Shown here: piece by piece, positions 1 to 58,785 of the stretch | Layout of the letters: every line of letters starts with the position of its first letter | Numbering within the stretch: position 1 is the first letter of the stretch | Origin: a virus | Taxonomy: Duplodnaviria > Caudoviricetes | Virus record (IMG/VR): IMGVR_UViG_3300021507_000132 | Location: 1 to 58,785 of that record | DNA length: 58,785 bases | Reading direction: 5' to 3' (one strand) | The notes under the pieces: model-generated | The model's input: the letters and a program-made list of their open reading frames with translations, nothing else | What the model was told of the DNA's origin: nothing | The model's database searches: none | Made by a program: the position numbers and the translations under genes

Positions 1-291
1 GGAAGACAAGTTATTAGATCTTATATGATTAAATACAATATACCGAGAAGAAATTTGGGTCAAGCAAGACAGTTGTCTGTGGAGTTTGGTAGGTGGAAGT
101 CTCCAATAAGGAAAATGTTTCTGACAAAAGAAGAATTGTATGATTTGTATTGGAATCAAAATTTAAGCTTGTCTCAGATAGGTAAACAATGCGGAATAAG
201 CACAAATAGTGTTTTGAGATGGATGCGGAGATATAGCATTAAAACCAGAAGTTATAATAAATCTCAAATAAAACCCTTACAAAACAAATAA
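1..291 (+). CDS. HTH-repeat protein, C-terminal part (frame open at window edge; possibly homing-endonuclease-associated)
   Basis: KEELYDLYWNQNLSLSQIGKQCGISTNSVLRWMRRYSI HTH motif; no stop between base 1 and the ATG at 25. Confidence 0.55.
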   Translation, partial: GRQVIRSYMIKYNIPRRNLGQARQLSVEFGRWKSPIRKMFLTKEELYDLYWNQNLSLSQIGKQCGISTNSVLRWMRRYSIKTRSYNKSQIKPLQNK

Positions 292-323
292 AAAAATTAA
301 TGTAAAAAGAATTGTTACTACTA

Positions 324-815
324 TTAAGTTGCACTTAGCACCGTTTTATGACTTAGAGTCAGTTGGTCTCCTGCACTAACATCTACAGAAAGTGTCGCTC
401 TCGCCAGCATTGTCCCTCCAGTCGCTGAATTAAACACACCCAATTCTCTTATGGATTTGTCCGCTGTTATATTGTTCCAAGTATGCGTTAGTTTGGCAGT
501 ATCATTTGTCACATTTGTTGTCTCTTGGGAACCTGTCCCAGCTGCTCTTGCCAATCCGCTATCTGTGATTTCCGCCCCAAGTGCCGTATCAGAAGCAGAA
601 GGTGCCGTTGAATCCGTGCCGACAGCAAGATAATCAAAAGCCGTTCCGCCGACATCAGACAACATCAATCCAGTAATCTCGCCAATTCCGGCAGTAACAA
701 CTAAATTGTCAGTTCTCCCCATGCTTTTTATGTTTCCATTTTTATCTCGCAAAATCCATTCAAACCAACCTTTTAATTTACCTTTTTCTGACCCTTCTAA
801 ATTTATGTTTTTCAT
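324..815 (-). CDS. virion tail protein (tail-collar/fibre-like)
   Basis: NLVVTAG...FDYLAVGTDSTAPSASDTALGAE...IRELGVFN motif typical of phage tail proteins; end of tail module. Confidence 0.7.
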   Translation of the reverse strand: MKNINLEGSEKGKLKGWFEWILRDKNGNIKSMGRTDNLVVTAGIGEITGLMLSDVGGTAFDYLAVGTDSTAPSASDTALGAEITDSGLARAAGTGSQETTNVTNDTAKLTHTWNNITADKSIRELGVFNSATGGTMLARATLSVDVSAGDQLTLSHKTVLSAT

Positions 816-1018
816 TTTTCATCACCTCTCAAATCTTCTTTAAAATAAACAACATCAACTCTTGTAACAATTTTACCGTTAGCATACACGCAATACCTGT
901 CCCCTTCCTTTTTCACCTCAGTTTTCAAGGGTTTCCCCACACTAATTGCTTGTTTTTCCATAAATTTAGCCTGAGTTTTGGCATCTTCTTCACTCGTGCT
1001 TGCATATATTATTCTCAT
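812..1018 (-). CDS. hypothetical protein
   Basis: ORF co-oriented and overlapping with the tail gene; TATA-like element upstream. Confidence 0.55.
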   Translation of the reverse strand: MRIIYASTSEEDAKTQAKFMEKQAISVGKPLKTEVKKEGDRYCVYANGKIVTRVDVVYFKEDLRGDEK

Positions 1019-1047
1019 AAGTATTAATTACCTGTAAACTATTTATG

Positions 1048-2529
1048 TTAAGTGCTATAAAGAACAGCTAAAGTAGCTATTTTCGCCTCAGTCGAAGAAG
1101 TTTCAACTCTTATCTTTAATTGGTGCCCTTCAGAAGTTGGCGTAGTTAAAGTGTTTAGATTTACAGTTTGCCATGTCAATCCATTATCTACTGATACTTT
1201 ATACGTAACATTACCTATCAAATTATCTCCAGATGCTCTGACTTCAAATTTGCTTACATTAGAACCTGTATCTCTTGCTGTTGATTGCATGTAACCGGAA
1301 GCACTTGTAAACACCAAATATCCTTCCGAAGTATCGTAACCGCTTGAATTAGAATCGTCTATATTCGTCTTATCGTCAAAACTGAAAAAATAACTATGTT
1401 CTAATTTGTTAATATTCACAATATCTTGAGTTTCTTTTTGCTTTAAAAACAAGTCTCTGAATTCCAATGGAATGCTTGGTTTCCATTTTTCCAATTTGAT
1501 TTTAGTTTTAGGAATATTATTATTTTCAATAATATCCTCAAATTCCACAACTTTATAAGTGTCTGGTCCAATTCCTGCTGCTGGAGCAGAAACTCTCAAC
1601 ATATCTCCCGGATTTAAACCCACTAGAAGCGTTGATTCAACTTCACCTACTATAGGCGGATCTTTTTTCATAGCCAATTCTACATCTCCTTTTTTCTTTG
1701 CCTCATCATAAGTTGTTAAACTTGTATCTGTAATGAGTTCTTCTCTGGTTCCGTATTCTGAAATGGAAGTTGAATCTTCAGTAGTATATAATATTGGGAT
1801 TCCGTCCACAACCGCACCTTGAACAACAATTCTGTTTTTTACTTTGTCCACATCTCTGCTGAAACCTTTTATTTTCAATAGATTATAATTATGAACTACG
1901 GCATCTGTCGTGTTTTCTATTGATTTTTCCTCAAAGAAATGACATTTCTTGTCTTTATCAACATAAAAATCAAACCCAGCAATATTGCATAATATCTCTA
2001 TACACTCCATAGCAGATTTATTATTGAAAGATATTGTAATTGTTTCTCCTGTATTATTTACATAGTCGTCATATGTAAAATTTGTAGATATTTCAGCATT
2101 AACTTGATCTATTATGTTTTTTAGAATGTTGGTTATTTCTTGTTCGCTGTAATCTCCTGTTATATGAATATCTATTAGTTCTTTCGCTATGAGTTTTCCT
2201 GTAAGGCGAATACGGTGATTGGATTGATCTACATTCTCTATAATACCTACAGTTCTTATTGTTGTAGCAGAAGTTCCATAATCTTTCTTTAATTTTACTT
2301 TGTCTTCGGAACTGAATTTGTCTGTAAATTTGTCATTGGGATTCATTAGTACTACTTCAAAGGTACCTACCCCTGGTTGAATTGTAGATTTAAAAGAAGC
2401 TTTTTCGCAATAACCAGTAACATCTGTTGTCCCTTCTGAAGTCTCAACTTCTATAGCATAAGAACTTGTTACGGAAGGAGGAATCCAGACCGTTGGTCTC
2501 ACACGTCTAATAGCAGTTACAGGTCCCAT
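1048..2529 (-). CDS. tail tip / baseplate hub protein
   Basis: Position after tape measure and Dit; hub-like motifs (AGFDFYVD, VKNRIVVQG, SISEYGTRE, LNPGD). Confidence 0.7.
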   Translation of the reverse strand: MGPVTAIRRVRPTVWIPPSVTSSYAIEVETSEGTTDVTGYCEKASFKSTIQPGVGTFEVVLMNPNDKFTDKFSSEDKVKLKKDYGTSATTIRTVGIIENVDQSNHRIRLTGKLIAKELIDIHITGDYSEQEITNILKNIIDQVNAEISTNFTYDDYVNNTGETITISFNNKSAMECIEILCNIAGFDFYVDKDKKCHFFEEKSIENTTDAVVHNYNLLKIKGFSRDVDKVKNRIVVQGAVVDGIPILYTTEDSTSISEYGTREELITDTSLTTYDEAKKKGDVELAMKKDPPIVGEVESTLLVGLNPGDMLRVSAPAAGIGPDTYKVVEFEDIIENNNIPKTKIKLEKWKPSIPLEFRDLFLKQKETQDIVNINKLEHSYFFSFDDKTNIDDSNSSGYDTSEGYLVFTSASGYMQSTARDTGSNVSKFEVRASGDNLIGNVTYKVSVDNGLTWQTVNLNTLTTPTSEGHQLKIRVETSSTEAKIATLAVLYST

Positions 2530-2531
2530 AA

Positions 2532-5500
2532 TTAATCACATTTAACAGCATTTATAGTACAAGCTTTGAGCAAAAATTCCGGAATCCACCATCTCCAGTA
2601 AGGATCTGTATAGTTACAGTTGTAATCTGCTTTTAAATAAATGTATGTGTTTTGCGAGAGTGTTTTGTTTGTATCTACTACCTTATATGTCGTGTTTAAT
2701 ATATATGGGTATGATAAGAACCAATCATAACCACTAAAATCGCCAGTACTATCACCGACAATTATCCGCCAAGTACCTTGTTTTTTGAATGCTGTAGGTC
2801 CATTATTAGCACTCACACCTGTTGACAATTCTAGCGAAGTATTGCGGTTCCACTGCGTTCCATTCCATTTGAATATATGTATATCGCTTGAAGATCCGTA
2901 TAACAAGTACCAATCACCGTATACATTAAAAATTTCCGGCTTCATATGTGTTAATCCTGTGAAAATGTCTAAACCAGCTCCTATGCTGTTGTTTATTACC
3001 CAGCATGTTCCATTCCATTGATAACTACCATTAAATCCGTGCAGACTTCCAACAATCAACTTCCATGTGTTGTCACTTTTAAACACACTAGGTGCCATTT
3101 CATAATCTGTTTGTTCCAAACCACATGTTAGATTAGCATAAGATACCCACTGAGTGCCATTCCATTTGTAACCTTGCCAATCTGAGTTGCCTGTACCTTC
3201 TAACAAGTACCAAATGTTATCTTTGTAAAATACACAAGGTGCTGCATAAGAATCTACTGCAGATATTCCGGAAACTACTGAGCTGTTAGACACCCAATGT
3301 GTACCGTTCCAACTGTATCCATATATATTGCCATTCTCATAGCCAACTATCATATTCCAACCATCACCTTTGTAGTACACTTCTGGATAAACGGTATAAC
3401 TAAAACCACTCAAGCCATTTGTCAGATTTGAATTTTCTACCCACACATTAGACCATTCATACGCTAACTCATAAAGTGTACTGTAATTTGTACTAAAAGT
3501 AATATTAATACAAGGGTGAGTTTCGTTTATTTTTATATATAAGTCAGCGGGTTGATCGTAGTTTAACCAAGAAATATTTATTATAGGCTTATTTTCTAGC
3601 ATTCCAACAGCTGATACATTTTTGTCTGTAGGAGAATTCGGTGTGAATTCAATGTATCCATAGTTCACTGGGATCGAGTAGTTAAATCTTGAATAAACGA
3701 CCTTCACAATTTGGGTGTCATTTGAAGCATTATAGTCAGCATTCCCATCAAAATGAGCAGTAACAGTTATATTATCGCTTCCGTAGTAGGTTATATTTAT
3801 GTTGTCCACCTGGATTGTGGAATTTGTCTCGGAACTTATCTTTATAGGAATGTCGTAATAACCAGAAGAAGTTTGAGCATCTAAATAATTCTGGATTGCT
3901 GTTGCGTTTATGTTTCTTGTAGGTTCTATTGTAAATGTATAATTAACTTCTATGTTTGAAACTTCCAAAATGCCTGCTGAACCAGAGTAAAATAGTATGG
4001 GAACATTACAATAACCTTCTGAATCGGCAGTACATGTTGATAAGTAATCATTTATCAGAGTAGCATTTAAGTTTACTGTTTGGGTTCCATTGTCTGGTGT
4101 AAATTCTCCAGACCAATTCCATTCAGCAATTCCACCCGAGTTTGCTGATTGTATATATGGACTATTAGAATACGATGGAAAACTAATATTTAGTATGTAT
4201 TGTTTGTCCTGTATGACAAACATATTATTTTCATGAATTTCAACATCATAATATTCATGATCGTTGCACTCTAACATGTCAAATACAATGGTATCTACTA
4301 GATTGAAAGAAGAATTATATTTGTATAATATGTTACAATCAGAATCATGATCACGTGTGTAAAAATAACTCCCATTATAATCCAAACCTGTTCCACCACT
4401 AATGCTATAAGAGTTAACTTGAGTTCCTGAAGTTGTATATTCAACAACACCACCCAATTCTTTAACAAATAAATTAGTTCCATCATTTGTAATATAGCGG
4501 GAATAGTTGCCTGTATTAAAAGATGTTATTTCGTTCCAATTAGAGTCATATTTGGTTACAAAATTGTCTCCTGTCCCGCCATCATAAACTGTGTAAAAAT
4601 AAGAACCCAATTTAGTTACATCTACTTCTGAATACCAATGCAAGTCGTGTTCTTCAATGTACGAACCCAAACTTGAAAATTTCACAACTTTTTTATTACC
4701 TGTAGGAAAAGAAAGAACCCAAAAATAATTACCATCAAACTCCAAACCAGAAGCATCATTATCTGTGTATTCTCCTACACTAAAATTAGTGATTGTAGAG
4801 TAACCATAACTTTTTAAGTCTAAATAAGCACTTGTAACATTAGAACTTTTAGGCAATCTCAAATACCTTTTTTTTGTTCCTTCCCCGCTAAAACTCAAAT
4901 TTTCTGCTGTGTTTCCATTGCTCAATTCATTAAGAGTTTGGTTGCCTTGACCCAAATATCCTGTAATAGAATCAACCAAAGTATCATTTACATAAATTTT
5001 AATGTTAAGAGGCCAATCTGGATTTTGAAACCCAGTTATATTAATATAAGCACTCTGAACCTCGTCATATTTGTTTAATCTTATATAGAATGTCTGATTT
5101 TCAGGGGCATTGGTGTAGGAGAGATTTTTCACAGTAGTAGAATCATTAAACTCTCCCAAAATAGAGTTTGTGGTCAAATTGTATTCAATAGTTCCGTTAT
5201 CGCAGACATAATTGTCCCCATACCCTATTTGGTCTATATCCAAACAAACATTAGCGTCAGAAACTAAATTTCCTGCAGAATTTGTGACATTTGCTTTCAA
5301 AACAGCTACAGTCCCATGTTCGTAGTATCTGTCAGCACTCACTCCGTCTAAATACAATGTAGTATTGGTAGCTCCTTTTGTTATATTTATTTCTCTCAAT
5401 TCTGTTTGGTTTGTATTACCAGCTGTGTCATTCACCCAAGCATAAAATTGATATATTCCTACATGTAATTCTGTTTTGTTGCTCCAATAGTTAGAAGAAT

Positions 5501-7265
5501 CATTATTCAGGAAGTTTTCAGGCGTTCCATTCCAATAAAGTTTCACAGAATCTATGTTTGCATCAGAAACAGTTACATTTGTAAAAATCCAATTCTTAAA
5601 AGCAATATTATAAGTTCCTGAAGAATCTGTGTTTGAATTATAAGAGATAAAAGGATTTGTTGTGTCAATTGTAATTTGCCTCACTTCACTTTGATTAGTT
5701 ACTGAGCCAGCAGTACAGTTAATGTACCAGTTATAAGTCCCATCTGCGAGAGAAGAATTTGCTGTAATTACTACTGCTGTATTGTTATACAAAATGTTCC
5801 AATGAAAACCTTCAAATGTTCCAGCAACTTTTCCAGCAATCAAATGCCAAATATTGTCTTTGTGGTAAACTGTTGGACCTGGATCGTCTCCTATATCTCC
5901 CAGTCCTGCAATTATAGTGGGACTAATTGTCCACGATGTTCCATTCCATTGCCAACCTTGAAATGTTCCTCCACCCACTCCAGAAATCAAGTACCATATT
6001 GAATTCATTTGAAATACTGTTGGTGCTGAATCGCTTCCAACATCTCCCAATCCAGAGACTATGCTCGAGTTGGAAACCCACTGAGATCCATTCCATGTAA
6101 AACCATGAAAATACCCATCATAATCTCCAGAAATCAAATGCCATGTCGAATTCATTTGAAACACCGTCGGTGCTGAATAATATCCAACACCCCCCAATCC
6201 AGAAACTATGCTTGAATTAGAAATCCATTGGGATTCGTTCCATGTAAAACCGTGAAACTGTCCATAAAAATCTCCAGAAATCAAATGCCATGTCGAATTC
6301 ATTTGAAACACCGTCGGTGCTGATTCAAGACTAACGTCTCCCAATCCAGAGACTATGCTCGAGTTGGAAACCCACTGAGATCCATTCCATGTGAAGCCTT
6401 CAAAAGTCCCTGCAGTTCTTCCAGCAATTAAATGCCAGATATTGTCTTTTTGGTAAACTGTTGGACGTGAACGCGTACCAATATCACTCAAACCTAAAAC
6501 TATACTGGAGTTTGGAAACCATTGTTTTGATGTTCCATAACCTGTATCATTAATAAATAATTCACAAGAATAATTTGCTTCTGTTCCTGATACTGTAAAA
6601 CTGAAATCTGGTGTATTATCGTTCGTTACTGTTTGGTTAGCAGGAGAATTCAACGTTATAGAAAAGGAAGCAGGATCAAACAATCTCACATAAAATACCT
6701 CATAATCACTCTTAATATCATACTGAGCCTTCACAATTCCGCTTTTGTAAACCCAAGTCCACCTGTAATTAGGATGTAATTTAACAACTACATTTCTTCC
6801 AAATCTCAAATAAGTTTCTCCTTTTAATTTGTGAGTATTTCCAGAACAAGTCAAATCTCTGACTTCATACCTGTAAAACAAGCCAGAAGCATTGTAAATC
6901 TCTACTTTATGGTATATTGGAAACAACTTTTTGTCAGTAATGTTTCCTTTGAAGAAATATGTATCTTTAATAAAAGGTCCTCTCTTGAAAGGAGTCTCCC
7001 TTATAACAGTAGTTGTGTTTGAAGTTCTGTTTATGTATGTATAAATCTTAATATTTTTCACATCTCGGTACAATTTATGAGTCCCTTCAAATAATTTGTT
7101 GTATTCCCTTCCTCCCACTTTCCATCTTGAATCCTCAAAAACATATAGCGTAGTTTTGTCGTTGTCCACTCTAATTCTCACTCCTTCTCCTTGCAGAGTG
7201 ATATAAACAATACTACTTGTTATTAGTAAAATTAAGAACCCAACTATAAATTTGTCTCCTCTCAT
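2532..7265 (-). CDS. large adhesin-like protein with beta-propeller repeats and Ig-like domains, N-terminal hydrophobic anchor
   Basis: 1577 aa; two blocks of ~49-aa repeats; many N-x-S/T sequons; N-terminal TM-like segment. Confidence 0.65.
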   Translation of the reverse strand: MRGDKFIVGFLILLITSSIVYITLQGEGVRIRVDNDKTTLYVFEDSRWKVGGREYNKLFEGTHKLYRDVKNIKIYTYINRTSNTTTVIRETPFKRGPFIKDTYFFKGNITDKKLFPIYHKVEIYNASGLFYRYEVRDLTCSGNTHKLKGETYLRFGRNVVVKLHPNYRWTWVYKSGIVKAQYDIKSDYEVFYVRLFDPASFSITLNSPANQTVTNDNTPDFSFTVSGTEANYSCELFINDTGYGTSKQWFPNSSIVLGLSDIGTRSRPTVYQKDNIWHLIAGRTAGTFEGFTWNGSQWVSNSSIVSGLGDVSLESAPTVFQMNSTWHLISGDFYGQFHGFTWNESQWISNSSIVSGLGGVGYYSAPTVFQMNSTWHLISGDYDGYFHGFTWNGSQWVSNSSIVSGLGDVGSDSAPTVFQMNSIWYLISGVGGGTFQGWQWNGTSWTISPTIIAGLGDIGDDPGPTVYHKDNIWHLIAGKVAGTFEGFHWNILYNNTAVVITANSSLADGTYNWYINCTAGSVTNQSEVRQITIDTTNPFISYNSNTDSSGTYNIAFKNWIFTNVTVSDANIDSVKLYWNGTPENFLNNDSSNYWSNKTELHVGIYQFYAWVNDTAGNTNQTELREINITKGATNTTLYLDGVSADRYYEHGTVAVLKANVTNSAGNLVSDANVCLDIDQIGYGDNYVCDNGTIEYNLTTNSILGEFNDSTTVKNLSYTNAPENQTFYIRLNKYDEVQSAYINITGFQNPDWPLNIKIYVNDTLVDSITGYLGQGNQTLNELSNGNTAENLSFSGEGTKKRYLRLPKSSNVTSAYLDLKSYGYSTITNFSVGEYTDNDASGLEFDGNYFWVLSFPTGNKKVVKFSSLGSYIEEHDLHWYSEVDVTKLGSYFYTVYDGGTGDNFVTKYDSNWNEITSFNTGNYSRYITNDGTNLFVKELGGVVEYTTSGTQVNSYSISGGTGLDYNGSYFYTRDHDSDCNILYKYNSSFNLVDTIVFDMLECNDHEYYDVEIHENNMFVIQDKQYILNISFPSYSNSPYIQSANSGGIAEWNWSGEFTPDNGTQTVNLNATLINDYLSTCTADSEGYCNVPILFYSGSAGILEVSNIEVNYTFTIEPTRNINATAIQNYLDAQTSSGYYDIPIKISSETNSTIQVDNINITYYGSDNITVTAHFDGNADYNASNDTQIVKVVYSRFNYSIPVNYGYIEFTPNSPTDKNVSAVGMLENKPIINISWLNYDQPADLYIKINETHPCINITFSTNYSTLYELAYEWSNVWVENSNLTNGLSGFSYTVYPEVYYKGDGWNMIVGYENGNIYGYSWNGTHWVSNSSVVSGISAVDSYAAPCVFYKDNIWYLLEGTGNSDWQGYKWNGTQWVSYANLTCGLEQTDYEMAPSVFKSDNTWKLIVGSLHGFNGSYQWNGTCWVINNSIGAGLDIFTGLTHMKPEIFNVYGDWYLLYGSSSDIHIFKWNGTQWNRNTSLELSTGVSANNGPTAFKKQGTWRIIVGDSTGDFSGYDWFLSYPYILNTTYKVVDTNKTLSQNTYIYLKADYNCNYTDPYWRWWIPEFLLKACTINAVKCD
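5790..6525 (-). repeat. five ~147-bp intragenic tandem repeats (propeller blades)
   Basis: Repeated SIVSGLGDV..SAPTVFQMNSTWHLISG..G.FHGFTWNGSQW; near-identical DNA such as AAATGCCATGTCGAATTCATTTGAAACACCGTCGGTGCTGA twice. Confidence 0.85.
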
Positions 7266-7915
7266 GTTAATTCTTCGCCTTCATACACAGAAACTTTAAC
7301 TTCGTACTGTTCTTTAATAGGACCTACGTCTTTTAAAGATATTTTATTAAATGATATATTATATGTCGTTCCTCGGTATATTAAATTAGCACAACCTTTA
7401 TCAGCAACAATAGCCAATAAATCGTCTTTAGGATTGGTATCTAGATCTCTACTCACTATAGAATTACTAGGATAACTGTTAGATAAACTATCAACAACAA
7501 TATGCGTGTCGTCTGGAATGCTTGTAATAGTTGTTGTTTCTGATAATGTTCCGTCTGGAGAAACAATTGTAATATCTCCTGTAGTAAAACCGCTGCTTTT
7601 CTCAACAGGAATACTAACAGAAGCACCAGCACTAACACTGCTTGTGGTCAAAACTTGGTGAACTTTGTCTAAAATGCCTGTTATTTCAAAAGTATGTATT
7701 GGTGGTAAATGCAAATCAAATACTTTTGTTTTTGGGTCAGGTTCGCTTGGTTGAGCCCACCGCAAAGGTTTTGTGTTTTTAGTAATAACTTCTTCCAAAC
7801 CTTTGTCTTGTACTAATATAGTAACTATTTTAATCTCACCACTCCAACTTACGCCATTATAAGCTGCAACGTTGCTTCCTTCTTTCCAGATATTAATAAC
7901 AATAGGCACTACCAT
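7262..7915 (-). CDS. putative distal tail protein
   Basis: Immediately downstream of tape measure gene; beta-rich. Confidence 0.5.
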   Translation of the reverse strand: MVVPIVINIWKEGSNVAAYNGVSWSGEIKIVTILVQDKGLEEVITKNTKPLRWAQPSEPDPKTKVFDLHLPPIHTFEITGILDKVHQVLTTSSVSAGASVSIPVEKSSGFTTGDITIVSPDGTLSETTTITSIPDDTHIVVDSLSNSYPSNSIVSRDLDTNPKDDLLAIVADKGCANLIYRGTTYNISFNKISLKDVGPIKEQYEVKVSVYEGEELT

Positions 7916-7922
7916 AATAATA

Positions 7923-9983
7923 TCACCTTAACATAGATTTTAAGTCTTCTATCAATCTGGCATTTGCTTCGTCTATCATATCTTCTATTTCTTCCTTGCT
8001 AGACACACCAGTTATATTATATGTTGGACTCAAAGAAATGTTAATAGTCTTGCCTCCATAACTCTCTAATTTTTTGAGAGGTATTACTGCTTCTGGTCCA
8101 GCTTCAGCAATTAATCTTACGCTGGGTCTAGTAAATATTCCTCCAAATTGTGTTTTTCTTTTTTCAATTTCCTTTTCTGTTTTACCTGTTAAAAAACCTG
8201 CTATTGTTTTTCCAGCTTCATAAATTGTTTTTACTATGCGAGAAACAACAGTTGTTACTTTTATTTCTTGGTGAACTGTTGTATGTACATATGGAGGTAT
8301 GTCTCGCAATGCTTTAGTGTAATTTTGTACAGAAGTAGTGGCTTGGTCAAAAGCTTCCGCTGTTTTCTTGATTTGTCCGCTTAAATCTATATTATCAGGT
8401 ATCACATGCCGGTTTATAGTATCGGAAGTGATGTTAAATGCTTGATTTTGAGTATTTAACGAATCTATAACATATCCTACGACATCATTCAAAGAAGAAA
8501 CTTTATCTGTAGCATTACTGGTTTTGTTAGTATAACCCACTATTTCTGGTTGTATTGTAGATAATAGACTTTGTTGTCCGCTTGTAACGTCATTCAAACT
8601 AGATATATTTTCAATTTCTCCAACTAATGTTTTAGACAATTCTTGCTCAGCAGAATTTACTAAATTTGTAGCTTGTTGTAAAGTGCTGTTATACTGTGCT
8701 GCTAATTTAGTAATATCTATGTGGGAAGACATTGTTTGGTTAGTTGAATTTAAAATGTCATTTACTGCTTGAAGTTGTTTTTCCTGCTTTTCCATTTCAG
8801 TTGCTTGTTTTTTAGTTGCTGAAGTATCTTGTTCTTTTCGGAAAAATATTGTTCGCAAAACATCAGCAGCGAATGGACCTATGCCTGTGATGATTCCTAA
8901 AGCATGAGACAATGGTTTTGGAGCCCATTTAGCTGGCTCAAATGCTTTGGCAAGAGTATCACGAATATCTTTGAGAAATGGTATTTTTTCTTCTAAACCG
9001 CTTAGTGTATTGGATAAATCTGTTAATCGTTTGTTCCAAAATTCTGTTACTATATATGCAGCAGTCAATAAAAGAGCAATTTTACTCAATGGGACTATAT
9101 ATTTCCATGCATTACCTTCTACAGCACCCATGAACAATGCTGTTTGTGCGAGTTGAAACAAGAACTGACCGCCAAAGTAAGTAGCAATTAGCAACTTTGT
9201 AGCTACATCTTTTAACGGCTCTGGTAAGCTCATTAAAGTTTCCGCAAAACTTACGAAATCAGGCATCATTTTAGCTAATGTTGGTGCTGTTACTGCTTGT
9301 AATGTTGCTGTCCATACATCCGTTGCTCCTACCAGTTCTAAACCCGGACGTAATAAACTCCTTGCTACACCAGCTAGTTGCATTCCAAAAAACATTACAG
9401 ACAATAACTCCATTTTAAATCCATGTAAACCATGTGTTGTTTCTCTTACCCATGTAGCAAGTTTAGCACCAGTGCCTAAAAACTCATAACCTTGTTTTCG
9501 CAAAGCTATAAATGCGTCTCTGTCCATAGTCATTACTCCACCCCAACTAGAGTGTGCTTGTATTATCTTATCTATTGCCTTTGTATAAGGCATTGCTCGA
9601 CCAGTAGTCGCAGATATAAGTTTGCCCTCTTTGTTTATTGCCACGCCAGATTCTTCTAAAGTTTTCTTTAACATACCAGCAGGTATTCTTAAATGACTTG
9701 TCAATTTTCCAAAGTCTGCCATTTGCCTTTTGATTTCTTTTATTTGATCTTTTGTAATCTCAATAGCATTTGACAATTTGTCAATAGAAGGAACACCACC
9801 TTTTAATACGGCTTCCTTCATGCCAGCTCCTAATTTCGCGTAACCTTCTGCTTGCTCTTCTAAAGCTGCTTGCATTTCTTTTAATTGAGTTTTGAAAAAT
9901 CTCAGTTGTTGTTGGAGTTTTCTCAAGTCTCTTTCTCCACGTACACGCCATACAACATTCATGTCAATAGTATGTTCTGCCAT
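7923..9983 (-). CDS. tail tape measure protein
   Basis: Long helical Ala/Gln-rich ORF with hydrophobic middle; C-terminal GGIFTRPS..IAEAGPEAVIPL motif. Confidence 0.85.
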   Translation of the reverse strand: MAEHTIDMNVVWRVRGERDLRKLQQQLRFFKTQLKEMQAALEEQAEGYAKLGAGMKEAVLKGGVPSIDKLSNAIEITKDQIKEIKRQMADFGKLTSHLRIPAGMLKKTLEESGVAINKEGKLISATTGRAMPYTKAIDKIIQAHSSWGGVMTMDRDAFIALRKQGYEFLGTGAKLATWVRETTHGLHGFKMELLSVMFFGMQLAGVARSLLRPGLELVGATDVWTATLQAVTAPTLAKMMPDFVSFAETLMSLPEPLKDVATKLLIATYFGGQFLFQLAQTALFMGAVEGNAWKYIVPLSKIALLLTAAYIVTEFWNKRLTDLSNTLSGLEEKIPFLKDIRDTLAKAFEPAKWAPKPLSHALGIITGIGPFAADVLRTIFFRKEQDTSATKKQATEMEKQEKQLQAVNDILNSTNQTMSSHIDITKLAAQYNSTLQQATNLVNSAEQELSKTLVGEIENISSLNDVTSGQQSLLSTIQPEIVGYTNKTSNATDKVSSLNDVVGYVIDSLNTQNQAFNITSDTINRHVIPDNIDLSGQIKKTAEAFDQATTSVQNYTKALRDIPPYVHTTVHQEIKVTTVVSRIVKTIYEAGKTIAGFLTGKTEKEIEKRKTQFGGIFTRPSVRLIAEAGPEAVIPLKKLESYGGKTINISLSPTYNITGVSSKEEIEDMIDEANARLIEDLKSMLR

Positions 9984-9987
9984 AATC

Positions 9988-10206
9988 TTATCTCCTTGAC
10001 TTTCTATTTATTTCGTCCGCCATTTTCTTTAATTGTTCGGACAAGTTCAAAAACGTGGGAATAGGTAAATTTTTAAATTCTTCCAAAGGAATCCAACCAT
10101 AATTAATCATAAAAGCATGGTGAGCCTGTATTAGAAAATCAGATCTTGGTTTTTTAGCAAAAGCTCTTGTTATCAATTCATTAACAGTTTTTTTGTTTTC
10201 AGGCAT
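9988..10206 (-). CDS. tail assembly chaperone (T-like)
   Basis: Position before tape measure; YGWIPLEEFKNLP motif. Confidence 0.6.
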   Translation of the reverse strand: MPENKKTVNELITRAFAKKPRSDFLIQAHHAFMINYGWIPLEEFKNLPIPTFLNLSEQLKKMADEINRKSRR

Positions 10207-10660
10207 TTTTAGCTTCTTTTGCCTTTTTCAACTGTTCCATATGAGCCTTCAAACTGCTCATTTTGCTTGTTTCCAACTTAGGAGCTCCCAAATCATTAAC
10301 TTCAAACAATGCTGTAACCAATGGAAAGAAATTGGCAAATATGAATTCTTCTATTATGTTTTGAGCTTCTTTTTTGGCTTCTTCTTCAGATTTCCCTTCT
10401 TTAACCAATTTTTCTGTAAATTCTTGCTCTAAATTCGGATAAGATTTCTTAATCATTGCTCTTACCAGATTTGTTAGAGTATTCACAGATTCTTTGTCCA
10501 GATTGCTTAAAGGAGCTTCAGTATTTATAGATAATTTGTTAATAATAGTAAACAATTCAGGCAAATACTCAACAGTCAATGGTTTAAAGTAAAAAGTATC
10601 ACTGCCTATTTTATACTCTCTTGCCTTTCCCAAATGAGACTTAAATTTTTCAATATCCAT
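10199..10660 (-). CDS. tail assembly chaperone (G-like)
   Basis: Between tail tube and tape measure; YFKPLT motif. Confidence 0.65.
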   Translation of the reverse strand: MDIEKFKSHLGKAREYKIGSDTFYFKPLTVEYLPELFTIINKLSINTEAPLSNLDKESVNTLTNLVRAMIKKSYPNLEQEFTEKLVKEGKSEEEAKKEAQNIIEEFIFANFFPLVTALFEVNDLGAPKLETSKMSSLKAHMEQLKKAKEAKNA

Positions 10661-10695
10661 CCTTCAATATTATATTAACAAAAAAAGTATATATA

Positions 10696-10947
10696 TCAAC
10701 TATTTTCTTCCAGTTTCTTAACTCTTTCCTCCAAATCTTTGATTTTCTCATTTAATTGAAAGTTTATTTTGTCTCTGTTATACAACCAGAAATAAAACAA
10801 AAAATCCAAAAATGCTCCGTAATTGTTGTTAAAATTCTCTAATGCTACTTGCTGAAACTGCTCTTTAACAGTAGGAGAACCTATATACAAAGCTTTCGGA
10901 TTCTCTTTCAAAACTTTAAAAAGAGCTTCTTTAGTACTTTTATCCAT
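10696..10947 (-). CDS. hypothetical protein
   Basis: Co-oriented ORF with C-terminal coiled coil. Confidence 0.55.
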   Translation of the reverse strand: MDKSTKEALFKVLKENPKALYIGSPTVKEQFQQVALENFNNNYGAFLDFLFYFWLYNRDKINFQLNEKIKDLEERVKKLEENS

Positions 10948-10964
10948 AAAAAAACAAACAAAAA

Positions 10965-11543
10965 TTAACTAAAAGTTGGAACTGCATCTAAGCTGTCTGA
11001 ACTTGTTGCTGATTCTACTGTGAAGTTTCCTGCACCTGCTTTTGTATAAGGTGCTGCTTTGAATTTACAAGTTACTTTAAGAATTCCATCTCCAAAAGAA
11101 ACAGGTGTTGCTTCAACAAATCTGGCATTTGTTAGTATAAACCTGCATGCAGCTTTGTTGGTTATTGCACTATCAGCAGAAGTGACAGTAGTATCTTCTG
11201 TAAATAAAACAACCACTTTGAATTGATCTCTGTTTCTGCTATTTGTAACTGAAAGAGGTCCTGTGGTGTCCCAGTTTGCTTTTGTTGTGTGAAACAATTG
11301 TAAAATTCCGGAGTTATCTGTAGTATCTAAGTCTGTAAAGTAAATATCAAAAGACATAACGTATTCTCCTTCAGGGTTTGGTTTTTCCAAACAACCACCA
11401 TTTAATAAGTGTATTATATCAAAATCTTTAGTTCCTTGAGTTATCTCTAAAGAATCTCTGTCTATGCTTCCGTTATATTCTATAAAACTGCCTCCTTTGG
11501 GACAGATAGCTAATAGTCCCCATTCTGTCCAGGCATCTACCAT
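10965..11543 (-). CDS. major tail tube protein
   Basis: 192-aa acidic beta-rich protein upstream of chaperones, with own promoter-like motif and downstream T-tract. Confidence 0.7.
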   Translation of the reverse strand: MVDAWTEWGLLAICPKGGSFIEYNGSIDRDSLEITQGTKDFDIIHLLNGGCLEKPNPEGEYVMSFDIYFTDLDTTDNSGILQLFHTTKANWDTTGPLSVTNSRNRDQFKVVVLFTEDTTVTSADSAITNKAACRFILTNARFVEATPVSFGDGILKVTCKFKAAPYTKAGAGNFTVESATSSDSLDAVPTFS

Positions 11544-11550
11544 ACAATTA

Positions 11551-11808
11551 TTATTCTGCAGAAGTATTTATATCAACTGCCAAATCTATCTCTTTATCTT
11601 CTGTTTCTTCTTTGTATTTCTTTGTTTTTTCTTGTTTTTTTCTGGTTGGTTTCGTATCTTGCTTTGTTTCTGGAGCTTTAGTGATTATTACTGTCTGCCC
11701 TGGCAGAAGTGTAATATCTCTCTGTCTGGCGTAATCATATACTGTTATTGGCTCTTGCGAATTGTTAAGTATCCACTGTTTATTGTCTTCCAAATTCTTT
11801 GTTTTCAT
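11551..11808 (-). CDS. hypothetical protein
   Basis: Co-oriented ORF, charged C-terminus. Confidence 0.5.
   Translation of the reverse strand: MKTKNLEDNKQWILNNSQEPITVYDYARQRDITLLPGQTVIITKAPETKQDTKPTRKKQEKTKKYKEETEDKEIDLAVDINTSAE
11561..11578 (-). promoter_or_regulatory. late promoter motif AGTTGATATAAATACTTC
   Basis: Exact copy at 19053-19070 and near copy at 10685-10701, each 17-25 nt upstream of a structural-gene ATG; contains a TATA box. Confidence 0.7.
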
Positions 11809-11844
11809 AATATTAATTCTTCAACTATTTATATTATGTTTTTT

Positions 11845-11903
11845 GCTGAGTCTTGGTAGAACTCTATTTATTTATGGATTCACTTCTTGTTTGGTAATTT
11901 TAA
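11845..11903 (-). ncRNA. distal remnant of TIGR-like array 1, separated by the IS insertion
   Basis: Minus strand reads CCA-AACAAGAAG-TG-AAT-CCA-TAAATAAAT-AG-AGTTCTA-CCA, i.e. same CCA-N9-(A/T)G spacing. Confidence 0.6.
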
Positions 11904-13128
11904 CCTCATGAGCGGGAAGTCTCCTCCCTTCAAGAAGGGGATGAGAGCGAACCATAAATAATTTATAAATTTGGGTTATATAAATATTATGGTAACCAAA
12001 ATGAAAACAACATATAAATTCAGGTTATATCCAAAGAAAGAGCAAGAAGAAAAACTAATAAGAACACTTGATATATGCAGAGATTTATACAACTATTTGC
12101 TTTCAGAAACAAGGAAAAGGAAGATACATAGATATGAAATACAATCAATGTTGGTTTCTTTGAAAAAAGATAGGAGAGAATTAAACGAAGTTTATTCAAA
12201 GGTATTGCAGATGGTCGTATTTATGCTATCACACAACCTAAAAGTATTACACCGATTAAAGAAAAAAGGCAATAAGGTTGGTAAATTGAGATACAAAAAG
12301 AAGTTCAAGTCATTTATATACAATCAATCTGGTTTCAAAATCATAAAAACGGGTAAAAGATTGGATATATTGAGATTGTCAAAAATAGGGGATATACCAA
12401 TAAGATTACATAGAGATATAGAAGGAAACATAAAACAGACAATAATCAAGAGATACAAATCTGGCAAATGGTTTGCTCTCGTTTGTGTTGATGGTATGAA
12501 AAATAAGGAAAGCGAAAATAATAGAATTGTTGGTATTGATGTTGGTGTAAAATACTTCCTAACAGATAGCGATGGGAGACACATAGAAAATCCAAGATTT
12601 TATGAAAAACTATTGAATAGAATAAAAATAGAACAGAGAAAACTATCAAGAAAGAATAAGGGTTCTAAAAATTGGGAAAAACAGAGAAGAAAATTAGCAA
12701 AATTATTTGAAAAACTTGTAAATAAAAGAAACGATTTTCTACACAAACTATCTAAATTCTATGCTAAAAACTACAAAATCATTTGTGTCGAGGATTTGAA
12801 GATAAAGAACATGGTTAAAAATAGAAATCTTGCACAGAAAATACTTGATGTTTCTTGGGGTGTTTTTATAAGACTGCTATCCTACAAGGTTGAAAGAACT
12901 GGTGGGATGGTGGTTAAGGTAAATCCAAAAAACACCTCAAGAGAGTATAAATTTGGAAAACTTGATAGAGATTATAATGCCTCTCTGAATATAATGATGA
13001 GAGGTTTATCGGGGTTGGGACAACCCTTTGTGCCTGTGGAGATAACACCTCTACGGGAACTCAAGTTAGTTCCCGCAAGTGTCATTGTTGAAGCAGGAAG
13101 CCCCATCCTTTAGGTTAGGGTAGTTCAC
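11904..13128 (+). mobile_element. non-autonomous IS200/IS605-family (tnpB-only) element
   Basis: Left end after TTTAA with hairpin CTCCTCCCTTCAAGAAGGGGATGAG; right end GGAAGCCCCATCCTTTAGGTTAGGGTAGTTCAC; no tnpA. Confidence 0.8.
12001..13113 (+). CDS. tnpB: TnpB RNA-guided endonuclease (zinc ribbon deleted)
   Basis: TYKFRLYP N-terminus; RuvC motifs GIDVG, VEDL, DRDYNA; start could be 11989. Confidence 0.93.
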   Translation: MKTTYKFRLYPKKEQEEKLIRTLDICRDLYNYLLSETRKRKIHRYEIQSMLVSLKKDRRELNEVYSKVLQMVVFMLSHNLKVLHRLKKKGNKVGKLRYKKKFKSFIYNQSGFKIIKTGKRLDILRLSKIGDIPIRLHRDIEGNIKQTIIKRYKSGKWFALVCVDGMKNKESENNRIVGIDVGVKYFLTDSDGRHIENPRFYEKLLNRIKIEQRKLSRKNKGSKNWEKQRRKLAKLFEKLVNKRNDFLHKLSKFYAKNYKIICVEDLKIKNMVKNRNLAQKILDVSWGVFIRLLSYKVERTGGMVVKVNPKNTSREYKFGKLDRDYNASLNIMMRGLSGLGQPFVPVEITPLRELKLVPASVIVEAGSPIL

Positions 13129-13769
13129 CTTTTTCTGGCTTGTTCGCTTAAGCTTTGTGATTTGCTAAAAACATATGGCTCGCTTTGTTAGGTTGGGTTT
13201 CTAATTTTTTGTGACTCATTTTTCTCGCTTTTCTTTCCAGATTATTTTTTGTACTTCAGGCTCGCTCATAGTGTCTTCGGGCACCACTAGTTTTTCTTTT
13301 GAGAATGGCTCGCTCTCCTGCCATGGGTTCCCTAAACTTTAGAGGCTCGCTCTTTCTTTTTGGATCTACTGCTGGTGAATGGCTAAGTCGCTAAACTATA
13401 ATGGGTAATTTCCCTTTATATAGTTGGCTCGCTAAGCACTTTTGGTTTGACTTTTTCCCCGTTGGCTTTAATTCGCTTAAACTCCCAGAGTTTTTGTAAT
13501 CCTTCATAGCTGTTCGCTATTTTTAGGTGGTTTTCTTAAAGCGATTGGCTAATCGCTTCGTGTTTATGGGCTGCTAAATTATGATGGCTGAATTTTTACT
13601 CGCTTTATTTTTTGGGTATGACCTCATAATTATGGCTAGCTTTGGTTTTTAGGGTCTACTAAATATGTGTGGGCTGTAACTTCGCTTAGCTTCAGTGGTT
13701 TTGCTTTCTTTCCACATGGCTTAGAGTAGTTCGCTGGTCTTCTATGGTGAATTCTCTTTTTTAATGGCT
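13129..13769 (-). ncRNA. TIGR-like tandem guide RNA array 1 (~16 units)
   Basis: Minus-strand units AGCCA-N9-AG-(4-9 nt)-CCA-N9-AGCG directly downstream of the Nop-domain gene. Confidence 0.88.
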
Positions 13770-13820
13770 GACGGTTCTTTGTGCTTATAATAAAAAAAAA
13801 GAAAAAAATAAAAAAAGCAA

Positions 13821-14696
13821 TTAAAACAAGCCGTCGGTTAGTGGCGGTTCATCAATATGTTGGTGATTCAGCTTTTCTTCCACGTACGGCGGTCTTATCG
13901 GCAAACCTTTTAGTTTTCTCGCAACGACATAGTAGTGAACCAGAAACCTTTTAACCATCTTTCGCATTGCTCTCCTGTGTATATGCAAAGGCTTCAATTT
14001 CAAATCTGTAACTCCATAGCTGTTAGGATATTTCGCATGAAGTTCTCCTGGTTTGAATTCCATTGCTTCCAATCTTTGTTTTTCTTTGTCATATATTTCC
14101 CGATAATAAGGCGTCCTTTGCTTTAGAAAACTGTCTCCGATCAACCAACTAACAACTTTAGCTCTTGGTCTGTATTGTGCTTTTTCTCCTCGCTTTCTTA
14201 CTCTTGCTTTTCCGTCTACAACGTCAAGACCTGCAAATTTCCATATGCTAGAGGGCGATTTTGCCTCCTCGCAATAACCGAAATTTCTAATCAAATTAAT
14301 TGCCAAGACCTTGGAAATTCCTCTAATTCTTTGTAACCACTGCCATATTGGTTCGTGAGCCAAGAACTCGTCCATTAATTTCAAGCATCTCTTTTCAAGT
14401 CTTTTGGTTTCGTGAGCAATCTGCGTAAATTCTTCTATAAAGCACTGCTCTTCTTTGCTTAATTTGCCTTGTTTTTTGACTATCTCTTTAAGTAGAAATT
14501 CAAGATTTTTGTCTATATATCTATTAATATATGCTTTGTCTTCTTTCCTGTCTTCTGGTATGTTCAACGGCAAATCCTCATATCTCCTTCTGATAAGGTT
14601 TCTGATTCTACTGAAGTTGGCTATCCTCGCTGCCTGGTGTCCGTAGTATACATTTGCTATTATTGTTGCCATTTCCACATTTGGTTTTGGTTCCAT
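13821..14696 (-). CDS. tasA: TIGR-associated Nop-domain protein, TasA-like (IS110-related RNA-binding domain, no nuclease domain)
   Basis: Coiled-coil YYGHQAARIA...; WLQRIRGISKVLA; SSIWKFAGL; YREIYDKEK; HRRAMRKMVKRFL; no DEDD RuvC or HNH domain; adjacent array. Confidence 0.85.
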   Translation of the reverse strand: MEPKPNVEMATIIANVYYGHQAARIANFSRIRNLIRRRYEDLPLNIPEDRKEDKAYINRYIDKNLEFLLKEIVKKQGKLSKEEQCFIEEFTQIAHETKRLEKRCLKLMDEFLAHEPIWQWLQRIRGISKVLAINLIRNFGYCEEAKSPSSIWKFAGLDVVDGKARVRKRGEKAQYRPRAKVVSWLIGDSFLKQRTPYYREIYDKEKQRLEAMEFKPGELHAKYPNSYGVTDLKLKPLHIHRRAMRKMVKRFLVHYYVVARKLKGLPIRPPYVEEKLNHQHIDEPPLTDGLF

Positions 14697-14763
14697 GCAT
14701 AATTAATGTTATTTTTATATTTATTGTTTTCTGTTCTTTATTATATATTTTAAAATAACTATT

Positions 14764-15180
14764 ATGCATTTGATTTTTCTAACAGAAGGACCAGAAACTC
14801 AACACAAACAATTTGTAAAATGGATAAGATCCAGACGATATAAAGAAGAAGGAAAATACAGAACTGGAGATGTTATACCTCATGTGTCTGAAATAAAATT
14901 GTATGATATTCGCATAAAAGCCTCTGCTAAAGACAGATTTTTGCAGGATCTTCAAAATCAAATAGGACTGACAACAAATACTGGTAATGTAAAAAGGCAT
15001 TTAGGCAAAACTCTGGACAGGTTGTATTGGCTCTTATCTAAGTTCACTTCATTAAAGAGAATAATCATTCCTGAACGCACAGAACCAAGAAATCCTAAAG
15101 AATTTAAAGGTTGGTTTTATGTTGTTCCTTTGGGCATGATTGAAGACTCTGTTAATGAAGAAGGAGAAGAATGGCTCTGA
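14764..15180 (+). CDS. hypothetical protein, paralog of 17702-18088
   Basis: Shared MHLI..E, E(I/L)(K/R)L.DI, LG.I.D..NEEG motifs. Confidence 0.75.
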   Translation: MHLIFLTEGPETQHKQFVKWIRSRRYKEEGKYRTGDVIPHVSEIKLYDIRIKASAKDRFLQDLQNQIGLTTNTGNVKRHLGKTLDRLYWLLSKFTSLKRIIIPERTEPRNPKEFKGWFYVVPLGMIEDSVNEEGEEWL

Positions 15181-15512
15181 AGCCGAATGTTCTAAACTCT
15201 ATGCTGCTCCAATTTCGCAATAAAAACAAAGAGATTAATCTCATAACTAGCATATTTGATATTCGGATAGAGTATTCTGGAACAAAAGGTAAATTGGTTT
15301 TGGATTTTGATTATGTTTTGCCTAAAGATTATTACACTGTTATAATTGCTGCCAGTAACGATCCTAATTTTAACAAAGCAAGTTCAAGTGGTTCTTTAGG
15401 GTATTGGTTTATCAGGATTATTTTTAAACACGCTAAATTAATCAATACTTCACCTCTTATCCTTACTGGGAAAGCTTCAAATATCAAAAAAAACTGGTTC
15501 TCAGTATTATGA
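15171..15512 (+). CDS. hypothetical protein
   Basis: Overlapping start/stop within a 3-gene plus-strand cassette. Confidence 0.5.
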   Translation: MALKPNVLNSMLLQFRNKNKEINLITSIFDIRIEYSGTKGKLVLDFDYVLPKDYYTVIIAASNDPNFNKASSSGSLGYWFIRIIFKHAKLINTSPLILTGKASNIKKNWFSVL

Positions 15513-15787
15513 GTGAAGATTTGTATATACAAGATATACTATTTCCTAAAAATTTCAGAACAAGTTATATACTTATTATAACTTCTGTTTTCAGTTCTAA
15601 ATATAAATTTGGGCATACAAATGTGATCAAGTACTCTCTTACAAGATTTCATGACAATTTTACTGAAAAAGGCATTTTGTATTCTAAAGATTTTAGCAAT
15701 TGCGAAGACATGCTTAAAAATCATAAACAATTAGTAAAAAAATACAAAGTTAAACGCAAGAACCAAAAAATATATTTGGAATATTAG
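15509..15787 (+). CDS. hypothetical protein
   Basis: ATGA-coupled to the previous ORF. Confidence 0.5.
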   Translation: MSEDLYIQDILFPKNFRTSYILIITSVFSSKYKFGHTNVIKYSLTRFHDNFTEKGILYSKDFSNCEDMLKNHKQLVKKYKVKRKNQKIYLEY

Positions 15788-16359
15788 AGTCCGTATATTC
15801 TTGCGATTCTCTCAACTTCTTCGCTTATAATTCTGTCTATTTTCCTTAAAGTTCTTCTGTATGCTTTTCTAGTGATATATGTTGCTTTAATTCTTCTCTT
15901 GACCAAACTTCTGGCAATCATATATGCCAATTGTTTTCTTGATGGCGTATATGGTCTTCCATATTCTTTTTTAGTTCCCGGATAAGTTCTTCTTCTTGGT
16001 CTAGGTTGCAAACCTCTCAACAAAACCCACTCATACAAAGAATAGCCAATTCTTGTTTTCATTGGGTTTGGCGGTCTTTTGTTTCTGCTTCCTAAATCTA
16101 CATATATAGCATAAGCACTTCTTGGCTTACCAAAATACACAACAGTTCTATTTCTATCAACTTTTGAATAAATGTCATTTATCAAGTGTGCTGTTACTAC
16201 TTTCTTGTGAGCTCTTGTTTGAGTCACTAATTCATCTACTAACTCGTCTGCAATTCTTTTTCTTACTTCTTTTCCCAATCTTGTTGTTGCTTTTGGAAAG
16301 TTTCTCGTCAATTTTCTAAACCTTTCTAATCCCTTGACTTTCAATTCCAAGCTTAACAT
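15784..16359 (-). CDS. neck/tail completion protein (HK97 gp10-like)
   Basis: Very basic; VVTAHLINDI...AYAIYVDLGS motif; neck-module position. Confidence 0.7.
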   Translation of the reverse strand: MLSLELKVKGLERFRKLTRNFPKATTRLGKEVRKRIADELVDELVTQTRAHKKVVTAHLINDIYSKVDRNRTVVYFGKPRSAYAIYVDLGSRNKRPPNPMKTRIGYSLYEWVLLRGLQPRPRRRTYPGTKKEYGRPYTPSRKQLAYMIARSLVKRRIKATYITRKAYRRTLRKIDRIISEEVERIARIYGL

Positions 16360-16361
16360 AA

Positions 16362-16835
16362 TTAATGTCCGTAATATCTAAATTGAAAACTAATTTTATG
16401 AATTCTCACTAAAACATCGTCTATTATTGTATCTTCATTAGAACCATTACAATTCTCAAACATCAAACTTTGCTCTCTGAAAGTTTTACTTCCATCTGAA
16501 GAATCTTGATCTGTAAGATATTGAGTAATTTCGTCAGCAAGTTGATTTCTATGCGTTTTAGCATTAGAACCACTGCACCATATTTCTATATCTATAAGAA
16601 CTGTTACAGGACCTATAACATTCGGAGCTTTAGCTTCTCTAGAACCGCCAGCGTAATCAATGTATACTCTTGGCAAATTGCCTTTTATATGAGCTTCATC
16701 TTCGTGATTCACCAATATCCATTCAGAACTACTCCTTGCTGGTGATTGCTTGTCTGTAAGGTTGTTTCTTAGCACATCAGCTATATATTCAGGCACTGTT
16801 TGTGCAATTGTATCTTTAGTTATATCTACACTCAT
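16362..16835 (-). CDS. tail terminator-like protein
   Basis: LPRVYI...IDIEIW...LADEI pattern; position. Confidence 0.6.
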   Translation of the reverse strand: MSVDITKDTIAQTVPEYIADVLRNNLTDKQSPARSSSEWILVNHEDEAHIKGNLPRVYIDYAGGSREAKAPNVIGPVTVLIDIEIWCSGSNAKTHRNQLADEITQYLTDQDSSDGSKTFREQSLMFENCNGSNEDTIIDDVLVRIHKISFQFRYYGH

Positions 16836-16837
16836 AT

Positions 16838-17500
16838 TCAGATATTTCTACGAGGAAGTTCATTTCGTATATCCTCAAATGCAACAGTTTCGGTATCTTC
16901 GCCTCTCATAGACATTTTTGACTTTATTCTTGTTAATGTGTCTCTATACATTTGCATAAATCTATTGTAAGGATCTGGCATTCTTAAAATATCCAACGTG
17001 TCTAAATGCTTTAAAATTGTAGGGTCGCATTTAGCATAACAAAGAGCTGCTGTCAAATATATACAAGCCATTTTCAAATCATCACTTGTGATATTGGGTG
17101 GATATGAAGAATAAGTGACTTTTAGTGTATAATCTGTGGTGGGAGCTTCTGACAGAGTGATTTTGCCTCTTTCAGCGTCTATGGAACTTATTGTCATTTC
17201 TGTTCTGTTCCCTTCGGAATCAAACTTGTAAAATTTCACATCATCAGAATCTACAACACCATTTTGATTTCTGTCAGCAATAGGCCAGAAACGAGTGTAA
17301 TATACCTTATTAGAACCGTCTATAATGTTGTCTTTTTCTTCGTCAATATATTCTACTTCCTCATCTTCATGATAGACAAACAGTTCTTGAGCTATTTGTA
17401 TTTGAGCATATTTTATCAGCGAGTTTATTTGCTCGTCTGATATATCATCAGAGGTTAAACTAATTATGTTCCTTACTTCTGAAACTGATGCTAACGCCAT
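16838..17500 (-). CDS. head-tail adaptor protein
   Basis: MALASVSEVR start; DLKMACIYLTAA helix; downstream of capsid genes. Confidence 0.7.
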   Translation of the reverse strand: MALASVSEVRNIISLTSDDISDEQINSLIKYAQIQIAQELFVYHEDEEVEYIDEEKDNIIDGSNKVYYTRFWPIADRNQNGVVDSDDVKFYKFDSEGNRTEMTISSIDAERGKITLSEAPTTDYTLKVTYSSYPPNITSDDLKMACIYLTAALCYAKCDPTILKHLDTLDILRMPDPYNRFMQMYRDTLTRIKSKMSMRGEDTETVAFEDIRNELPRRNI

Positions 17501-17533
17501 GTATTAATTACTCATAAGATATATTAATTCTAC

Positions 17534-17680
17534 CTAACGGGCTATAATAACACAGTAATTTGTGCCGTTATGTGTCAATGCTATGATATTGTCTTTAGAT
17601 TTTCCTTTAATAGCATTAGCTATTTCAGTAGCAGTGCCAACAATTACGTCAAAATTCCCAGCATCATATGTTGTTACCAT
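17534..17680 (-). CDS. small hypothetical protein (48 aa, absent from ORF track)
   Basis: MVTTYDAGNFDVIVGTATEIANAIKGK...; fills the gap between co-oriented genes. Confidence 0.55.
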   Translation of the reverse strand: MVTTYDAGNFDVIVGTATEIANAIKGKSKDNIIALTHNGTNYCVIIAR

Positions 17681-17701
17681 AATTTAATAATCCACAAATA
17701 T

Positions 17702-18088
17702 TTATAATAAGTCTAATCCTTCTTCATTCTTTCTGTCAGGAATCGCTCCTAATATTATAAAATAACAGAATGTTTGAGGTGGTTTTTGATTGTTTAATGT
17801 TTTAGTTCCCATTTTGCTTAAATCTACTGGTTGTAATGGCGTCACTGCTTGTATCATTTCTCTCATATTCTCAACGTCTTTAGGATTTACATGCCCTGTT
17901 CCTTTAGGCAGTCTTTCCAATAACTGATCAACGCAAGATTCGTCTAGAGTAATATCTAACAATCTTAATTCTCTGCAACAAGGATATGTAGTTTCGCCTT
18001 TCAAATTCTTAACTGGAATAGAATGAATCCACTCTTGTAATTTTTCCCAATCTCCTGAAGAATGTTCTATCAAAGCAATCAAATGCAT
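17702..18088 (-). CDS. hypothetical protein, paralog of 14764-15180
   Basis: Shared motifs as noted for 14764-15180. Confidence 0.75.
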   Translation of the reverse strand: MHLIALIEHSSGDWEKLQEWIHSIPVKNLKGETTYPCCRELRLLDITLDESCVDQLLERLPKGTGHVNPKDVENMREMIQAVTPLQPVDLSKMGTKTLNNQKPPQTFCYFIILGAIPDRKNEEGLDLL

Positions 18089-18090
18089 TT

Positions 18091-18372
18091 TTAAAACTCA
18101 GGTTTTTTCTTTCCAGCTTGAACTGCTAGTATATCTGTAATTAGACCTTTCTTACTTCTGCCTCTTACTCTAAATTTATATCCAATTTCTCTCAATTTGT
18201 TATAATCCATTTTTTCTAACATTTCTTTAGTATATACTGTTCTTTTAGCTTCTGGTCTTGCTTTCTCCGGTTTAATCTCTTTAATTCCAAACTGCTTTTT
18301 AATTGCATCTGCCAATTTGTCTGGCAATTTCTCTCCACTTTTAATCTTTAAAGGACCTTTTATTGTTACCAT
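18091..18372 (-). CDS. Rho-N/HeH-like domain protein
   Basis: YTKEMLEKMDYNKLREIG...SKKGLITDIL; common next to capsid genes. Confidence 0.6.
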   Translation of the reverse strand: MVTIKGPLKIKSGEKLPDKLADAIKKQFGIKEIKPEKARPEAKRTVYTKEMLEKMDYNKLREIGYKFRVRGRSKKGLITDILAVQAGKKKPEF

Positions 18373-18403
18373 AATTTAAATAACCCTTAACTATAAATAT
18401 CAC

Positions 18404-18574
18404 CTACAACCAATCTTGTGCCATTTTTTTAAGCAATCTTCTAAATATTTCTGCTGCTTCTAAAGGTGTTGTTTCAAATTTAGCAATATGTATTGAATCG
18501 CCGTCAGTTTCTATAATTATCTGCCTTGGCAGTTTCTGTTGTTGAGTCTCTATACTGTTAGATTTATTTTCCAT
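18404..18574 (-). CDS. small hypothetical protein (56 aa, absent from ORF track)
   Basis: MENKSNSIETQQQKLPRQIIIETDGD...; fills the gap. Confidence 0.5.
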   Translation of the reverse strand: MENKSNSIETQQQKLPRQIIIETDGDSIHIAKFETTPLEAAEIFRRLLKKMAQDWL

Positions 18575-18588
18575 AATTTACAAAAATT

Positions 18589-19035
18589 TTAAAAAGTAAA
18601 GAAATTTGTTCCGTCAGAATATATCCTTAAAGTACCGTAATTGCTATTTATTGTTGCTGTGCTGCTTCCATCAATGGTTTCTGAACCTTCTGTAGCTACA
18701 GTTATATTATTGGATCCTGCATTTCCGCCTTCATCAGCAATTATATACACTTTGCCTGCAATAGCTCCTGCACTTGGCAGTGTAATTGTAACTGCTGAGC
18801 TAGTTGTATCTACACCAATAATAGAATCAGCAACACTAGCTGTGTAAGCAGAAGATTTGCTGACATGTTTCATTACCAAACCTCCATTAACAGTTAACCG
18901 ACCTGTAACAGTAAATGTATCTGCAGAAGCGTCACCAAAAGACATATTGCCTCTTATCTCTAAAGTATCCTTTACTAAAATGTCTTTTACAGTAAGCTTA
19001 CCAGAGTGAAAACCCCATCTGTATGCTTCTGTCAT
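18589..19035 (-). CDS. capsid decoration / head fibre protein
   Basis: VTITLPSA...GKVYIIADEGG...ETIDG...IYSDGTNF virion fold; directly after MCP. Confidence 0.65.
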   Translation of the reverse strand: MTEAYRWGFHSGKLTVKDILVKDTLEIRGNMSFGDASADTFTVTGRLTVNGGLVMKHVSKSSAYTASVADSIIGVDTTSSAVTITLPSAGAIAGKVYIIADEGGNAGSNNITVATEGSETIDGSSTATINSNYGTLRIYSDGTNFFTF

Positions 19036-19111
19036 ACTATAACATAGTAATAGAAGTATTTATATCAACTATTGAAAATACCAAAAAAATACAAAAAAAT
19101 AAAAAAAGGAA

Positions 19112-20212
19112 TTAGGCGTCTGTCACTTTTATTAAACAGACTGCCTTTGGTTCCAATAGCTTCACTTTGTAAGCCTGATTTGCGTAGAATATGTGCTTGC
19201 TCTTGAGTTTGTGGTATTCATAGTCTACATTAGGCTTCTCTTTCCAAGCAACAACTCCTGCTACTAACTGATCCCAATTGTTTGTTCCTACCATTATACA
19301 ACAGTGTCCAGCTGCACCCCAGGTTTTTGTATTCTGGTTTGTATCTGTTGCTCCTGAACTGTATGCTGGTGTATTGGTTGTTTTTATTATTCTAATACCC
19401 AAGTACCGTCCAATTTCTCCTTTTAAGACCACTTCGTTGCTTCCATATTCACTTGCATTTACAAATTGACTGTCTTTTCTGAATGCTTTGACCTGTGCTG
19501 GTGAAACAAATAGCAATCTAGGCACATAGTTGTTGGATTCCAATTTTTCCATTGCGTCTGCTATTAAATCAGTTGTTAGCACGTCTCCAGTGGATAAACC
19601 ACTAGGATCAGAAACTCCAGAACCTCCAAATACTCTATTAGTTACAGATGTGTCTTGGAGTTCTGTAGCTATTGCTACGTCCAAATCTCTTGCCAAATCC
19701 TGAGTTATTACATGTCTTGCGTGTGCCAATAAATCCACCATTGAAGTCATAGCAAGTTCTTTTGAAATAGCTACTCCGCCTTTTTTGAAATCAGAAGCGG
19801 ATAATGTTACTGGTACAGTGCTTATATTGTCCATTTCTGTTAAAGTTCTGTCAGAACCTTCACTAGTTGAATAGTTTAGAGATAAATGACTTGTTGCTCT
19901 TGGCACCATAACTTCGTGTGCTCCTGTATTGACCATGTATTCGTTGTGCATGACTGCTTGGTCAAATCTTCTCAAGTCCTCTGCATATTTGATAATCTCC
20001 TTGAACCACAATATTCCCTGAATACCTTTTGTGGAAGGTGTGCTTGTCGCCATGCCAGTTGTTGAAGTTGTTGTATCTGCCAATTTGTATATTTTTCTCT
20101 GTACGTTTCCTTCTGCATCTACTTGACTTCTTTTCAAAAAGAAGTCGCTTAGTGTCTTCTTAGTAAAAGAAGACTGAACCAACCTATATGTTTGTGCGTC
20201 CATTTTTATCAC
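19112..20212 (-). CDS. major capsid protein (HK97 fold)
   Basis: After protease gene; ISKEL, DLARDLD, GEIGRYLGIRII, EPKAVCLI motifs; T-tract terminator follows. Confidence 0.9.
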   Translation of the reverse strand: MIKMDAQTYRLVQSSFTKKTLSDFFLKRSQVDAEGNVQRKIYKLADTTTSTTGMATSTPSTKGIQGILWFKEIIKYAEDLRRFDQAVMHNEYMVNTGAHEVMVPRATSHLSLNYSTSEGSDRTLTEMDNISTVPVTLSASDFKKGGVAISKELAMTSMVDLLAHARHVITQDLARDLDVAIATELQDTSVTNRVFGGSGVSDPSGLSTGDVLTTDLIADAMEKLESNNYVPRLLFVSPAQVKAFRKDSQFVNASEYGSNEVVLKGEIGRYLGIRIIKTTNTPAYSSGATDTNQNTKTWGAAGHCCIMVGTNNWDQLVAGVVAWKEKPNVDYEYHKLKSKHIFYANQAYKVKLLEPKAVCLIKVTDA

Positions 20213-21417
20213 CTTTCAGATAGAGTAGCTTGCTGTTCAAGCAAGAATTTTGCCAATTCAGCATCCAATTCTTCAAATTGGACTTCTGATAGTTTTTGAG
20301 TTTCTCCTGCTTGAGGAACAGTTTTCCTATTTTCTTGCAAAGATTTTTTGGTTTCTTCCTGTTCCTTCTCTTTCTGTTTTGCTTTCCACTCTTTTGCAGC
20401 TTTTTTCATTAATTCTGCTACACTTCCTTCGCCTTTGTGTTCTTTTATGTATTCTTTGACGAAGTCTGTGTATTCAGAATTAACTTCTCTCAAAGCCTCA
20501 ATAATGTCTTCTGGAAAGTCCTCACCCAATTTTTGTCTGTTTTCTTCTTCCATTTTTGGATATTCTGGGTATTTCTCTTTAGGATATTTCTCTTTCTTTT
20601 TCTTTGCTAATTCTTCGGGTGCAGGGTAATCTTCTTTCTTTTCTTCTGGATATTTGTCTTTCTTTTTCTTTAGTTCTTCTTTAATTGCTTTGTTTTCTTC
20701 TAGAACTCTCTTAAGCATTTCTTTTATTTCTGATAATTCCTGTGTAGATTCCTGAGAAGATTCTTGTTTAGGCTCTTCCTTGCTTGCTTCTTCAGTCTTT
20801 GTTTCTTCCTTGACGTCGTTCCCTTCTTTTTTCTCTTCGTCTTGCATATTCAAAATTCTCCCATTTTGCGGATACCAACGGCAAAGATTGCCGTCAGAAT
20901 CCACAAAACAGAAGCGTGCCATTGCAGGATCAACAACCTGCTCTATAAGAACTTCTTTCTCTGGTTGAGCGGAGAGAAAGAATTTTTGATTTATATAATT
21001 TGTCCTAACCTCTTTACCGTCTTTATTCAAATAAGTTGTTTTAACAGCAGGCTCAAATACCACATTAAAGTTAAGGAATCTCATTTCTCTCATTTCTCCA
21101 TTTTCTTCCCTTCCTTCTAATTCTGGAGATATTCCAAATTTAGCACCTGCTTCTAATTTATTAACCAAAACTGGATCGTAAATATAAATGTCTCCTTTTA
21201 AGCTATCGCCTTCTATATGAGGGTTTTTAACTTCGCCAACCCATGTAGCAGCTTCATATGGACGGTGATCTAAGAATATAGATAAGGTTTTTCTATCCCA
21301 TACTGTCTTGTCATAAGCATCTTTAATTACATCTACAGTATAATCTATACCATTAGCTTTTCCAGCAGACATTAAAGGCCAGTTTTTTCTGACAAAAGCA
21401 ATTTTTGCCTTTCCCAT
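20209..21417 (-). CDS. prohead protease-scaffold fusion
   Basis: IFLDH, WVGEV, FGISPE, VFEPAV protease motifs plus charged helical C-terminus. Confidence 0.85.
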   Translation of the reverse strand: MGKAKIAFVRKNWPLMSAGKANGIDYTVDVIKDAYDKTVWDRKTLSIFLDHRPYEAATWVGEVKNPHIEGDSLKGDIYIYDPVLVNKLEAGAKFGISPELEGREENGEMREMRFLNFNVVFEPAVKTTYLNKDGKEVRTNYINQKFFLSAQPEKEVLIEQVVDPAMARFCFVDSDGNLCRWYPQNGRILNMQDEEKKEGNDVKEETKTEEASKEEPKQESSQESTQELSEIKEMLKRVLEENKAIKEELKKKKDKYPEEKKEDYPAPEELAKKKKEKYPKEKYPEYPKMEEENRQKLGEDFPEDIIEALREVNSEYTDFVKEYIKEHKGEGSVAELMKKAAKEWKAKQKEKEQEETKKSLQENRKTVPQAGETQKLSEVQFEELDAELAKFLLEQQATLSER

Positions 21418-21487
21418 AGATTTAAAAGATTAACAAGAGTATTTATTTTAAAGTAATAAACAGATGACAGAAATGACAGAATTGACG

Positions 21488-24097
21488 CTAATCTATCTTA
21501 ATTTTTTTAGGTTTCTCTCCTGGTTTGCACCATATCAACCACTTTTGTTTCTTCTGTTTTAACTCTGCTATTACTTCATTCAAATTGTGAGATTCTGCGT
21601 AAGGTGTCTGGTCTACTGGAAAATCTATAAGCCATTTTCTTGTGCCTGCAACAGGAGCATAAGTGATTAAAACTCTTCCTTTCATTTTGTTACCGTACAA
21701 GAAGTATTCGCGGCTGTGCTCTCTAACACAACCTAATTCGTAAGTGCCCCAGTCCAATGCAAAGAATTTAGCCCACTTGTTCGTTGTGCTTCCAACACCT
21801 TTTGGCGGAGATAAATAAGGTTTGTCTCGACCAACTAAGAGCCAGCTTCGTGGCTGACATTGTTTGGGAGCCACTTCTAATTTCTCAAACTTAGTTTCTC
21901 CTTTGTATTGTGCCATATATATCAATTTAGAACCTTCTTTTACCGGAATATCTTTAGCAGAACCTTCAAATACTGTAAATCCGTGTAATGTTCCATTATT
22001 GCTCAATCTTAAATCTCCGTGAACAGAGTGCTTGCCTTGTACCAATAAACCTCTAAGATCCAGAGTCTTTGCTTCTTGTTCAGACAAACCTCTGAAATGA
22101 AGCTGATATACCCATTCTCCTTTTCCAGACTTAGGATATAAATTATGCCAATTTTCTTCAAAAAACTTCTGAGCAGCTTCACTTCTCGTTCCGCCTTCAG
22201 AATCTTCTGTATCGTCAATACTTTCTTTAGGCAATTTGCTATTTCTCTTAACAACAACTTCTTGTTCTTCTACAACTTTAGAGCCAATAGAACACACTAA
22301 ATTATCCAATTCAGACAATGGCGTGGTTTCTTTTTTCTCTGTTATGTGCCTTATTTTTGGTTTGTGTATAGAGTAATAAATGCCTTTTGGAGTTTCATGT
22401 CTCCAAATATCCTCTATTTCTACACTGATAATATCTCCCGGTTTAAATGTTTCAGTAGTATTAAATGTATTTTTCAAATCCAGAACTTTTCTGCCGTTGA
22501 ATTCTGTTAGTCTGTCTGGATTTATTTTCTTGGCTTGCTCTTCTGTTACATACACACCTATTTTATAATTGTATGTTCCTTCTTTTGAAGTCTTGTTTTG
22601 CTGCAAAACAACGCAGTCAATATCATATAGTTTGTGATATTTCAACCAAGCACGAGATTTTTCGTCAAAGGTATAAGGAGCATTGGCTTCTTTTATAACT
22701 GCTCCTTCACTGCTTGGCAATGCTGTTGCCCATTTTACAGCTTTTTCAAGTTCTGCTTTTCCCTTAACTAGTTTGTAAGGAGTATCTGTGATTCTATTAG
22801 TTAGTTTAAGTTTTTTCAAGTATTCTTTCCTGTCTTTTAGTGGCAAATTTCTTAAATCATTGCCATCATAGTAAATAATATCCCAGATATGCAGCTTTAT
22901 GTTAGAATCGTCCACCTGCTTTCCAGATTCTACAGCTCCTATAAATTTCATTAATGGACGCCTTCCCAAAGCTTTTCCTTCTTTATCGTATGGCACTAAT
23001 TCTCCATCTACGTAAAAATCCTTGTCGCTTAGTTTTTTAATGTCCTCCACAAGAGTCTTGAACGCCGAAGTAATGTCTTTTTTCTGCTCTGAATATATCT
23101 TTACTGCCTCGCCTTTTTTGACAATAGAAGCATGAAAGCCGTTGAATTTCTTTTCAACGTAATATTCTGTGTCTTCTTTTGCCTTATTCAGCAAATCCTC
23201 AACTGAATTGTATGCAGAACCAAAAGGCTTTTGAGGCAAATAAGGCACTGGAATTTCCGATAAGTCTAACTCTTTCATTTCTATTTTCTTAAATGGATTT
23301 CTCAATTCCAATTTCAAATCATATAAAGGTATAAAAGAATCTGCAGGTCCAGTAGGCTCAAAAAACACATGAACATCCTTATCAATTCCTAACTTATCTA
23401 ATTTCTTTCTGAACAAAGTATAAATGGCTCTTTTTATGAAATCCAAACCATCTAATCTTATCAAAATATCTACATCATGTCCTTCTCCTTTTTCAACAGT
23501 AGATCCAACAAGACTTATAAAATCTTTGACAATTATTTTGTCTTCAAGGTTTGATAAAAGTTTACCCAAAACTTTATCTTTATGCTCCTCAATGCATTCG
23601 TCAATGATAAAGTCTTTTTTCGTCAAATTCTTGATATCTGAGCCTTTTACTATTGTAGCGTGCGAACACGAAGTATTAGTAAAATAATCGCTAATTTTAT
23701 TAAGTAATTCGTCTGTATTGGATACAACAGCCTGATCTAGCAGTTTTGAATTCTGATAAAACAAAACTAAGATTTTAGTATTGTTCTTTGCCAGTTCTAC
23801 TTTAAATTGTTGTAAATCTTTAATATATTTTTCGAGTTCTTCTTTGGATTTTGCTTGTAAGTCTTTTAATTGAGCTTCAACTTGCTTCAATTTCTTTGAC
23901 TTACTGTGTAGTTTTTGTTCTTGCAATTCATATTTTTTCTGTAATTTAGAATATTCGCGTTGTAAATTTTTTAATTCTAACTCAACTAATCGAGAATTGG
24001 ACTCCAGTTCTTTCAGTTGTTCACGCTTTTGAATTATGGTTTCCTGAAGTTCTCGTTTCTTTTTTTGATATTCCTGAGCTATTAGCTCTACGTTCAT
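21488..24097 (-). CDS. multidomain protein: coiled coil + nucleotidyltransferase + ATP-dependent ligase (with OB fold) + LigD-type phosphoesterase-like domain
   Basis: LVGS..GHDVDILI; EKKFNG, VDGELV, IWDII, SEGAVIK, WLKY; YQLH..HGDLRL..DWGTYE. Confidence 0.8.
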   Translation of the reverse strand: MNVELIAQEYQKKKRELQETIIQKREQLKELESNSRLVELELKNLQREYSKLQKKYELQEQKLHSKSKKLKQVEAQLKDLQAKSKEELEKYIKDLQQFKVELAKNNTKILVLFYQNSKLLDQAVVSNTDELLNKISDYFTNTSCSHATIVKGSDIKNLTKKDFIIDECIEEHKDKVLGKLLSNLEDKIIVKDFISLVGSTVEKGEGHDVDILIRLDGLDFIKRAIYTLFRKKLDKLGIDKDVHVFFEPTGPADSFIPLYDLKLELRNPFKKIEMKELDLSEIPVPYLPQKPFGSAYNSVEDLLNKAKEDTEYYVEKKFNGFHASIVKKGEAVKIYSEQKKDITSAFKTLVEDIKKLSDKDFYVDGELVPYDKEGKALGRRPLMKFIGAVESGKQVDDSNIKLHIWDIIYYDGNDLRNLPLKDRKEYLKKLKLTNRITDTPYKLVKGKAELEKAVKWATALPSSEGAVIKEANAPYTFDEKSRAWLKYHKLYDIDCVVLQQNKTSKEGTYNYKIGVYVTEEQAKKINPDRLTEFNGRKVLDLKNTFNTTETFKPGDIISVEIEDIWRHETPKGIYYSIHKPKIRHITEKKETTPLSELDNLVCSIGSKVVEEQEVVVKRNSKLPKESIDDTEDSEGGTRSEAAQKFFEENWHNLYPKSGKGEWVYQLHFRGLSEQEAKTLDLRGLLVQGKHSVHGDLRLSNNGTLHGFTVFEGSAKDIPVKEGSKLIYMAQYKGETKFEKLEVAPKQCQPRSWLLVGRDKPYLSPPKGVGSTTNKWAKFFALDWGTYELGCVREHSREYFLYGNKMKGRVLITYAPVAGTRKWLIDFPVDQTPYAESHNLNEVIAELKQKKQKWLIWCKPGEKPKKIKID

Positions 24098-24911
24098 AAT
24101 TAAATAATTCTTCCAATGTATTTATATCAGCCAAACTTAGCAAAATCTTGTCACGTATTTCGTTTTGCTTTTCAATGTCAGACACTAATCGTTGAGCCAA
24201 ATCGTTCGCAAGCTTTTTTATTTGTTCATCAGAAAGTTTGGTTATTACAGCATTTAATTTTTTCAGCAAAGTTTCTAAATATTCCAAAATTTTTTCTTTG
24301 TCTCTCACAGTCAAAGGTTGTCGCGGTACAATACCACCAGTAATATGCTTAAGTTCATAACCAGTAGTATTAGCCTTTTGATGCTCATTTAATTTTTCAT
24401 CCCAGACTGCATCTGCAACATCTGCGGGAGTAGTGCCCTCCCACGAGCCACTACCATGTTTGCTCTCCAAAGATGTTTTATCGATAGAACCCGCTATCTC
24501 ATCATTTGGTAGCTTGCTCTGGATTTCATCTGTGTCTGCCTCAATTGCATCTATCTGCGCTTCCGTCTCGTCGGTTAAAACTACCTTCTCACCATCCAGA
24601 GTCGCTTTTATGTCTGTCCCAACGAAGTCCATCTTATCTGTCTGTGCTTTTATGTCGTCCGGGTAACCACCCAATATTATCTTACCTTGTTGTTCCTCTA
24701 TGCCATTGGTCATAATCCACAAGTATTCTGTTTTTGTTGTGACTGATTGCGAGAACAGATATTTAAATCGCCCGGTTGTGCCTATTTCGGAACATGTGGC
24801 AGCATCCACAACTTTTGTATCATCAGACAATCTGTAAATGGTAATGGTTACAGTATCGCCGGTTGTGAAATTGCCTAAAATATACGTAGATTCTGTTTTA
24901 AGGTATCTCAT
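24021..24911 (-). CDS. putative virion structural protein
   Basis: SEIGTTGRFKY and VADAVWDE motifs seen in viral structural proteins; C-terminal coiled coil. Confidence 0.5.
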   Translation of the reverse strand: MRYLKTESTYILGNFTTGDTVTITIYRLSDDTKVVDAATCSEIGTTGRFKYLFSQSVTTKTEYLWIMTNGIEEQQGKIILGGYPDDIKAQTDKMDFVGTDIKATLDGEKVVLTDETEAQIDAIEADTDEIQSKLPNDEIAGSIDKTSLESKHGSGSWEGTTPADVADAVWDEKLNEHQKANTTGYELKHITGGIVPRQPLTVRDKEKILEYLETLLKKLNAVITKLSDEQIKKLANDLAQRLVSDIEKQNEIRDKILLSLADINTLEELFNYERRANSSGISKKETRTSGNHNSKA

Positions 24912-26479
24912 GGTAACATCACCTCCTGGTCAACACAGACATTTGAATGAATTAACCTTATTAGCCAATCTATTTTCTTGTTCACGGTGAACTTCTTTCT
25001 ATATGTCTGATAACTAGGTTTGCTGATTTCTATGGTGTGCGGAGTATAATATGTTTCAGTTCTCTTCGGAGAAGCATTGTTGTCATAATGAACATAGATT
25101 TCTTTTAAGGTTTGCTCTGGCAATGTCCCATTTGTATCGGTAGTTGCATTCACAACTAATGCACCTGTTTTATCCCATATTTTAACTGTTGCTCCCTCAA
25201 TACCATTTCCGTCTTTATCAATAACTTTAAGATTGAAATGAAAATATTTATATACTCTATCATTTGTATCTGCCCAGTAGAATGTAATATTGTCATTTTG
25301 GATTATACAATCATATAAGTTAACCAAACTGTTATAATAAACTATTAGTTGTTGAGTATCTGAAAATTCAACATTTGAAATATTAGCATCTTTACCACTA
25401 AGAATTCCTTCACAATCTTTGGCTAATGTTAATCCATTTATATCTAAATTCTCAGAATACTGATATAATTTACTACTAACCGAATAATGCGTTCTGTGTA
25501 ATTTACTACCACTTGCAGTTGCTACAAAATAAAACAAACTATTTCCGTTTAAAACACTATCTCTGATGTCTATCAATCCTGGATTGCCGAATGCAGGGTC
25601 ACCGAAAGAACCATTATGATGGTAGTATACAGAAGCATAGAATTTAAAACTGCCTTTGATATAATTATAAGGTTCTCTACGAAAAGTTGTGTGATAAATT
25701 GAACCGCCGTTTATTCCAAATCCATCCGCATCTAATTCTCCAAATTGGATTGTCCCACCAGAATCTATAAAAAAGGTGTTGTAATAAGAACCACCATCAT
25801 AATGTCCTAATTGTAATTGTTCTCCGTCTTTTATTGTCAAAGTTCCGCCATTCTTTGCTCTAATATGTGCTTTAATCAGATATGCTTTTTCCCCTAATTT
25901 GTCTACTACACCCCAACCTCCACTATCAGAAGCATCTTTTAAATCCGAAAGACGCACAGAAGTATCAAAATCTATTGTCCAATCCTTTACTTTCACCGTT
26001 TGGTTGCTTTGGGCTCCTCCCTCTGTTAAATTAGTAAGTGCTGTAATCCTGCATCTCACCCAGACACATCTGCCATAAGTTGACCCTGTTAAATCATTTT
26101 TAGGTCTCATTGATGGTGGAACTGGAAATGTTACCCAATTTTCACCTGCATTCTGAAAAGCATTCGTATTATCCACAAGACCTGGAATAGCAACCCATGC
26201 ACTTCCATTCCAATACTCCCAAGCAACTGTTATAGAATCGGCTACCAAGGGAGTCCCAACAAAAAATTTTATATCGTGAAAACTTTGTTGTGGTTTTTTA
26301 TTTTTGTTTCCATAAGAATATCCCCAGCCGAAATATAAAGCATCACCAACTGTTGCATCATCATCAAAATAATCAAAGTCTGTTTGGTCGCAATAATTAG
26401 TTGTTATCCACTCTGAAGCACTTTCATCCCAATAAATTATGTTGCTTAACTCCTTTTCGTGGTCAAAAGTTATTGCCAT
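24908..26479 (-). CDS. putative adhesin/fibre with beta-helix and carboxypeptidase-regulatory-like domain
   Basis: WEYWNGSAW; VIDKDGNGIEGATVKI...TTDTNG...IEISKPSYQTY. Confidence 0.55.
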   Translation of the reverse strand: MAITFDHEKELSNIIYWDESASEWITTNYCDQTDFDYFDDDATVGDALYFGWGYSYGNKNKKPQQSFHDIKFFVGTPLVADSITVAWEYWNGSAWVAIPGLVDNTNAFQNAGENWVTFPVPPSMRPKNDLTGSTYGRCVWVRCRITALTNLTEGGAQSNQTVKVKDWTIDFDTSVRLSDLKDASDSGGWGVVDKLGEKAYLIKAHIRAKNGGTLTIKDGEQLQLGHYDGGSYYNTFFIDSGGTIQFGELDADGFGINGGSIYHTTFRREPYNYIKGSFKFYASVYYHHNGSFGDPAFGNPGLIDIRDSVLNGNSLFYFVATASGSKLHRTHYSVSSKLYQYSENLDINGLTLAKDCEGILSGKDANISNVEFSDTQQLIVYYNSLVNLYDCIIQNDNITFYWADTNDRVYKYFHFNLKVIDKDGNGIEGATVKIWDKTGALVVNATTDTNGTLPEQTLKEIYVHYDNNASPKRTETYYTPHTIEISKPSYQTYRKKFTVNKKIDWLIRLIHSNVCVDQEVMLP

Positions 26480-26480
26480 A

Positions 26481-26741
26481 TTATAAACCTTTTAACATCT
26501 TGAGAAAGTCCTGTTTCTCTTTTAATCTTTTTTTCAATTCTTCTCTATCTATCATTTCTAATTGTGAATTCCAGTAATCCAATGTTTCTTGGTCTGGTTT
26601 TGTCTTTGGTTTGGGAGTATTATCCAGTTGTGCCTTTAGTTCCGAGATTTGCTTCTCAAGTTTATCTAGGTGTATTTCGCTCTCAATTATTTCTATTTTT
26701 TTGATTATGTTCGGGTTATTGGTTTTTTTGTATTCTGTCAT
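26481..26741 (-). CDS. hypothetical coiled-coil protein
   Basis: Co-oriented ORF. Confidence 0.55.
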   Translation of the reverse strand: MTEYKKTNNPNIIKKIEIIESEIHLDKLEKQISELKAQLDNTPKPKTKPDQETLDYWNSQLEMIDREELKKRLKEKQDFLKMLKGL

Positions 26742-26758
26742 AATCTATTATTTGCTTT

Positions 26759-29182
26759 TTATATATTTATACTTTGTTTCAAAGCTTCAAAATTAAGACT
26801 TATGCCCAATAAAATATTTCTTTCTTCTTTTGTCAAATCAACAGCTTCCCATAATTTTTTGTAAGCTTCTGAACCGTACTCTGGACTAGCAGTCCAATTC
26901 ATTCTTCCAGATTTCTTTCTTCTCGCTATCTCTTTTAATATCTTTGTTGCTAATTGAATGATTTGTTCTTTAGTGAATTTGATTTTCTTGCCTTGCAGAA
27001 TTCTGGAGTAATAAGCTACTGCCAATCTAAAATCGTCAGCCAGTACTTCATTTTCCATGTTATGAGCATTGTAATTGTAAATGTCTTGTATCAACTCTAA
27101 AGTCCTGTGAAATTTGTAGTCTTCTTGATTTTTAACAGTAGTTGCGAAACTCCAGTTCTCTACAAAAGTCTGCGTTCCTTTAGGAACTGCTGCTGGTTTG
27201 GGCTCAGGAAAATGCTCTACCCACTCAAATTCATACGCATATAATTCATTTTTATCATCCCACCATTCTTTTCGTTCTGTTTCTGTTATTTTATGTTTTT
27301 CTCGGAGTTCTTCAAATTCTTTCAGACTTATTTTCTTGACATTTGTAAGTTTGATAATGCCATAACAAAACTCATTGTCCAACAAGTAAAGAGGTTTGTC
27401 TAACATATTTTTGTAGTTTCTTGACTTCACTATCAGTTTTTTTTCATTATTGTATATCATTTCTGCGTGTGGTTTAACTAAATATATGCCTGTTCTTCTG
27501 TTTTCTGCTAGTTGAACTGAATCCTTAGCAATCCATAACAAATCTGTATACTCTCTGACTTCAGGCCTGACGCTAGACGGCTGAGTTCCTCTACTTTTTC
27601 TTTTGAGTTTCTTTACTGTTACTTCCTTTTTGTGTTGCGATAATATTTTTTTATAATCAATATATGGTGAATCAGAAGTGCTAACCAATATTATTTTACA
27701 TTTTTTGGCCAGTTTTTCAATGAGTTCTGGAATCTTTTGTCTATCAAATTCAGGTATTACAAAATCTTTTTGCATTAAGATTGAATTTATATTTTTATAC
27801 TGATGAGCAGTATATGGAACTTCGTCTCCTTCTTTAATGTCATAAGGAGGATCCCAGTAAATAACCTCAACATTTGGAATCTCCAAATCAAAAATATCTT
27901 TGTTAGTAACTACTGCTTCTCCAGGTATTATTTTTTTGAGAATATCAGCATAACTGGCTTTGGCAAATTCAACAGCTGAGTGGACTGTCCATTTGTAAGG
28001 TCTAAATACTCCAAAACTGCCCATAAATCTTGTAAGCATGTCAGCACAAATAGCTAACAAAAAGTCTTTAACAGGATTTTTCTGATCATGAGCATAAGTA
28101 ACCAAACCGTCTATATATTTTCTTAATTCCACAGAACCAGGTCTTTTTAGATTTGATTTAGTAAGCCAGCCTTCAACAGGTTTAGCTTTTAAGAATTTCT
28201 CAAACTCTTCTTGAGGCAGTTTATAGTTGCCTAAAATTGCTTTAGAATAGTAATATGCTACAGGACTTATATCATTAACAATTACTTTAGCTCCTCTTTG
28301 TTTCATTCTCCAAGCTATAACAGAACTGCCAGTCATAGGATCAAAAAATGTTTTTGTATCTTTTGGAATTTCTGCTAGTATTTCGTCAGCATTCAATCTT
28401 TTGCTCCCAACATACCTAAAAAGTTCATAAATTTCTTGTAAATTTTCAATTACCATCCCATCATAAGCCAATCTTACATCAGTAGAAATTCCATGAAATT
28501 TACAATATTCATTTATTCTTTTCTGAGCTTTATAATGATCTGGGTAAGTTTTGCCTATTTGAGTTAAAATTGCTCTTTTAGGTTTGTATTTCTTAATTAG
28601 TTGTAACGCTTGTTCAGTATTCATATGCCCTCTTATCTTGCGATCAAAATACATAGCAGCATCAATTATCATTAAATCTACATTTTCAAAATATTTTTCA
28701 GACTCAGAAGGCACAGATTCCATGTCTTCAGCATATAAAACATCATTAAATCTAAAGCCTAAACAAGGGTACTTTTCGCCAGTAGGAAACGGCTCTGCAT
28801 GAATTACTCTAAAAGGTGTGAATTGAACACCAAGAACTTGAAATGGTTTTCCGGGTGTTATGTCATGTTCTTCTAATTCTAAAGTCTGCCAGATTTCATG
28901 AATTAAGTTGAAATTGTGTTTTAGTGTATAAACGGGTATCTTGCCAAATCTCTCAACAACTTTAGGCAAACCTTTTACGCAATCACTATGCATGTGTGTA
29001 ATTAAAACAGCATCTATTTTATCTATAGCATTCTTGAACAATTGTTCTTCTATCATTGGTGTAGCGTCTATAAGAATATTGCCTTTTTTTGTTTCTAGCA
29101 GCAGAGAGGAATTGCTCCTGTAATTTTTTCCTCTGCCTTTTACGGCTATGGCAGGACCCGTTCCTAGGAATACAAGATTCAT
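26759..29182 (-). CDS. multidomain protein: metallo-beta-lactamase (PhnP-like) + DNA adenine methyltransferase + ASCH-like + unknown domain
   Basis: FLGTG, LITHMHSDC; RYVGSK, FDPMTGS, YWDPPY; IYLVKPHAEMIYNNEKKLIVKS. Confidence 0.82.
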   Translation of the reverse strand: MNLVFLGTGPAIAVKGRGKNYRSNSSLLLETKKGNILIDATPMIEEQLFKNAIDKIDAVLITHMHSDCVKGLPKVVERFGKIPVYTLKHNFNLIHEIWQTLELEEHDITPGKPFQVLGVQFTPFRVIHAEPFPTGEKYPCLGFRFNDVLYAEDMESVPSESEKYFENVDLMIIDAAMYFDRKIRGHMNTEQALQLIKKYKPKRAILTQIGKTYPDHYKAQKRINEYCKFHGISTDVRLAYDGMVIENLQEIYELFRYVGSKRLNADEILAEIPKDTKTFFDPMTGSSVIAWRMKQRGAKVIVNDISPVAYYYSKAILGNYKLPQEEFEKFLKAKPVEGWLTKSNLKRPGSVELRKYIDGLVTYAHDQKNPVKDFLLAICADMLTRFMGSFGVFRPYKWTVHSAVEFAKASYADILKKIIPGEAVVTNKDIFDLEIPNVEVIYWDPPYDIKEGDEVPYTAHQYKNINSILMQKDFVIPEFDRQKIPELIEKLAKKCKIILVSTSDSPYIDYKKILSQHKKEVTVKKLKRKSRGTQPSSVRPEVREYTDLLWIAKDSVQLAENRRTGIYLVKPHAEMIYNNEKKLIVKSRNYKNMLDKPLYLLDNEFCYGIIKLTNVKKISLKEFEELREKHKITETERKEWWDDKNELYAYEFEWVEHFPEPKPAAVPKGTQTFVENWSFATTVKNQEDYKFHRTLELIQDIYNYNAHNMENEVLADDFRLAVAYYSRILQGKKIKFTKEQIIQLATKILKEIARRKKSGRMNWTASPEYGSEAYKKLWEAVDLTKEERNILLGISLNFEALKQSINI

Positions 29183-30321
29183 CCTATTTCCCCGGTTTTA
29201 TCTTTCTTGACATCCTTTTGGACGCCTTCAAGTATGTTTTCTATATCTGAGGGTTTGGGAACAATTTTGGGAGTTCTATGCCAGTTGCGAGATTTAGCCA
29301 ATCGTGCTAATATTTGAGTATTGAATTGATCTGCAAACAATTTTCTTCTAGCGTCATTAATCTTCATAAATATTTTTATCTGAGATACTAATGTAGATCT
29401 ATTGACGTCTTCGCCTCTCCCAGTTGCTATTGCTCCTGGCAAACCCATTCCAGTTATTTGTTGTTCTATGAAATAGTCTAAAAACTCTTTCAATTTTTCA
29501 ATTCTTGTAACTTTAAGAGTGTCTACTTTCATGTAATAAGGAATTGACAATTCTGTTTTGTAATTAAGATCTCGTATCATGTTTAAACCTGAATCAATCA
29601 TATCAGGAGTTGGTTGGTGGTCTTCGTCACCTACGCTCATAATTATTATAGGAAATCCTACTTTGTGTATTACATGAGATAAACCCATTTCAGCTTCATT
29701 TTTTCCTAAGGTAACAGAATATATTGGTTCTATTAACCCCAAACCATACCACCCATTACCAATCTTATCAAAATAGAATCTGGCAACTTGATCGTTTCGT
29801 AGAGGTATTCCTGTAACACCGCCAATAGTTACAAGTCTTCTTTGAACTGCAGGATCTAGCATTTGTTCAGTATTTACTGTTTGTAAGTAGCCTACAGGAT
29901 TTCCATAACTATCTAATTTTATTGCTCCCATATCTGTTTTCTGATAATCTATTGTTCTTGGATTCAAACTCACAACACCTATTAGTTTATTGTATTTGTA
30001 AACTAATTCACACCAAGCATCTCCGTATACAAACGCATCTCTGGCAATATCTCTTCTTAATTGCGGAAAATCAATACTATCCAAAAAGTCTTCAACTTCT
30101 TCTTTGATTTTGTTCGTAGGAGCTTCTATATCATAATCGCAATCAAACAATTGAACAGAAGTGTTTATAGCATTTCGAACTAAAGCGTCTGTCATGTATA
30201 TCCTTTCTGCTTCTGCTAAGTCCAGTCTTTTGAATTCAGGAATTGTAGTTTTGACTGATGAAGTTTTAAACTGCGTTGCTGGTTTTTCTTCCCGCAATAT
30301 ATACTTGTTTAATGGTATCAT
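29179..30321 (-). CDS. portal protein
   Basis: DAFVYGDAWCEL, WYGLGLIEP, GEDVNRST; follows terminase. Confidence 0.88.
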   Translation of the reverse strand: MIPLNKYILREEKPATQFKTSSVKTTIPEFKRLDLAEAERIYMTDALVRNAINTSVQLFDCDYDIEAPTNKIKEEVEDFLDSIDFPQLRRDIARDAFVYGDAWCELVYKYNKLIGVVSLNPRTIDYQKTDMGAIKLDSYGNPVGYLQTVNTEQMLDPAVQRRLVTIGGVTGIPLRNDQVARFYFDKIGNGWYGLGLIEPIYSVTLGKNEAEMGLSHVIHKVGFPIIIMSVGDEDHQPTPDMIDSGLNMIRDLNYKTELSIPYYMKVDTLKVTRIEKLKEFLDYFIEQQITGMGLPGAIATGRGEDVNRSTLVSQIKIFMKINDARRKLFADQFNTQILARLAKSRNWHRTPKIVPKPSDIENILEGVQKDVKKDKTGEIG

Positions 30322-30566
30322 CTTCTTCTTTTAATGTCTCGTACGAGTTCTACGAGTTCGTAACGAATAAAAAAGAGGACGTAGCCATAACCCAATACAC
30401 TAACATAATCGAACTTGCTGTTAAAGCAAGTCATTGCAAAACAATTAAATAGTGTTCCGGAAATTAAGATGTATGCTGCAGAAGCATAAACATATTTGGC
30501 ATTATCAGATTTTAGAAGTTTGGATAATTTAGTCCAAACCGAGTTGTTCTTTAAGCATTTCCACAT
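30318..30566 (-). CDS. small two-TM membrane protein
   Basis: Hydrophobic segments; likely start MWKCLK at 30566. Confidence 0.5.
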   Translation of the reverse strand: MWKCLKNNSVWTKLSKLLKSDNAKYVYASAAYILISGTLFNCFAMTCFNSKFDYVSVLGYGYVLFFIRYELVELVRDIKRRR

Positions 30567-31998
30567 GTTTTTCCCTCTGCTCAATATAACTTTTTTCAGC
30601 CCCATAATTAGATACATTATTATATATATTAACTTGTGAAGTTGCTCCATAAACAATACATGTCTTATATTTACAGGCAGCATAATAAGCTAAAGCTAAT
30701 GCTATAGCACAATCGTCGTGTCTTGTTTTGCTAACATATTTTCCATTAGTTATATCAATATATGAAAGTTCATGCAATAAAGTTTTCATTTTGAGTTCTG
30801 CTTCATTGTTGTAAGGTATCTTAATTTTCTGATCTTCAAAAGCTCTTTGTAATGAATGGAGAATCATTCCTCTTTTGTTTGGAGAAAAGTCAAAACCTAT
30901 TACTGGAAGTCCTCTGCTTTTCAGATTACTTATGAATGCATGACCAAACAAACTTCTATCTACTTCTATCCTTAGTGGCTTGAATCTTTCATACAATTCT
31001 TCCAGTTTTCTTTCCTGAATGTTTGGCGGAACACCCCTCATTCTTTCCATATGTGCTATAGCAAAACTGCCTTCGTCTTGTTGTTCAAGAACCATAAAGA
31101 CAGTATAGTCGCCCTTTCGTGATTCTGCTAAATCTACACCCACAAAATACTTTTTTGTTGTGTCTCCATATTCTAACAATCCTCTGTTGTGATCCAAACT
31201 TGATATAAGAACATCTGAAGGAAAAGCTCTGTCTTCGTCAGACATTAATTGTAGCAAATATTCTCTATTAAATCGAGGTTCTCCAATTGTTCTTTTTATG
31301 ACTTTCAGCCTAGAAATGGAATACCTTTCTGGCCATAAGGGTTTTCCGTCTTTAATAGCTGGATATTCCAAACTATAAAAATGAGGATTATTTTTCAATC
31401 TTGCTAATAGGTCATAACTTGTTTCTGGAGTGCCTATTGCTATGCATTTCCCTTTTTTAGCATATATTGTTGGCAAAACTGCTGACAAGAACATATCCAC
31501 TTCTTGTATCTGTCCGCACTCTTCAACTAAAAGATAATCCACTTGATAACCTCTCAAGTTGGGTGACAAACATTTGGAATAAAATACGCAGTGATTTGAA
31601 GTGTCTAATTTAGATTTAGTCCAAGTTCCAGACACACTTGTTGGCTTTAAGAATCTAAGCAGTCTGTTGTTTTCAACAGTATATCTGATTTTTTGCAAGA
31701 TTTCAAAAGCTCTGTCTTCAGTAGGTGATATGATTAAAAAAGTTTTATTGCTGTGATATGTTGCTATATACAAAGGCAATAAGACACCAAAAGTAAGTGT
31801 TTTTCCCGAACCTCTAGAAGCAGCAATAACAACATTCTGGTGTGTAAGTGCTGCGTCTATCCATTCTTCCTGAAATTTAGGTACTTTCAATTCTACGCCT
31901 TCAATTTCTTTTACGATATTCTCAACAAAATATTTGTAAGACAGACTGCCTTCCAGAAACATCTCCGTTGCTTTTTCCAAATCAATTGCTAATTTCAT
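30529..31998 (-). CDS. terL: terminase large subunit
   Basis: ASRGSGKT Walker A, LRG..VDYLLVEE Walker B, IGTP, GVDLA, HDDCAIALALA. Confidence 0.95.
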   Translation of the reverse strand: MKLAIDLEKATEMFLEGSLSYKYFVENIVKEIEGVELKVPKFQEEWIDAALTHQNVVIAASRGSGKTLTFGVLLPLYIATYHSNKTFLIISPTEDRAFEILQKIRYTVENNRLLRFLKPTSVSGTWTKSKLDTSNHCVFYSKCLSPNLRGYQVDYLLVEECGQIQEVDMFLSAVLPTIYAKKGKCIAIGTPETSYDLLARLKNNPHFYSLEYPAIKDGKPLWPERYSISRLKVIKRTIGEPRFNREYLLQLMSDEDRAFPSDVLISSLDHNRGLLEYGDTTKKYFVGVDLAESRKGDYTVFMVLEQQDEGSFAIAHMERMRGVPPNIQERKLEELYERFKPLRIEVDRSLFGHAFISNLKSRGLPVIGFDFSPNKRGMILHSLQRAFEDQKIKIPYNNEAELKMKTLLHELSYIDITNGKYVSKTRHDDCAIALALAYYAACKYKTCIVYGATSQVNIYNNVSNYGAEKSYIEQREKHVEMLKEQLGLD

Positions 31999-32131
31999 TG
32001 TATTTCTCCTCAATATCCAACAATATTTCTAACAGTTCCAACCACGAACTGGCTTTATACTTGACTTTAAGTTGTGCTAGTTTCCAATAAACTTGTTCTT
32101 TTTCCCGGTTGATATTTATATTCAGTCGCAT
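31982..32131 (-). CDS. small ribbon-helix-helix-like protein (49 aa, absent from ORF track)
   Basis: MRLNININREKEQVYWKLAQLKVKYKASSWLELLEILL: strand-helix-helix pattern; overlaps terminase start. Confidence 0.55.
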   Translation of the reverse strand: MRLNININREKEQVYWKLAQLKVKYKASSWLELLEILLDIEEKYNEISN

Positions 32132-32249
32132 AATAAATACATGGAGTAAAAGAAGGACAGGATCAGCCCCCAGACCTACTTATCAGCCTGCCCTTCTTCT
32201 AATGCCTCCATAATATATATAATATAATAGAAATCAATATATATTCTTA

Positions 32250-32579
32250 ATGAGTAGTAAATATATGTATAGAAAAGGCTATGTAGGTGAATATTTGATT
32301 AAAAATAGGTTGATAAAAGAATATGGTAAAATAAATGTCCTGAAAATTGCAATATCGCAAGAAGGTTCTGATTTCATAGTTTTACAAAAAGGAAAGATTA
32401 TAAAAGTTGTGGAAGTCAAAGAAACCACTAAAGACAAGTATTATCCAAGTCAAAAAGAAAAAAGACAATTTGAAAGAATCAGGAGTTTTGCTAAAGAACA
32501 CAAAATACCTGCTGAATTATATATAGTATATAGAAAAGGCAGAGGCAAGAAGTCTGAAATTGTGAAAAAAGAATTATAA
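32250..32579 (+). CDS. hjc: archaeal-type Holliday junction resolvase
   Basis: YRKGYVGE...SDFIV...VEVK PD-(D/E)xK pattern. Confidence 0.8.
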   Translation: MSSKYMYRKGYVGEYLIKNRLIKEYGKINVLKIAISQEGSDFIVLQKGKIIKVVEVKETTKDKYYPSQKEKRQFERIRSFAKEHKIPAELYIVYRKGRGKKSEIVKKEL

Positions 32580-32591
32580 CAGTGTAATAAT
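32573..32591. promoter_or_regulatory. 19-bp palindromic operator copy (1 mismatch)
   Basis: ATTATAACAGTGTAATAAT; perfect copies at 45585 and 49683. Confidence 0.55.
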
Positions 32592-32681
32592 CCAATATAA
32601 ATACTTCACTATAACTGAAATTATGAGATACGACGAAGATGATGAAGAAGAAGACGAGGAATAATCCTCTAAGAAATGTCC

Positions 32682-33611
32682 TTATAATTTCTGATTTTGT
32701 TTTTTGAATTTTTTTCCTATTTCTTGTCCAATTCTTTTTTTAACAGCTTTTTCCAGTTTTTTTAACATTTCACTATCAAAATCTCCTTTTACTTTTAGTC
32801 TTTCCATAAACCAATTTACAACTCTCGCAGTCTTTTTGCTTATGTCTTCTCTAGTGCCAATGCAAGCTCTTTCTACTAAATCAAGATATTCTTTAAATTC
32901 TTTGTCTGTGAATCCTGCCTTTAATCCAAGTTCTGGTTCTGCATAACCTTGTAATACATGATCTAATATCACGTTTTCTGGTCTGGATTTCGGAACTTTC
33001 TTTATCACTTTTTTAATCCTGTCTTTAAACTCTTCAGGACAATCTTCCCATTTGTATTTCAATATTTTATTTCCGTCTACGGATTTCAAAACTACACCTT
33101 CGCAATATTCTGGCAATTTTTTCATTTCCTTTTTCAGTTTTTTCAGATTGCTAAACAAACCAATATTTCCAATAAAGTTCAAATCAAAAGTCTTACAGAG
33201 ATTTTCAACGACTTCAGCATTCAAAAACCTTGTCTTTTCTGGTCTTCTCAAATTCATGATGTCAAAAACAAAATAGTCAAAATCTTTATCACCTTTATAA
33301 TTGCTCATTGTATTCTTGCCAACAACTTCCATTACAAGCACTAGATTGGGATAGACTCTGAAAAACCTTTCCAGTTTCTTGCCAATGTTTTCTCTTATTA
33401 GATTGTTGGTCTTTTCGTCAATTAAACCACCTCTCAAAAATGCCACCCAATCTTTATCTACTTTTGCTACTCTCACGTTGTAACCGTTAATCTTCTGTTG
33501 AGCAAACATTGGTTCTTCTAATTTCACTAAATGCAGTAATTTTGGATACGGAGGTATAATTGTGTCTCCCACTTTTACTCTCCCCAAACTGCTTATTATT
33601 TCTGCTCTCAT
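32682..33611 (-). CDS. ATP-dependent RNA ligase (archaeal Rnl3/Pab1020-like)
   Basis: QQKINGYNVRV, FLRGG, MEVVG, FVFDI, EGVVLK, ILKY. Confidence 0.82.
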   Translation of the reverse strand: MRAEIISSLGRVKVGDTIIPPYPKLLHLVKLEEPMFAQQKINGYNVRVAKVDKDWVAFLRGGLIDEKTNNLIRENIGKKLERFFRVYPNLVLVMEVVGKNTMSNYKGDKDFDYFVFDIMNLRRPEKTRFLNAEVVENLCKTFDLNFIGNIGLFSNLKKLKKEMKKLPEYCEGVVLKSVDGNKILKYKWEDCPEEFKDRIKKVIKKVPKSRPENVILDHVLQGYAEPELGLKAGFTDKEFKEYLDLVERACIGTREDISKKTARVVNWFMERLKVKGDFDSEMLKKLEKAVKKRIGQEIGKKFKKQNQKL

Positions 33612-34195
33612 TTTAATTCCAAACAATCACAAACTTTCCTAAGTCTGTAATAAAGATTAGGAATTTCGGCAGCAGAAAATCCATTCACGCTGTTTAACAA
33701 ATCAACAAATTCACTTTTGGTTTTGACAAGTCCTGCTTCTGCCATTGCCAAATACAAAATTGCCAAAGAAGTATACTTTGAATACAATAGAGAATATTTG
33801 CCTTGTTCTCTTATCAACTTCAAATAATAATTGGCTTTCCTTTTTACTTTGCCATTGCATTTTAACAATTTCTCATATTTTTTCAAAAACTCGTCAGCAG
33901 AAGCTGGTCTTACATTCAGATTTATTGTTTGTTTGATTTTTCTGCTCACTTTAGAAACTCGTCTGACGGGTGTATTTGCAATGCTGCTTAAATCCGAAAT
34001 TGCAACAGGATAATTCAAAGACCTTAAACCAACATACACCAATCCGCAAGCTATATCTTTAGTATCATGCAAAGCGATAAATTTTTCCTTAACAATTTTC
34101 TCATATAAATCTAATACTCTCTGCTTTTGTTTTTTATTGACTTCTAATGCTGCAAAAATATGTTCCAAATGTTCCAATATATTCTTGTTTCTCAT
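33608..34195 (-). CDS. TFB/TFIIB cyclin-repeat protein lacking the zinc ribbon
   Basis: ACGLVYVGLR..YPVAISDLS..LNVRPASADEFL..LAILYLA two cyclin-like repeats. Confidence 0.7.
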   Translation of the reverse strand: MRNKNILEHLEHIFAALEVNKKQKQRVLDLYEKIVKEKFIALHDTKDIACGLVYVGLRSLNYPVAISDLSSIANTPVRRVSKVSRKIKQTINLNVRPASADEFLKKYEKLLKCNGKVKRKANYYLKLIREQGKYSLLYSKYTSLAILYLAMAEAGLVKTKSEFVDLLNSVNGFSAAEIPNLYYRLRKVCDCLELK

Positions 34196-34250
34196 TCATA
34201 ATATTACTTAATTTTATATTTATAGTTTTCTGTTGTCTAATATATACTAT

Positions 34251-34451
34251 TCAGAGCATATGACCTACTATCACTGAAAAAAGTGTAATAACAATTCCTG
34301 CAAGCAAATACCATAAACGACTATCCAATTTATCCATTTTCTTTTTCACATATTTCATATCTGTCTTAAGAGATCCTAATTCTCCATTTATTGTAGCAAT
34401 GTGTTTCCACACTTCTTCTAATTTATAACTCTTTCGTGTCATTATTAACAT
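34251..34451 (-). CDS. small coiled-coil + C-terminal TM protein (holin/XhlA-like)
   Basis: LKTDMKYVKKKMDKLDSRLWYLLAGIVITLF. Confidence 0.55.
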   Translation of the reverse strand: MLIMTRKSYKLEEVWKHIATINGELGSLKTDMKYVKKKMDKLDSRLWYLLAGIVITLFSVIVGHML

Positions 34452-34595
34452 AAGTGTTTATTGTATTTATGGCAAGTCAAACAAATCTCCTATGTTTGAG
34501 CTGTAAAAGACATTATGACAGTACTTGTCCTGGTTGGGTAGAAGACATAACTGTTGCTGGGAAAGCTTGTAAGTACTATATTAAAAAAGATTCTC

Positions 34596-35393
34596 ATGAT
34601 GTTCAACAACAACACTTGTAAAGTCTTGCTAGGAGACTGTTTGGAGCTAATGAAAGAATTGAAAGATGAATCTATAGACATGATTTTAACAGATCCTCCT
34701 TATATGATTTCAAGAGAAGCGAAAATTGCCAGAAGCAGAAATCCTCTCAAGAGAAGGATGAAATATCAAGGCAAAGACATTTCCATGATGTTTGGAGAAT
34801 GGGATATTTTTGAAACTGAAGACCAATACTGGAAGTTCATATATGCTGCATTGAAACAGTTTAAAAGGATACTGAAAATAGGAGGTCATATGCTTATCTT
34901 CTTTGATAGGTTCAAAATTACGCCATTAGTGGAATGGTGCAGAAAGAATGATTTTATAGCAAGGCAGCCATTATGGTGGTTAAAGAGTAATCCAGTTCCA
35001 ATGGCAAAGAAAGTTTCTTTTATGAGTGCTCATGAATTGATTTTCTGGGCAACAAAGCATACCACTTCTAGAAAATACTCTACATTTCACTACGAACTTG
35101 GACAACATCCAGACTATTTCGTTCATTGTATTCCGCCAAAAAAATCAAAATCAGATGGAATAAGACAACACCCTTGCCAAAAACCAGTAAAATTAATGGA
35201 ATGGCTTATATCATATCTTTCAAACGAAAACGATACAATATTAGATCCGTTTGCAGGTTCTGGCACTACTGGCGTTGCTGCTATAAACTTGAACAGAAAA
35301 TGCATCCTTATTGAAAAATCTCCGCATTATTACAGTGTAATAATTTCCAGACTAAAACCTCTTTTGTCCCAAAGAAATTTAAATAATATTTAA
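34596..35393 (+). CDS. DNA methyltransferase (beta class, N4C/N6A)
   Basis: LTDPPY, HPCQKP, LDPFAGSGTT. Confidence 0.93.
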   Translation: MMFNNNTCKVLLGDCLELMKELKDESIDMILTDPPYMISREAKIARSRNPLKRRMKYQGKDISMMFGEWDIFETEDQYWKFIYAALKQFKRILKIGGHMLIFFDRFKITPLVEWCRKNDFIARQPLWWLKSNPVPMAKKVSFMSAHELIFWATKHTTSRKYSTFHYELGQHPDYFVHCIPPKKSKSDGIRQHPCQKPVKLMEWLISYLSNENDTILDPFAGSGTTGVAAINLNRKCILIEKSPHYYSVIISRLKPLLSQRNLNNI

Positions 35394-35415
35394 ATATTTA
35401 AATGTTATATATATA

Positions 35416-35607
35416 ATGGAGGAAAGCACTGTAAAACGAACAGGAACAGGATTGCACATTCTAGTCAGCAAAAAGAAATTTAAAGAAGGAGAGTCTGTGG
35501 TAGTACTTACTGCTAAAGAATACAAAGAACTGAAAGAAAAAGAAGAAGTTATAAAACTGATAAACGAAAAAGTAGACGAGTTAATAAATAAACTGCATAA
35601 ATATTGA
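35416..35607 (+). CDS. small DUF2080/AbrB-like protein
   Basis: VKRTGTGLHILVSKK..GESVVV; immediately precedes array 2. Confidence 0.55.
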   Translation: MEESTVKRTGTGLHILVSKKKFKEGESVVVLTAKEYKELKEKEEVIKLINEKVDELINKLHKY

Positions 35608-35613
35608 TTATGG

Positions 35614-36609
35614 AGCCTCTTTCTGCAAGAAAAACCTGCAAGAGATAGCGAGCCATAAAAAAATAGAAATCCTAAGAAAGTGAGCGAAAACAGCCAAATA
35701 AAGTAAGTAAAACGCCCTTTGGCTCATAGCGAAACAGCCAAAATACAAGAGAAAAACCCTTAAAAGTATAGCGAAATAAACAGCCATAAGATGAAAGCTA
35801 AACCTTAAAATCATAGCGGCAGCCATAAGATGAAAGAAAAGAACCATTAAAGCTTAGCGAGCCTAGTTCACACAGAAAAACCATGTGGAGATAGCAGCCA
35901 CACAAAAGAAGCAAACCTTGTTTAAAAAGCGAATTAGCCACCAATTAACAGAAATCCCAAGAAAGTTGAGCGAGCCTAAAGTCTTCAGACTACCAGAAAG
36001 AGCGAGCGAGCCATCAAGATAGAGTATACCCTTTGGCTAATAGCGGTTAGCCATGTTGAAGAAGCAAACCTTGGTTCTCTAGCATTAGTAGCAAAAAGAG
36101 CGAGCCAAAACCTACAAAGCCAAAAATAGTTAATGAACCTTATAAAATTAGCGAGCCAAAAATGAAGAACAAACTCTGAAACTTCCAGCGAATCTTTGTA
36201 TAGCTGGTATTTAAGAGAAAACTCATAAAAGTATAGCGTTAGCCAATGAAATAAAGAAACCCTAAGATAGATTGCGAGCCATATGAATTGAGAAACCCAT
36301 AATAATCTAGCGTTAGCAGCCAATGAAACCTAGAATCACCTTACTGCAGAAGCGAGCCTGAGAATACAAACAAGCACATAAACTTTGAGCGTGACAGCCT
36401 TATATATATAGCAAAACCCAAGTAACTTGAGCGAGCCAAAAATATCAAGGTGCCCATGAAAGTTGAGCGTGCCTTTGGTTCTTAGCAAACCCAAAAGCAA
36501 AAAGCGAGCCTGGTTTGCATAGCAAACCATAAAATTAAAGCGAGCAACTTAAAGCGACCACTACAAATAAGCGAGTCATATAACTATTGTCACCCATTTA
36601 ACACAAGCG
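35614..36609 (+). ncRNA. TIGR-like tandem guide RNA array 2 (~25 units), orphan
   Basis: Units AGCC(A/T)-N9-AG-(4-7 nt)-CC(A/T)-N9-AGCG, e.g. AGCCA-TATGAATTG-AGAAACCCA-TAATAATCT-AGCG. Confidence 0.9.
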
Positions 36610-36621
36610 AAAATCCCAATA

Positions 36622-37470
36622 CTACTCAAAAATTATCTCAAAATGATCTTCGCCTCTCAAATCTCTTTGTTCTATGCCAACTTTCTTTTTAATCACAGGT
36701 AAGAATTCAGGATTCAACTCTATCCCAATACAATTCCTTCTCAATTCTTTAGCCACTTTCATTGTGGTTCCAGAACCAAGAAAAGGATCCAGAACCCAAT
36801 CACCTTCAAATCCCAGTTCCGGCACAGCAGCAAAAGAAAACATTTTAATAATTCTGGCAGGCAATTCTTCAGGAAACATAGCAATATGTTCTTTCTGTCT
36901 TATCCCCGGAAATTTCCAATGTCCAGTAAAACATTTCCTCCAATCTTCCAAACTCAATTTTGATTCGTCTTTAATTCTCTTATCCAATTTCCTGCTTTTC
37001 CCAGGTTTCTTAAATATCAACACAAATTCATAATCATATTCCACAATCCCGTTCCTAGGATAAGGAAAAGAACCCATAACACTTGCTCCTCCACTGGGAT
37101 TGACATTTCCAACTTTCTGCCATATAATCCCACCCATATAATCAAATCCGATTTTCTCGCATTCCAGAACCAAATTTGCCTGAACCGGTAAAACTTTATA
37201 CCTGCCCAAAACAGGACTGGTATTATAGACGTCGCCAACATTGATAACAAGCCGACAACCAGATTCCAGAACTCTATAACATTCTTTCCACACAATATTC
37301 AGATCTTCAATATACTTCTCAAAAGAACTGCTAAATCCGATTTGATTCTCAATTCCATAATCTTTAATATGAGCATAAGGAGGAGAAGTAACAATTAATT
37401 GAACAGAATTATCAGGCAACCATTTTCTCATATTCCTCGCGTCTCCAATAATTATTTTATATTCGCACAT
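36622..37470 (-). CDS. DNA methyltransferase (beta class, likely N4C)
   Basis: VTSPPY, HIAMFPEEL, LDPFLGSGTT; likely start MCEYKII. Confidence 0.93.
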   Translation of the reverse strand: MCEYKIIIGDARNMRKWLPDNSVQLIVTSPPYAHIKDYGIENQIGFSSSFEKYIEDLNIVWKECYRVLESGCRLVINVGDVYNTSPVLGRYKVLPVQANLVLECEKIGFDYMGGIIWQKVGNVNPSGGASVMGSFPYPRNGIVEYDYEFVLIFKKPGKSRKLDKRIKDESKLSLEDWRKCFTGHWKFPGIRQKEHIAMFPEELPARIIKMFSFAAVPELGFEGDWVLDPFLGSGTTMKVAKELRRNCIGIELNPEFLPVIKKKVGIEQRDLRGEDHFEIIFE

Positions 37471-37474
37471 AATT

Positions 37475-37822
37475 ATGATAAGCACAAAAAACATAATACT
37501 AGTTGCTGTGTTTGTTTTTACAATTTTAATAGGAATTACCAGCGTATATTTGATTGTAAATACAAACTTGTCCAAATACGTGCCGTTAGGATATAAAACC
37601 ATAACCATGGATGGAATAGACAAATATGAAGAAATATCTAGTGATGTTCCTGTTATATTGGTTGTTGAAGGAATTGGCAATATAATAAAAATAAAGGACA
37701 ATACTGAAGTGAAAAAGATAAAAATTAGTGGAATAGATATTGTTATATACCTTCCTTTAGATTGTTATCCTGAAATAGAAGATGATGGCATTGATACAAA
37801 AATAATACATATAAGTAATTAA
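37475..37822 (+). CDS. membrane-anchored small beta-solenoid-like protein
   Basis: N-terminal TM; repeated GID/GIG units. Confidence 0.55.
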   Translation: MISTKNIILVAVFVFTILIGITSVYLIVNTNLSKYVPLGYKTITMDGIDKYEEISSDVPVILVVEGIGNIIKIKDNTEVKKIKISGIDIVIYLPLDCYPEIEDDGIDTKIIHISN

Positions 37823-37880
37823 ATGTAATGCTTTGTAATCTTTTAGTATTATGTTGTGCTACTTTGTGATACTGTTATTT

Positions 37881-38032
37881 TTGTTATAGTATATTCTTAT
37901 TTTCATTTATTGTTATAGTATGTATGGGTTGTAGTATTTGTTATAGTATATGTGGGTTGGCGTGTGTTTATGTGTGTATTGGTGTATTGGTATATTGTTA
38001 TTTTGTTATTTTTGTTATAGTATATGTGGGTT
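37881..38032 (+). repeat. iteron-like direct repeats TTGTTATAGTA (x4) at start of long AT-rich non-coding region
   Basis: Copies at 37881, 37910, 37938, 38012; TTTGTTATAGTATATGTGGGTT exact twice. Confidence 0.7.
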
Positions 38033-38601
38033 AGCACCTCACTCCATATCTCATTTCTCTCCGTGAAACTATATTTTCCAGTATATAAATCACAAAATAT
38101 ATTTTCTACAATATAAATCTCTAAATTTTGTATTTATCTCTAAAATACTCCAAAAATATGAGCATATATAACATTTATTATATGTTTTGCATTATATATT
38201 TTTTATTGCATTTGTCAGATTTCCTAGGTCTAGAATATATAATGGATTATATACAACTGAGAATATAAAACAAATAAGAATTTATTTTTATTATTCTAAA
38301 ATAAAAAATCTAAATTTTTGGGTTTTTATATGGATTTTCTTAAAAATATGAAGATTTATATTCTTGATAATATAAAAATTGTATTCTTGATTATATATTT
38401 TGGATAATATAAAAAAATCTAATTTGTTAATATTCTCTTAATACTCTAAAAATTTTATGTCTTATTTTTGGATATTTCTTTTATTTTATATTTTTTGATT
38501 TATATTTTTTGCAACAGAAAACTATATATATTAATTATGTTTATTTTTATTATCTTATCCCATCCCATCCTAGTGGATGGGGTTGGATAAGATTTCCAAA
38601 T

Positions 38602-39006
38602 ATGCAAGAAAAAGAAAAAGAAAAGGGTTCAGACAGTAACACAATAGACAGCAGAAATATAATAACAGCAGAAAAAGAGAATTTCCTTAATGAGATAAGA
38701 GAAAAGATAAAAAACAAAAGACCGTTAGAAGCAGGAAGACAAAAGACAAAAATATCTGTAAATCTAGAGAAGTTAAAAATGTTAAAAGAAGTAATGATAA
38801 GACAGCAAGAAGGTATTGTTTTGGCATTGGACGACTTCAATAATATATTTGATGCAAATCTAACAAATGAGATAAAAAACAGTAATGGCAGATTTTACAA
38901 CTATAAAAGAAAAATAAACGAATTGACAAAAGACGCAAAAGACAAAAGAGGGATTTGGTTGGAGAATAGTGATGTTGAGGGATATGTTGAAATAGCACTC
39001 AAATAA
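38602..39006 (+). CDS. hypothetical protein
   Basis: Likely start MQEKEK, preceded by a stem-loop at 38552-38591, followed by a T-tract. Confidence 0.65.
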   Translation: MQEKEKEKGSDSNTIDSRNIITAEKENFLNEIREKIKNKRPLEAGRQKTKISVNLEKLKMLKEVMIRQQEGIVLALDDFNNIFDANLTNEIKNSNGRFYNYKRKINELTKDAKDKRGIWLENSDVEGYVEIALK

Positions 39007-39051
39007 TCTCTTTTCTTTTCTTTTTGTTTTTTTATATTTGTTTTTTTGAAT

Positions 39052-39549
39052 ATGAGAAGAAAAAGATTTATAAAATTAGAAAAATCTTATCAAGTTAAAA
39101 AATTAGACACATATCTAAAATTTTTATTATCAAATAAAGATAAATCCAAATTAGAAAATATAATAATTTATAAATTTCCTAAAAAGAAAAAACAAAGAAT
39201 TAAAAAAGAATTAAGAAAATTGGATAATGAGCATCCATTAAAAGACAACAATTTAAAAGAAAAATTAAATAATTCAAAATCAAAAGAAATTAAATTTAAA
39301 CCTGTTTATTTATGGAATGATAAAAAAGAAAAATTAAGGAATTATTTAAAAGAATTTGATAAATTAGAATGGTTGAAAGAAGAGATAAAAAGAGAAAAAG
39401 TTATAATAATGAATAAAGAAGATTTCTTTAAAATGTTTAAAAGAAGCATTATAGAGCATGATTCTGATTTAATAATGTCTGTTAAGCATAAAAGTAATGG
39501 TGAATTTGTTTATATTACTACAAAGCAAGTTGTATTAAATTCTCCATAA
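39052..39549 (+). CDS. hypothetical Lys-rich protein
   Basis: 166-codon ORF. Confidence 0.5.
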   Translation: MRRKRFIKLEKSYQVKKLDTYLKFLLSNKDKSKLENIIIYKFPKKKKQRIKKELRKLDNEHPLKDNNLKEKLNNSKSKEIKFKPVYLWNDKKEKLRNYLKEFDKLEWLKEEIKREKVIIMNKEDFFKMFKRSIIEHDSDLIMSVKHKSNGEFVYITTKQVVLNSP

Positions 39550-39568
39550 GAAATAAAGGCGTTCAATT

Positions 39569-39682
39569 ATGGAATATAAATTAAGCGAAATAGAAGAAAA
39601 GTTTGAAAGAGGTCTAATAACGCAGGAAGAATACGCTCAGTATATTAAAGCCAAATTAAAGCATATTGAAGCATTTAAATAA
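39569..39682 (+). CDS. small SHOCT-like protein (37 aa), paralog of 45457-45591
   Basis: KLSEIEEKFERGLITQEEYAQYIKAKLK. Confidence 0.6.
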   Translation: MEYKLSEIEEKFERGLITQEEYAQYIKAKLKHIEAFK

Positions 39683-40233
39683 TATATAAATAATTTTGAT
39701 TTGAATGCTTAATATTTAAATAATATTTAAATGTTTTTAGTATTTTCTATGATTTTTGAGGTTTTGAAGCATAATAATTATGCTTATTTTTAATACCATT
39801 TAAATAATATATAAATATTCTCTTTTAAAAAGTCATTTATTTAAATAAAATATATATGCTTTTTTAGTATATTTTTAATGCTTTTAATATGGGTTTAATT
39901 GATTAAAAAATATAGAAAAATAAAATTTCAAGTAATTATGTTTATTTTTACTCAAGACTAAATTTAATACATTAACAAAAATAAACATAATTATTAAGAG
40001 TGGGTTTTGGTGAAGGCTGGGTGAGGGAGTGTAAGTATCCCCCACCCAGATTTTACAATTGAATAGTTAAACCAGCTAGATTTTATTCTAAATAGTTAAT
40101 CCTTCAGCCAGATTTTACAATTAAATCGTTATTATCTATCTTCTCTAGATTTTAATTTATATTAAACAATAATATTTTTCTATTATGAAAAAAGGAGTTA
40201 TTAAAAGAATTAAAAAAATGAATAAAACAATAA

Positions 40234-42493
40234 TTGTTACTGTTTTGTTTTGAATTATTCAGTATGTTAGATCTAGAAGTCATAAGAAATATATTAAAGC
40301 AACTGGAAGCAGTAGGGCAAAAGAAAATCAGTTTAAGTGATCTAGCAATATACAGTCATTGTAATTATCAGCAGATTAAAAAAGATCTAGCAATTATCAG
40401 TAAATGTTTTAATGTTCAGCAAAAAGGAAGAAGCATATATATCAGTTTAAAGGATTAAATATGAAAATAGTAATTGAGTTTGGTAATAAATGGCAGAGAG
40501 CGGAAGTTAAACAAGTAAAAAGAGATGTGGAGAAGTGTTTAAAAAAGTTGATAGAAAGAGATTATCCTGTTTTGTATATTGAATAGTTTGAGTCTAACTT
40601 AATAGTATCCTGTGATCCAGTTTTAAAGGGCTGGTGAGGGTTTTTTGTAGAGAGGTGAGAAAAAAAATGGAAATTTTATTTAAATCTTATTTATATGTTT
40701 AAAAATATGGTGTGGGAATTGAAAAAGTTAAATAAAAAAACTTTAAAGGTTGTTACGTTTAGGGATCCAGTGGATGGAGATGTAAAGTGGGATGCTGTGT
40801 TTTTCAGTGAATTGTCGGAAGCGGAGTTACAAGAGAAAGTCGAGGAAATTATCAAGTGGTTTGAAAGCACAGATAACTATGACTGGGATTATGAAGACCT
40901 TGTTGATGAGTTGTTTAAAAGGAAATTGGCTGAAAAAGTGGATTGCGGTGTGGATTGGTGCGAGATTATTGCTTAAATATGGTAGAATATAAAGTAGTTA
41001 GTGTTAAAAAATTACAGAAAAATAATCCTAGATTGTGCTTGTCGGCTTTAAGGGCTTTTGGCAAGTGTTTTTTGTGTCCGTATTATGAGAATTGCGAAAG
41101 CAGAATTGTTAATAAAAAATATGAAAGGTTGATGAAAAAGAAAAGAAAATTATTGATAGATTTAAAAGCAATAAATGATGAGATTGATAATATGAAAAAG
41201 AAAGTAATAATGAAAGTAAACGGGCATGAAGTTATAGAAGCAGATTTAAGGCCTCTAGGCTCTAAGCATGATAAAATATGTATTAAATGCGGGGTTACTG
41301 GGCTTAGAGAGCTTAAAAAAACAAAATGCGAAGCATGAAATGCGTTTAAAGACTTGATTGATTTGAATCTTGTTTAAATGCTTTTAAAATGGCGAGAATT
41401 AAAGGTTGGAATAGAGTTTGGAAAGGTGATAGAATAAGGTATGATAATCGTTATGGAAACAGCATTGTTATACAAAAGAGTGACAACAAATATGTTGTTG
41501 TAATGTTTTATGATAATGTTAATTTTGTTTTGGAGTCGTTTAAAACCAAATTGAAAGCTTTAAAATATGCTATTAATTGGATGAAAAAGCATTGTTAGGT
41601 TTGAATATTTTTTAGTATGAAAATAGAATTGTATGAAAACACGATAAATCCGTTTGACAGAGAGACAGCGGTTAAGTTTGTGTGGCATCATAGAAATATA
41701 TACGATGACAAAACCATAAGGAGAGTTGTATTTGCGAGCGATAATTTGATAGTAGTTAAAGAGACAGGTTATTTTCAGGGCGAGAAAAGCGTCTGGTATT
41801 GGGGTTTTGGGAAGCAAGAAAGAGGCATTATTGTTGATGCTGATGGTTTGAAAACTAAAGAAGCGGTTGAGATTTTTTTGGATAAATTAAAATGAGTATG
41901 AAAACCTTGAAAGAGTTAAATAAGAGATATTCTTTTGAAAGTTGGAATACTTATGATGAAATATTTGTATTTTAGGGACAGATGTAGTTTTTGGAGTGGA
42001 TAGAGAAGGTTATCCTGACTATATTGTAGAACTGTTGAGAGACATAGCTAAAAAGTGCAATTCTAAGTGGGAATTGGTTGGGAGATTGTTTGCAGAGTTG
42101 TGGGACTCTGAATTGTTAGTTTTGAATCCTTTAGAATATGCTTATGAGTATTATATTGACTTTGAAAATAACACAATAGAATATGAAGAAGAGGGTAAGA
42201 AAATTGTTAAAAAATTGAGACTATGAACTTTAAACAACTTGTTAGGTTGATAAATAAAGAGTTGAAAAAGTTGGGTGAAGAACCTATTTAATATGTCAAA
42301 TACAAAAGAAATAATAAAGTTGTTAAAGCAACTGAAGAAAGCAGCAGTGGTGGATTTTGACATTACTTTAAACGCAGAAGAAATAGACATTAATGAAATA
42401 GCGAAGTTTTGTGGTGAAGAGTTGTATGAGTTTTGGATTTATGAAGATATTACAAAGCGAATTAGTAGAAAATTAATAAGAATAAGGGATTAA
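40234..42493 (+). other. cluster of small hypothetical early genes (40234-40458 HTH-like, 40695-40976, ~40979-41338, 41389-41598, 41617-41895, 41996-42226, 42275-42493)
   Basis: Tightly packed co-oriented short ORFs; no recognisable families. Confidence 0.55.
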
Positions 42494-42550
42494 ATATGAA
42501 TTTGGAGTCTGTTATTAGTTTTGAGAATCTAGTGAAAATTCTATCGCAAT

Positions 42551-43591
42551 ATGAAATACGAAACTAAGTACGGGGTAGTGGAATTAAAGGCTTTGGAAAG
42601 TGGTTTTGAGCTGGTTTCGACAGTGCCTTTCAAGAAATACTCAAGACAATTTGGCAGTAATGAATACAATAAAGCTGTTAAACAATTCAAGCAAGTGAAA
42701 AAAGACGTAGAGAAAGTCATTAAGGAAATGGAAACTGTAAGAAAAACTGTTGTTAGCAGCAAATCTGTCATAAATAAACAGCTGAACAGCATAATGAAGA
42801 AAGGTTTTAAGAAGATATTGTTGTATGGGCCAACTGGAACTGGTAAAACATATACAGTAATTGAAATGTTGAAAGAATTGAAAAAGCAGAAGAAGTTGGA
42901 CGACTATTTGGTGGTGACATTCTCGTCAGGAATGGAAGATATTGACATATTAGGCAAGTTCATTCCTGACTCTGGAAAAGTAATAAAGTTCCAGCCAAGT
43001 GAATTGTATGAATTCATGAAGAAAAATAAAGACAAAAAAGTAGCAATAGTGTTTGATGAGTTTAACAGAGCAAACAGCAGAACTTTGAATATACTAATTC
43101 CGATGTTGGATGGTAGAAACGGCGAAGTAGTAATAAATAATTTTATAAAAGGAGAGACAGTAGCAATTCCAGAGAATAATGTTTCATTCTTGTTTACAGC
43201 GAATTTTGGAGCGAGTTATTCAGGGACATTCAGTTTGGATGAAGCGATTTTGAATAGAATAGATTTGTGTGTATTTTGTGATTATCAGAAAGAAGTTGAA
43301 GAAGCAATAATGGATGAGTTGCCAAAAGACAAAAAGAAATTATTGAAAGAAATAGTAGACTTCTTTAGAGATGCATTCAAGCAAGGCATGATACATCCAT
43401 TTACAACTAGAGATTTAAAGAATTCAGTAGTGTTAATGCAATCAGTTTCTATGGATTTGGATGGTGTGTTTGAGGGTTTGAAGCCAGTATTGGACAAATT
43501 AGTGAAAGTAGACCCGCAGGGTTATCCAGACACAGAGTTTTATAAGGAGTTTAAAGAGTTTTTGAAAGAAAAGATAAAAAGCAAAAAGTAA
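42551..43591 (+). CDS. MoxR-type AAA+ ATPase
   Basis: GPTGTGKT, IVFDEFNRA, FTAN, LDEAILNR, TTRDL. Confidence 0.9.
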   Translation: MKYETKYGVVELKALESGFELVSTVPFKKYSRQFGSNEYNKAVKQFKQVKKDVEKVIKEMETVRKTVVSSKSVINKQLNSIMKKGFKKILLYGPTGTGKTYTVIEMLKELKKQKKLDDYLVVTFSSGMEDIDILGKFIPDSGKVIKFQPSELYEFMKKNKDKKVAIVFDEFNRANSRTLNILIPMLDGRNGEVVINNFIKGETVAIPENNVSFLFTANFGASYSGTFSLDEAILNRIDLCVFCDYQKEVEEAIMDELPKDKKKLLKEIVDFFRDAFKQGMIHPFTTRDLKNSVVLMQSVSMDLDGVFEGLKPVLDKLVKVDPQGYPDTEFYKEFKEFLKEKIKSKK

Positions 43592-43633
43592 TTTTATTTT
43601 TTTTAGTTTTTTTCAAACTTATTGTTTTTGAAT

Positions 43634-44902
43634 ATGAAAAATATAAATGTTGTAAAAGATACAATTCCTTTTGGTTATGCCAAATCATACATATACAAGC
43701 AAGCATTAAACAGACTATCACCATATTTTGTGCATTATCAGCATGAAAGAGCTGCTTATTCTGATTTAATGAGTAATATTATATATTTGCCATTCATTGA
43801 ACCATTAGACTTTGGTGATTTAAAAGTATTGTTAGAGCATGAAGAAGGTCATTTCAAAATTACAAAAGAAGATGCAAAAGTGCCTGTAAGCTTAGATATT
43901 ACAAAAGCAAGAAAGGTTTTGAATATTTTGGAAGATATGCTGGTAAATGAAAGTATACCTAGAAATAGATTAGAAAGAGTATTCAAAAAATTGGGTGGAG
44001 AAAGTTTACAAATCACATTATGGAGCCAATACAGCAAAGACGAAAAAGAAAGAGTTGTAAATAGATTAAAAGGTAAATTATTTAAAGATTTAGACACTAA
44101 AGAAATAATAAAAACAATTGAAACAACAATAAAAGACAGAAAGTCTTTTGATGGTGTAAATAGATATGTAAACACGCATTTTGAAAAATTTAAAAAGTTT
44201 TACAATATATTTAAAAGTGATTTACCTAGAGACATACCTGGTAACGGTCCCGCAGAGTATAATTCAGGTTATTATTTACCAGATGTCGGGCTTACAAACA
44301 AATTCAGAAAAATATTTCAAAATTTAAAAGTTGATGTAGAATACATTGGAAACAAAGAGCAATTTTATGGTAAAAGAATAAACAGAAAATATTTAGAAAG
44401 CTTGGTATGTCTTAAACCATTTCTACAACGAGTCAGTTCTCATATATTTTCAAGACCTAAAGTTTTGTTGTTATTGGATTGTTCTGGAAGCATGATAGGG
44501 CAACCAGAAATAAAAGCAAAAAGTTTCATAGCAGCTTGTTTAGATACTCTTGATGCTACTCTTATAGGGCATAATCAATATTATCATGTTGTAACAAAAA
44601 ACAAAACTGAAGCAAGCAAACTGCCAATGACTGGAGATGAATGTTTTGACAAATTGAAACCAGAAGATTATAGCAGTGATGTATTTGTTGTAATTTCAGA
44701 TTTAGACATAAGCAGTGGTGAAGCAAGAGGTTTGCTTAGATTTGGAAAGCATGTTAAAGCGAAATATAAATATTTATTGGTTTGCTCAACTGATTATTAT
44801 TCTGCTTATCCTAGTTTAAATGAAGTTTATAAAAGGCATTTTGTTGGTGATCCAAAACAGTATATTGAATTTGCTAAAAAATTGACAAACAATTTAATAT
44901 GA
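43634..44902 (+). CDS. HExxH metallopeptidase-like + vWA domain protein (MoxR partner)
   Basis: HEEGH..LNILED; LLLDCSGSM MIDAS; VISD. Confidence 0.8.
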   Translation: MKNINVVKDTIPFGYAKSYIYKQALNRLSPYFVHYQHERAAYSDLMSNIIYLPFIEPLDFGDLKVLLEHEEGHFKITKEDAKVPVSLDITKARKVLNILEDMLVNESIPRNRLERVFKKLGGESLQITLWSQYSKDEKERVVNRLKGKLFKDLDTKEIIKTIETTIKDRKSFDGVNRYVNTHFEKFKKFYNIFKSDLPRDIPGNGPAEYNSGYYLPDVGLTNKFRKIFQNLKVDVEYIGNKEQFYGKRINRKYLESLVCLKPFLQRVSSHIFSRPKVLLLLDCSGSMIGQPEIKAKSFIAACLDTLDATLIGHNQYYHVVTKNKTEASKLPMTGDECFDKLKPEDYSSDVFVVISDLDISSGEARGLLRFGKHVKAKYKYLLVCSTDYYSAYPSLNEVYKRHFVGDPKQYIEFAKKLTNNLI

Positions 44903-45207
44903 GTTGGGAAACATTGGTTGTTGGACATATCCAGTTTAAAGAGAAAATAGACAGAAAAGTGAAGAAACAAATACTAGAAGAGTTAGAAGAAGTCGTTGAA
45001 TGCGAAATAAAATATGACAGAAAATGGCATGAGTACGCATTTCAAGACGTTAATTGGACATCTCACGTCTCTGGTGAAAATATAGTGAAAGTGATTGAGA
45101 AATACAAAAAACACATAAAATACATTGCTGTTTCAGTGTTTTATTTAAATGAACCGCACGAGAATATTACAATGGAAGATGGAGAATTGAAAGCACGTTT
45201 AATTTAG
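44899..45207 (+). CDS. hypothetical protein
   Basis: ATGA-coupled ORF. Confidence 0.6.
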   Translation: MSWETLVVGHIQFKEKIDRKVKKQILEELEEVVECEIKYDRKWHEYAFQDVNWTSHVSGENIVKVIEKYKKHIKYIAVSVFYLNEPHENITMEDGELKARLI

Positions 45208-45456
45208 TCCAAAAATTTGCGATTTTCTGGATCATGCTTATCGCTTGAATATGGAAAGTCTAAATATAAAGAATTGGAAAAAATTGTCAGAAGACGAAAA
45301 ATTTGACAAAATAATTAAAGCACTAACAGAAGAAAAAACACTGATTGTTGATGGAAAAGTAGTAATAAGCAGCAAAAACTATGTATTGTTTGATTTTCTT
45401 GCGAGCAACTTAGAGATATTTAACAGAATCCTTCATGAATGGCATTTGTATTGAAA

Positions 45457-45591
45457 ATGGAAGAAGATTGGGAAAATTTTAAGTTGAGTGAAGAAGAAGA
45501 GAAGTTTGAACGGGGATTAATCAGTCAAAAAGAGTATGCGAAGTATGTAAAGAAAAAGTTGAAGAAAGTTTTTGAAAAAGTAGAATTATAA
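45457..45591 (+). CDS. small SHOCT-like protein (44 aa), paralog of 39569-39682
   Basis: KLSEEEEKFERGLISQKEYAKYVKKKLK. Confidence 0.6.
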   Translation: MEEDWENFKLSEEEEKFERGLISQKEYAKYVKKKLKKVFEKVEL

Positions 45592-45603
45592 CACTGTTAT
45601 AAT
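45585..45603. promoter_or_regulatory. 19-bp perfect palindrome ATTATAACACTGTTATAAT
   Basis: Repeated at 49683 and 32573. Confidence 0.65.
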
Positions 45604-45645
45604 CTTAAAGCCAGACAGTCAATTGGCTGTCTGGCGAGATTGAAT

Positions 45646-46363
45646 ATGGAAGCCAAAACTATATGGAACATCAGAGAGTTGAAAAAAGAAAGAGGAGGAA
45701 TAAAACGATTTAGAGTGTATTGGAGTGAGACAAAAACAGATGTAAAGCGTGGTTATAGCATTGTAGAAGCAGCAAACGAAGACGAAGCTGAACGGGCATT
45801 TTGGCATGGAGACATTATTGATGAAGTAGAAGAAGACATTGATGTGGGTTGTTGGGAAGATTTACAAGTAGATGAGATTGAAGAAATTGATTGAATATGA
45901 TAGACAAAACTGTATGGAATATAAAGGAATTAAAGGGTGAAAAAGAAGAAGGTACAAAGTTGTTCAGAATAGATTGGACAGAAGAATATAGAGATTATGG
46001 TCATGCAATTGTTAGAGCAAGAAACATAGAAGAAGCTAAAAAGAAGTTTTTGGAAAATGATTGTGAATCTAATGACGTAGATGATTCAGAGTTCATTGAC
46101 AGTTGGATAGATGAAATTGAAGAAATAAATTGAATTGAAGAATGAATATGGTAAAAAAATTAAAAAGCAAAAAAGAAAGTGGTTTGAAGACATTTGAAGT
46201 GAAATGGACGGTAGAATGTAGAAAACAAGGTCACACAATTGTTAAAGCACGAGACACAGGCGAAGCTAAAAAGAAATTTTGGGCAAATGATTGTAAAGAT
46301 GACATAGTAGATGATGAAGAATTCATTGATTGTTGGATAGATGAAGTTGAAGAAGTAGATTAA
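45646..46363 (+). other. three tandem paralogous small acidic genes (45646-45894, ~45897-46133, 46142-46363)
   Basis: Shared F.(V/I).W....G..IV.A....EA...F...D and (V/I)DE(I/V)EE(I/V) pattern. Confidence 0.8.
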
Positions 46364-46434
46364 TTTTTGTTTTGTTTTTGCTTTTTTTGAAGCCCTAGCA
46401 GTGATATTGCTGCTAGGGCAAAAAAGGTGAAAAC

Positions 46435-46695
46435 ATGGAATGGAACGTCAATCCAAATAGAGTGACAGTAACTATACAGTTGCCAGAAGGCACATACACT
46501 AAAGAGTTTGACAGGAATACAAAATTGGCAGATGCAGTGATGGAAGTAGCACAAGAATACAATTTATCTAATGTTACTGTTAGAGATTCCAACGGTATGG
46601 AACTTGATGATAGTGAAGAAAACAAAAATAAAACTTTAGGAGCATTGGGAGCAGTAACAATATCAGCAAAAACTGTGGGAGCTGGCTTTCAGTAA
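46435..46695 (+). CDS. ubiquitin-like (beta-grasp) protein
   Basis: 86 aa; strand-strand-helix pattern; ends AKTVGAG-FQ; AGGTGA RBS; adjacent E2/JAB/E1. Confidence 0.7.
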   Translation: MEWNVNPNRVTVTIQLPEGTYTKEFDRNTKLADAVMEVAQEYNLSNVTVRDSNGMELDDSEENKNKTLGALGAVTISAKTVGAGFQ

Positions 46696-46739
46696 TTGAA
46701 AGCCATAATTTGTTTTTTTGTTTTTTTAATTTTTTTGAT
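46684..46739 (+). terminator. stem-loop plus T-tracts after Ubl gene
   Basis: GGCTTTCA-GTAAT-TGAAAGCC followed by T runs. Confidence 0.55.
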
Positions 46740-46753
46740 ACTCCAATAGCGAC

Positions 46754-47497
46754 ATGCTGTTGGAGCAAATTAACATGGATTGGAAACTGGAAGTTGAAAA
46801 AATAAATAAGTTAAAAGAAGAAAATAAAAGATTAAAGACTGAGTTAGAGGCTACAAATAAAGCATTAGCAGTAGAAACAACAAATAAACAGTATTTAAAA
46901 GAAGAAATAGCACAATTAAAGCAACAATTACACGAAATTGAGTCTAAATATCAATTAATACATTATAGAGCAGTTCCAGAGTGGCTTACTAATGAAGATA
47001 TGATAAAGCATAATATCATTTTAATGCCGTTTAAAGGTTGTTTGTATATATTGAAGAAAGCAGATATTGTTATTAACAGCATAAAATTTTGTTATTCTGA
47101 AAAAATACACAAGTTGCCAAAAGTATATCATCTGCCTAATAAGTTGTATATTGGGTTATGTATAGCAAATAACAGTGTAGTTCATAGTGGAGTATTCTTT
47201 AAAAATCACAAATTATCTAGGTATATTTTTGCTCATTCTGATGATTATATATGTGCAACTTATTCTACTAATATTTCAAGTTTAGAAGATTATTTAAGAG
47301 CAATCAAGTTTATTTTAATGAGTTTTGAAACGTTAAATTTGCAATCTACATTTGACCCTCATCGTTTTAATAAGAGTTTTAAAAAGATATTTCTTGACAT
47401 TTTAAATGAAGCTATTAAATTTGCTCCTCGTGAAGCAAAAGGAGTAAATGGTGTGCTTTGCGTGAATAATCATGAATTTGACCCTGAAACTATCTGA
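46754..47497 (+). CDS. coiled coil + divergent E2-like domain
   Basis: FAHSDDYIC resembles the E2 H..IC active-site segment; LNLQS resembles the downstream N..S; operon context. Confidence 0.5.
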   Translation: MLLEQINMDWKLEVEKINKLKEENKRLKTELEATNKALAVETTNKQYLKEEIAQLKQQLHEIESKYQLIHYRAVPEWLTNEDMIKHNIILMPFKGCLYILKKADIVINSIKFCYSEKIHKLPKVYHLPNKLYIGLCIANNSVVHSGVFFKNHKLSRYIFAHSDDYICATYSTNISSLEDYLRAIKFILMSFETLNLQSTFDPHRFNKSFKKIFLDILNEAIKFAPREAKGVNGVLCVNNHEFDPETI

Positions 47498-47499
47498 AT

Positions 47500-48240
47500 A
47501 TGTCGTGGGAAATAGATAATGAAGATAAATTAGTAAGCGAAAAGTGTCCAGAAATGGAAAAAGAAGGCAAAGAAGTTGTGTTAGAAAATAATGTAGTTGG
47601 CAAAATAATCACATTGTTGAACAAGTATCCAGATTTGGAATGGGGTGCGTATTTGATTGGTGAAGAACAAAAAGACAAATTTTTGATTAAAGATTTGACA
47701 TTAATGAAGCAAGAAGTAACTGGAACAACAGTAGAATTTGTAGAAGAGGATTTTCCAAAGAATTGCATTGGCTGGATTCATAGTCATAATTCAATGGACG
47801 CATTTCTGTCAAAAACAGATGTAAAAACAGCAATGCTGTATAAAGTGTCAATAGTAGTAAATAATGCTTTGAATTTTGTTTGCAGAGTTAAAAAGCAATT
47901 GCCTTGCGGCAGAGTTACTTTAGTGCCTTCAAAAGTAATATTACAAGGCATAGATGTTGATACAAGCAAAATTGTTGAAAAACCAAAGAAAGAATCTATT
48001 GTAATAGTAGACCAGTCATTTCAAAATATTTGTCCAGTTTGCGGTTGCAAATTGAGCAGAAGAAAGAGCAAATTGGCTTATTGTCCTCATTGTCGCAATT
48101 TTGTTCATAGGAGGTGTTTTAATGAAGAGTGGAATATGTGTGCTAACTGCGTAGAAATGTTTAGCAAAGATGAAAAAGAAAGATCTAGAGATTTGTGGAG
48201 AGAGTATTTTAATGAAGATTATCTTGACTTCTACTATTAA
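47500..48240 (+). CDS. JAB/JAMM metalloprotease fused to C4HC3 RING-like finger
   Basis: LEWGAYLIG, GWIHSHNSMDAFLSKTD; CPVC..CPHC....H..C..CANC. Confidence 0.85.
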   Translation: MSWEIDNEDKLVSEKCPEMEKEGKEVVLENNVVGKIITLLNKYPDLEWGAYLIGEEQKDKFLIKDLTLMKQEVTGTTVEFVEEDFPKNCIGWIHSHNSMDAFLSKTDVKTAMLYKVSIVVNNALNFVCRVKKQLPCGRVTLVPSKVILQGIDVDTSKIVEKPKKESIVIVDQSFQNICPVCGCKLSRRKSKLAYCPHCRNFVHRRCFNEEWNMCANCVEMFSKDEKERSRDLWREYFNEDYLDFYY

Positions 48241-48245
48241 AGAGT

Positions 48246-48821
48246 ATGGAAAAAATTGTAATAATAGGTTGTGGTGGTGTGGGAAGCAGAATTGCTGAGT
48301 TTTTAGTCAGAGACAATTTAAGAGAAAAATTCATGGACATGCTTTATTTAGTAGATCATGATACTGTTGAGTTTAAAAATCTGCAAAGACAATTCTATTT
48401 TCAGCAAGACATTAATTTCAAAAAAACAGAAGCTTTAAAAGCCAGATTAAAGAGCATAGACCCAGATTTGGTAATAGTTACTCACAATATACAAGTAAAC
48501 AAAGACAATATAGCGTTGTTTGACAGCAAAATGTTTTGTTTTTGTTGCACTGACGACATTAATGGGAAAAGAGCGATTTCAGAGCATTTTGAGAATTATA
48601 TAATAGCAAGCGTTGATAGAGATGTTGTTGAAATTACTGTAAATCCTGGGTATTTAAATGTCTGGTCTTTTGGAACAGGTTATTCAGTTTATCAAGATGT
48701 TGTAAATAACAATATGGCAGCTATGATTGCGTTTAAATTGTTTAAAAATTATTTGAATGGTATGGAATTGAAAAATGTAAAACTAAATATAAAAGAATTA
48801 ATTGAAAGGTCTATTTCGTAA
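48246..48821 (+). CDS. ThiF/E1-like adenylyltransferase
   Basis: IIGCGGVGS, VDHDTVEFKNLQRQ, KTEAL, CCTD. Confidence 0.9.
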   Translation: MEKIVIIGCGGVGSRIAEFLVRDNLREKFMDMLYLVDHDTVEFKNLQRQFYFQQDINFKKTEALKARLKSIDPDLVIVTHNIQVNKDNIALFDSKMFCFCCTDDINGKRAISEHFENYIIASVDRDVVEITVNPGYLNVWSFGTGYSVYQDVVNNNMAAMIAFKLFKNYLNGMELKNVKLNIKELIERSIS

Positions 48822-48822
48822 T

Positions 48823-49248
48823 ATGGGATACAATACAAACATAATTGTTGATGTAGAGGTAAAAGAAGACAAAATAGAAGAGTTCAGAAAAGCAATAGAA
48901 GAGCAGTTGAAGCAACTGGAAGCTGACGGAAATCACTGGTTTGGGTATTATGCAGATATTGAAGTGGAAGATGATGGCAGAATAGTGTTTGAAGATTATT
49001 GTAGGAAATTTTATGAAGAAGACGCATTTGCTGAATGGTTAGCACCGTATGTAGCAGAAGGGCATATTTGGTGTTATGGCGAAGAACCTGGAGATGTATG
49101 GGCAATACACTTTGACGGTAAAGGAAATTATCGGATTGAAGAAGCTGCAATCGTTTGGGAAGAAGAGAAAGAAGCATTATACAAAATTAGAGAATTGAGC
49201 AAGAAAACTGGGAAATCACCATTAGAATTGGTGAAATCTTTGGAGTGA
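48823..49248 (+). CDS. hypothetical protein
   Basis: MGYNT start; GHIWCYGEEPGDVW motif common in viral hypotheticals. Confidence 0.65.
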   Translation: MGYNTNIIVDVEVKEDKIEEFRKAIEEQLKQLEADGNHWFGYYADIEVEDDGRIVFEDYCRKFYEEDAFAEWLAPYVAEGHIWCYGEEPGDVWAIHFDGKGNYRIEEAAIVWEEEKEALYKIRELSKKTGKSPLELVKSLE

Positions 49249-49682
49249 AAAGCCTAACAAATTTAACATTTAAAACGCAAATCAGCTCAAAACTACAAAA
49301 TTTTAAGGTTTTGAGCATTAATATCACACAGCATAACACTTTTAACAAAGAGTGTAACACTTATAATTATGGAAAAAGACATTACAGAATGGGTATTGAA
49401 AGTATGGCAGGAGAATAGAAAGTTGAAGAACAAAATAAAAGCACTGGAGCAAGAGAATAAAGAATTAAAAGAAAAACTATTTGGGATTGAATACTTATGA
49501 AAATGATAAGTCTAGATCCAGAAGAAGTTAAACTTTTAGCAGAAGGCAAAACCCATCCAGAACTAGAAAAAAAATTAAAGATATTGAAAGCAATATGGGA
49601 AGAGAAAGCAAAAGAAGCTAAATTAGAACAATTGAGAGAATTTGAGAGTGCCTGAAATTTAAAGTTATTTGTTTCAGATTTG

Positions 49683-49701
49683 ATTATAACAGTGTTATAA
49701 T
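49683..49701. promoter_or_regulatory. 19-bp perfect palindrome ATTATAACAGTGTTATAAT
   Basis: Intergenic, 38 nt upstream of the ATPase ATG. Confidence 0.65.
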
Positions 49702-49738
49702 TAAATTGGTGAAAGATGTTTATTCTTGAATTTAAAGT

Positions 49739-50521
49739 ATGCTATATCAATATGAATTGTTAAGAGAATATATAGAAGTATGGAAAAAAAGCAAGGATAT
49801 TCATGGACTGCTTGTTAGTGGGCCAGTAGGTCTAGGGAAAACCTGGTCTGTGGAACAAGCTTTAAAGAATGAAGAATATGTATTAATAAACACTCATATA
49901 ACGCCATTAAAGTTGTATATCAATTTGTATGAAACAAGAAATTCATATTTGGTTGTAGATGATGTGCTGGATCTGTTTAAAAACAAAGACACGAGTGGTT
50001 TATTGATAGCAGCAACTCAAACTGGGACCAAACCAAGAATATTGACGTGGCATACAACTTCAGAAAAATTAGAAGTTCCGCCTCAGTTTGAGTATAACGG
50101 TAAAATTGCGATAATATGCAATAAATTACCTGTGCATTTAGAGCATTTAAAGTCAAGGTGTTTCTATTTTGAATTGAAATTGAATTACAATGAGATATTG
50201 GCAAAATTGGAAGAAATACGCAAAAGCATGAGAATGCCTAAGAAATTATTAGAGTTTATAAAAGAAAATACAAACGAAGCAACTCCTGAAGAAGTATTAA
50301 ATATAAGATTGCTAATCAAATTAAATAGTTTATACAAAAAATACCCTAAAAAATGGAAAGACATGGGTTTATATTTGATTAAACAAGATAAAAGGTTATA
50401 CATTCTTAAAAAGATATTGGATAAGTATGATAATGTATCTGACCAGATAAAAATGTATGAGCAACTGACTGGCAGGAAAAGAAGTTCATTTTATAAAGAC
50501 AAGCAGGAATTAAAATTATGA
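49739..50521 (+). CDS. viral P-loop ATPase with C-terminal HTH-like tail
   Basis: GPVGLGKT, LVVDD, IICN, LKSR. Confidence 0.8.
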   Translation: MLYQYELLREYIEVWKKSKDIHGLLVSGPVGLGKTWSVEQALKNEEYVLINTHITPLKLYINLYETRNSYLVVDDVLDLFKNKDTSGLLIAATQTGTKPRILTWHTTSEKLEVPPQFEYNGKIAIICNKLPVHLEHLKSRCFYFELKLNYNEILAKLEEIRKSMRMPKKLLEFIKENTNEATPEEVLNIRLLIKLNSLYKKYPKKWKDMGLYLIKQDKRLYILKKILDKYDNVSDQIKMYEQLTGRKRSSFYKDKQELKL

Positions 50522-50769
50522 AGAAGTCTAAACAATTGGAGGAATTGTTCAAGTTGGCAGACGAAATTTTCAACTATGTGCTTCAGAAGTGTGCAATAGG
50601 CAATGAAGTAAATTTTGACGAGTTGGATATTGTGATAGACAGGTTGAAACTGTTAAAAGACAGACTTATTGCATTTGAGACTAATCAGAGATATACTGTT
50701 GAGGAAATCAAGAAAGCTTTGAAAGAAGTGCGTAAAGATGATCGTAGATATGTAGAATATATAGATTAA
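50518..50769 (+). CDS. hypothetical protein
   Basis: ATGA-coupled ORF. Confidence 0.55.
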   Translation: MKKSKQLEELFKLADEIFNYVLQKCAIGNEVNFDELDIVIDRLKLLKDRLIAFETNQRYTVEEIKKALKEVRKDDRRYVEYID

Positions 50770-50907
50770 TATGAGTGAAATATTCTTTGTTTGGGGCATG
50801 ATGGAATTAGAGTATCAAGAGCAGATTAGAGAAAGCATTAGAGATGAATTAAAGGAAAAAGGTTGGAGTGAAGTAGAGATTGAAGATTATTTATCTCAGA
50901 TAGGACT

Positions 50908-51111
50908 ATGAAAGCGTTTATTGAATGCGGAATTTGTAAGAAAGCATTTGAGTGTAAATTGTCTGAAAGTCCTGATTCTTGTGCTAAAAAGCATAAAATG
51001 TTTGTTTTAACGTTTGTGGATACCAGCACAGATTATTCTGAAAGCATATTTGTATGCAGAGAATGTTTTTTCAAGCATTTAAATATCAAAATATTTAATA
51101 GAAGTTTTTGA
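50908..51111 (+). CDS. small zinc-finger protein
   Basis: CGIC and CREC motifs. Confidence 0.55.
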   Translation: MKAFIECGICKKAFECKLSESPDSCAKKHKMFVLTFVDTSTDYSESIFVCRECFFKHLNIKIFNRSF

Positions 51112-51114
51112 AAC

Positions 51115-51378
51115 ATGAGAGAAAGAGTTGAAGAAAAAGCAGAAAGATTGGTAAGAGAAGGAAAAGTTAAACTTGTTAGCAATAAAAAGTCTGTGATATT
51201 TGAAGTTGAAGGTTCTACGGAAAAACACACAGTTATATTTAAAGATGCTGGTTTTAGTTGCGATTGTATGTGGTGGAGTTTGAGATCTACTCCGTGCAGT
51301 CATGTTTTAGCAGCAATGATATACGCAAAAAACAACAATATTAAATTGCCTGGTTTATTCATAAATGAATTATCATGA
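51115..51378 (+). CDS. SWIM zinc-finger protein
   Basis: FEVEGS..HTV..CDC..PCSHVLA. Confidence 0.85.
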   Translation: MRERVEEKAERLVREGKVKLVSNKKSVIFEVEGSTEKHTVIFKDAGFSCDCMWWSLRSTPCSHVLAAMIYAKNNNIKLPGLFINELS

Positions 51379-51634
51379 ACGAAGCAGATAGACAAACATT
51401 GGTAGTGATATTAAGCGAAATCAGAAAAGAACTGGAAAAAGCTAAGAAGTTCCATGACAGGACAGACATGTTAGTATATATTGACTTTGCTCTTTCAGAC
51501 GTTAGAAAAGGTTTGGCTTTCTTGAACAAATTAAAAAAATAGTCAATTGAATATATATTTTAGACAACAGAAAACTATTTATATATAAATATTATTTATA
51601 TTTATGGCAAGAAAGTTCGTAATGGTGATTCAGA

Positions 51635-52165
51635 ATGAGAGGAAAGATAAAAGCGATATTTGAGAAGGAGAAAACCTACGGAATCACTTTTAATGGCAAT
51701 GACTGGTATGTTGGATTTATATCTGATAAACCAGATTGGTTGATTAAAGGAGAATCAGAAGGCACAGAAGTTGAATTTGAATATACAAAGCATGAATCTG
51801 ATGGTAGGGTGTATAACAATATTGTTAAAGGCAGTCTAAAGAAAGTGGAAGTTGAAAAACCAAAAGAACCTGAACAAAAAGCAAATAATTCTAAATCTTT
51901 TATAAAAGACAGAATAAATGAATTAAACAAACAAGTGTTAGAATTAAGCAAGCAATTGGTGTATGAAAAGACAAAACAACATGATTTGGAAAGGAGAGAT
52001 ATAAGAAAATCTGTTTGTTTGAAAGCAAGCATAGACTTAATGAGTAATATGGAATCTCTGTTTAAAAACAGAGAATTATCTAATGAAGATCTTGTAAAGT
52101 TAGTATTGTATTTTGCTAAAGAATTTGAGAAGTATTTTGAAAATGAAATAAAGATTCAAATATGA
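51635..52165 (+). CDS. OB-fold / ssDNA-binding-like protein
   Basis: YGITFNGNDWY..GTEVEFEY..VYNNIV; IRKSVCLKAS. Confidence 0.5.
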   Translation: MRGKIKAIFEKEKTYGITFNGNDWYVGFISDKPDWLIKGESEGTEVEFEYTKHESDGRVYNNIVKGSLKKVEVEKPKEPEQKANNSKSFIKDRINELNKQVLELSKQLVYEKTKQHDLERRDIRKSVCLKASIDLMSNMESLFKNRELSNEDLVKLVLYFAKEFEKYFENEIKIQI

Positions 52166-54115
52166 CAGAAAATAAAGAAGAATTTTTGAAGAAATTAGCA
52201 GAGTTTAAGCCAAGTTTTGAAGACGTTGTTAAAGCTATCAATCAATTTGCAGGTGGCAGCATAGATTGGATTGCAGAAGTAGTTACAAAACATCATGAAG
52301 ACATGGTGCGTGAAATAATTGCAAAAGCAGAAGAAAAAAAAGCATCGCCTTTTATAATATTTAGTGTGCTTGCTGCGATAATGCAATCGCATGCTGAAGA
52401 TGTAAAAACACTTGCTAAATACGCAGGGGATAGAGAACTGGATCAGATATGCAAATTAAGAGGCATAACTCGTGAAGAAGTAAATGAAGTGCTTAAAGGC
52501 AAAAAAGTTGTTGATTATATAAGTTAATTATGGCGAGAAAGTTTACGGTTGAGGAGATTAAGAAAATTGCACAGATATGCTATAATTACAAGTGGAGAAT
52601 TGGAAAAGATAATTTTGAAGGTTTGTTTGCTTTCCTGCAAGTATTGGATATTATGGAAAAGAAAAATTTGAGCATAAAAGCATTGCCTGATTATTTAAAC
52701 ATTAAGAGAGAATTGGTGATTAACGCAGAAGATGAAAAATATATTGTAGAAAAATATCCTTTATAAAAAGCGAAACATGAGAGAAAAAGGAGAATAATAG
52801 ATGTAAGGCGATTTGGAAATTGGTTGATAATAGCTTACAAAGGTCCTTGGGGCATATCGTTTGAAAAGCTTAAAATCAATGGTGGAGAAAATGAGTGAAG
52901 TGAAAACGGAAGATATAAGAAAAGAATTAAACAAATGTTATAGAAAATTAAGAGATTTACGAAGTAAGACAAAAGTCGGAACAAAGAAGCACAGATGTAT
53001 TTCAGTTATGATGAATTGGCTTTGGTTTTTGAGACAAATTACATTACAGCATTCTAAAAATTTAATGTTTTTAGACATTTCGGATGTTATAAAAGTAGAA
53101 GAATGCAAGACAGGAAACAAGGTGGGAATTTGTGTTAAAGGTGAAAGAAAATGAGTGAAGAAAAAACTTTGGATTTGGATATAAAGTTAAAACCTGTTCT
53201 CAGGTTTAAATGGGGTAATGAAGAAGGTTTTAACAACTTCAGAAAAGGTTATGAGAAAGGATTTGAAGAAGCACAAGAAATTATTATAAGAGAAGTCAAA
53301 CAAAGAATTCAGGAGGTAGTTCAAGGATTATTACGAGAGATCGAAAAGCAAGAAGAAAAATTTTCCTGATGAGGTGAAAAGATGAATGAATTAGCAGCAG
53401 ATATATTGGGAATTTTGTTTTTGATTTGGTTTCTTTTAGTCGTTCCTCTATTAATCAAGTATCCTGCTGACTATAAATCAGCTATTATTATTGTATATCT
53501 CTTTCTGGCGTTATTGATAATGTTTAAGAAGTAATTATGGCAAGAAGTAGTTTAGAAGGGAAATGGTATGGAAAAGTAGATGAAGTAAGAATTGTAACTG
53601 GAACGAGCGGGACTTACAGAATTGAAGTTGTAACAGAATTATTAAGAAAAGAAGAATTTGATGAAATGCTAAATGATATTCTTGCTTTGATCCGAGCTCC
53701 TAAAAGTGTTGAGGAAATTTAAATGGTGATAAGTATGGATTTAGTAACCGAAAGAGAAAGGATTGCGATTGCAGAAGCAATGATAAAATACGGAGGCAGT
53801 TTTGTTAAAGCACTGGGACAGGCACTTTTGTTAGCAGATATACACAATGTCAGAAGAATAAAAAGTGCTTTCAAGGAGTACTGGGAAGAATACAAGAAAT
53901 GGGCTAAAAAAGATGGATATGAATGGGAAGAATTTGAGTGGGAAGCAATAGAAAACAGAAAAGAGAAAGAGAAGCAAAAATTGGAACTTATGAAAGCAAA
54001 TATTAAGTCTGCCATAGCGATTCTTGAAACTGCAGCGGAAATGGATAGTAAAGAAGACATGATGGCAGGCATGTATGAAGCGATCAGGTTGTTAAAAGAT
54101 ATTGATAAATTGTAA
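52162..54115 (+). other. cluster of small hypothetical genes (52162-52527, 52530-52766, 52861-53154, 53151-53369, 53537-53722, 53723-54115)
   Basis: Co-oriented, coupled ORFs; several GGTGA RBS. Confidence 0.6.
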
Positions 54116-54116
54116 T

Positions 54117-54812
54117 ATGAAAGGTAAAAGGTCGTTTGATTTGGCGATAACTATATGCATTATTTACCTTACAATTTCAATGCTTCGGCTTCACTACCAA
54201 GAAGAAACTATTGTAAACAGATTAGATAGTTTAAATGACACTATACAGCAAATTGAAGTGAATTATACAAGAATCACAGACAAACAAACAAGTATGAGTA
54301 GTAATTTGTCTCAATACATAGCAAACATATCTCAGCAAATAGAAGATTTACAAACAGAAATATGTGATTTGAAAAAAGAACTACAAGCAGAACACAAACG
54401 TAATAATGAATTAAAAAATCAACTGGAAAGTGTAAAAAAATCAAAAGGATTGATAAAACCAACATACAAGCAATTGAAAAGTTTTGTTTTAAGAGACGAT
54501 ACTGACTTGTTGAAGTGGAGCAATGATTTTGATTGCACAGAATTCAGCAACAAATTCATTGAAAATTTTGCTGAAGAAGGTTTCTTTGCTTGCACAACAG
54601 AGTTAGATTTAATTATTGATGGTGAAGCAAAAGGACATATTATTGTTGCTATTGACACTAAAGACAAAGGTTTGTATTATGTAGAACCGCAAAGTGATTC
54701 AATATTCTCAGCAGATGAATTACGGGTTGGTAAAAATTATTGTAGTATTGTGGATTGGAATTGTAATTGGGAGATAACTAAAATATCAAGTTGTTTTGAG
54801 TTGAAAATATGA
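54117..54812 (+). CDS. membrane-anchored coiled coil + transglutaminase/papain-like domain
   Basis: TM, coiled coil, FDCTEFS..GHIIVA..VEPQSD triad. Confidence 0.7.
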   Translation: MKGKRSFDLAITICIIYLTISMLRLHYQEETIVNRLDSLNDTIQQIEVNYTRITDKQTSMSSNLSQYIANISQQIEDLQTEICDLKKELQAEHKRNNELKNQLESVKKSKGLIKPTYKQLKSFVLRDDTDLLKWSNDFDCTEFSNKFIENFAEEGFFACTTELDLIIDGEAKGHIIVAIDTKDKGLYYVEPQSDSIFSADELRVGKNYCSIVDWNCNWEITKISSCFELKI

Positions 54813-55249
54813 GAGCCAAGATCATTAAGATAATTAATACTGAAATAGTAAAACATAAAGACTTGGCTGAAAAGTATTTGTCTTGCGTTACAGATAGTTA
54901 TAAAAAGAAATATTCTTTCATAAACTGGTTATTTTCATTTATAAAGCCTAATAAAGCGGACAAAACAGACCTTGTCAAAAGTTATTTCAAAAATTACAAA
55001 TATCATAAAATTGCCTCAGCAGAATTTGAAATATTGAAATATGTTGTCAGTCATGTAATACAAAGACTGATTAAATTAAAGAAAAATAAACAAACTATTA
55101 AAGCTGAAGTTTTAGAACTAATTGACAGAAAAATGAATGCCATTAATCGATATATAAAATCCTCACAAATAGCTTCAACAGAGTATGAATGTTATTTACG
55201 ACTGTATTATGGTTACAATAGTATAAAATTACAAATAGAAAAATTATGA
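54809..55249 (+). CDS. hypothetical protein
   Basis: ATGA-coupled on both sides. Confidence 0.55.
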   Translation: MRAKIIKIINTEIVKHKDLAEKYLSCVTDSYKKKYSFINWLFSFIKPNKADKTDLVKSYFKNYKYHKIASAEFEILKYVVSHVIQRLIKLKKNKQTIKAEVLELIDRKMNAINRYIKSSQIASTEYECYLRLYYGYNSIKLQIEKL

Positions 55250-55937
55250 TATATGAAAAGGATGTAAGGAATAAACAAAGTGTGAACGCGGGGATTGATG
55301 AAGTAATATTACAAGCGAAATGCTTGTAATACTTTAACGCAAATCCCCGGTTCTAGGAAGCATAGTATTGTGCGTGGCTTTAATACCAGACAAAGATGAA
55401 GAGTATTTGAGAAACAGAGGTGTAAAAGACTCTAAATTAATTGAAAGGAACAGATTACACAGACTGGCAAAAGAATTGATGGAAACTTACAAATACAAAG
55501 TTGTTAAAATAAAGCCGCATATTATCAGCAAAGCTGACAATTTGAACTTGTTGGAAATTGAATATGTAATCAAATTAATCAAATGGGTTAACCAGTTTGA
55601 GCCAAAAAATATCTATATGGATTGTTTAACAGCAAATGTCAATACTTGTTGGAACTATTTTCTAGATCTTGGATTTAAACAAGATAACCTAAAAATTGTT
55701 CCGAAAGCAGATGAGAAGATTATAAGCGTTCAGGCAGCAAGCATTATTGCTAAGTATCATTCAGATAAAGAAATAGAGCATTTGCAAAAAAAGTATCCAG
55801 ATATGGGTTCTGGAGAACCTTCAGATAGAAAAACAATTGAGTTTCTGAAAAAGCATTTGGACAACCCTCCATTAGATTGCATCAGAACGAGCTGGATTAC
55901 ATTCAAGAGACTAAAGCAGAAACAAGAAAATGACTAG
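55246..55937 (+). CDS. rnhB: RNase HII, split by a 32-nt intron (exons 55246-55305 and 55338-55937)
   Basis: Spliced product AGIDEVRKSPVLGSIVLC..GVKDSK..LNLLE..YMDC..KADE..AASIIAK..GSGEPSD..RTSW. Confidence 0.88.
55306..55337 (+). other. bulge-helix-bulge (archaeal endonuclease-type) intron
   Basis: GAAG/CTTT 4-bp helix, bulges TAA and AAC, 10-bp intron stem TATTACAAGC/GCTTGTAATA, exon stem GGGGATT/AATCCCC. Confidence 0.82.
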
Positions 55938-56077
55938 CCCCATTCTGTCCAGGCAGCTGGTTGTTTTCTTGCTGTTTATTTATTTTTGTAAACAAAAGTA
56001 TTTAAAGGTTTGTTTATTTTAATAAACAATTACAATTCGTTAATAAAGTTATTTAAATTCGCAATTCAAGGATTATT

Positions 56078-56302
56078 ATGAGAAGAAGCAAGTTCCCAGA
56101 ATTTATGGGATGGTTTAATTCTCTTGAAATGGGAGAGATGCCGAACGTTTCGCAGGCACAAATAACTCTTCACATCAATTATGTTGAGTTGCGGAATTAT
56201 TATGAACTTCTCAGAATGGCTGGTTGTATTATGACAAAAGGCAATACGAAAAACAAGAAATATTTTAAGATTTCTAATATAAGAATTCCAACATATTATT
56301 GA
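56078..56302 (+). CDS. small wHTH-like hypothetical protein
   Basis: ORF with upstream TTTAAA promoter-like elements and downstream T-tract. Confidence 0.55.
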   Translation: MRRSKFPEFMGWFNSLEMGEMPNVSQAQITLHINYVELRNYYELLRMAGCIMTKGNTKNKKYFKISNIRIPTYY

Positions 56303-56389
56303 ACATTTTTTTATTTTTTGCGTTTCAGTCTGTACACTCTATATATTTTAAAGGGCAATTTTTAAAGGGCGATTTGTATAAGATCTCAT

Positions 56390-56770
56390 TCATTGGTAGT
56401 ATACAGCTTCTTCTAATTTTTGCAGTATATACTCTTGTATGGTTTTTCCTTCTTTGAGTGCTTTTATATCCAAATCTTGCATGAAACTGCTAGACACTTC
56501 TAATATTATCCTTTCTTTCAAGCCTTTTTTTAGAAACCAGTCCCCATGTCTGTTTCTATACACTAAATTTCTACTAGCTAAGTGATTAAGTAAGTGACTG
56601 ATAGACACTGGATGATAACCTGTCATTCGTGCTATATCTTTCAATCTCAATCCACGTAAGCTGTTGATCGTATGTTTTTCTAATACTTGTAGTATTGCTA
56701 ATTCTGCTTGAGTAAGCCCTTCATATCCCTTCCATACATAATTGTCTTTAGGTCTGCCGCTTCGTGCCAT
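56390..56770 (-). CDS. winged-helix (MarR-like) + RHH-like regulator
   Basis: LTQAELAILQVL..LKDIARMTGY..SISHLLNHLASRNLV. Confidence 0.75.
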   Translation of the reverse strand: MARSGRPKDNYVWKGYEGLTQAELAILQVLEKHTINSLRGLRLKDIARMTGYHPVSISHLLNHLASRNLVYRNRHGDWFLKKGLKERIILEVSSSFMQDLDIKALKEGKTIQEYILQKLEEAVYYQ

Positions 56771-57071
56771 AATAATTATTATTATATTATTATTAATAAG
56801 GCATTTTTGTCGAACAAGTACAATATACATTCAAACTCGCTCTTAACTACTTAAGCATAGTAGCAGTAGTTTGAGTGCGTCTCTACTAGAAATAGTATAT
56901 GTTAATAATAATATAATAATAATTATTCTTCGTTACTACCAACCAATCATACTTTTGCTATATATTCCATATTTTTGCTCCAGCTTCAGTTTGCAGGGGT
57001 TGTAAAAATTAAAGTATAGAAAATTTATAACATTTATGGAATTTATGACAATTTACTATCTGACAATAGTA

Positions 57072-57184
57072 GATTGGTCATAAGTTCCACATTGGTCATA
57101 AATTTTCTTTACTTTAATATATAGGCGTCTCACTAAGCCTTAGATCAAAGAATTTTGAATCCAATGTGGAACTTTTAGCCAATC
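57072..57184. repeat. 24-bp imperfect inverted repeat
   Basis: GATTGGTCATAAGTTCCACATTGG / CCAATGTGGAACTTTTAGCCAATC. Confidence 0.75.
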
Positions 57185-57209
57185 CACCACTTTCTGATAA
57201 TAATGAGTG

Positions 57210-57422
57210 CTAATATTTCTTCACAACATCCCCATAATCCGCTTCTCTGATTAAGTTTTCTCTAACTTTAAAGGTCTTTCCACAAAAGATGCACCTTTTG
57301 ACTTTTCTCGGACTAATTTTCTTATTGCGAGGGACATACGCCTGGACACGCGAGCAGAAGGGACACTTCAAATAGAATTTGTATTTCAAAAGCATGCCAA
57401 ACTGCTCTGGTTTCCTTACCAT
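57210..57422 (-). CDS. zinc-ribbon protein
   Basis: CPFC..CIFCGKTF. Confidence 0.65.
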   Translation of the reverse strand: MVRKPEQFGMLLKYKFYLKCPFCSRVQAYVPRNKKISPRKVKRCIFCGKTFKVRENLIREADYGDVVKKY

Positions 57423-57431
57423 AATTCTGCT

Positions 57432-57650
57432 CTCGAGCTATATTGCCTGCTTCTCTCCTGCTCATTATACGCCTGCTATTCGCACAGCGTATAAACCTAT
57501 GGTGTTCCCACAAGCAGGATATCGGGCTCGGCAAGGTGGGAACTGCTTGCTCCATACCTCACAGGCAATATATTTCTCGGAATGTTTAAGACCCAAACTG
57601 ACTATAAAACAGTGTACCTCAAGGTACACAAGTCAGCTTGGACTTACCCA
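57432..57650 (-). ncRNA. candidate structured RNA of unknown family
   Basis: GC-rich intergenic stretch with at least five nested stems; G-U pairs favour the minus strand. Confidence 0.55.
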
Positions 57651-57658
57651 TAATATAT

Positions 57659-58264
57659 TCAATTAATATGATATATGTGAAACAATCCATCACGTTTAAG
57701 TTCTACATTTTCTATTGGTTTCCACAATGTCAGATCAAAAGGTTCAACCAATATATGCATACCGTTTTTGGTTTTGCTTTTAGTTGAAACAATTAGCTTT
57801 AATTTGTCTATTTGCGACCAGACAGCATCTGCTTTGGACATATCATCTATATCTATCAAAAAATGCCATTTTCTTGATCTTGCTTCTGGCTTTTGCAGGC
57901 AAGATATGAATTCTCTATCTAATTTCTTTAAGTGCGTTAGATATTGATACACATCTCCTGAGTTTAATGCAGTAAATTCCCATTCAACCAATCTCTGCTT
58001 AAACAATTTTGAAGCCTTAATCAAACTTCTCGGATTGTAAGTTATGTAAATAGAATAATCTTCTGGTCTGGCTTGACTGGGGTAGTTCTCAACTAATGTA
58101 ATAAGTTTTCGGTATTTCCTGCCCCAATTTTCTTTATCAACAACTTCTCTAAAAACCACTTCTTCCGACTTTAATTTATCATTATACTTTTTTCTCGCTA
58201 TTGCCAGCATAACAAGCACTTCGTCTGCTCTTAATAAATCAAACCAAGACACCCAATTAGACAT
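57659..58264 (-). CDS. archaeo-eukaryotic primase-like (AEP) protein
   Basis: IYITYNPR, FLIDIDD, KTKNGMHIL. Confidence 0.7.
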   Translation of the reverse strand: MSNWVSWFDLLRADEVLVMLAIARKKYNDKLKSEEVVFREVVDKENWGRKYRKLITLVENYPSQARPEDYSIYITYNPRSLIKASKLFKQRLVEWEFTALNSGDVYQYLTHLKKLDREFISCLQKPEARSRKWHFLIDIDDMSKADAVWSQIDKLKLIVSTKSKTKNGMHILVEPFDLTLWKPIENVELKRDGLFHIYHIN

Positions 58265-58266
58265 AA

Positions 58267-58785
58267 TTAGTATATCAGAAAAGCCCAAATCATAAGTGCT
58301 ATAAATAGCAAAGGAATTCCAATAAGCAGCAACCAAGCACAAATTGTGTAAAAATTACAAAAATACCAGTACCAAGGTTTAAAGTCCGTTTTACTCATTT
58401 GCTCTCGTATGTCTTGCAGACTTGTAGCATAATCCATGCTTCCTTTAGGGTATTTTTGAACTTCAATGCACCTGTTTTTCAACATTTCAAAAACACGATA
58501 ATCAAGAGCAACATCATTATGCGGATTTTTAAAAAACAAAGCATAATGCCCATGTGTCATGTTTTTGTCTTTCATTTCTTTAAGAAGTTTGTCTAGCCAC
58601 ATTTCCATTTGTTCGGCATCTGCTGCTGAATATGCTTGCTCATACCAGCCTTTTACCGGCAAAGCTTGAAAGTAAGCAGCTATATATCCAATAGTACCGC
58701 CTGTAATAAACACAAGACTTATTATAATTAAACATACCACCCAATTGTCTATCAAATAGAAAACCAAATTCTCTAATCTGCTCAT
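58267..58785 (-). CDS. two-TM membrane protein
   Basis: N- and C-terminal hydrophobic helices. Confidence 0.65.
   Translation of the reverse strand: MSRLENLVFYLIDNWVVCLIIISLVFITGGTIGYIAAYFQALPVKGWYEQAYSAADAEQMEMWLDKLLKEMKDKNMTHGHYALFFKNPHNDVALDYRVFEMLKNRCIEVQKYPKGSMDYATSLQDIREQMSKTDFKPWYWYFCNFYTICAWLLLIGIPLLFIALMIWAFLIY

Follow-up and report, generated by a model that had tools for sequence, protein, structure and literature searches.

A TIGR array of a probable archaeal virus interrupted by a TnpB insertion sequence

Introduction

When an insertion sequence that encodes a putative RNA-guided nuclease lies inside the guide array of a second RNA-guided system, it may be asked whether the two systems act upon each other or whether the array has merely tolerated an insertion. 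The question is raised by the viral record IMGVR_UViG_3300021507_000132, whose full stretch of 58,785 nucleotides was analysed and is referred to here as the window. This record is a metagenome-derived provirus call, 78% complete, and probably represents an archaeal tailed (pro)virus from hydrothermal vents. At positions 11904-13128 it carries a TnpB element that sits in a TIGR array, as an earlier note on this DNA had observed and as both the sequence and comparison with the element's family confirmed. Natural insertions of insertion sequences into CRISPR arrays are common, and so are tnpA-less, non-autonomous copies within the IS200/IS605 family. The element is of a kind already known, at an unusual site, and it looks like an ordinary tolerated insertion, not like two systems acting upon each other.

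Results

The window contains a whole IS200/IS605-type, tnpA-less TnpB element of 1,225 bp on the plus strand (11904-13128), with boundaries set from the ends of its relatives. Its left end (11904-11960) features the conserved motif GCGGGAAGTC...GGGGATGAGAGC, which was found at 16 of 80 relatives' loci, and 14 of these 16 recognisable left ends are preceded at a fixed distance by TTTAAC. In the window, TTTAA (11899-11903) is both the insertion target and the predicted TAM. The right end finishes in GTAGTTCAC at 13128, and the right-end motif (...GAAGCAGGAAGCC-hairpin-GGGTAGTTCAC) is present at 44 of the 80 loci; past TCAC all similarity between relatives ends, the next base being A at 15 loci, T at 13, G at 10 and C at 6. 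There is no target duplication, as no direct repeat flanks the element except for a single C at 11904 and 13129. The element is present once in the record, and no match to PF01797, the Y1 transposase family, was found in this 78% complete record, so the copy was classed as non-autonomous. Further copies in a phage collection were limited to six distant TnpB matches from Campylobacter phages (65-67% identical over 27-28% of the query).

The tnpB coding sequence (12001-13113, plus strand) specifies a 370-aa protein with Pfam matches to HTH_OrfB_IS605 (4.9e-13), OrfB_IS605 (7.8e-27) and a shortened Cas12f1-like_TNB domain (2.3e-08). ISDra2 TnpB chains match residues 5-312 with an E-value of 2.6e-42, and the protein has the N-terminal HTH/WED-REC region and split RuvC domain of the family. 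Scoring of 8,000 candidates gave 5,761 TnpB homologues at E ≤ 0.001, and the best homologues listed are 57-67% identical and 367-408 aa long. An alignment of the window protein with 11 of the 120 listed homologues (12 sequences) showed an invariant RuvC triad of D180, E264 and D324, the last of which aligns with the DRD motif of ISDra2 (chain positions 359-361). No CxxC pairs, and hence no C4 zinc finger, were found between RuvC-II and RuvC-III of the window protein; the TNB domain spans 60 profile positions with 46 residues, and about 20 residues fewer are present at the zinc-finger site than in a set of viral relatives (L010-L023). The same absence is common to all 11 aligned relatives of its archaeal clade, so decay of this particular copy was rejected, and PMC10691335 reports that some large TnpB branches have lost the zinc finger, so this feature is not universal in the family. 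Clade RIIIr-4 of that study was rejected as a home for the window protein, since RIIIr-4 is described there with His in place of the RuvC-III Asp and the window protein keeps DRDYN. By its sequence, the window TnpB is thus a zinc-finger-less putative nuclease with an intact D-E-D triad.

The missing TNB zinc finger (46 residues over 60 profile positions), the single copy and the absence of tnpA would also suit a domesticated RNA-guided DNA binder that is no longer mobile and is kept by the virus, for example as a regulator of the TIGR locus. The precedent is TldR (bioRxiv 10.1101/2023.11.30.569447), to which the window protein is similar in being TnpB-derived with a guide that could address a fixed genomic site, and from which it differs in its retained catalytic triad, its intact mobile-type left and right ends and the absence of the gene from the virus's close relatives. 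Zinc-finger loss itself is common to the 11 aligned relatives, including an autonomous one (L025) whose TnpB is 64% identical and is preceded by a Y1_Tnp gene (E 1e-39), and it is also reported for large TnpB branches (PMC10691335). Domestication is therefore very improbable.

The element interrupts the Tas-distal part of TIGR array 1, which lies on the minus strand downstream of a Tas-family gene (13821-14696, minus strand, 291 aa). The Tas protein matches solved TasH chains (E 4.6e-19 over query residues 112-284; 9mty_A, E 1.6e-28), although Pfam analysis returned a weak Transposase_20 match only and no match to the Nop model. As no nuclease domain was detected, the protein is TasA-like; it is 83% identical in a sibling virus (L002). 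Array 1 was parsed into 17 units in which edges of the form AGCGA-(0 to 10 nt)-AGCCA alternate with loops of the form AG...CCA/CCC, separated by spacers of mostly 9 nt. The Tas-proximal part (13129-13769, minus strand) comprises units 1-15 together with the 5' portion of unit 16, a parse that agrees with the sibling array. The Tas-distal remnant (11845-11903, minus strand) contains the final 2 nt of spacer A, loop AAAATTACCA and spacer B of unit 16, followed by a degenerate unit 17 that runs down to 11845 and comprises edge TGAATCCA, a 9-nt spacer, loop AGAGTTCTACCA and another 9-nt spacer. A second array, with the same edge and loop design but no tas gene, lies at a distance of 22 kb. Neither array was reported by Tandem Repeats Finder. 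In the window, matches to a regular expression for three consecutive steps of box C, 9 nt and box D fell within the two TIGR arrays alone, one match being at 11844-11894; composition shuffles gave a mean of 0.065 matches.

On the minus strand, the flank at the right end reads as edge AGCGA-ACA-AGCCA (13148-13136) and then 7 nt (13135-13129), and the flank at the left end as 2 nt, loop AAAATTACCA (11901-11892), a 9-nt spacer (11891-11883) and the degenerate edge TGAATCCA. Removal of 11904-13128 joins these flanks, so that the restored unit has two 9-nt spacers, like most units. The letters and coordinates of this restoration, which had been described as yielding an exact unit, hold up, but its uniqueness does not: C11904 is conserved in the relatives and could be part of the target (TTTAAC) instead of the element, in which case the restored spacer would be 10 nt and not 9. 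The array tolerates both, with an edge-to-loop distance of 18-21 nt in its other units. An apparent right-end/left-end junction at one relative's locus (L053) proved to have no left end and does not decide between these assignments of C11904.

The filled allele was recovered in contigs of two vent metagenomes (X1 and X2). One contig from X1 (record 4) spans both junctions and matches 11142-13334 with 0 differences, and two from X2 cover one junction each (record 13, 11702-12062; record 15, 13081-14576). This is the only allele assembled in X1 and X2, and the depth of the element in X1 is 11.6, compared with 11.6-12.7 for its flanks. X1 is possibly the window's own assembly sample and X2 comes from the same year and habitat, so their independence is uncertain. 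An assembly chimera, in which a host insertion sequence was joined to viral DNA, might be suspected in a metagenome-derived provirus call, particularly with related insertion sequences abundant in the same habitats and a depth spike of 188.8 at 11948-12078 in X3. However, the X1 and X2 contigs bridge both junctions without differences at flank depth, and both flanks fit as one array unit; a chimera is scarcely credible.

Two relatives are free of the element. In the sibling virus L002, the locus consists of tas, a 6-unit array and an 85-aa gene, without TnpB, and the 59 nt of 11845-11903 are wholly absent. In a related strain (run X4), record 27 matches 11538-11903 and then enters array sequence, with the element absent and no depth over 11948-12602; 13357-13557 and 13625-13701 of array 1 are shared. 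The earlier note would count different junctions in empty-site alleles as a refutation, and X4 goes half way towards one: its left junction is likewise 11903, but the edge repeat AGCGAATCA (array sense) follows directly and the 12 nt of 13129-13140 are missing. These missing nucleotides are not accounted for by simple insertion of the element into an ancestor like X4. An exact empty site was not found, and the pre-insertion sequence is accordingly one that we infer. A search of viral contigs with the 23-nt left flank (11881-11903) gave 0 matches, while its sole match among metagenome contigs (L104) lies inside an unrelated integrase-like frame, with nothing else in common, and was dismissed as chance.

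The X4 allele bears on a different placement of the insertion, at the junction between a terminal edge repeat and a conserved trailer, with 11845-11903 as a unit-like trailer and not a working spacer. If so, "inside a spacer" would be wrong in detail, while "inside the array locus" would still be true. The terminal-type edge AGCGAATCA that abuts 11903 in X4 resembles the last edge of L002, AGCGAGTCA, and the repeats within 11845-11903 are degenerate, with TGAATCCA for an edge and a loop that begins with AA instead of AG. Nevertheless, once the element is removed the order of edge, 9, loop, 9, edge, 9, loop, 9 runs in register, and the pattern that otherwise matches arrays only also matches 11844-11894. 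Matches to related strains break at 11846, 11871 and 11903, all of which are spacer positions; the first two are where X3 strains lose similarity, as variable spacers should. Also against the trailer is the absence of the whole 59 nt from L002. The trailer placement is unlikely on this evidence, and insertion within the degenerate penultimate unit is the reading followed below.

By an established rule, the guide of an IS200/IS605 TnpB derives from the sequence immediately 3' of the right end. A predicted omegaRNA scaffold (12990-13128, plus strand, 5' limit approximate), which terminates in GUAGUUCAC, overlaps the 3' end of tnpB. In an alignment of 24 sequences, 20 of its 29 predicted pairs show compensatory changes, and the terminal hairpin of the window RNA has one C-A mismatch. 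The structural case for the omegaRNA rests on this covariation, since folding of the element ends alone, as DNA, was no better than for shuffles (z 0.05 for the left end and 1.75 for the right). An Rfam search of 11000-15000 returned two sub-threshold chance matches and no omegaRNA family.

The predicted guide (13129-13148, plus strand; CTTTTTCTGGCTTGTTCGCT) directly follows the conserved right end and corresponds, in reverse complement, to 7 nt of spacer A together with the edge repeat of unit 16. The right end adjoins a minus-strand array, so the predicted guide would be antisense array sequence that includes the repeat, and on this point the established rule and the conserved right end uphold the earlier proposal. 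A run of five T residues at 13130-13134 corresponds to guide positions 2-6 and might terminate transcription in an archaeon too early for a usable guide to form. When the first 16 nt of the guide were compared with the window, 0 further sites were found at ≤2 mismatches and five at 3 mismatches; at the one of these whose upstream sequence was read (11636), TTTAA is absent. As guide positions 1-7 are specific to this spacer, no other unit or array is a target.

The earlier note went on to propose that one RNA-guided system parasitises another, with a target in the uninterrupted arrays of sibling viruses. This would entail gene-drive-like homing into the arrays of co-infecting siblings, antisense interference with the pre-tigRNA, or both. 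Such an interaction could draw on the complementarity of the predicted guide to the array transcript, the TAM at the left junction and the fact that only the filled allele was assembled in X1 and X2, with element depth equal to flank depth. X4 also lacks exactly 12 nt beside the TAM, where an escape deletion would be speculation. However, a guide to its own empty site is common to all TnpB elements, and the window element is no exception; homing of this kind is generic and does not need a TIGR link. No sign of a special relation between the two systems was seen, and support for the parasitism claim goes no further than for any TnpB element where it has inserted. The proposed target, TTTAA followed by CTTTTTCTGGCT, is in neither L002 nor X4, whose arrays have other spacers at this end, and the specificity of the first 7 guide bases for one spacer would further confine any effect. 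The unit of X4 that neighbours the junction is also unlike that of the window, so loss of 12 nt alone does not turn one allele into the other.

The pairing of TnpB with TIGR is, in addition, not recurrent: none of 8 other Tas loci has a TnpB, and none of 94 loci of TnpB relatives has a TIGR-like array. Nor do the arrays appear to address the element, as array 1 spacer pairs gave 0 matches to it at ≤2 mismatches. Self-targets of array 1 numbered 10, against 7.4 in shuffles (69 of 300 shuffles reached 10), and those of array 2 numbered 8, against 8.3; neither is an excess, and none of these matches lies within the TnpB element. Taken with the evidence from siblings, a functional interaction is decidedly doubtful. 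Its most far-reaching form is a drive in related viruses, in which element-free genomes with unit 16 would be cut and the element copied by recombination, X4-like deletions would survive and the antisense RNA would dampen the distal array; this is a shade more doubtful again. If true, one RNA-guided system would here, in nature, be influencing how another evolves.

Discussion

We regard the locus as likely the product of an insertion 3' of TTTAA by a non-autonomous IS200/IS605 element into a degenerate penultimate TIGR unit, which is the best overall explanation. The element is made up of tnpB, which the predicted omegaRNA overlaps, between a left and a right end, and has no tnpA; a host TnpA would presumably have mobilised it in trans. 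Insertion into unit 16, probably already degenerate, would have split spacer A and set the last one and a half units 1.2 kb from the rest of the array. Since the guide of a TnpB element comes from DNA bordering its right end, this copy's omegaRNA would bear approximately 16-20 nt complementary to the pre-tigRNA. With TTTAA as its TAM, recognition would be limited to the uninterrupted version of unit 16, and cleavage of that empty site would serve the usual TnpB function of self-retention or homing. TTTAA occurs 515 times in the window, with 5 sites in the array and, by a crude estimate, 120 in non-coding sequence, so a random TTTAA would fall in the array in ∼1% of cases, or 4% of non-coding cases, and chance alone is a weak account of the location. 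Tolerance is the best explanation, yet is itself an assumption: the array is among the two largest non-coding stretches of a compact genome, and the unit concerned is both distal and degenerate.

The element shares with ISDra2, SisTnpB1, SisTnpB7 (Sulfolobus islandicus) and ISAam1 an HTH/WED-REC-RuvC TnpB with a D-E-D triad and an omegaRNA that overlaps the 3' end of tnpB, and with IS200/IS605 TnpB elements a guide from the right flank and the tnpA-less state. SisTnpB1, which is archaeal, and ISAam1 have TTTAA as their published TAM, and, as in the window, insertion takes place 3' of a short target which is also the TAM. Unlike the systems named, the window TnpB has no C4 zinc finger and its element lies in a viral TIGR array; the closest protein among the matches listed is only 66% identical.

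In comparison with TIGR-Tas systems, as presented in Faure et al. 2025 (PMC12045711) and the TIGRFinder preprint (10.64898/2026.09.09.750476), whose set comprises 6,685 arrays, the locus is typical in that the array adjoins tas, downstream and on the same strand, edge and loop repeats alternate, repeats end in CCA (box C), spacers are ∼9 nt and terminal repeats are degenerate. It differs from those accounts in having AG as box D where UG is published, in the 0-10 nt linkers that split many edges and place the array between dual-repeat and stem-loop arrays, in a second array 22 kb off without a tas gene, and in the interruption of one array by an insertion sequence. The TIGRFinder preprint mentions TnpB once, as a structural comparison, and Faure et al. 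do so three times, at least one of these being a reference-list entry. The literature search found no publication that describes a TnpB element in a natural TIGR array, and the supplementary tables of the TIGR papers could list such loci. Compared with other insertion sequences in guide arrays, this case is natural and viral, and the element itself encodes a putative RNA-guided nuclease.

The locus is a natural case, clean and resolved to its boundaries, in which a TnpB insertion sequence lies within a TIGR array of a probably archaeal vent virus. It suggests that mobile elements can land in TIGR arrays and be tolerated there, as they can in CRISPR arrays. A further gain is a compact TnpB of 370 aa, which lacks the zinc finger and comes with a defined omegaRNA end and, as its likely TAM, TTTAA. 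TIGR biology has more to gain from the locus as a whole than from the insertion: one spacer pair, that of unit 4, matches an intergenic motif repeated in the virus's own genome (24 nt, at 38532, 39775, 39933 and 39976), one Tas-family gene is served by two arrays, and related strains differ in their spacers.

Insertion of a TnpB element into TIGR array 1

The earlier note placed a TnpB element inside a TIGR array, and this was borne out by family matches, conserved ends and the repeat register across the junction. The window, one complete 58,785-bp IMG/VR record with a GC content of 33%, is classed as a provirus with an estimated completeness of 78%, and the region occurs in hydrothermal-vent and marine-sediment metagenome runs. 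A Tas-family gene at 13821-14696 (-) encodes a 291-aa protein similar in sequence to chain 9mty_A (E = 1.6e-28) and to TasH chains of solved structure (E = 4.6e-19). With no nuclease domain found, the protein is considered TasA-like. Array 1 (11845-11903 and 13129-13769) lies downstream of tas on the same strand, and its repeats are of the same design as those of the TIGR arrays presented in PMC12045711. Its edge repeats read AGCGA...AGCCA, often with a 0-10 nt linker splitting the halves, its loop repeats read AG...CCA and its spacers are mostly 9 nt. As the repeats end in CCA, the minus strand is taken to be the RNA sense. In a sibling virus whose Tas protein is 83% identical (L002), tas is followed by an array of six units with this design and then by a gene homologous to the window's 85-aa one at 11551-11808; this locus has no TnpB, and its array spacers are unlike those of the window. 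An AT-rich, TATA-like stretch just after tas (13785-13800, between tas and array 1) is conserved in L002 and may be the promoter region of the array.

The element (11904-13128, +) splits unit 16 of array 1. Read on the minus strand, its right flank consists of an edge repeat plus 7 nt, while its left flank begins with 2 nt and a loop repeat, followed by a 9-nt spacer and a degenerate edge, and closes with another degenerate unit that extends to 11845. A pattern of three consecutive "box C, 9 nt, box D" steps matched at 11844-11894 and elsewhere in arrays only (shuffles averaged 0.065 hits). Removal of 11904-13128 restores a TIGR unit that closes with 9-nt spacers, as had been proposed; the restored spacer is 10 nt if C11904 belongs to the target, and array 1 tolerates both lengths.

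Boundaries and classification of the element

A right-end motif, comprising GAAGCAGGAAGCC, a variable hairpin and GGGTAG(T/C)TCAC, was found in 44/80 loci of relatives and finishes at 13128 in the window. Sequence beyond this motif is unrelated among loci, and the next base is A in 15, T in 13, G in 10 and C in 6. The 150 nt upstream of the right end share a common fold of 29 pairs, with compensatory changes in 20 of them, across 24 aligned sequences (the window plus 23 of 45 identified right ends). We read the structured 150 nt before 13128 as the predicted omegaRNA scaffold, for which Rfam gave no family match. A left-end motif, GCGGGAAGTC...GGGGATGA(G/A)AGC, is present in 16 relatives and at 11904-11955 in the window; TTTAAC lies 7-8 nt upstream of it in 14 of these relatives, preceded by unrelated DNA. 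At the left junction of the window, TTTAA at 11899-11903 is followed by C11904. Since archaeal SisTnpB1 and ISAam1 both have TTTAA as their published TAM, C11904 is favoured as the first base of the element, in agreement with the earlier note. No tnpA was found in the element or in the record (78% complete by estimate), and a relative whose TnpB is 64% identical (L025) carries a gene for a Y1 transposase immediately before its tnpB, which together indicate that the window element is a non-autonomous member of the IS200/IS605 lineage.

The TnpB protein and its clade

The open reading frame at 11971-13113 (+) contains three TnpB Pfam domains (HTH_OrfB_IS605, OrfB_IS605 and Cas12f1-like_TNB). Its start was set at ATG 12001 from the location of the HTH domain and from alignment to relatives, which gives a 370-aa protein that matches solved ISDra2 TnpB structures (E = 2.6e-42). 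Among 8,000 scored candidates, 5,761 were homologues at E <= 0.001, and the 120 homologues listed range from 367 to 408 aa in length and share 57-67% identity with the window protein. Archaeal assemblies, including Bathyarchaeia, Nitrososphaeria, Methanomethylicia and Hadarchaeota, account for 77 of the 80 best genome loci of relatives, going by record titles. A C4 zinc finger between RuvC-II and RuvC-III occurs in more distant viral relatives (L010-L023) and is absent from the window TnpB and from all 11 close relatives aligned with it, in which D180, E264 and D324 are invariant. Large TnpB branches without this finger have been published (PMC10691335), so its loss is best seen as a clade trait; decay of the window copy was ruled out as the cause, given its absence from all 11 aligned relatives. 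These relatives are 367-393 aa long and mostly archaeal, and a subgroup has RDWISA at RuvC-III versus DRDYNAS in the window protein. At five loci (L028, L032, L033, L037 and L040), a small upstream gene overlaps the tnpB start and could belong to the RHH/MazE type that PMC10691335 describes. A TATA-box-like AT-rich motif, TTTATAAA, lies upstream of tnpB at 11962-11969; this motif and that at 13785-13800 would be compatible with archaeal promoters.

Predicted guide and its consequences

Under the guide mechanism of TnpB established in the literature (including PMC8612924), the omegaRNA of the window copy would carry a terminal guide templated by the sequence starting at 13129. With TTTAA as TAM, the complex would cut only TTTAA joined to the 13129 flank, which is the uninterrupted unit 16. 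No other site in the window matches the first 16 guide bases at <=2 mismatches; five further sites match with 3 mismatches, one of which, at 11636, has no TAM upstream. The conserved edge repeat within the guide does not broaden the targets, since guide bases 1-7 are specific to the spacer. Guide positions 2-6 form a T5 run that might serve as a terminator in archaea. The cost to the TIGR system appears small, since the insertion splits a single distal unit and severs one and a half degenerate units from the putative promoter region of the array.

Junctions in contigs and related strains

Contigs from run X1, possibly the sample of origin of the window, spanned both junctions with 0 differences, and contigs from run X2 spanned each junction, making an assembly chimera unlikely. 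Similarity to the window breaks off at 11846, 11871 and 11903 in three contigs of run X3. These are spacer positions of the distal units, which supports 11845-11903 as real units that vary among strains.

Run X4 holds a relative with 14 differences and 4 gaps from the window over 11538-11903 and zero depth across most of the element. The match of its contig ends exactly at 11903; in array sense, the 28 nt beyond it run from a loop (AGAAACCC) through a 10-nt spacer to an edge (AGCGAATCA). This allele is thus element-free, but it is not the empty site predicted in the earlier note: nothing in it corresponds to the 12 nt at 13129-13140, and the neighbouring unit differs. The half-unit may have been lost or never present, or the allele may be the true ancestral array end. 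The X4 array and the window have 13357-13557 and 13625-13701 in common, and the 67-nt stretch between these two blocks is swapped. This stretch (13558-13624) is equal in length but diverged, and the array units in the two blocks are nearly letter-for-letter identical; it looks like spacer replacement within an otherwise conserved array and may bear on how TIGR arrays change. Separately, an exact 23-nt match to the left flank (11881-11903) was found at 869-891 (-) of L104, an unrelated 1.6-kb metagenome contig, within an integrase-like frame. It covers the loop repeat together with portions of two spacers, a geometry unlike that of a TIGR target, and was judged to be a chance match rather than an empty site or TIGR target.

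Relationship between TnpB and TIGR

The earlier note regarded the arrangement as one RNA-guided system parasitising another. The location within the array and, by the TnpB rule, a predicted array-derived guide both stand, but a special pairing is not supported: TnpB was found in 0/8 other Tas loci, and a TIGR-like pattern at 0/94 loci of TnpB relatives. The window has 515 TTTAA sites, 5 of them in array 1 and 120 in non-coding DNA (a crude estimate). Of the non-coding stretches of the window, array 1 is among the two longest, so tolerance of insertion is the simplest account, and the location of the element is noteworthy but probably incidental. In the article texts searched, including PMC12045711 and the TIGRFinder preprint (10.64898/2026.09.09.750476), no published description of a TnpB element within a natural TIGR array was found; Faure et al. 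(PMC12045711) describe E. coli escapers in which IS1 had inserted into a TIGR array.

A second array and a possible self-target

TIGR array 2 (35647-36640, +) is longer than array 1, with about 25 mostly canonical 36-nt units (AGCGAGCCA, 9 nt, AG..CC, 9 nt). It is flanked by two N6_N4 DNA methylase genes (34554-35393, +, and 36622-37701, -), lies 22 kb from the sole tas gene and carries an identical spacer A in two adjacent units.

In array 1, the spacer pair of unit 4 (~13600-13640, -) matches, at 16/18 nt, a repeat of about 24 nt. Its four copies, at 38532-38549, 39775-39792 and 39933-39950 (+ orientation) and at 39976-39993 (inverted), all lie within or border AT-rich intergenic regions. 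The match is a gapless tandem in which 8 nt of spacer A come first, then one base, then 8 nt of spacer B in reverse complement. Total matches were not above those of spacer shuffles, while four matches for one unit and geometry arose in 1/300. TasA has been reported to have repressor activity (10.64898/2026.09.09.750476), and the repeat is a possible natural self-target of TasA, consistent with that report.

Follow-up and report, generated by a model that had tools for sequence, protein, structure and literature searches.

Can a tailed virus carry a nuclease-less, RNA-guided DNA-binding system of the TIGR-Tas kind, and does the locus that suggests this still work? The question is raised by a gene for a small Nop-domain protein and an adjoining run of short paired repeats in IMG/VR record IMGVR_UViG_3300021507_000132, of which we analysed positions 1 to 58,785 (58,785 nucleotides, hereafter the window). 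The record is classed as a provirus and represents a near-complete viral genome (CheckV 78%). A preliminary description, made from the sequence alone, had interpreted the locus as a TIGR array accompanied by a TasA-type protein; the family assignment and the array anatomy have held, whereas a second array had been overlooked. Since TIGR-Tas systems are of a kind described in 2025 (Faure 2025), the locus is real but does not represent a new type of RNA-guided DNA binder, and TasA is the commonest TIGR-Tas form, already published. With function assigned by homology, we consider it very probable that this tailed virus possesses a TIGR-TasA system in working order.

The only tas gene in the record (13821..14696, minus strand) encodes a 291-residue protein whose Nop-type RNA-binding region, noted at the outset, is indeed related to that of Tas proteins. 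It scored 162.2 bits against the NCBIfam model TIGR_Tas_endo (NF052498; cut-off 100), and a phmmer search of PDB sequences matched it to TasR (9mty_A, E 1.6e-28) and TasH (21kl_A, E 4.6e-19). When an AlphaFold model of the protein (pLDDT 80.3) was compared with known structures using Foldseek, the top matches were 9mty and 9w04, with E values of 3e-10 to 9e-7 for 9mty and the TasH structures, followed by a next tier of IS621/IS110 recombinases (8wt9, E 8e-4); identity to TasR and TasH in the structural alignments is only 17-28%. The HMM and structure comparison with Nop, IS110 and Tas proteins that the preliminary description had proposed as a check thus passes the Tas model and ranks TasR and TasH first, with IS621/IS110 after.

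The model is nearly all helical, the sole exception being a short hairpin at residues 159-164, and its helix map delimits a coiled coil (roughly residues 5-113), a Nop domain (residues about 115-263) and a C-terminal loop that carries Y271 and H278. The absence of RuvC and HNH domains that had been noted for this ORF is borne out by both Pfam and the model: no HNH or RuvC families were matched in Pfam at E values up to 1, no RuvC-like fold was seen in the model, and the alignment to the 331-residue TasR begins at TasR residue 135, past the RuvC part. Based on the nearly all-helical model and the lack of an HNH or RuvC domain, we assign the protein to TasA. In a sequence alignment, Y271 and H278 coincide with Y289 and H296 of SpTasH, described as the pre-tigRNA processing dyad that cuts the array transcript (PMC13421893), and neither residue varies in any of the 11 homologues aligned. 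Comparison with the syntenic viral locus L002 (pN 0.11, pS 0.78) indicates that tas is under purifying selection.

Array 1 starts 51 nt past the tas stop codon on the same strand (13145..13769, minus strand), and a motif parse resolves it into 15 units of the form AG-CCA-N9-AG-loop-CCA-N9-AGCG, beyond which lies a terminal half edge (AGCCA, 13136..13140, minus strand), a 5' anchor without a partner. The array and its strand had been correctly recognized, while the earlier count of approximately 16 units becomes 15 full units and this lone AGCCA. The half edge abuts the inferred right end of a TnpB element, and published TIGR arrays are described as ending with a truncated edge repeat (PMC12045711). 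Within array 1, the 5' AG is present in 15/15 units and the 3' AGCG in 14/15; the first box C reads CCA in 10 units, CCT in 2 and otherwise in 3, and the second reads CCA in 9 and otherwise in 6. The box after spacer A, which had been read as AG instead of UG, is a genuine AG box, but in 8 of the 15 units, with AA in 3 and other sequences in 4. Under the motif-anchored parse, every unit has 9 nt in each of its two variable segments, a length first described as nearly constant; unit 12 (13310-13263) is ambiguous because it allows an alternative reading with a 12-nt second spacer. Lengths vary elsewhere: the loops from AG to the second CCA span 4-9 nt (one of 16), the unit cores 36-41 nt (one of 48), and the linkers between units, whose variability had also been noted, 0-11 nt.

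This repeat pattern is far above chance in shuffle controls. For CCA-N9-AGCG, the window contains 21 sites where 1.02 would be expected and where none of 100 shuffles gave more than 4; of the 21 sites, 9 are in array 1 and 10 in array 2. AGCCA-N9-AG occurs 22 times against 5.3 expected. Relative to shuffles, the RNA fold of array 1 has no excess structure (z = -1.34), and the parsed unit flanks contain no palindromic stems beyond two pairs of the edge.

Where a single array had been described, a motif search followed by parsing identified array 2 at 35614..36609 (plus strand), 20.9 kb from tas and with the same motifs as array 1. It comprises 24 clean units and two broken ones (36085-36117 and 36543-36573, plus strand), and is flanked on both sides by N6/N4 DNA methyltransferase genes. 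The two arrays together hold 39 well-formed dual-spacer units, or approximately 41 guide units when the two broken ones are counted.

The system had been thought to be inserted within the tail module; it is better described as a stable, syntenic component of the virus lineage, as seen in loci L002 and L222-L225. Between tas and array 1 (13770..13820, minus strand) lies a long T-rich run followed by a ATTATAAG motif, and the same T-run and ATTATAAG precede the array in these relatives. In an archaeal host, they may constitute a putative terminator and a TATA-like promoter. Three small ORFs near tas (14764-15787) were assigned to no family. Across the whole window, no Rfam family was found at gathering thresholds and no tRNA genes were detected, scans for bacterial-type promoters and terminators stayed at chance level with no enrichment, and the TRF tandem-repeat search returned A-runs only. 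A sequencing-run search for the locus matched DNA runs, with no RNA run listed.

The virus probably infects archaea. The case for an archaeal host is drawn from the best matches of its TnpB (57%), which are to Bathyarchaeia and Aenigmatarchaeota MAGs, from positions 33608-34195, which match a TFIIB repeat weakly (23.5 bits, cut-off 23.6), and from the labels of the sequencing runs examined, which are hydrothermal vent and marine sediment. The virus terminase was not found in the four archaeal MAGs with the nearest TnpB relatives. It shares at most 26% identity with deposited phages, among which a Tas relative occurs in only 6 records. PMC12045711 cites an archaeal virus whose array is similar (ref 39 therein).

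How would such a system act? Judging from solved and tested relatives, arrays 1 and 2 would be transcribed, and a TasA dimer, joined via the N-terminal coiled coil, would bind box C (CCA/CCU) and box D (AG) at the edge and loop of each unit. Y271 and H278 would cut within the edge repeats to yield guides of about 36-41 nt, some with linker tails. The two 9-nt spacers are predicted to pair with opposite strands of an 18-bp site that, on one strand, would consist of spacer A and then the reverse complement of spacer B; this target layout, put forward in the preliminary description, reproduces the published 8-nt 3' overhangs (derived from PMC12045711). Having no nuclease, the complex would remain on the DNA and block transcription or another DNA transaction. 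By homology, TasA is likely to bind DNA under RNA guidance and to repress without cutting. Among its relatives, MbTasA is reported to bind target DNA and to repress a reporter and chromosomal genes (bioRxiv 10.64898/2026.09.09.750476), and PlTasA to bind DNA stably (bioRxiv 10.64898/2026.08.11.744272).

That TasA and its guides serve some other viral DNA transaction instead of acting as a simple roadblock is conceivable but unlikely. Examples of such transactions would be DNA bending for an integrase, segregation or positioning of the provirus, and recruitment of a separate nuclease or methyltransferase. The idea draws on the classification of the record as a provirus, on the N6/N4 methyltransferase genes beside array 2 and on published suggestions of integrase aid and of a ParB-linked TasA (PMC12045711), but the methyltransferase adjacency is a single observation, no ParB-like gene or conserved partner lies beside tas, where the ORFs at 14764-15787 are without family, and binding with repression is the sole TasA function demonstrated so far as described in 10.64898/2026.09.09.750476.

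Candidate targets of the guides were sought in the window outside the arrays with the 39 spacer pairs, allowing gaps of 0-2 bp and up to 3 mismatches. With the true layout there were 0 sites at up to 1 mismatch, 5 with exactly 2 and 37 with exactly 3, compared with 0, 2 and 32, respectively, for the reversed layout and means of 0.1, 3.4 and 43 for shuffled pairings. We regard these counts as no higher than the reversed-layout control or the shuffled pairings, and self-targeting was rejected. A wider search with 698 distinct spacer pairs against the window and viral loci L002-L009 and L071-L150, with arrays masked, yielded no exact sites and 5 sites with one mismatch, compared to 2 for the control layout. 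We consider the host or competing mobile elements, and not the record of the virus itself, the likeliest location of the targets.

Against a working system stands the irregularity of the units. A uniform 36-nt unit is expected of the dual-repeat class, but the canonical 4-nt loop core that gives this length is found in 14 of the 39 units of arrays 1 and 2, the others being 37-41 nt and one 48 nt. Extra sequence is present at 20 of 37 unit junctions: 18 of these have a linker of 2-11 nt, and the remaining two have a gap of 31-33 nt occupied by the broken units. Of the 78 C boxes in the two arrays, 21 have T as their third base; a conserved, stacked adenine is reported for box C in PlTasA (10.64898/2026.08.11.744272). 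The half edges are kept, with AGCG in 35/39 units and AGCCW in 34/39, and most units have AG after both spacers and CCA or CCT before both. This like use of AG and CCW at edge and loop is the covariation expected for a symmetric dimer (PMC12045711).

The TIGR array type itself is widespread in IMG/VR: a pattern with the same edge repeat matched at least 151 stretches, and a Tas homologue is encoded within 2.5 kb in 57 of 80 retrieved loci. These related arrays have the 4-nt loop core in 879/915 units and a linker of 0 in 578/709 junction distances, versus 17/37 here, but because they were retrieved by a pattern that demands regular edges, the contrast in regularity is partly built in.

A further disturbance of array 1 is a solo TnpB insertion element (about 11904..13135, plus strand), recognized by TnpB family matches and by its absence from the syntenic loci L002 and L222-L225. 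Its 380-residue tnpB ORF (11971-13113, plus strand) converges on tas and array 1, and the element sits between the last half edge of the array and a decayed tail (11840..11903, minus strand) in which, read by eye, the CCA-N9 spacing is visible and the boxes are incomplete. Contigs of the sequencing runs X3 and X4 cover both flanks and have almost no cover at 12055-13100. An X4 contig departs from the window at 11903 into sequence resembling the end of a TIGR unit, which supports the left boundary of the element, the right boundary being inferred, and in this relative the 11840-11903 stretch directly follows a half edge.

Such features might mark a decaying relic, whose protein may still fold while drifting arrays no longer give working guides. 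The scarcity of 4-nt loop cores and of zero-length linkers relative to the related arrays, the two broken units of array 2 and the TnpB element within the tail of array 1 all point that way. However, tas is intact and under purifying selection, with an invariant processing dyad; spacer length holds at 9 nt, and most units retain the AGCG and AGCCW half edges; the variation falls at mid-loop and mid-edge positions, where the solved TasR is described as making no base-specific contact (PMC12045711); the comparison arrays were chosen for regular edges; and the TnpB insertion lies beyond the last full unit. Decay is, on this evidence, quite unlikely.

Comparison of strains hints at in-place change of the spacers, at a higher rate than in the remainder of the locus. 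Among near-identical strains, whose tas genes are 98.6-99.4% identical, the frequency of differences is about 18 times higher in the spacers than in tas, and the differences are concentrated in single spacers. Between loci L222 and L225, differences affect 11 of 108 positions in spacers and 5 of 872 in tas (Fisher p = 5e-8), with one spacer altered at 6 of its 9 positions, and an X4 contig matches array 1 save for one diverged segment of equal length (67 nt). Pairs of units with exactly one spacer in common are enriched within arrays (18/6100) relative to between arrays (8/237153), and units common to different IMG/VR loci were found only between overlapping pieces of one contig. Renewal in place would involve single 9-nt cassettes or half-unit swaps, instead of addition at one end. 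How TIGR spacers are gained or changed, and what they target, are open questions of the field (PMC12045711; 10.64898/2026.09.09.750476).

Joining these observations, we tentatively raise the possibility that this lineage combines a relaxed dual-repeat form, with a Y/H TasA and guides of unequal length, with arrays that renew their spacers in place. As read, the relaxed form has loops of 4-9 nt, edges split by linkers of 0-11 nt and no stems. A Y/H TasA with unequal-length guides would be intermediate between the dual-repeat architecture, with its "uniform 36-nt" units, and the stem-loop one and, were this true, box-proximal half edges would position processing in place of a fixed unit length; the irregular units offer a natural test of whether Y/H processing depends on the 36-nt unit.

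Two further explanations concern the identity of the protein. If the locus were a viral counterpart of box C/D sRNPs, guiding the modification of RNA and not DNA binding, it would share the Nop fold and box C/D-like layout common to Nop5 sRNPs (PMC12045711), and weak fold matches to Nop56/58 and Prp31 (E about 1) were obtained; this reading is nevertheless very improbable, as the boxes are CCA and AG, the guides are 9 nt with no K-turn-length motifs, the close relatives of TasA are DNA-targeting Tas proteins, and TasR is reported to be inactive on RNA substrates (PMC12045711). It is scarcely credible that tas is a remnant IS110-type transposase with unrelated repeats, since, against a match to phrog_4285 ("transposase", E 1.6e-44) and a weak one to Pfam Transposase_20 (18 bits, cut-off 21.3), the NCBIfam IS110 model NF033542 gives 20.7 bits (cut-off 140) and the Tas model exceeds its own threshold, TasA has no DEDD/RuvC domain, TasR and TasH rank above IS621 by sequence and fold, and the repeats carry Tas motifs far above chance.

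The locus bears out published accounts in which viruses commonly carry TIGR-TasA systems. It is useful as a natural example, in a near-complete viral genome, of one TasA serving two arrays, for which close strains are available for comparison and the TnpB insertion is a natural marker.

Among known systems, type IV and V-M CRISPR and dCas9-like natural binders resemble the TIGR-TasA locus in non-cutting, RNA-guided DNA binding on mobile elements, an analogy drawn in PMC12045711, but all of these use unrelated proteins with single long spacers and PAM dependence. IS110/IS621 recombinases have a homologous RNA-binding (Nop-like) domain. Their DEDD/RuvC domain, their transposon ends and their single bridge RNA with two loops are all absent here. 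TaTasR (9MTY) and SpTasH (9W03, 21KL and other structures) share the coiled coil and Nop domain, and Y289/H296 of SpTasH are kept in TasA; their N-terminal RuvC or HNH nuclease, which cleaves both strands, has no counterpart in the TasA here, and the box D of TasR arrays is reported as UG (PMC12045711), in contrast to AG here. The stem-loop TIGR systems (PlTasA, MbTasA, PateTasR, CsTasR) have similarly variable loop and linker lengths between units, and their TasA members likewise lack a nuclease and act by binding, but their units are described as having palindromic stems and their proteins as being without the Y/H loop (10.64898/2026.09.09.750476), whereas here stems are absent and Y/H is present. 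In a 2026 preprint (10.64898/2026.09.09.750476) the Y/H processing loop is linked to the dual-repeat clade, whose TasA from Flavonifractor plautii (FpTIGR; PMC12045711) is alike in being a solo Nop protein with a coiled coil and no nuclease, and in having a gene-adjacent array with two 9-nt spacers per unit and repeats that run from box D to box C. Unlike the FpTIGR type, the virus has either A or T as the third base of box C, units that are not uniformly 36 nt with about half of the edge repeats split by linkers, and a second array 20.9 kb away.

The 291-aa protein encoded by tas (13821-14696, minus strand) is a TasA, and the locus is a genuine TIGR-TasA system, as the preliminary description had correctly proposed in calling it TIGR-Tas-like. 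The NCBIfam equivalog NF052498 (TIGR_Tas_endo) scores 162.2 bits over residues 12-260 (cut-off 100); for the NCBIfam IS110 model the score is 20.7 bits (cut-off 140). No nuclease family was found among the Pfam matches, the sole one being a sub-threshold hit to Transposase_20. When the whole PDB was searched by sequence, the top matches were 9mty_A (E 1.6e-28), the TasR complex of Faure et al. (PMC12045711), and TasH structures (21kl, 9w03 and others; E 4.6e-19). The 331-aa TasR aligns to the window protein from TasR residue 135 onward, and therefore the RuvC part of TasR has no counterpart here. An AlphaFold2 model built with 11 homologues as input (pLDDT 80.3, pTM 0.76) is helical save for a hairpin at ~159-164; Foldseek ranked TasR 9mty first for this model (E 3.4e-10), with seven TasH chains next and the recombinases IS621 and ISCro4 after them (E ~1e-3); Prp31 and Nop56/58 are weak matches. 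Residues Y271 and H278 align with Y289 and H296 of SpTasH in the PDB sequence-search alignment and are unchanged in 11/11 aligned sequences; in SpTasH, this pair is described as cutting the protein's own array transcript (PMC13421893). This is the only Tas gene in the record, and comparison with its 83%-identical counterpart in the syntenic locus L002 gave a pN of 0.11 against a pS of 0.78, so purifying selection acts on it.

Array 1 lies on the same strand as tas and starts beyond a 51-nt T-rich gap. Parsing anchored on the conserved AGCCA and AGCG motifs resolved 15 units (13769 to 13145, minus strand), ending in a lone AGCCA, or half edge (13140-13136, minus strand). Each unit is laid out as AG, box C, 9 nt, box D, loop, box C, 9 nt, AG and CG, with loop cores of 4-9 nt (one of 16) and linkers of 0-11 nt between units. 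A one-base register shift gives unit 3 (13675-13638) canonical boxes, and unit 12 also allows a reading with a 12-nt spacer. Folding of the array RNA shows no more structure than in shuffled sequences (z = -1.34), so it is without flanking stems.

Between the last half edge and a decayed tail of array 1 (11903-11840, minus strand), in which the CCA-N9 spacing is still discernible, sits an insertion carrying a 380-aa TnpB ORF identified by family models (11971-13113, plus strand). Logan contigs of relatives from two sequencing runs, X3 and X4 (~90-99% identity), span both flanks and leave 12055-13100 almost uncovered, while an X4 contig tracks the window to 11903 and then passes into sequence that can be read, on the array strand, as the end of a TIGR unit and then a half edge. 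Together these place the element at about 11904-13135, its right boundary being inferred. The TnpB is a solo IS200/IS605-type protein with no TnpA nearby. TnpB guides are normally read just past the right end of the element, and the sequence at that position is antisense to the last unit of array 1.

A second array came to light as a second motif cluster in chance controls on the unit motifs. A reading of 35380-36720 and parsing yielded 24 clean units (35614-36609, plus strand) and two broken ones (36085-36117 and 36543-36573, plus strand), 20.9 kb from tas. The motifs are those of array 1, with AG after spacer A in 20/24 units, AGCG in 21/24, and CCA or CCT as box C. N6/N4 DNA methyltransferase genes flank the array on both sides (34554-35393 and 36622-37701), and a third DNA methyltransferase gene lies at 26759-29182; one of the three is fused to a metallo-beta-lactamase-fold domain.

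Searching IMG/VR for one unit flanked by two unsplit AGCG-AGCCW edges recovered at least 151 stretches. The matches listed comprise 80 loci from ~60 contigs (counted from the table). A Tas homologue (25-38% identity) is encoded in 57 of these 80 loci, and at least six of the contigs listed have pattern matches >5 kb apart, so that having a second array is nothing exceptional. A 4-nt loop core prevails in these related arrays (879 of 915 parsed units, counting also the window's own units that fit the strict regex), and the junction distance is 0 in 578/709 cases, with a further 98 at 32-40 nt, that is, one unit skipped by the regex. The window arrays are far more irregular (4-nt loop in 14/39 units, 0 junction in 17/37), in a comparison with a set chosen for regular edges.

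Gene order around tas is the same in five loci with an 83%-identical Tas, namely L002 and the metagenome loci L222-L225, which are without TnpB and carry a six-unit array in which every spacer differs from those of the window. When the five are compared with one another, divergence is 0-1.4% of positions in tas and up to 10% in the spacers. Between L222 and L225, 11/108 spacer positions differ compared with 5/872 in tas (Fisher p 4.9e-8) and 5/149 non-spacer array positions (p 0.035), and the changes are clustered, with 6/9 positions in one spacer and 3/9 in another. One X4 contig fits 13357-13557 and 13625-13701 with an equal-length diverged segment over 13558-13624. Sharing of exactly one spacer is enriched within arrays of this family (18/6100 unit pairs vs 8/237153 between arrays). 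All these observations on relatives and array change are few in number and did not come from a designed test. Half-shared units, with one spacer exact and the other different, occur at L002 5024-5096, at 35782-35859 in the window, and at 35736-35773 with 36202-36238; they include neighbours in array 2 and in L002, where the spacers are one letter apart.

No spacer target was found in the window or the fetched viral loci. Two paralogous small proteins (27% identity, E 1e-9) of 138 aa (14764-15180, plus strand) and 128 aa (17702-18088, minus strand) match no known family; one belongs to a three-ORF cassette beside tas that is kept in L002, the other to the head-neck module. A JAB/MPN protease-like gene (E 2e-7) adjoins a ThiF/E1-like gene (E 8e-22) at 47500-48821 (plus strand), forming a ubiquitin-like modification pair. 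RNA ligase (32682-33626, E 5e-16) and RNase HII (55368-55937, E 4e-23) genes are also present; both enzymes act on nucleic acids and might affect RNA ends.

The IMG/VR record classes the 58785 b window as a provirus of 78% CheckV completeness; its G+C is 33%, and it encodes terminase, portal, major head, neck and tail proteins. The closest relatives of its TnpB (57%) come from Bathyarchaeia and Aenigmatarchaeota MAGs. A 195-aa ORF (33608-34195, minus strand) matches the TFIIB repeat just short of the threshold (23.5 bits, cut-off 23.6) and may encode a viral TFB-like transcription factor, which would suit an archaeal host; the runs holding the locus are labelled as hydrothermal vent and marine sediment metagenomes. 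Because of these three lines combined, an archaeal host is the better guess and a fairly probable one.

The locus agrees with TIGR systems as described by Faure et al. (PMC12045711), where spacers are mostly 9 nt, edge and loop motifs may diverge yet covary with each other, the most frequent effector is TasA, and phages and archaeal viruses hold many loci. It differs from TasR arrays, whose boxes C and D are given there as CCA and UG, in having AG as box D at both edge and loop positions. The 8-nt 3' overhangs reported in the same source imply, by our own derivation, a target strand of spacer A followed by the reverse complement of spacer B, the layout that the preliminary description had assumed. 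A 2026 preprint (10.64898/2026.09.09.750476) presents the Y/H loop as a marker of the dual-repeat clade, absent in all stem-loop clades, and the window's TasA likewise has the pair. Guided DNA binding with reversible repression is described there for MbTasA, and stable DNA binding for PlTasA elsewhere (10.64898/2026.08.11.744272). TIGR-TasA systems are a kind already known from a 2025 publication, and viral metagenomes commonly contain them. What this locus would add, as read from sequence, is of moderate interest: an additional array, irregular units alongside a TasA that bears the Y/H pair, an insertion element within an array, and divergence focused on the spacers.

Follow-up and report, generated by a model that had tools for sequence, protein, structure and literature searches.

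On the evidence of its sequence, a tandem repeat of 26 segments in an IMG/VR provirus is a genuine dual-repeat TIGR array that lies distant from its effector gene, and represents a known system in an arrangement outside tas-centred surveys, which reach at most 10 kb. This array (array 2) begins at 35614, 20.9 kb from the start of tasA (14696) and on the opposite strand, and probably works from a promoter of its own, with the only TasA of the virus acting in trans to cut and load its RNAs. The provirus, record IMGVR_UViG_3300021507_000132, comprises 58,785 bases with 33% G+C and has a completeness rating of 78%; the whole of this stretch was analysed and is referred to as the window. The positions of the features discussed, together with the distal arrays of other viral records, are collected in Table 1.

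Table 1. Features of the provirus around tasA and the two TIGR arrays, and distal arrays in other IMG/VR records.
Feature	Position	Strand	Description
TIGR array 1	13130..13769	-	About 16 segments, 9 well formed; directly downstream of tasA
Three sense-strand T tracts (lengths 9, 7 and 7)	13792..13816	-	Between tasA stop and array 1, followed by TATA-like TTATTATAA
tasA	13821..14696	-	291-aa nuclease-free Nop-type Tas protein
tasA promoter motif, 23 nt	14713..14735	-	Upstream of tasA
Portal gene	29179-30321	-	At the head of the structural block
Terminase gene	30529-32013	-	At the head of the structural block
Copy of tasA promoter motif	34212-34234	-	Upstream of TFIIB-like gene
N6/N4 DNA methylase (N6_N4)	34554..35393	+	Pfam match; likely true start is an ATG pair near 34596
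63-codon ORF	35416..35607	+	Predicted ORF directly upstream of array 2; 3' end contains candidate array promoter
ATAAATA, TATA-like core	35584..35590	+	Ends 24 nt ahead of unit 1; candidate array 2 promoter
ATAAATA, second copy	35597-35603	+	Ends 11 nt ahead of unit 1
TIGR array 2	35614..36609	+	26 tandem segments, 21 well-formed dual-spacer units
N6/N4 DNA methylase (N6_N4)	36622..37701	-	Convergent with array 2
Copy of tasA promoter motif	38513-38535	+	
Copy of tasA promoter motif	51566-51588	+	
Distal array, record G019	22 kb from tas	opposite	25 units; plus 5 units at 18 kb
Distal array, record G003	18.5 kb from tas		9 units; record rated 100% complete
Distal array, record G004	11 kb from tas		5 units; record rated 100% complete
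Distal arrays, record G005	up to 50 kb from tas		Several clusters
Distal array, record G013	38 kb from tas		3 units
Distal arrays, record G002	16-17 kb from tas		Two clusters of 2 units

Array 2 was resolved into segments by cutting positions 35614-36609 of the plus strand at every AGCC-like start. Of the 26 segments obtained, 21 fit the pattern AGCC-W-N9-AG(1-8 nt)CC-W-N9-AGCG when a single substitution is allowed in each motif, and five are degenerate or truncated (starts 36103, which is a half unit, 36154, 36200, 36355 and 36543). This agrees with a sequence-only reading of the DNA, which had proposed about 25 plus-strand units of the form AGCC(A/T)-N9-AG..CC(A/T)-N9-AGCG. Each unit contains two spacers of about 9 nt, with a box C (CCW) before each spacer and a box D (AG) after it. 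The edge repeat reads AGCG/AGCC and the loop repeat is A-rich; the box motifs are identical in the two, both repeats opening with AG and closing with CCW in arrays 1 and 2 alike. The left end of array 2 is a 5'-truncated edge (AGCC only) and the right end a 3'-truncated edge (AGCG only). In TIGR arrays as described, edge and loop repeats are combined with 9-nt spacers and truncated edge repeats stand at both ends; both repeats open with box D (UG in TaTIGR) and close with box C (CCA), and the motifs may diverge but covary between edge and loop (Faure 2025, PMC12045711).

Dual-repeat tigRNAs have been described as having a uniform length of 36 nt (Xu 2026, 10.64898/2026.09.09.750476). A uniform 36-nt period is absent from array 2, in which start-to-start spacings range from 31 to 54 nt, with a single spacing of 15 at the half unit, and the values 36 and 37 account for 6 and 4 of the 25 spacings, respectively. 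The spacing is irregular because loop length varies (8-12 nt) and because linkers of 2-11 nt follow some of the units. Among the spacers, one exact duplicate was found, in adjacent units. Spacer pairs differing by at most two letters numbered 24 in the window, mostly within array 2, compared with 9.3 ± 3.0 (maximum 21) in 500 shuffles. Pairing between spacers A and B of the same unit was considered and rejected, the mean longest stem being 2.8; shuffled partners gave 2.59 ± 0.14, and 7.7% of the shuffles attained the observed value.

Pattern searches over the whole record with the strict expression GCCW-N9-AG-N3-8-CCW-N9-AGCG gave 16 matches on the plus strand, all within 35615-36542, and five on the minus strand, all within 13311-13768, whereas the same pattern read backward as a control gave none on either strand. 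The shorter pattern AGCCW-N9-AG occurred 29 times (18 in array 2, 7 in array 1 and 4 elsewhere), compared with 10.35 ± 3.30 (largest 21) in 100 dinucleotide shuffles. A relaxed unit scan of the whole window yielded 28 overlapping matches in array 2, 12 in array 1 and eight elsewhere; since a shuffled window gives about 10, the eight matches outside the arrays do not point to extra solo units. Scans of the window for tRNAs and Rfam families returned no matches.

To the protein encoded by tasA, phmmer searches of the PDB aligned TaTasR (9mty, E = 1.6e-28, residues 79-285) and SpTasH (21kl, E = 4.6e-19), the alignment to TasR opening at residue 79, which corresponds to TasR residue 135. The protein also matches phrog_4285 with E = 1.6e-44, and gave no match to the Pfam Nop model at E ≤ 1. 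A structural model built from an 11-sequence alignment (pLDDT 80.1) was used for a Foldseek search, in which the best 10 matches listed were TasR or TasH chains with probability 1.00, followed by IS621-type bridge recombinases. The model shows residues 1-120 as entirely helical, and no RuvC or HNH family was detected in the Pfam search. The Nop-type match, the helical N-terminus and the lack of RuvC and HNH families together identify the protein as TasA. Its C-terminal residues Tyr-271 and His-278 are invariant in 11 of 11 aligned homologues and align with Tyr-289 and His-296 of SpTasH, the catalytic residues reported to cut pre-tigRNA (PMC13421893). A tblastn search of the window for a second Tas with TasA as the query returned TasA itself and otherwise a next best E of 1.3, so that the record has one TasA, 20.9 kb away, as the sequence-only reading had it in placing no Tas gene near array 2 and the effector about 21 kb off. 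A close relative (G001) encodes a TasA with 83% identity, and its record stops short of the region matching array 2; scans of genome contigs with TasA and with the terminase found no relatives.

The unit parse of array 1 and array 2 bears out the common grammar that had been proposed for them: AGCC/AGCG edges, AG..CCW loops, spacer length, variable loops (8-12 nt) and linkers are features of both. Although the two arrays lie on opposite genome strands, their sense strands are alike rich in A (42-43%) and poor in T (17-19%). Array 1 is irregular too, with nine of its roughly 16 units well formed and linkers of up to 11 nt, and since an array beside tasA is at least as irregular as array 2, the irregularity is a style of this virus and not a mark of decay. 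In the loop, box C is CCT in 11 and CCA in 10 units of array 2, and CCA in 9 of 9 parsed units of array 1. No exact spacer is common to the two arrays, so array 2 did not arise recently by copying of array 1. The earlier figure of about 40 guides is reasonable if segments are counted (about 16 plus 26), but the strict parse passes 9 plus 21.

The terminase and portal genes head a minus-strand structural block in which tasA and array 1 are embedded. Array 2 sits in a small cluster between this block and plus-strand genes starting near 38.5 kb, in the company of an RNA ligase gene, a TFIIB-like gene (score 23.5 bits, cut-off 23.6), the 63-codon ORF and two N6/N4 DNA methylase genes. The position between two convergent methyltransferases stated in the sequence-only reading is thus correct. 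The small gene directly upstream, which that reading had likened to AbrB/DUF2080, is present as an ORF, but the label did not stand: no such Pfam match was found at E ≤ 10, the sole relatives form a homologue cluster with 98% identity and no wider family, and the predicted structure is a low-confidence hairpin-plus-helix model. Look-up of the terminase gave generic viral clusters only, a scan of viral contigs with the upstream methylase gave distant methylases only (30-51% identity), and blastn of 34000-38500 against a phage database gave a 62-nt methylase stretch as the sole match. A general link between methylases and distal arrays was examined in four other phages and rejected, since the 10 ORFs flanking their distal arrays comprise one FkbM methyltransferase, one terminase, one DUF2213 protein and seven proteins without a family. 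With one methyltransferase, of another family, among 10 flanking ORFs elsewhere, the methylase flanks of array 2 look coincidental.

A candidate promoter of array 2 is provided by the TATA-like core ATAAATA ahead of the first unit. In 7 of 31 ORFs examined, tasA among them, a copy of this core ends exactly 22-23 nt ahead of the start codon; the density of the core is 0.43 per kb per strand, and the chance of its occurrence in a 7-nt window at the right distance is about 0.3%. Archaeal TATA boxes combined with leaderless mRNAs would be expected to show such a fixed distance to the start codon. On the plus strand, no run of five or more T occurs between 34808 and 36685; the first T5 stands at 36686, 77 nt beyond the final unit, and no intrinsic-terminator-like site was found after array 2 on that strand. 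Oligo-T alone would be sufficient as a terminator only with an archaeal host. The TATA core, the T5-free stretch and the A-rich, T-poor sense strands fit a predicted plus-strand transcript starting at the first unit of array 2. A scan for sigma-70 promoters was at background, with 23 found and 19.5 expected. For array 1, the T tracts that follow the tasA stop and the TATA-like sequence beyond them may represent a terminator plus a separate array 1 promoter.

The 23-nt motif upstream of tasA has four matches in the record and none in 100 shuffles. It is absent from array 2, and separate regulation of the array and tasA is therefore possible. A Shine-Dalgarno sequence is absent from many genes of the record. 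The record also contains an Hjc-like match, and the five public runs that contain the stretch are of vent and sediment origin, none of them being listed as an RNA run. We infer an archaeal host from the ATAAATA spacing, the many genes without a Shine-Dalgarno sequence, the Hjc-like and TFIIB-like matches and the vent and sediment origin, and the assignment of a promoter to array 2 rests in turn on this inference.

Contigs from four further runs were aligned with positions 33600-37800 of the record. The sequence of run X2 is identical to the record. Those of runs X3 and X4, which come from different studies, differ by about 5-10% in the flanks and carry the array at the same locus with unit-scale changes. 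In X3, 124 nt (35697-35820, about three units) are exchanged for 40 letters (joint side 113), and these 40 letters with the retained AGCCA make up one well-formed unit with the same boxes and new spacers. A stretch of 48 nt gives way to 13 letters in both X3 (side 161) and X4 (side 25, weak), yielding one unit in which spacer A of the left unit is kept and spacer B is new. X4 additionally has 81 nt exchanged for 90 letters (side 106). Joints at a likeness below 95 can stem from other organisms; the long joint sides in X3 make such an origin unlikely there. A scan of metagenome contigs with a 22-base junction word found one unrelated contig, which has no array. Array 2 is proposed to change through duplication and exchange of whole units.

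The edge pattern is present in at least 120 IMG/VR stretches. From the holders of the motif 30 records were taken, with preference for contigs having several array loci, and a tas match was found in 28 of the 30, in one place each; the other two, G009 and G016, contain arrays and gave no tas match at E ≤ 0.001. All unit positions were readable in 19 of the 28, and 6 of these 19 have clusters of at least two units more than 10 kb from tas, and up to 50 kb from it (Table 1), a proportion that is not a frequency because the choice of records was biased. In a further record rated 100% complete and having one tas match (G007), a distal array lies at 8 kb. The distal arrays in the six records carry the genome-specific loop repeat of their tas-adjacent arrays, and in G019 and G002 identical units were found in separate arrays of one genome. 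The comparison phages with distal arrays have 60% G+C, so the distal arrangement is not tied to the group of the present virus.

Published surveys have examined the surroundings of tas within 5 kb (Faure 2025, PMC12045711) or within at most 10 kb, the median being 5.4 kb (Xu et al. 2026 preprint, 10.64898/2026.09.09.750476). Because of this limit to 5-10 kb, arrays of the kind described here would be missed, and guide counts and target searches would be incomplete. The terms 'orphan' and 'in trans' are not applied to TIGR arrays in the available portions of the texts of Faure 2025 and Xu 2026 or in the wider literature searched; supplementary tables may list such arrays.

Use of array 2 in trans by the single TasA, as the sequence-only reading had supposed, is the best-supported account and in our view a probable one, because the two arrays have the same motifs and the same loose build, TasA has the tyrosine and histidine residues, a TATA core precedes the array, variants of the array persist, and distal arrays occur elsewhere. 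Array 2 might instead be a decaying, non-functional copy, being either the relic of an old tas locus or an unused duplicate of array 1. Features that would suit a relic are the five degenerate or truncated segments among the 26, the interruption of the 36-nt period by linkers and by loops of variable length, and the negative outcome of the searches for a terminator-like site after the array and for targets. However, all four motifs are kept in 21 of the 26 units, and array 1 beside tasA is equally or more irregular. The TATA core stands at the spacing used by genes of this virus, the locus persists in contigs of other studies with the X3 replacement again a well-formed unit, and neither array has an exact spacer of the other. 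Decay seems unlikely to us, without being far-fetched.

That the array serves another effector is a reading we hold to be quite unlikely. The effector in question would be a second Tas, which could be encoded in the missing part of a record rated 78% complete, or the Tas of a co-infecting rival, towards which the guides would act as hijacking or decoy guides. Standalone VIPR guides are described as redirecting the effector of another element (10.64898/2026.10.15.759431), G009 and G016 have arrays and no tas match at E ≤ 0.001, and loop box C is CCT as often as CCA in array 2 and CCA only in the parsed units of array 1. On the other side, edge motifs, box D, spacer length and loose build are alike in both arrays, nothing resembling a second Tas was found in the window, and records that are 100% complete and have one tas carry distal arrays too (G003 and G004 at more than 10 kb, G007 at 8 kb). 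An interpretation of the region as something other than a guide array, such as a repetitive protein-coding gene or replication or partition iterons, is highly improbable. Three minus-strand ORFs of 64-112 codons run across array 2, the nominal 36-nt unit is divisible by three, and an AT-rich repeat region at 37.8-38.5 kb, a possible origin, lies 1.2 kb away. However, unit lengths of 31-54 nt break any reading frame, which leads us to reject the coding interpretation; the ORFs on the minus strand contain interruptions, and Pfam searches with them gave nothing below E = 0.1. Conservation coincides exactly with the positions of boxes C and D in TIGR units, the N9 stretches being variable, and an identical grammar is seen next to tasA both in this record and in the other viral records that were tested.

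In the mechanism proposed for the working array, an archaeal-type promoter belonging to array 2 (TATA core 35584-35590) would drive plus-strand transcription from unit 1 or a position just ahead of it. The precursor would be bound by dimers of TasA at box C/D of the edge and loop repeats and cut by them at the edge repeats. This processing would release guides of about 36-40 nt, the linkers being removed or kept as short tails. Guide-loaded TasA would then bind and silence DNA without cleavage, as for other TasA proteins; TasA has been described as an RNA-guided repressor that binds without cutting and represses transcription (Xu 2026, 10.64898/2026.09.09.750476).

Targets were predicted as 18-bp sites in which spacer A precedes spacer B in reverse complement, and this arrangement was compared with three control orders. 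The order was chosen because of the 3' overhangs reported for TasR cuts (Faure 2025, PMC12045711). In the window, the predicted order gave no matches at two or fewer mismatches and 8 at three mismatches, the controls giving 0-2 and 9-10, respectively. In 138 loci totalling 1.25 Mb, all four spacer orders scored alike. Since no site in the provirus stands above the controls, self-regulation by perfect matches is unlikely, and the targets would be expected outside this provirus, presumably in host genes or rival mobile elements. The natural targets, biological role and spacer gain of TIGR systems are presented as open questions in the literature (Faure 2025, PMC12045711; Xu 2026, 10.64898/2026.09.09.750476).

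Array 2 holds 26 of the roughly 42 guide segments of this virus, and guide counts made near tasA only would miss most of its guides. TIGR-Tas systems first became known in 2025. Where a distal array has a promoter of its own, guides and protein can be regulated separately, and natural array variants that differ by whole units offer material for working out spacer turnover. We know of no adaptation genes for TIGR. A broader view, which we offer tentatively and regard as possible but doubtful, is that dispersed TIGR arrays with their own promoters form a general, uncatalogued layer in which one Tas serves several guide sets, and that unit swaps are the trace of spacer gain by recombination at the box motifs and not by a Cas1-like integrase. 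If this is true, guide sets would lie in different viral transcription units, and the repertoire could change during infection. Much less likely, and less so than this dispersed-array view, guides flanked by two DNA methylases would steer or shield methylation.

Like the dual-repeat TIGR-TasA systems described (PMC12045711), for example FpTIGR of Flavonifractor plautii, the present system has alternating edge and loop repeats, two 9-nt spacers, box C/D in both repeats, truncated edge ends, a nuclease-free Nop-type effector and a viral carrier. Unlike in those systems, whose arrays are described as lying upstream of, downstream of or inside tas, array 2 and tas are 20.9 kb apart and on opposite strands, box D is AG and not UG, and box C is CCA or CCU (PMC12045711). 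The loops also vary here, linkers stand between some units, and the period is 36-46 nt in place of a constant 36. SpTIGR-TasH of Salicola phage CGphi29 (PDB 21kl and 9w04; PMC13421893) is similar in that the Nop domains align, with Tyr-289 and His-296 equivalent to Tyr-271 and His-278 here. In contrast to TasH, the present protein has no HNH domain and is presumed to process its precursor on the basis of these residues, and the spacers of SpTIGR total 16 nt (PMC13421893).

The arrangement is also reminiscent of orphan or isolated CRISPR arrays, in which a guide array lies far from the effector genes, has matching repeats and is presumably served in trans. The two differ in RNA architecture, protein family and targeting mode, TIGR using two half-sites on opposite strands. 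A further parallel is found in the orphan or solo vrRNAs of VIPR, which are likewise virus-borne guides located away from or without an effector and are used in competition between mobile elements (10.64898/2026.10.15.759431). VIPR is an unrelated system with GGYNN repeats and a pseudoknot tail (10.64898/2026.10.15.759431), whereas the virus described here carries its distal guides and the effector in the same genome.

Two other viral records carrying TIGR arrays each contain identical whole units in a pair of separate arrays, at 12111 and 16739 in G019 and at 32180 and 39784 in G002. Single spacers common to proximal and distal arrays were also present. Because identical units and common spacers occur in separate arrays, the sequences suggest that units move between the arrays of one genome. 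In the phage record G019, an FkbM-type methyltransferase gene begins 8 nt after the 25-unit distal array, and is the sole methyltransferase among the 10 tested ORFs flanking distal arrays.

Arrays with the same unit grammar as those of the window were further detected in G016 (6 units, locus L091) and G009 (26 units, locus L074). A search of both records with the TasA of the window as query gave no match at E ≤ 0.001. The G016 record, which has terminal repeats, carries a completeness rating of 100%. These arrays may be true orphans, or a very divergent Tas may be present.

Features of the window and of the G019 locus L151.
Feature	Sequence	Coordinates	Strand	Remarks
147-nt tandem repeat, 2.8 copies	window	5978-6392		within 1577-codon ORF
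TnpB	window	11971-13113	+	domains OrfB_IS605, HTH, Cas12f1-like TNB
23-nt promoter-like motif	window	14713-14735	-	tasA
807-aa fusion, metallo-beta-lactamase fold domain and D12-class adenine methyltransferase	window	26759-29182	-	
Hjc-type resolvase-like protein	window	32250-32579	+	21.7 bits vs 21.1 cut-off
TFIIB-like protein, virus-encoded	window	33608-34195	-	Pfam 23.5 bits vs cut-off 23.6
23-nt promoter-like motif	window	34212-34234	-	TFIIB-like gene
AT-rich intergenic stretch, several 23-28 nt tandem repeats	window	37800-38510		
23-nt promoter-like motif	window	38513-38535	+	plus-strand gene block
JAB/MPN peptidase and ThiF/E1-like genes, adjacent	window	47500-48821	+	
23-nt promoter-like motif	window	51566-51588	+	plus-strand gene block
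25-unit distal array of G019	L151	3076-4160		
FkbM-type methyltransferase gene of G019	L151	4168-4950		

An archaeal host is suggested by the TFIIB-like and Hjc-type proteins in combination with TATA cores that keep a constant distance of 22 nt to start codons. One 23-nt motif is common to tasA, the TFIIB-like gene and two plus-strand gene blocks, with four matches compared with none in shuffles, and a different motif, TTGATATAAATAC, lies ahead of several structural genes. Judged from sequence, the two motif sets suggest two temporal promoter classes. The AT-rich repeat stretch, a possible origin, separates the minus-strand from the plus-strand gene blocks. Elsewhere in the window, the gene of the metallo-beta-lactamase/D12 methyltransferase fusion has the portal gene on one side and the structural genes on the other, and the neighbouring JAB/MPN peptidase and ThiF/E1-like genes constitute a virus-borne ubiquitin-like conjugation pair.

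At the far end of array 1, the array next to tasA, the TnpB gene is convergent, and its end lies 17-30 nt from the last array units. The close relative G001, with a TasA 83% identical to that of the window, carries a 7-unit array at the matching place without TnpB. The presence of TnpB beside array 1 and its absence in G001 therefore indicate that a second RNA-guided protein landed next to the TIGR locus.

Follow-up and report, generated by a model that had tools for sequence, protein, structure and literature searches.

The question raised by this locus is how a tailed virus of archaea can make RNase HII from a gene whose catalytic motif and main body are written in different reading frames. 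We favor, with a probability of about 0.8, the reading that positions 55306–55337 constitute an archaeal bulge-helix-bulge (BHB) intron, of the type known from tRNA, within the viral RNase HII mRNA. Judging from the sequence, the enzyme is probably made only after the tRNA-splicing enzymes of the host have mended this mRNA.

An RNase HII gene split within its catalytic motif

The window analyzed here is the whole of a 58,785-nt virus record, in which the RNase HII gene (PF01351) is split at 55305/55338 (Table 1). A PF01351 profile search of the genome gave 93.5 bits. Exon 2 alone matches profile positions 10–198 with an E-value of 1.3e-26 (94.1 bits; cut-off 25.8), and RNase HII structures in the PDB with E-values down to 4e-24. 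Exon 1 starts at ATG 55246 or at the in-frame GTG 55282. The frame opened by the ATG comprises 27 codons, passes through NAGIDEV and is closed by TAA 55327–55329. The remainder of the enzyme is encoded two frames away from exon 1, in a frame that opens no earlier than 55338, directly behind TAA 55335–55337, so that each of the two exon frames meets a stop within the putative intron. The first-pass annotation had described the GIDE motif as out of frame with the remainder of the enzyme and followed by a stop, and the reading frames bear this out.

Table 1. Coordinates of the RNase HII locus and of the TFB-like gene in the 58,785-nt window.
Feature	Position	Strand	Basis and remarks
Upstream ORF, 146 aa	54809..55249	+	No family match; stop overlaps the ATG of exon 1
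Exon 1 of RNase HII	55246..55305	+	Reading frames; ends ...NAGIDEV
Whole hairpin (putative cassette): intron plus exon codons of the outer helix	55283..55354	+	Near-identical in all intron-bearing alleles
BHB core	55300..55338	+	Sequence, fold, pair probabilities
Putative 32-nt BHB-type intron, phase 0	55306..55337	+	Fold, BHB rule, intron-less alleles
Exon 2 of RNase HII	55338..55937	+	199 codons plus stop; begins RKSPVLGS; PF01351 and PDB matches
TFB/TFIIB-core-like protein	33608..34195	-	Pfam TFIIB and PDB matches

Removal of 55306–55337 is predicted to join GIDEV directly to RKSPVLGS. Residue 11 of the PDB RNase HII 1uax aligns with residue 2 of exon 2, and the intron-less protein P0004 aligns without gaps to GIDEAGRGP of 1eke; the predicted joint is therefore exactly collinear. 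Exon 1 holds the first two catalytic residues (D and E), and the later aspartates, those of YMDC and KADEK, are matched by aspartates of 1uax. Joining the exons would complete the catalytic acidic residues, which we take to be, in archaeal RNase HII, an N-terminal D-E plus two later aspartates: the D-E lies in exon 1 and both aspartates in exon 2.

Metagenome relatives provide an independent view of the boundary. Among the 80 loci kept, ten are close relatives (74–97% amino acid identity); eight of these carry the insert, while it is precisely absent from the other two, L009 and L011. In L011, which shares 97% protein identity with the viral enzyme, MINAGIDEV runs straight into RKSPVLGS, and the proteins P0004 and P0005 are likewise uninterrupted exactly where the intron sits. 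By homology, exon 1 ends at 55304 or 55305, and by the BHB rule at 55305, such that the predicted cut sites match the boundary that the intron-less alleles indicate on their own. It had been proposed earlier that cuts behind the second base of either bulge would remove 55306–55337 and leave a collinear joint, and that intron-less homologs should be compared; the joint is identical to the sequence of L011 and collinear with the PDB structures of RNase HII, and all four intron-less sequences lack the insert at just this point. No locus encoding a close relative was found in the viral contig collection, the sequence pattern of the intron core is absent from both the viral and the genome contig collections, and the RNase HII has no match among GenBank phages.

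The hairpin and its proposed processing

The central helix of the BHB core (55300–55303 with 55332–55335; GAAG/CTTT, including one G.U pair) has pair probabilities of 0.93–0.95. It is flanked by two 3-nt bulges, 55304–55306 (TAA) on the 5' side and 55336–55338 (AAC) on the 3' side. The inner helix of 10–11 bp (55307–55316 with 55322–55331) is closed by a 5-base loop (55317–55321). The outer stem, which is formed by exon codons, consists of one U.G pair, a 2x2 mismatch and then 8+4 bp (55289–55296 with 55342–55349, and 55284–55287 with 55350–55353). Every element of the BHB described in the first-pass annotation, including a slightly relaxed outer stem, was recovered where it had been placed. 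The hairpin folds at −31.9 kcal/mol (z = −6.22), with none of 200 shuffled sequences folding as well, and the same hairpin in allele L008 has a z-score of −6.8.

The fold also defines how far the motif conforms to the canonical form. The strict BHB register costs 3.5 kcal/mol relative to the minimum-energy fold; the U55299–G55339 pair at the 3' bulge has an ensemble probability of 0.03, and the register of the 5' bulge one of 0.2. Since the 3' bulge is present only in this higher-energy register, the modeled motif is of a relaxed form on its 3' side, and not a textbook BHB. Relaxed BHB motifs are reported to need EndA types of broad specificity (PMC5829648). BHB geometry alone is not rare and is unspecific: in 2 of 10 sequences simulated from the window with a Markov model, the top chance match scored equally high. 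Geometry scans of the window for additional BHB introns returned 698, then 91 and then 126 candidates (the last with loose geometry plus an open frame); because of this lack of specificity, no further intron was drawn from them. No match to Rfam families or to tRNAs was found in the window.

In the proposed mechanism, the primary transcript would fold into a long hairpin with exon codons as its foot and the intron as its top. EndA of the host would cut both of the 3-base bulges flanking the 4-bp helix, and host RtcB would then ligate the exons. Only after ligation would the catalytic D-E of exon 1 be in frame with the rest of the enzyme. We infer the cleavage by EndA, the ligation by RtcB and the host origin of both enzymes. 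A search for sequencing runs covering positions 53000–57000 returned no RNA run.

The TFB-like protein matches Pfam TFIIB with an E-value of 5.5e-5 (23.5 bits, just below the cut-off of 23.6) and the PDB entries 1ais_B and 1d3u_B with an E-value of 7e-6 over residues 7–166, and by this similarity marks the virus as archaeal. Given an archaeal TFB-like factor, the host should have EndA. Neither EndA nor RtcB was found in the 58.8-kb record, which fits a dependence on host enzymes, although the record is only ~78% complete. The virus also encodes an Rnl3-type RNA ligase related to Pab1020. The best relatives of its TnpB (57% identity) are in archaeal metagenome-assembled genomes (MAGs). The best relative of its terminase (37% identity) is in a genome of the phylum whose own RNase HII genes (rnhB) are frequently interrupted, as described below; matches of the terminase to GenBank phages reach about 26% only. 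The terminase was not found in the four MAGs holding the best TnpB relatives, nor was a virus-like RNase HII in the three genomes with terminase relatives, where only cellular copies at 32–39% identity were found. The phylum of the host is therefore only weakly indicated. Apparent stops inside the terminase match of genome G299 were considered as an intron and rejected, as they lie behind the end of the gene.

Selection on the interrupted gene and alternative readings

The dN/dS ratios of exon 2 range from 0.024 to 0.034 over seven allele pairs with dS between 0.18 and 1.06 (in five of the pairs both alleles carry the intron; in comparisons with L008 and L009, dS was saturated). By this measure, strong purifying selection maintains the interrupted gene. 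The 199 codons are free of additional stops and frameshifts in seven full-length interrupted alleles. All eight intron-bearing sequences examined retain NAGIDEV and, across four upstream contexts, an in-frame start (ATG or GTG) located 8 codons ahead of the joint.

These observations bear on the best surviving alternative, which we consider improbable: exon 2 could be translated alone from TTG 55368 into a truncated RNase HII-like protein without the D-E, with the hairpin as a regulatory or terminator-like element and exon 1 as a leader peptide. Gene callers do predict precisely this 189-aa ORF (P0003, in a cluster of 27 member sequences), and the dN/dS ratios establish the translation of exon 2 but not its fusion to exon 1. 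However, translation of exon 2 alone would not account for the retention of NAGIDEV and of its start in eight of eight sequences, or for an exon 1 in L008 that has two synonymous and zero amino acid changes. In addition, the ten codons from 55338 to the TTG match homologues residue for residue, the intron-less sisters encode a contiguous protein, and the downstream catalytic aspartates are kept, which is sensible only for an active enzyme.

Ribosomal recoding, by which a frameshift or a 32-base bypass of the T4 gene 60 type would link the exons without splicing, is less likely still. The T4 bypass features a stop near the take-off site, a stable hairpin at the start of the gap, and matched take-off and landing codons. 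The viral gene shares a stop 7 codons past GIDEV and a stable hairpin where the gap begins, but the would-be take-off codon GTA 55303–55305 has no matching landing codon, and a TAA immediately precedes 55338. A simple frameshift is impossible, since the frame of exon 1 closes at 55329 and that of exon 2 opens only at 55338, behind TAA 55335–55337, leaving no overlap. Furthermore, any product translated into the insert would have extra residues in the catalytic loop, where homologues lack room, and the cut sites obey the same BHB rule that resolves 28 cellular cases. Least likely of all is a decaying pseudogene inactivated by a palindromic DNA insertion, as could be suggested by the stops in all frames at the insert and its presence or absence among close alleles, but which is at odds with such low dN/dS at dS values up to about 1 among interrupted alleles, with the intact 199 codons in seven of them, and with an insert that, although non-coding, differs at only 0–3 of 32 positions.

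The alignment of the hairpin (9 sequences, 6 distinct rows) has 99.4% of cells paired. Three one-sided changes keep or improve the pairing (U.G to C-G, G.U to G-C and C-G to U.G); none of the 27 pairs is changed on both sides, and L008 has one change that disrupts a pair of the outer stem. Third codon positions embedded in the helix are changed at 0–2 of 12 sites, compared to 25–55% elsewhere, in seven divergent allele pairs (p = 0.01–0.035; the pairs are not independent); the close pair L002/L007 shows no difference (0 of 12 and 10%; p = 0.3). The low divergence of the intron noted above is found among alleles whose third codon positions likewise differ by 25–55%. As the sequences are close relatives from few assemblies, this conservation partly reflects shared ancestry.

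Relation to known introns and possible mobility

Archaeal tRNA and rRNA introns with BHB boundaries are cut by EndA and joined by RtcB, with relaxed forms allowed (PMC5829648, PMC4090602). They resemble the viral case in having two 3-nt bulges around a 4-bp helix and in the enzymes presumed to act on them. The viral case differs in that the substrate is a virus mRNA and the outer helix is built of codons, and its synonymous sites are therefore constrained.

For protein genes, the literature searched, as far as its text was accessible, documents tRNA-type introns essentially in cbf5, in one group of archaea. The BHB intron of the cbf5 pre-mRNA occurs in Desulfurococcales and Sulfolobales, is 16–44 bp long, and its splicing was shown experimentally (Watanabe 2002; Yoshinari 2006; Yokobori 2009, PMC2738675). 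The first-pass annotation had called protein-coding BHB introns rare in archaea and named cbf5 as the classic example, in agreement with what is in print (PMC2738675, PMC5829648). The cbf5 and viral introns are both short, too short for an endonuclease, have BHB-like bounds within a protein-coding gene, and are present or absent among relatives. Both disrupt a catalytic site, and removal is therefore needed for an active enzyme. However, splicing was shown experimentally for cbf5, and the putative viral intron lies in a virus genome and in RNase HII. Moreover, the viral alleles differ in a block of synonymous flanking codons according to the presence of the intron, for which no counterpart was found for cbf5 in the accessible text of PMC2738675. 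Putative introns of 12 bp in an archaeal rudivirus (Peng et al., as cited in PMC2738675) are likewise short insertions within the protein genes of a virus of archaea. They keep the frame and, according to PMC2738675, may not be spliced, whereas the RNase HII insert shifts the frame and carries stops, and so must be removed.

Putative BHB mini-introns were also found in the cellular RNase HII genes of DPANN-type and other archaea. Among the 117 RNase HII-bearing genomes of a sampled DPANN-type archaeal phylum, 28 have the gene broken at this same motif. With cuts placed by script behind the second base of each bulge, 26 of these regain G-x-D-E-x-G-R-G; the remaining two (L150 and L169) were fit by eye with the inner-helix criterion relaxed. 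These putative mini-introns share with the viral one the gene, the catalytic motif, the cutting rule and the size range (15–40 nt). They occupy two other positions, one following the E codon and one within the R codon of DEAGRG; the viral intron falls between these, after the codon following E, and is unrelated in sequence. Our searches found no published description of BHB mini-introns in RNase HII genes, viral or cellular.

Exon 2 of the window and of L008 are 71.7% identical at the nucleotide level, yet within the cassette the two differ at just 2 of 36 positions in the flanks and at 1 of 32 in the intron, and the conserved block begins sharply at 55283. Conversely, 11–12 of the 36 flank positions differ between intron-bearing and intron-less sister alleles, compared to 3.4–8.5% of positions elsewhere (Fisher p = 2e-7 to 2e-4); all 12 flank changes between the window and L011 are synonymous. 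The flanks are thus homogenized among intron-bearing alleles and replaced relative to intron-less sisters, the pattern of co-conversion. The hairpin appears to behave as one cassette with the codons at its base. More weakly, the pattern suggests that recombination transfers this cassette from allele to allele along with the flanking exon sequence.

Phage group I introns are self-splicing and are associated with homing endonucleases; in collaborative homing, a free-standing endonuclease is encoded next to the intron. The viral BHB intron resembles them in interrupting a virus enzyme gene at a conserved site, in its polymorphic presence and in its seemingly co-converted flanks. In the relative L008, an ORF with HNH and HTH domains lies directly upstream. 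A LAGLIDADG-wHTH gene is located upstream in 8 of 27 cellular cases. However, at 32 nt the viral intron cannot self-splice and would rely on host proteins, and no endonuclease gene was detected in the window, where searches for LAGLIDADG_3, HNH and relatives of the L008 HNH protein gave no match. Searches of the 146-aa upstream ORF revealed no homing endonuclease signature, and a homologue of this ORF is also located upstream of the intron-less allele L011.

We tentatively propose, at well short of even odds, that the mini-intron and the dozen codons of its outer helix form a selfish cassette of archaeal viruses, which would move between RNase HII alleles via gene conversion triggered by a neighboring free-standing endonuclease (HNH in L008; LAGLIDADG-wHTH in cells). 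Such a cassette would persist by destroying the target of the endonuclease, located in the best-conserved stretch of the gene; the message would meanwhile be repaired by the tRNA-splicing enzymes of the host. If true, it would be a protein-spliced counterpart of the partnerships between phage introns and homing endonucleases, and would make viral replication genes dependent on host tRNA splicing.

If the viral mRNA is spliced, a replication or repair enzyme of an archaeal virus relies on the tRNA-splicing machinery of its host, and gene callers would systematically truncate such genes, as in the deposited cluster, which begins at an internal codon. The frequency of interrupted cellular rnhB genes suggests that such introns are far more widespread than published work would indicate. 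Intron-bearing and intron-less sisters in two clades would then constitute a natural experiment on the gain, loss and movement of tiny introns.

The interrupted RNase HII gene and its hairpin

The virus record (58,785 bases, provirus class, estimated completeness 78%) carries an RNase HII gene in two pieces. As the first-pass annotation had pointed out, the GIDE motif lies out of frame with the rest of the enzyme and is followed by a stop. Exon 2 matches PF01351 (94.1 bits, E = 1.3e-26, profile positions 10-198) and 19 PDB sequences (E of 0.01 or below), most strongly an archaeal RNase HII (E = 4e-24). Exon 1 encodes the two N-terminal catalytic residues, and exon 2 supplies the later aspartates. 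Because residue 2 of exon 2 is placed opposite residue 11 of 1uax in the PDB alignment, and P0004, an uninterrupted protein relative, aligns without gaps to the GIDEAGRGP of 1eke, excision of exactly 32 bases yields a collinear enzyme, with GIDEV joined directly to RKSPVLGS. The same alignments bear out the earlier proposal that cutting after the second base of each bulge in a bulge-helix-bulge (BHB) motif brings GIDE into line with the canonical motif.

Features of the interrupted gene, its hairpin and two further viral genes
Feature	Position	Strand	Description or basis
Exon 1	55246-55305, ATG at 55246	+	start overlaps the upstream ORF's stop; short frame ending in NAGIDEV
Predicted intron	55306-55337	+	32 nt, phase 0
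Stop in exon-1 frame	TAA 55327-55329	+	sequence
Exon 2 (rest of RNase HII)	55338-55937	+	open from 55338 only; two frames away, directly after another TAA
Central helix, 4 bp	55300-55303 with 55332-55335	+	read from sequence
Two bulges	55304-55306 and 55336-55338	+	read from sequence
Inner stem		+	10 bp, 5-base loop; read from sequence
Outer stem		+	made of exon codons; sequence and related alleles
Archaeal Rnl3-type ATP-dependent RNA ligase	32682-33626	-	PF09414; PDB Pab1020 (2vug), E = 3e-10
TnpB (IS605 OrfB)	11971-13113	+	best genome relatives at 57% identity

The region 55280-55360 folds with a predicted energy of -31.9 kcal/mol (z = -6.22), which none of 200 shuffled sequences equalled. 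The helix, bulges and stems drawn in the first-pass annotation are present in the sequence, and the central helix is firm (pair probabilities of 0.93-0.95), but the register of the 3' bulge is weak, its closing pair having a probability of 0.03. The 5' bulge may slide (0.2 versus 0.78), and the strict BHB register lies 3.5 kcal/mol above the minimum-energy fold. The viral motif is thus predicted to be a relaxed form of the BHB rather than a textbook one. In two of ten first-order Markov simulations of the window, the top chance hit equalled this motif in score, and a loose scan for geometries that join into a long open frame returned 126 candidates in the window. BHB geometry alone is weak evidence, and it is the comparison with related sequences, rather than the shape, that carries the case.

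Three other structures were noted. A BHB-like hairpin at 43550-43620 (+), between a MoxR-type AAA gene (42551-43591) and an ORF (43622-44902), would fuse both frames if removed; it has no homology support and is treated as chance. A long hairpin at 55916-55977 (+), probably a terminator, spans the stop codon at the 3' end of the RNase HII gene and scores highly in the geometry scan, as does a large inverted repeat at about 56777-56920, between divergent genes downstream.

Alleles with and without the putative intron

A protein search returned three relatives. P0003, a 189-aa cluster with 27 members, starts at an internal TTG or ATG, which is the gene caller's view of the gene with exon 1 removed. 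P0004 (72% identical) and P0005 (61% identical) are uninterrupted and read AGIDET RKSPVLGS and AGIDEV HKCPVLGS, respectively. In a single metagenome scan, 424 stretches matched, 85 of them encoding relatives, and 80 loci were kept. Ten of these are close relatives (74-97% amino acid identity); eight (L002-L008 and L010) carry the same 32-nt insert in the same place, and in L009 and L011 it is precisely absent. In L011, which has 97% protein identity over the 72 residues covered, MINAGIDEV is directly joined to RKSPVLGS. The comparison with intron-less homologs that had been proposed as a check thus favors the predicted joint, across which L009, L011, P0004 and P0005 all read. On homology alone, exon 1 could end at 55304 or at 55305, since the same base occurs at both ends of the insert; the BHB rule selects 55305. 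Two clades, with a DNA identity of only 72%, each contain alleles with and without the insert: clade A (the window, L002-L007 and L010 with the intron, L011 without it) and a second clade (L008 with the intron, L009 without it).

The selection data indicate a functional gene in spite of the interruption. In exon 2, dN/dS is 0.024-0.034 in seven allele pairs, five of them intron-bearing on both sides, at dS of 0.18-1.06, with dS saturated in comparisons against L008 and L009. No further stop occurs in the 199 codons of seven full-length interrupted alleles. All eight intron-bearing sequences examined retain NAGIDEV, as well as an ATG or GTG in frame eight codons ahead of the joint, and the DNA farther upstream of these falls into four unrelated contexts.

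We consider it likely, at a probability of roughly 0.8, that the transcript folds into the hairpin, that the splicing endonuclease EndA of the host would cut after 55305 and after 55337, and that the host ligase RtcB would join both exons. The product would be an RNase HII of 219 residues (20 from the ATG at 55246 and 199 of exon 2), or a shorter one from a GTG at 55282. Translation of exon 2 on its own is unlikely in view of the selection and exon-1 conservation, which it leaves unexplained. Translational bypass across the 32-base insert would need matched codons, which are missing, and would bring extra residues into the catalytic loop. Ribosomal frameshifting would add residues there as well and, given the lack of any overlap between the frames, is impossible. 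A decaying pseudogene is excluded by the low dN/dS, the absence of further stops and the kept exon 1.

The intron and the exon codons of the outer helix form one conserved block in intron-bearing alleles, with a sharp onset at 55283, the foot of the hairpin. The window and L008 are 71.7% identical in exon 2; they differ at only 2 of 36 flank positions (seven codons of exon 1 and five of exon 2) and at one of 32 intron positions. Among seven divergent pairs, 0-2 of 12 helix third codon positions are changed, compared to 25-55% elsewhere (one-sided Fisher p = 0.01-0.035, the pairs being non-independent); the close pair L002/L007 shows no difference (0/12 versus 10%, p = 0.3). Between intron-bearing and intron-less alleles the flank diverges: 11 of 36 positions differ between L008 and L009, versus 20 of 582 elsewhere (p = 2e-7), and 12 of 36 between each of five clade-A alleles and L011, versus 5.0-8.5% elsewhere (p = 6e-6 to 2e-4), all 12 changes being synonymous between the window and L011. 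The intron-less L009 and L011 differ in the flank as in the rest of the gene (9/36 versus 27%). Two-sided, covarying changes were found in none of the 27 base pairs of the hairpin; of the one-sided changes, three keep or strengthen pairing and one breaks a pair. The close relatives behind these comparisons are few and themselves related. Such conservation would fit selection holding the pairing codons, and it would also fit movement of the whole hairpin among alleles by recombination. Recombination is favored, since sister alleles with 96% identity elsewhere show so large a switch. Upstream of the gene, the DNA of L008 is unrelated to that of L009, which places a mosaic junction there in any case.

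Gene content and host of the virus

The record encodes a terminase, a Mu-type portal, an adaptor and a fibre-like protein, along with an ATP-dependent DNA ligase, two N6/N4 methylases, TnpB and a JAB/ThiF pair. A 195-aa protein (33608-34195, -) matches the Pyrococcus TFB core (1ais_B and 1d3u_B, E = 7e-6, residues 7-166) and falls just below the Pfam cut-off for the TFIIB repeat; its gene overlaps the RNA ligase gene by 19 nt. The best TnpB relatives are in MAGs titled Bathyarchaeia and Aenigmatarchaeota, with bacterial matches at 41% identity or less. The best terminase relative in all searches (37% identity, E = 1e-79) comes from a genome in the same phylum as that Aenigmatarchaeota MAG; the terminase search of genomes gave a match in 5 of 301. 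Based on the TFB-like gene, the RNA ligase and the TnpB and terminase relatives, the virus is taken to be archaeal, and this phylum is only a lead to its host. EndA (PF01974) and RtcB (PF01139) were not found by profile search in the window, which is an incomplete record. A virus-borne RNA ligase near an mRNA that would need RNA ligation is suggestive; the Rnl3-type class seals 3'-OH/5'-P ends, not EndA products.

Other features were observed in the record. Adjacent JAB/MPN deubiquitinase-like (47500-48240, +) and ThiF/E1-like (48246-48821, +) genes are possibly a ubiquitin-like modifier module. Two fusions are unusually large: an 807-aa metallo-beta-lactamase fold and D12 adenine methylase (26759-29182, -), and an 869-aa protein (21488-24097, -) with an ATP-dependent DNA ligase domain confined to its middle. 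At about 39 kb, where the coding strand changes, GC skew goes from about -0.1 to +0.3/+0.4 (39001-54000), and G+C falls to 26% at 39-42 kb. In L007, three TnpB-like genes (203-1285, 1586-2869 and 4618-5829) surround RNase HII.

Putative cellular RNase HII introns and neighboring endonucleases

In-frame D-E is lacking in 19 of the 70 distant metagenome loci: 14 are D-D or E-E variants, three are cut by contig ends, and two (L018 and L042) have GIDEAG out of frame, with unrelated inserts of 34 and 32 nt (L018:437-472; L042:2967-2998). Both contigs look cellular, and the gene adjoins an SMC gene. PF01351 was then searched in 121 genomes of a DPANN-type archaeal phylum (set G002-G123) and matched in 117. 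The best match starts at profile position 6-10 in 22 of these and contains in-frame stops in six; inspection of all 28 loci (L144-L171) revealed G-x-D-E followed by a hairpin insert in every one. In 28 of the 117 genomes, rnhB is therefore broken inside the DEAGRG motif by BHB-type inserts of 15-40 nt. Applied by script, the cutting rule, with a helix of 4 bp and cleavage after the second base of a bulge, restores G-x-D-E-x-G-R-G in 26, with central helices that vary among genomes and intron lengths of 19-37 nt; on visual inspection, L150 (40 nt) and L169 (15 nt) also conform once a single mismatch in the inner helix, or an inner helix of 2 bp, is tolerated.

An ORF of about 340 aa with LAGLIDADG_3 and winged-helix domains (L042:1940-2974, +) runs in frame into exon 1 of L042. 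Of 27 interrupted cellular loci, 8 (L188, L190-L193, L199, L205 and L206) have a homologue of it immediately upstream, compared to none of 20 uninterrupted controls (Fisher p = 0.014; the test reached 1.6 kb at most, and one interrupted locus lacked any testable ORF). Pfam calls LAGLIDADG_3 in 4 of 39 ORFs of interrupted loci versus 0 of 31 of controls. Among the viral alleles, an HNH and HTH ORF (L008:489-1010, +) directly precedes the intron-bearing RNase HII of L008, and its place is taken by unrelated DNA in L009. No LAGLIDADG_3, HNH or relative of the L008 HNH protein was found in the window, whose ORF upstream of RNase HII has no family match and has a homologue preceding the intron-less L011. 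The cassette may thus have been spread by an endonuclease that does not accompany it here.

The rarity of protein-coding BHB introns, with cbf5 as the classic case, agrees with PMC5829648, where the cbf5 papers are those cited for pre-mRNA BHB splicing. PMC2738675 refers to putative introns of 12 bp in a virus of archaea, with splicing not shown. In the openly accessible literature searched, no BHB intron was found described for RNase HII or for a protein gene of a virus, and no paper on the cellular rnhB inserts in DEAGRG was found. The cellular inserts occupy two sites, after the E codon or within the R codon; the viral site lies between them, and its intron resembles neither in sequence. 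At the level of sequence comparison, the cellular cases calibrate the cutting rule and show the RNase HII catalytic motif to be a recurrent target of such putative introns.
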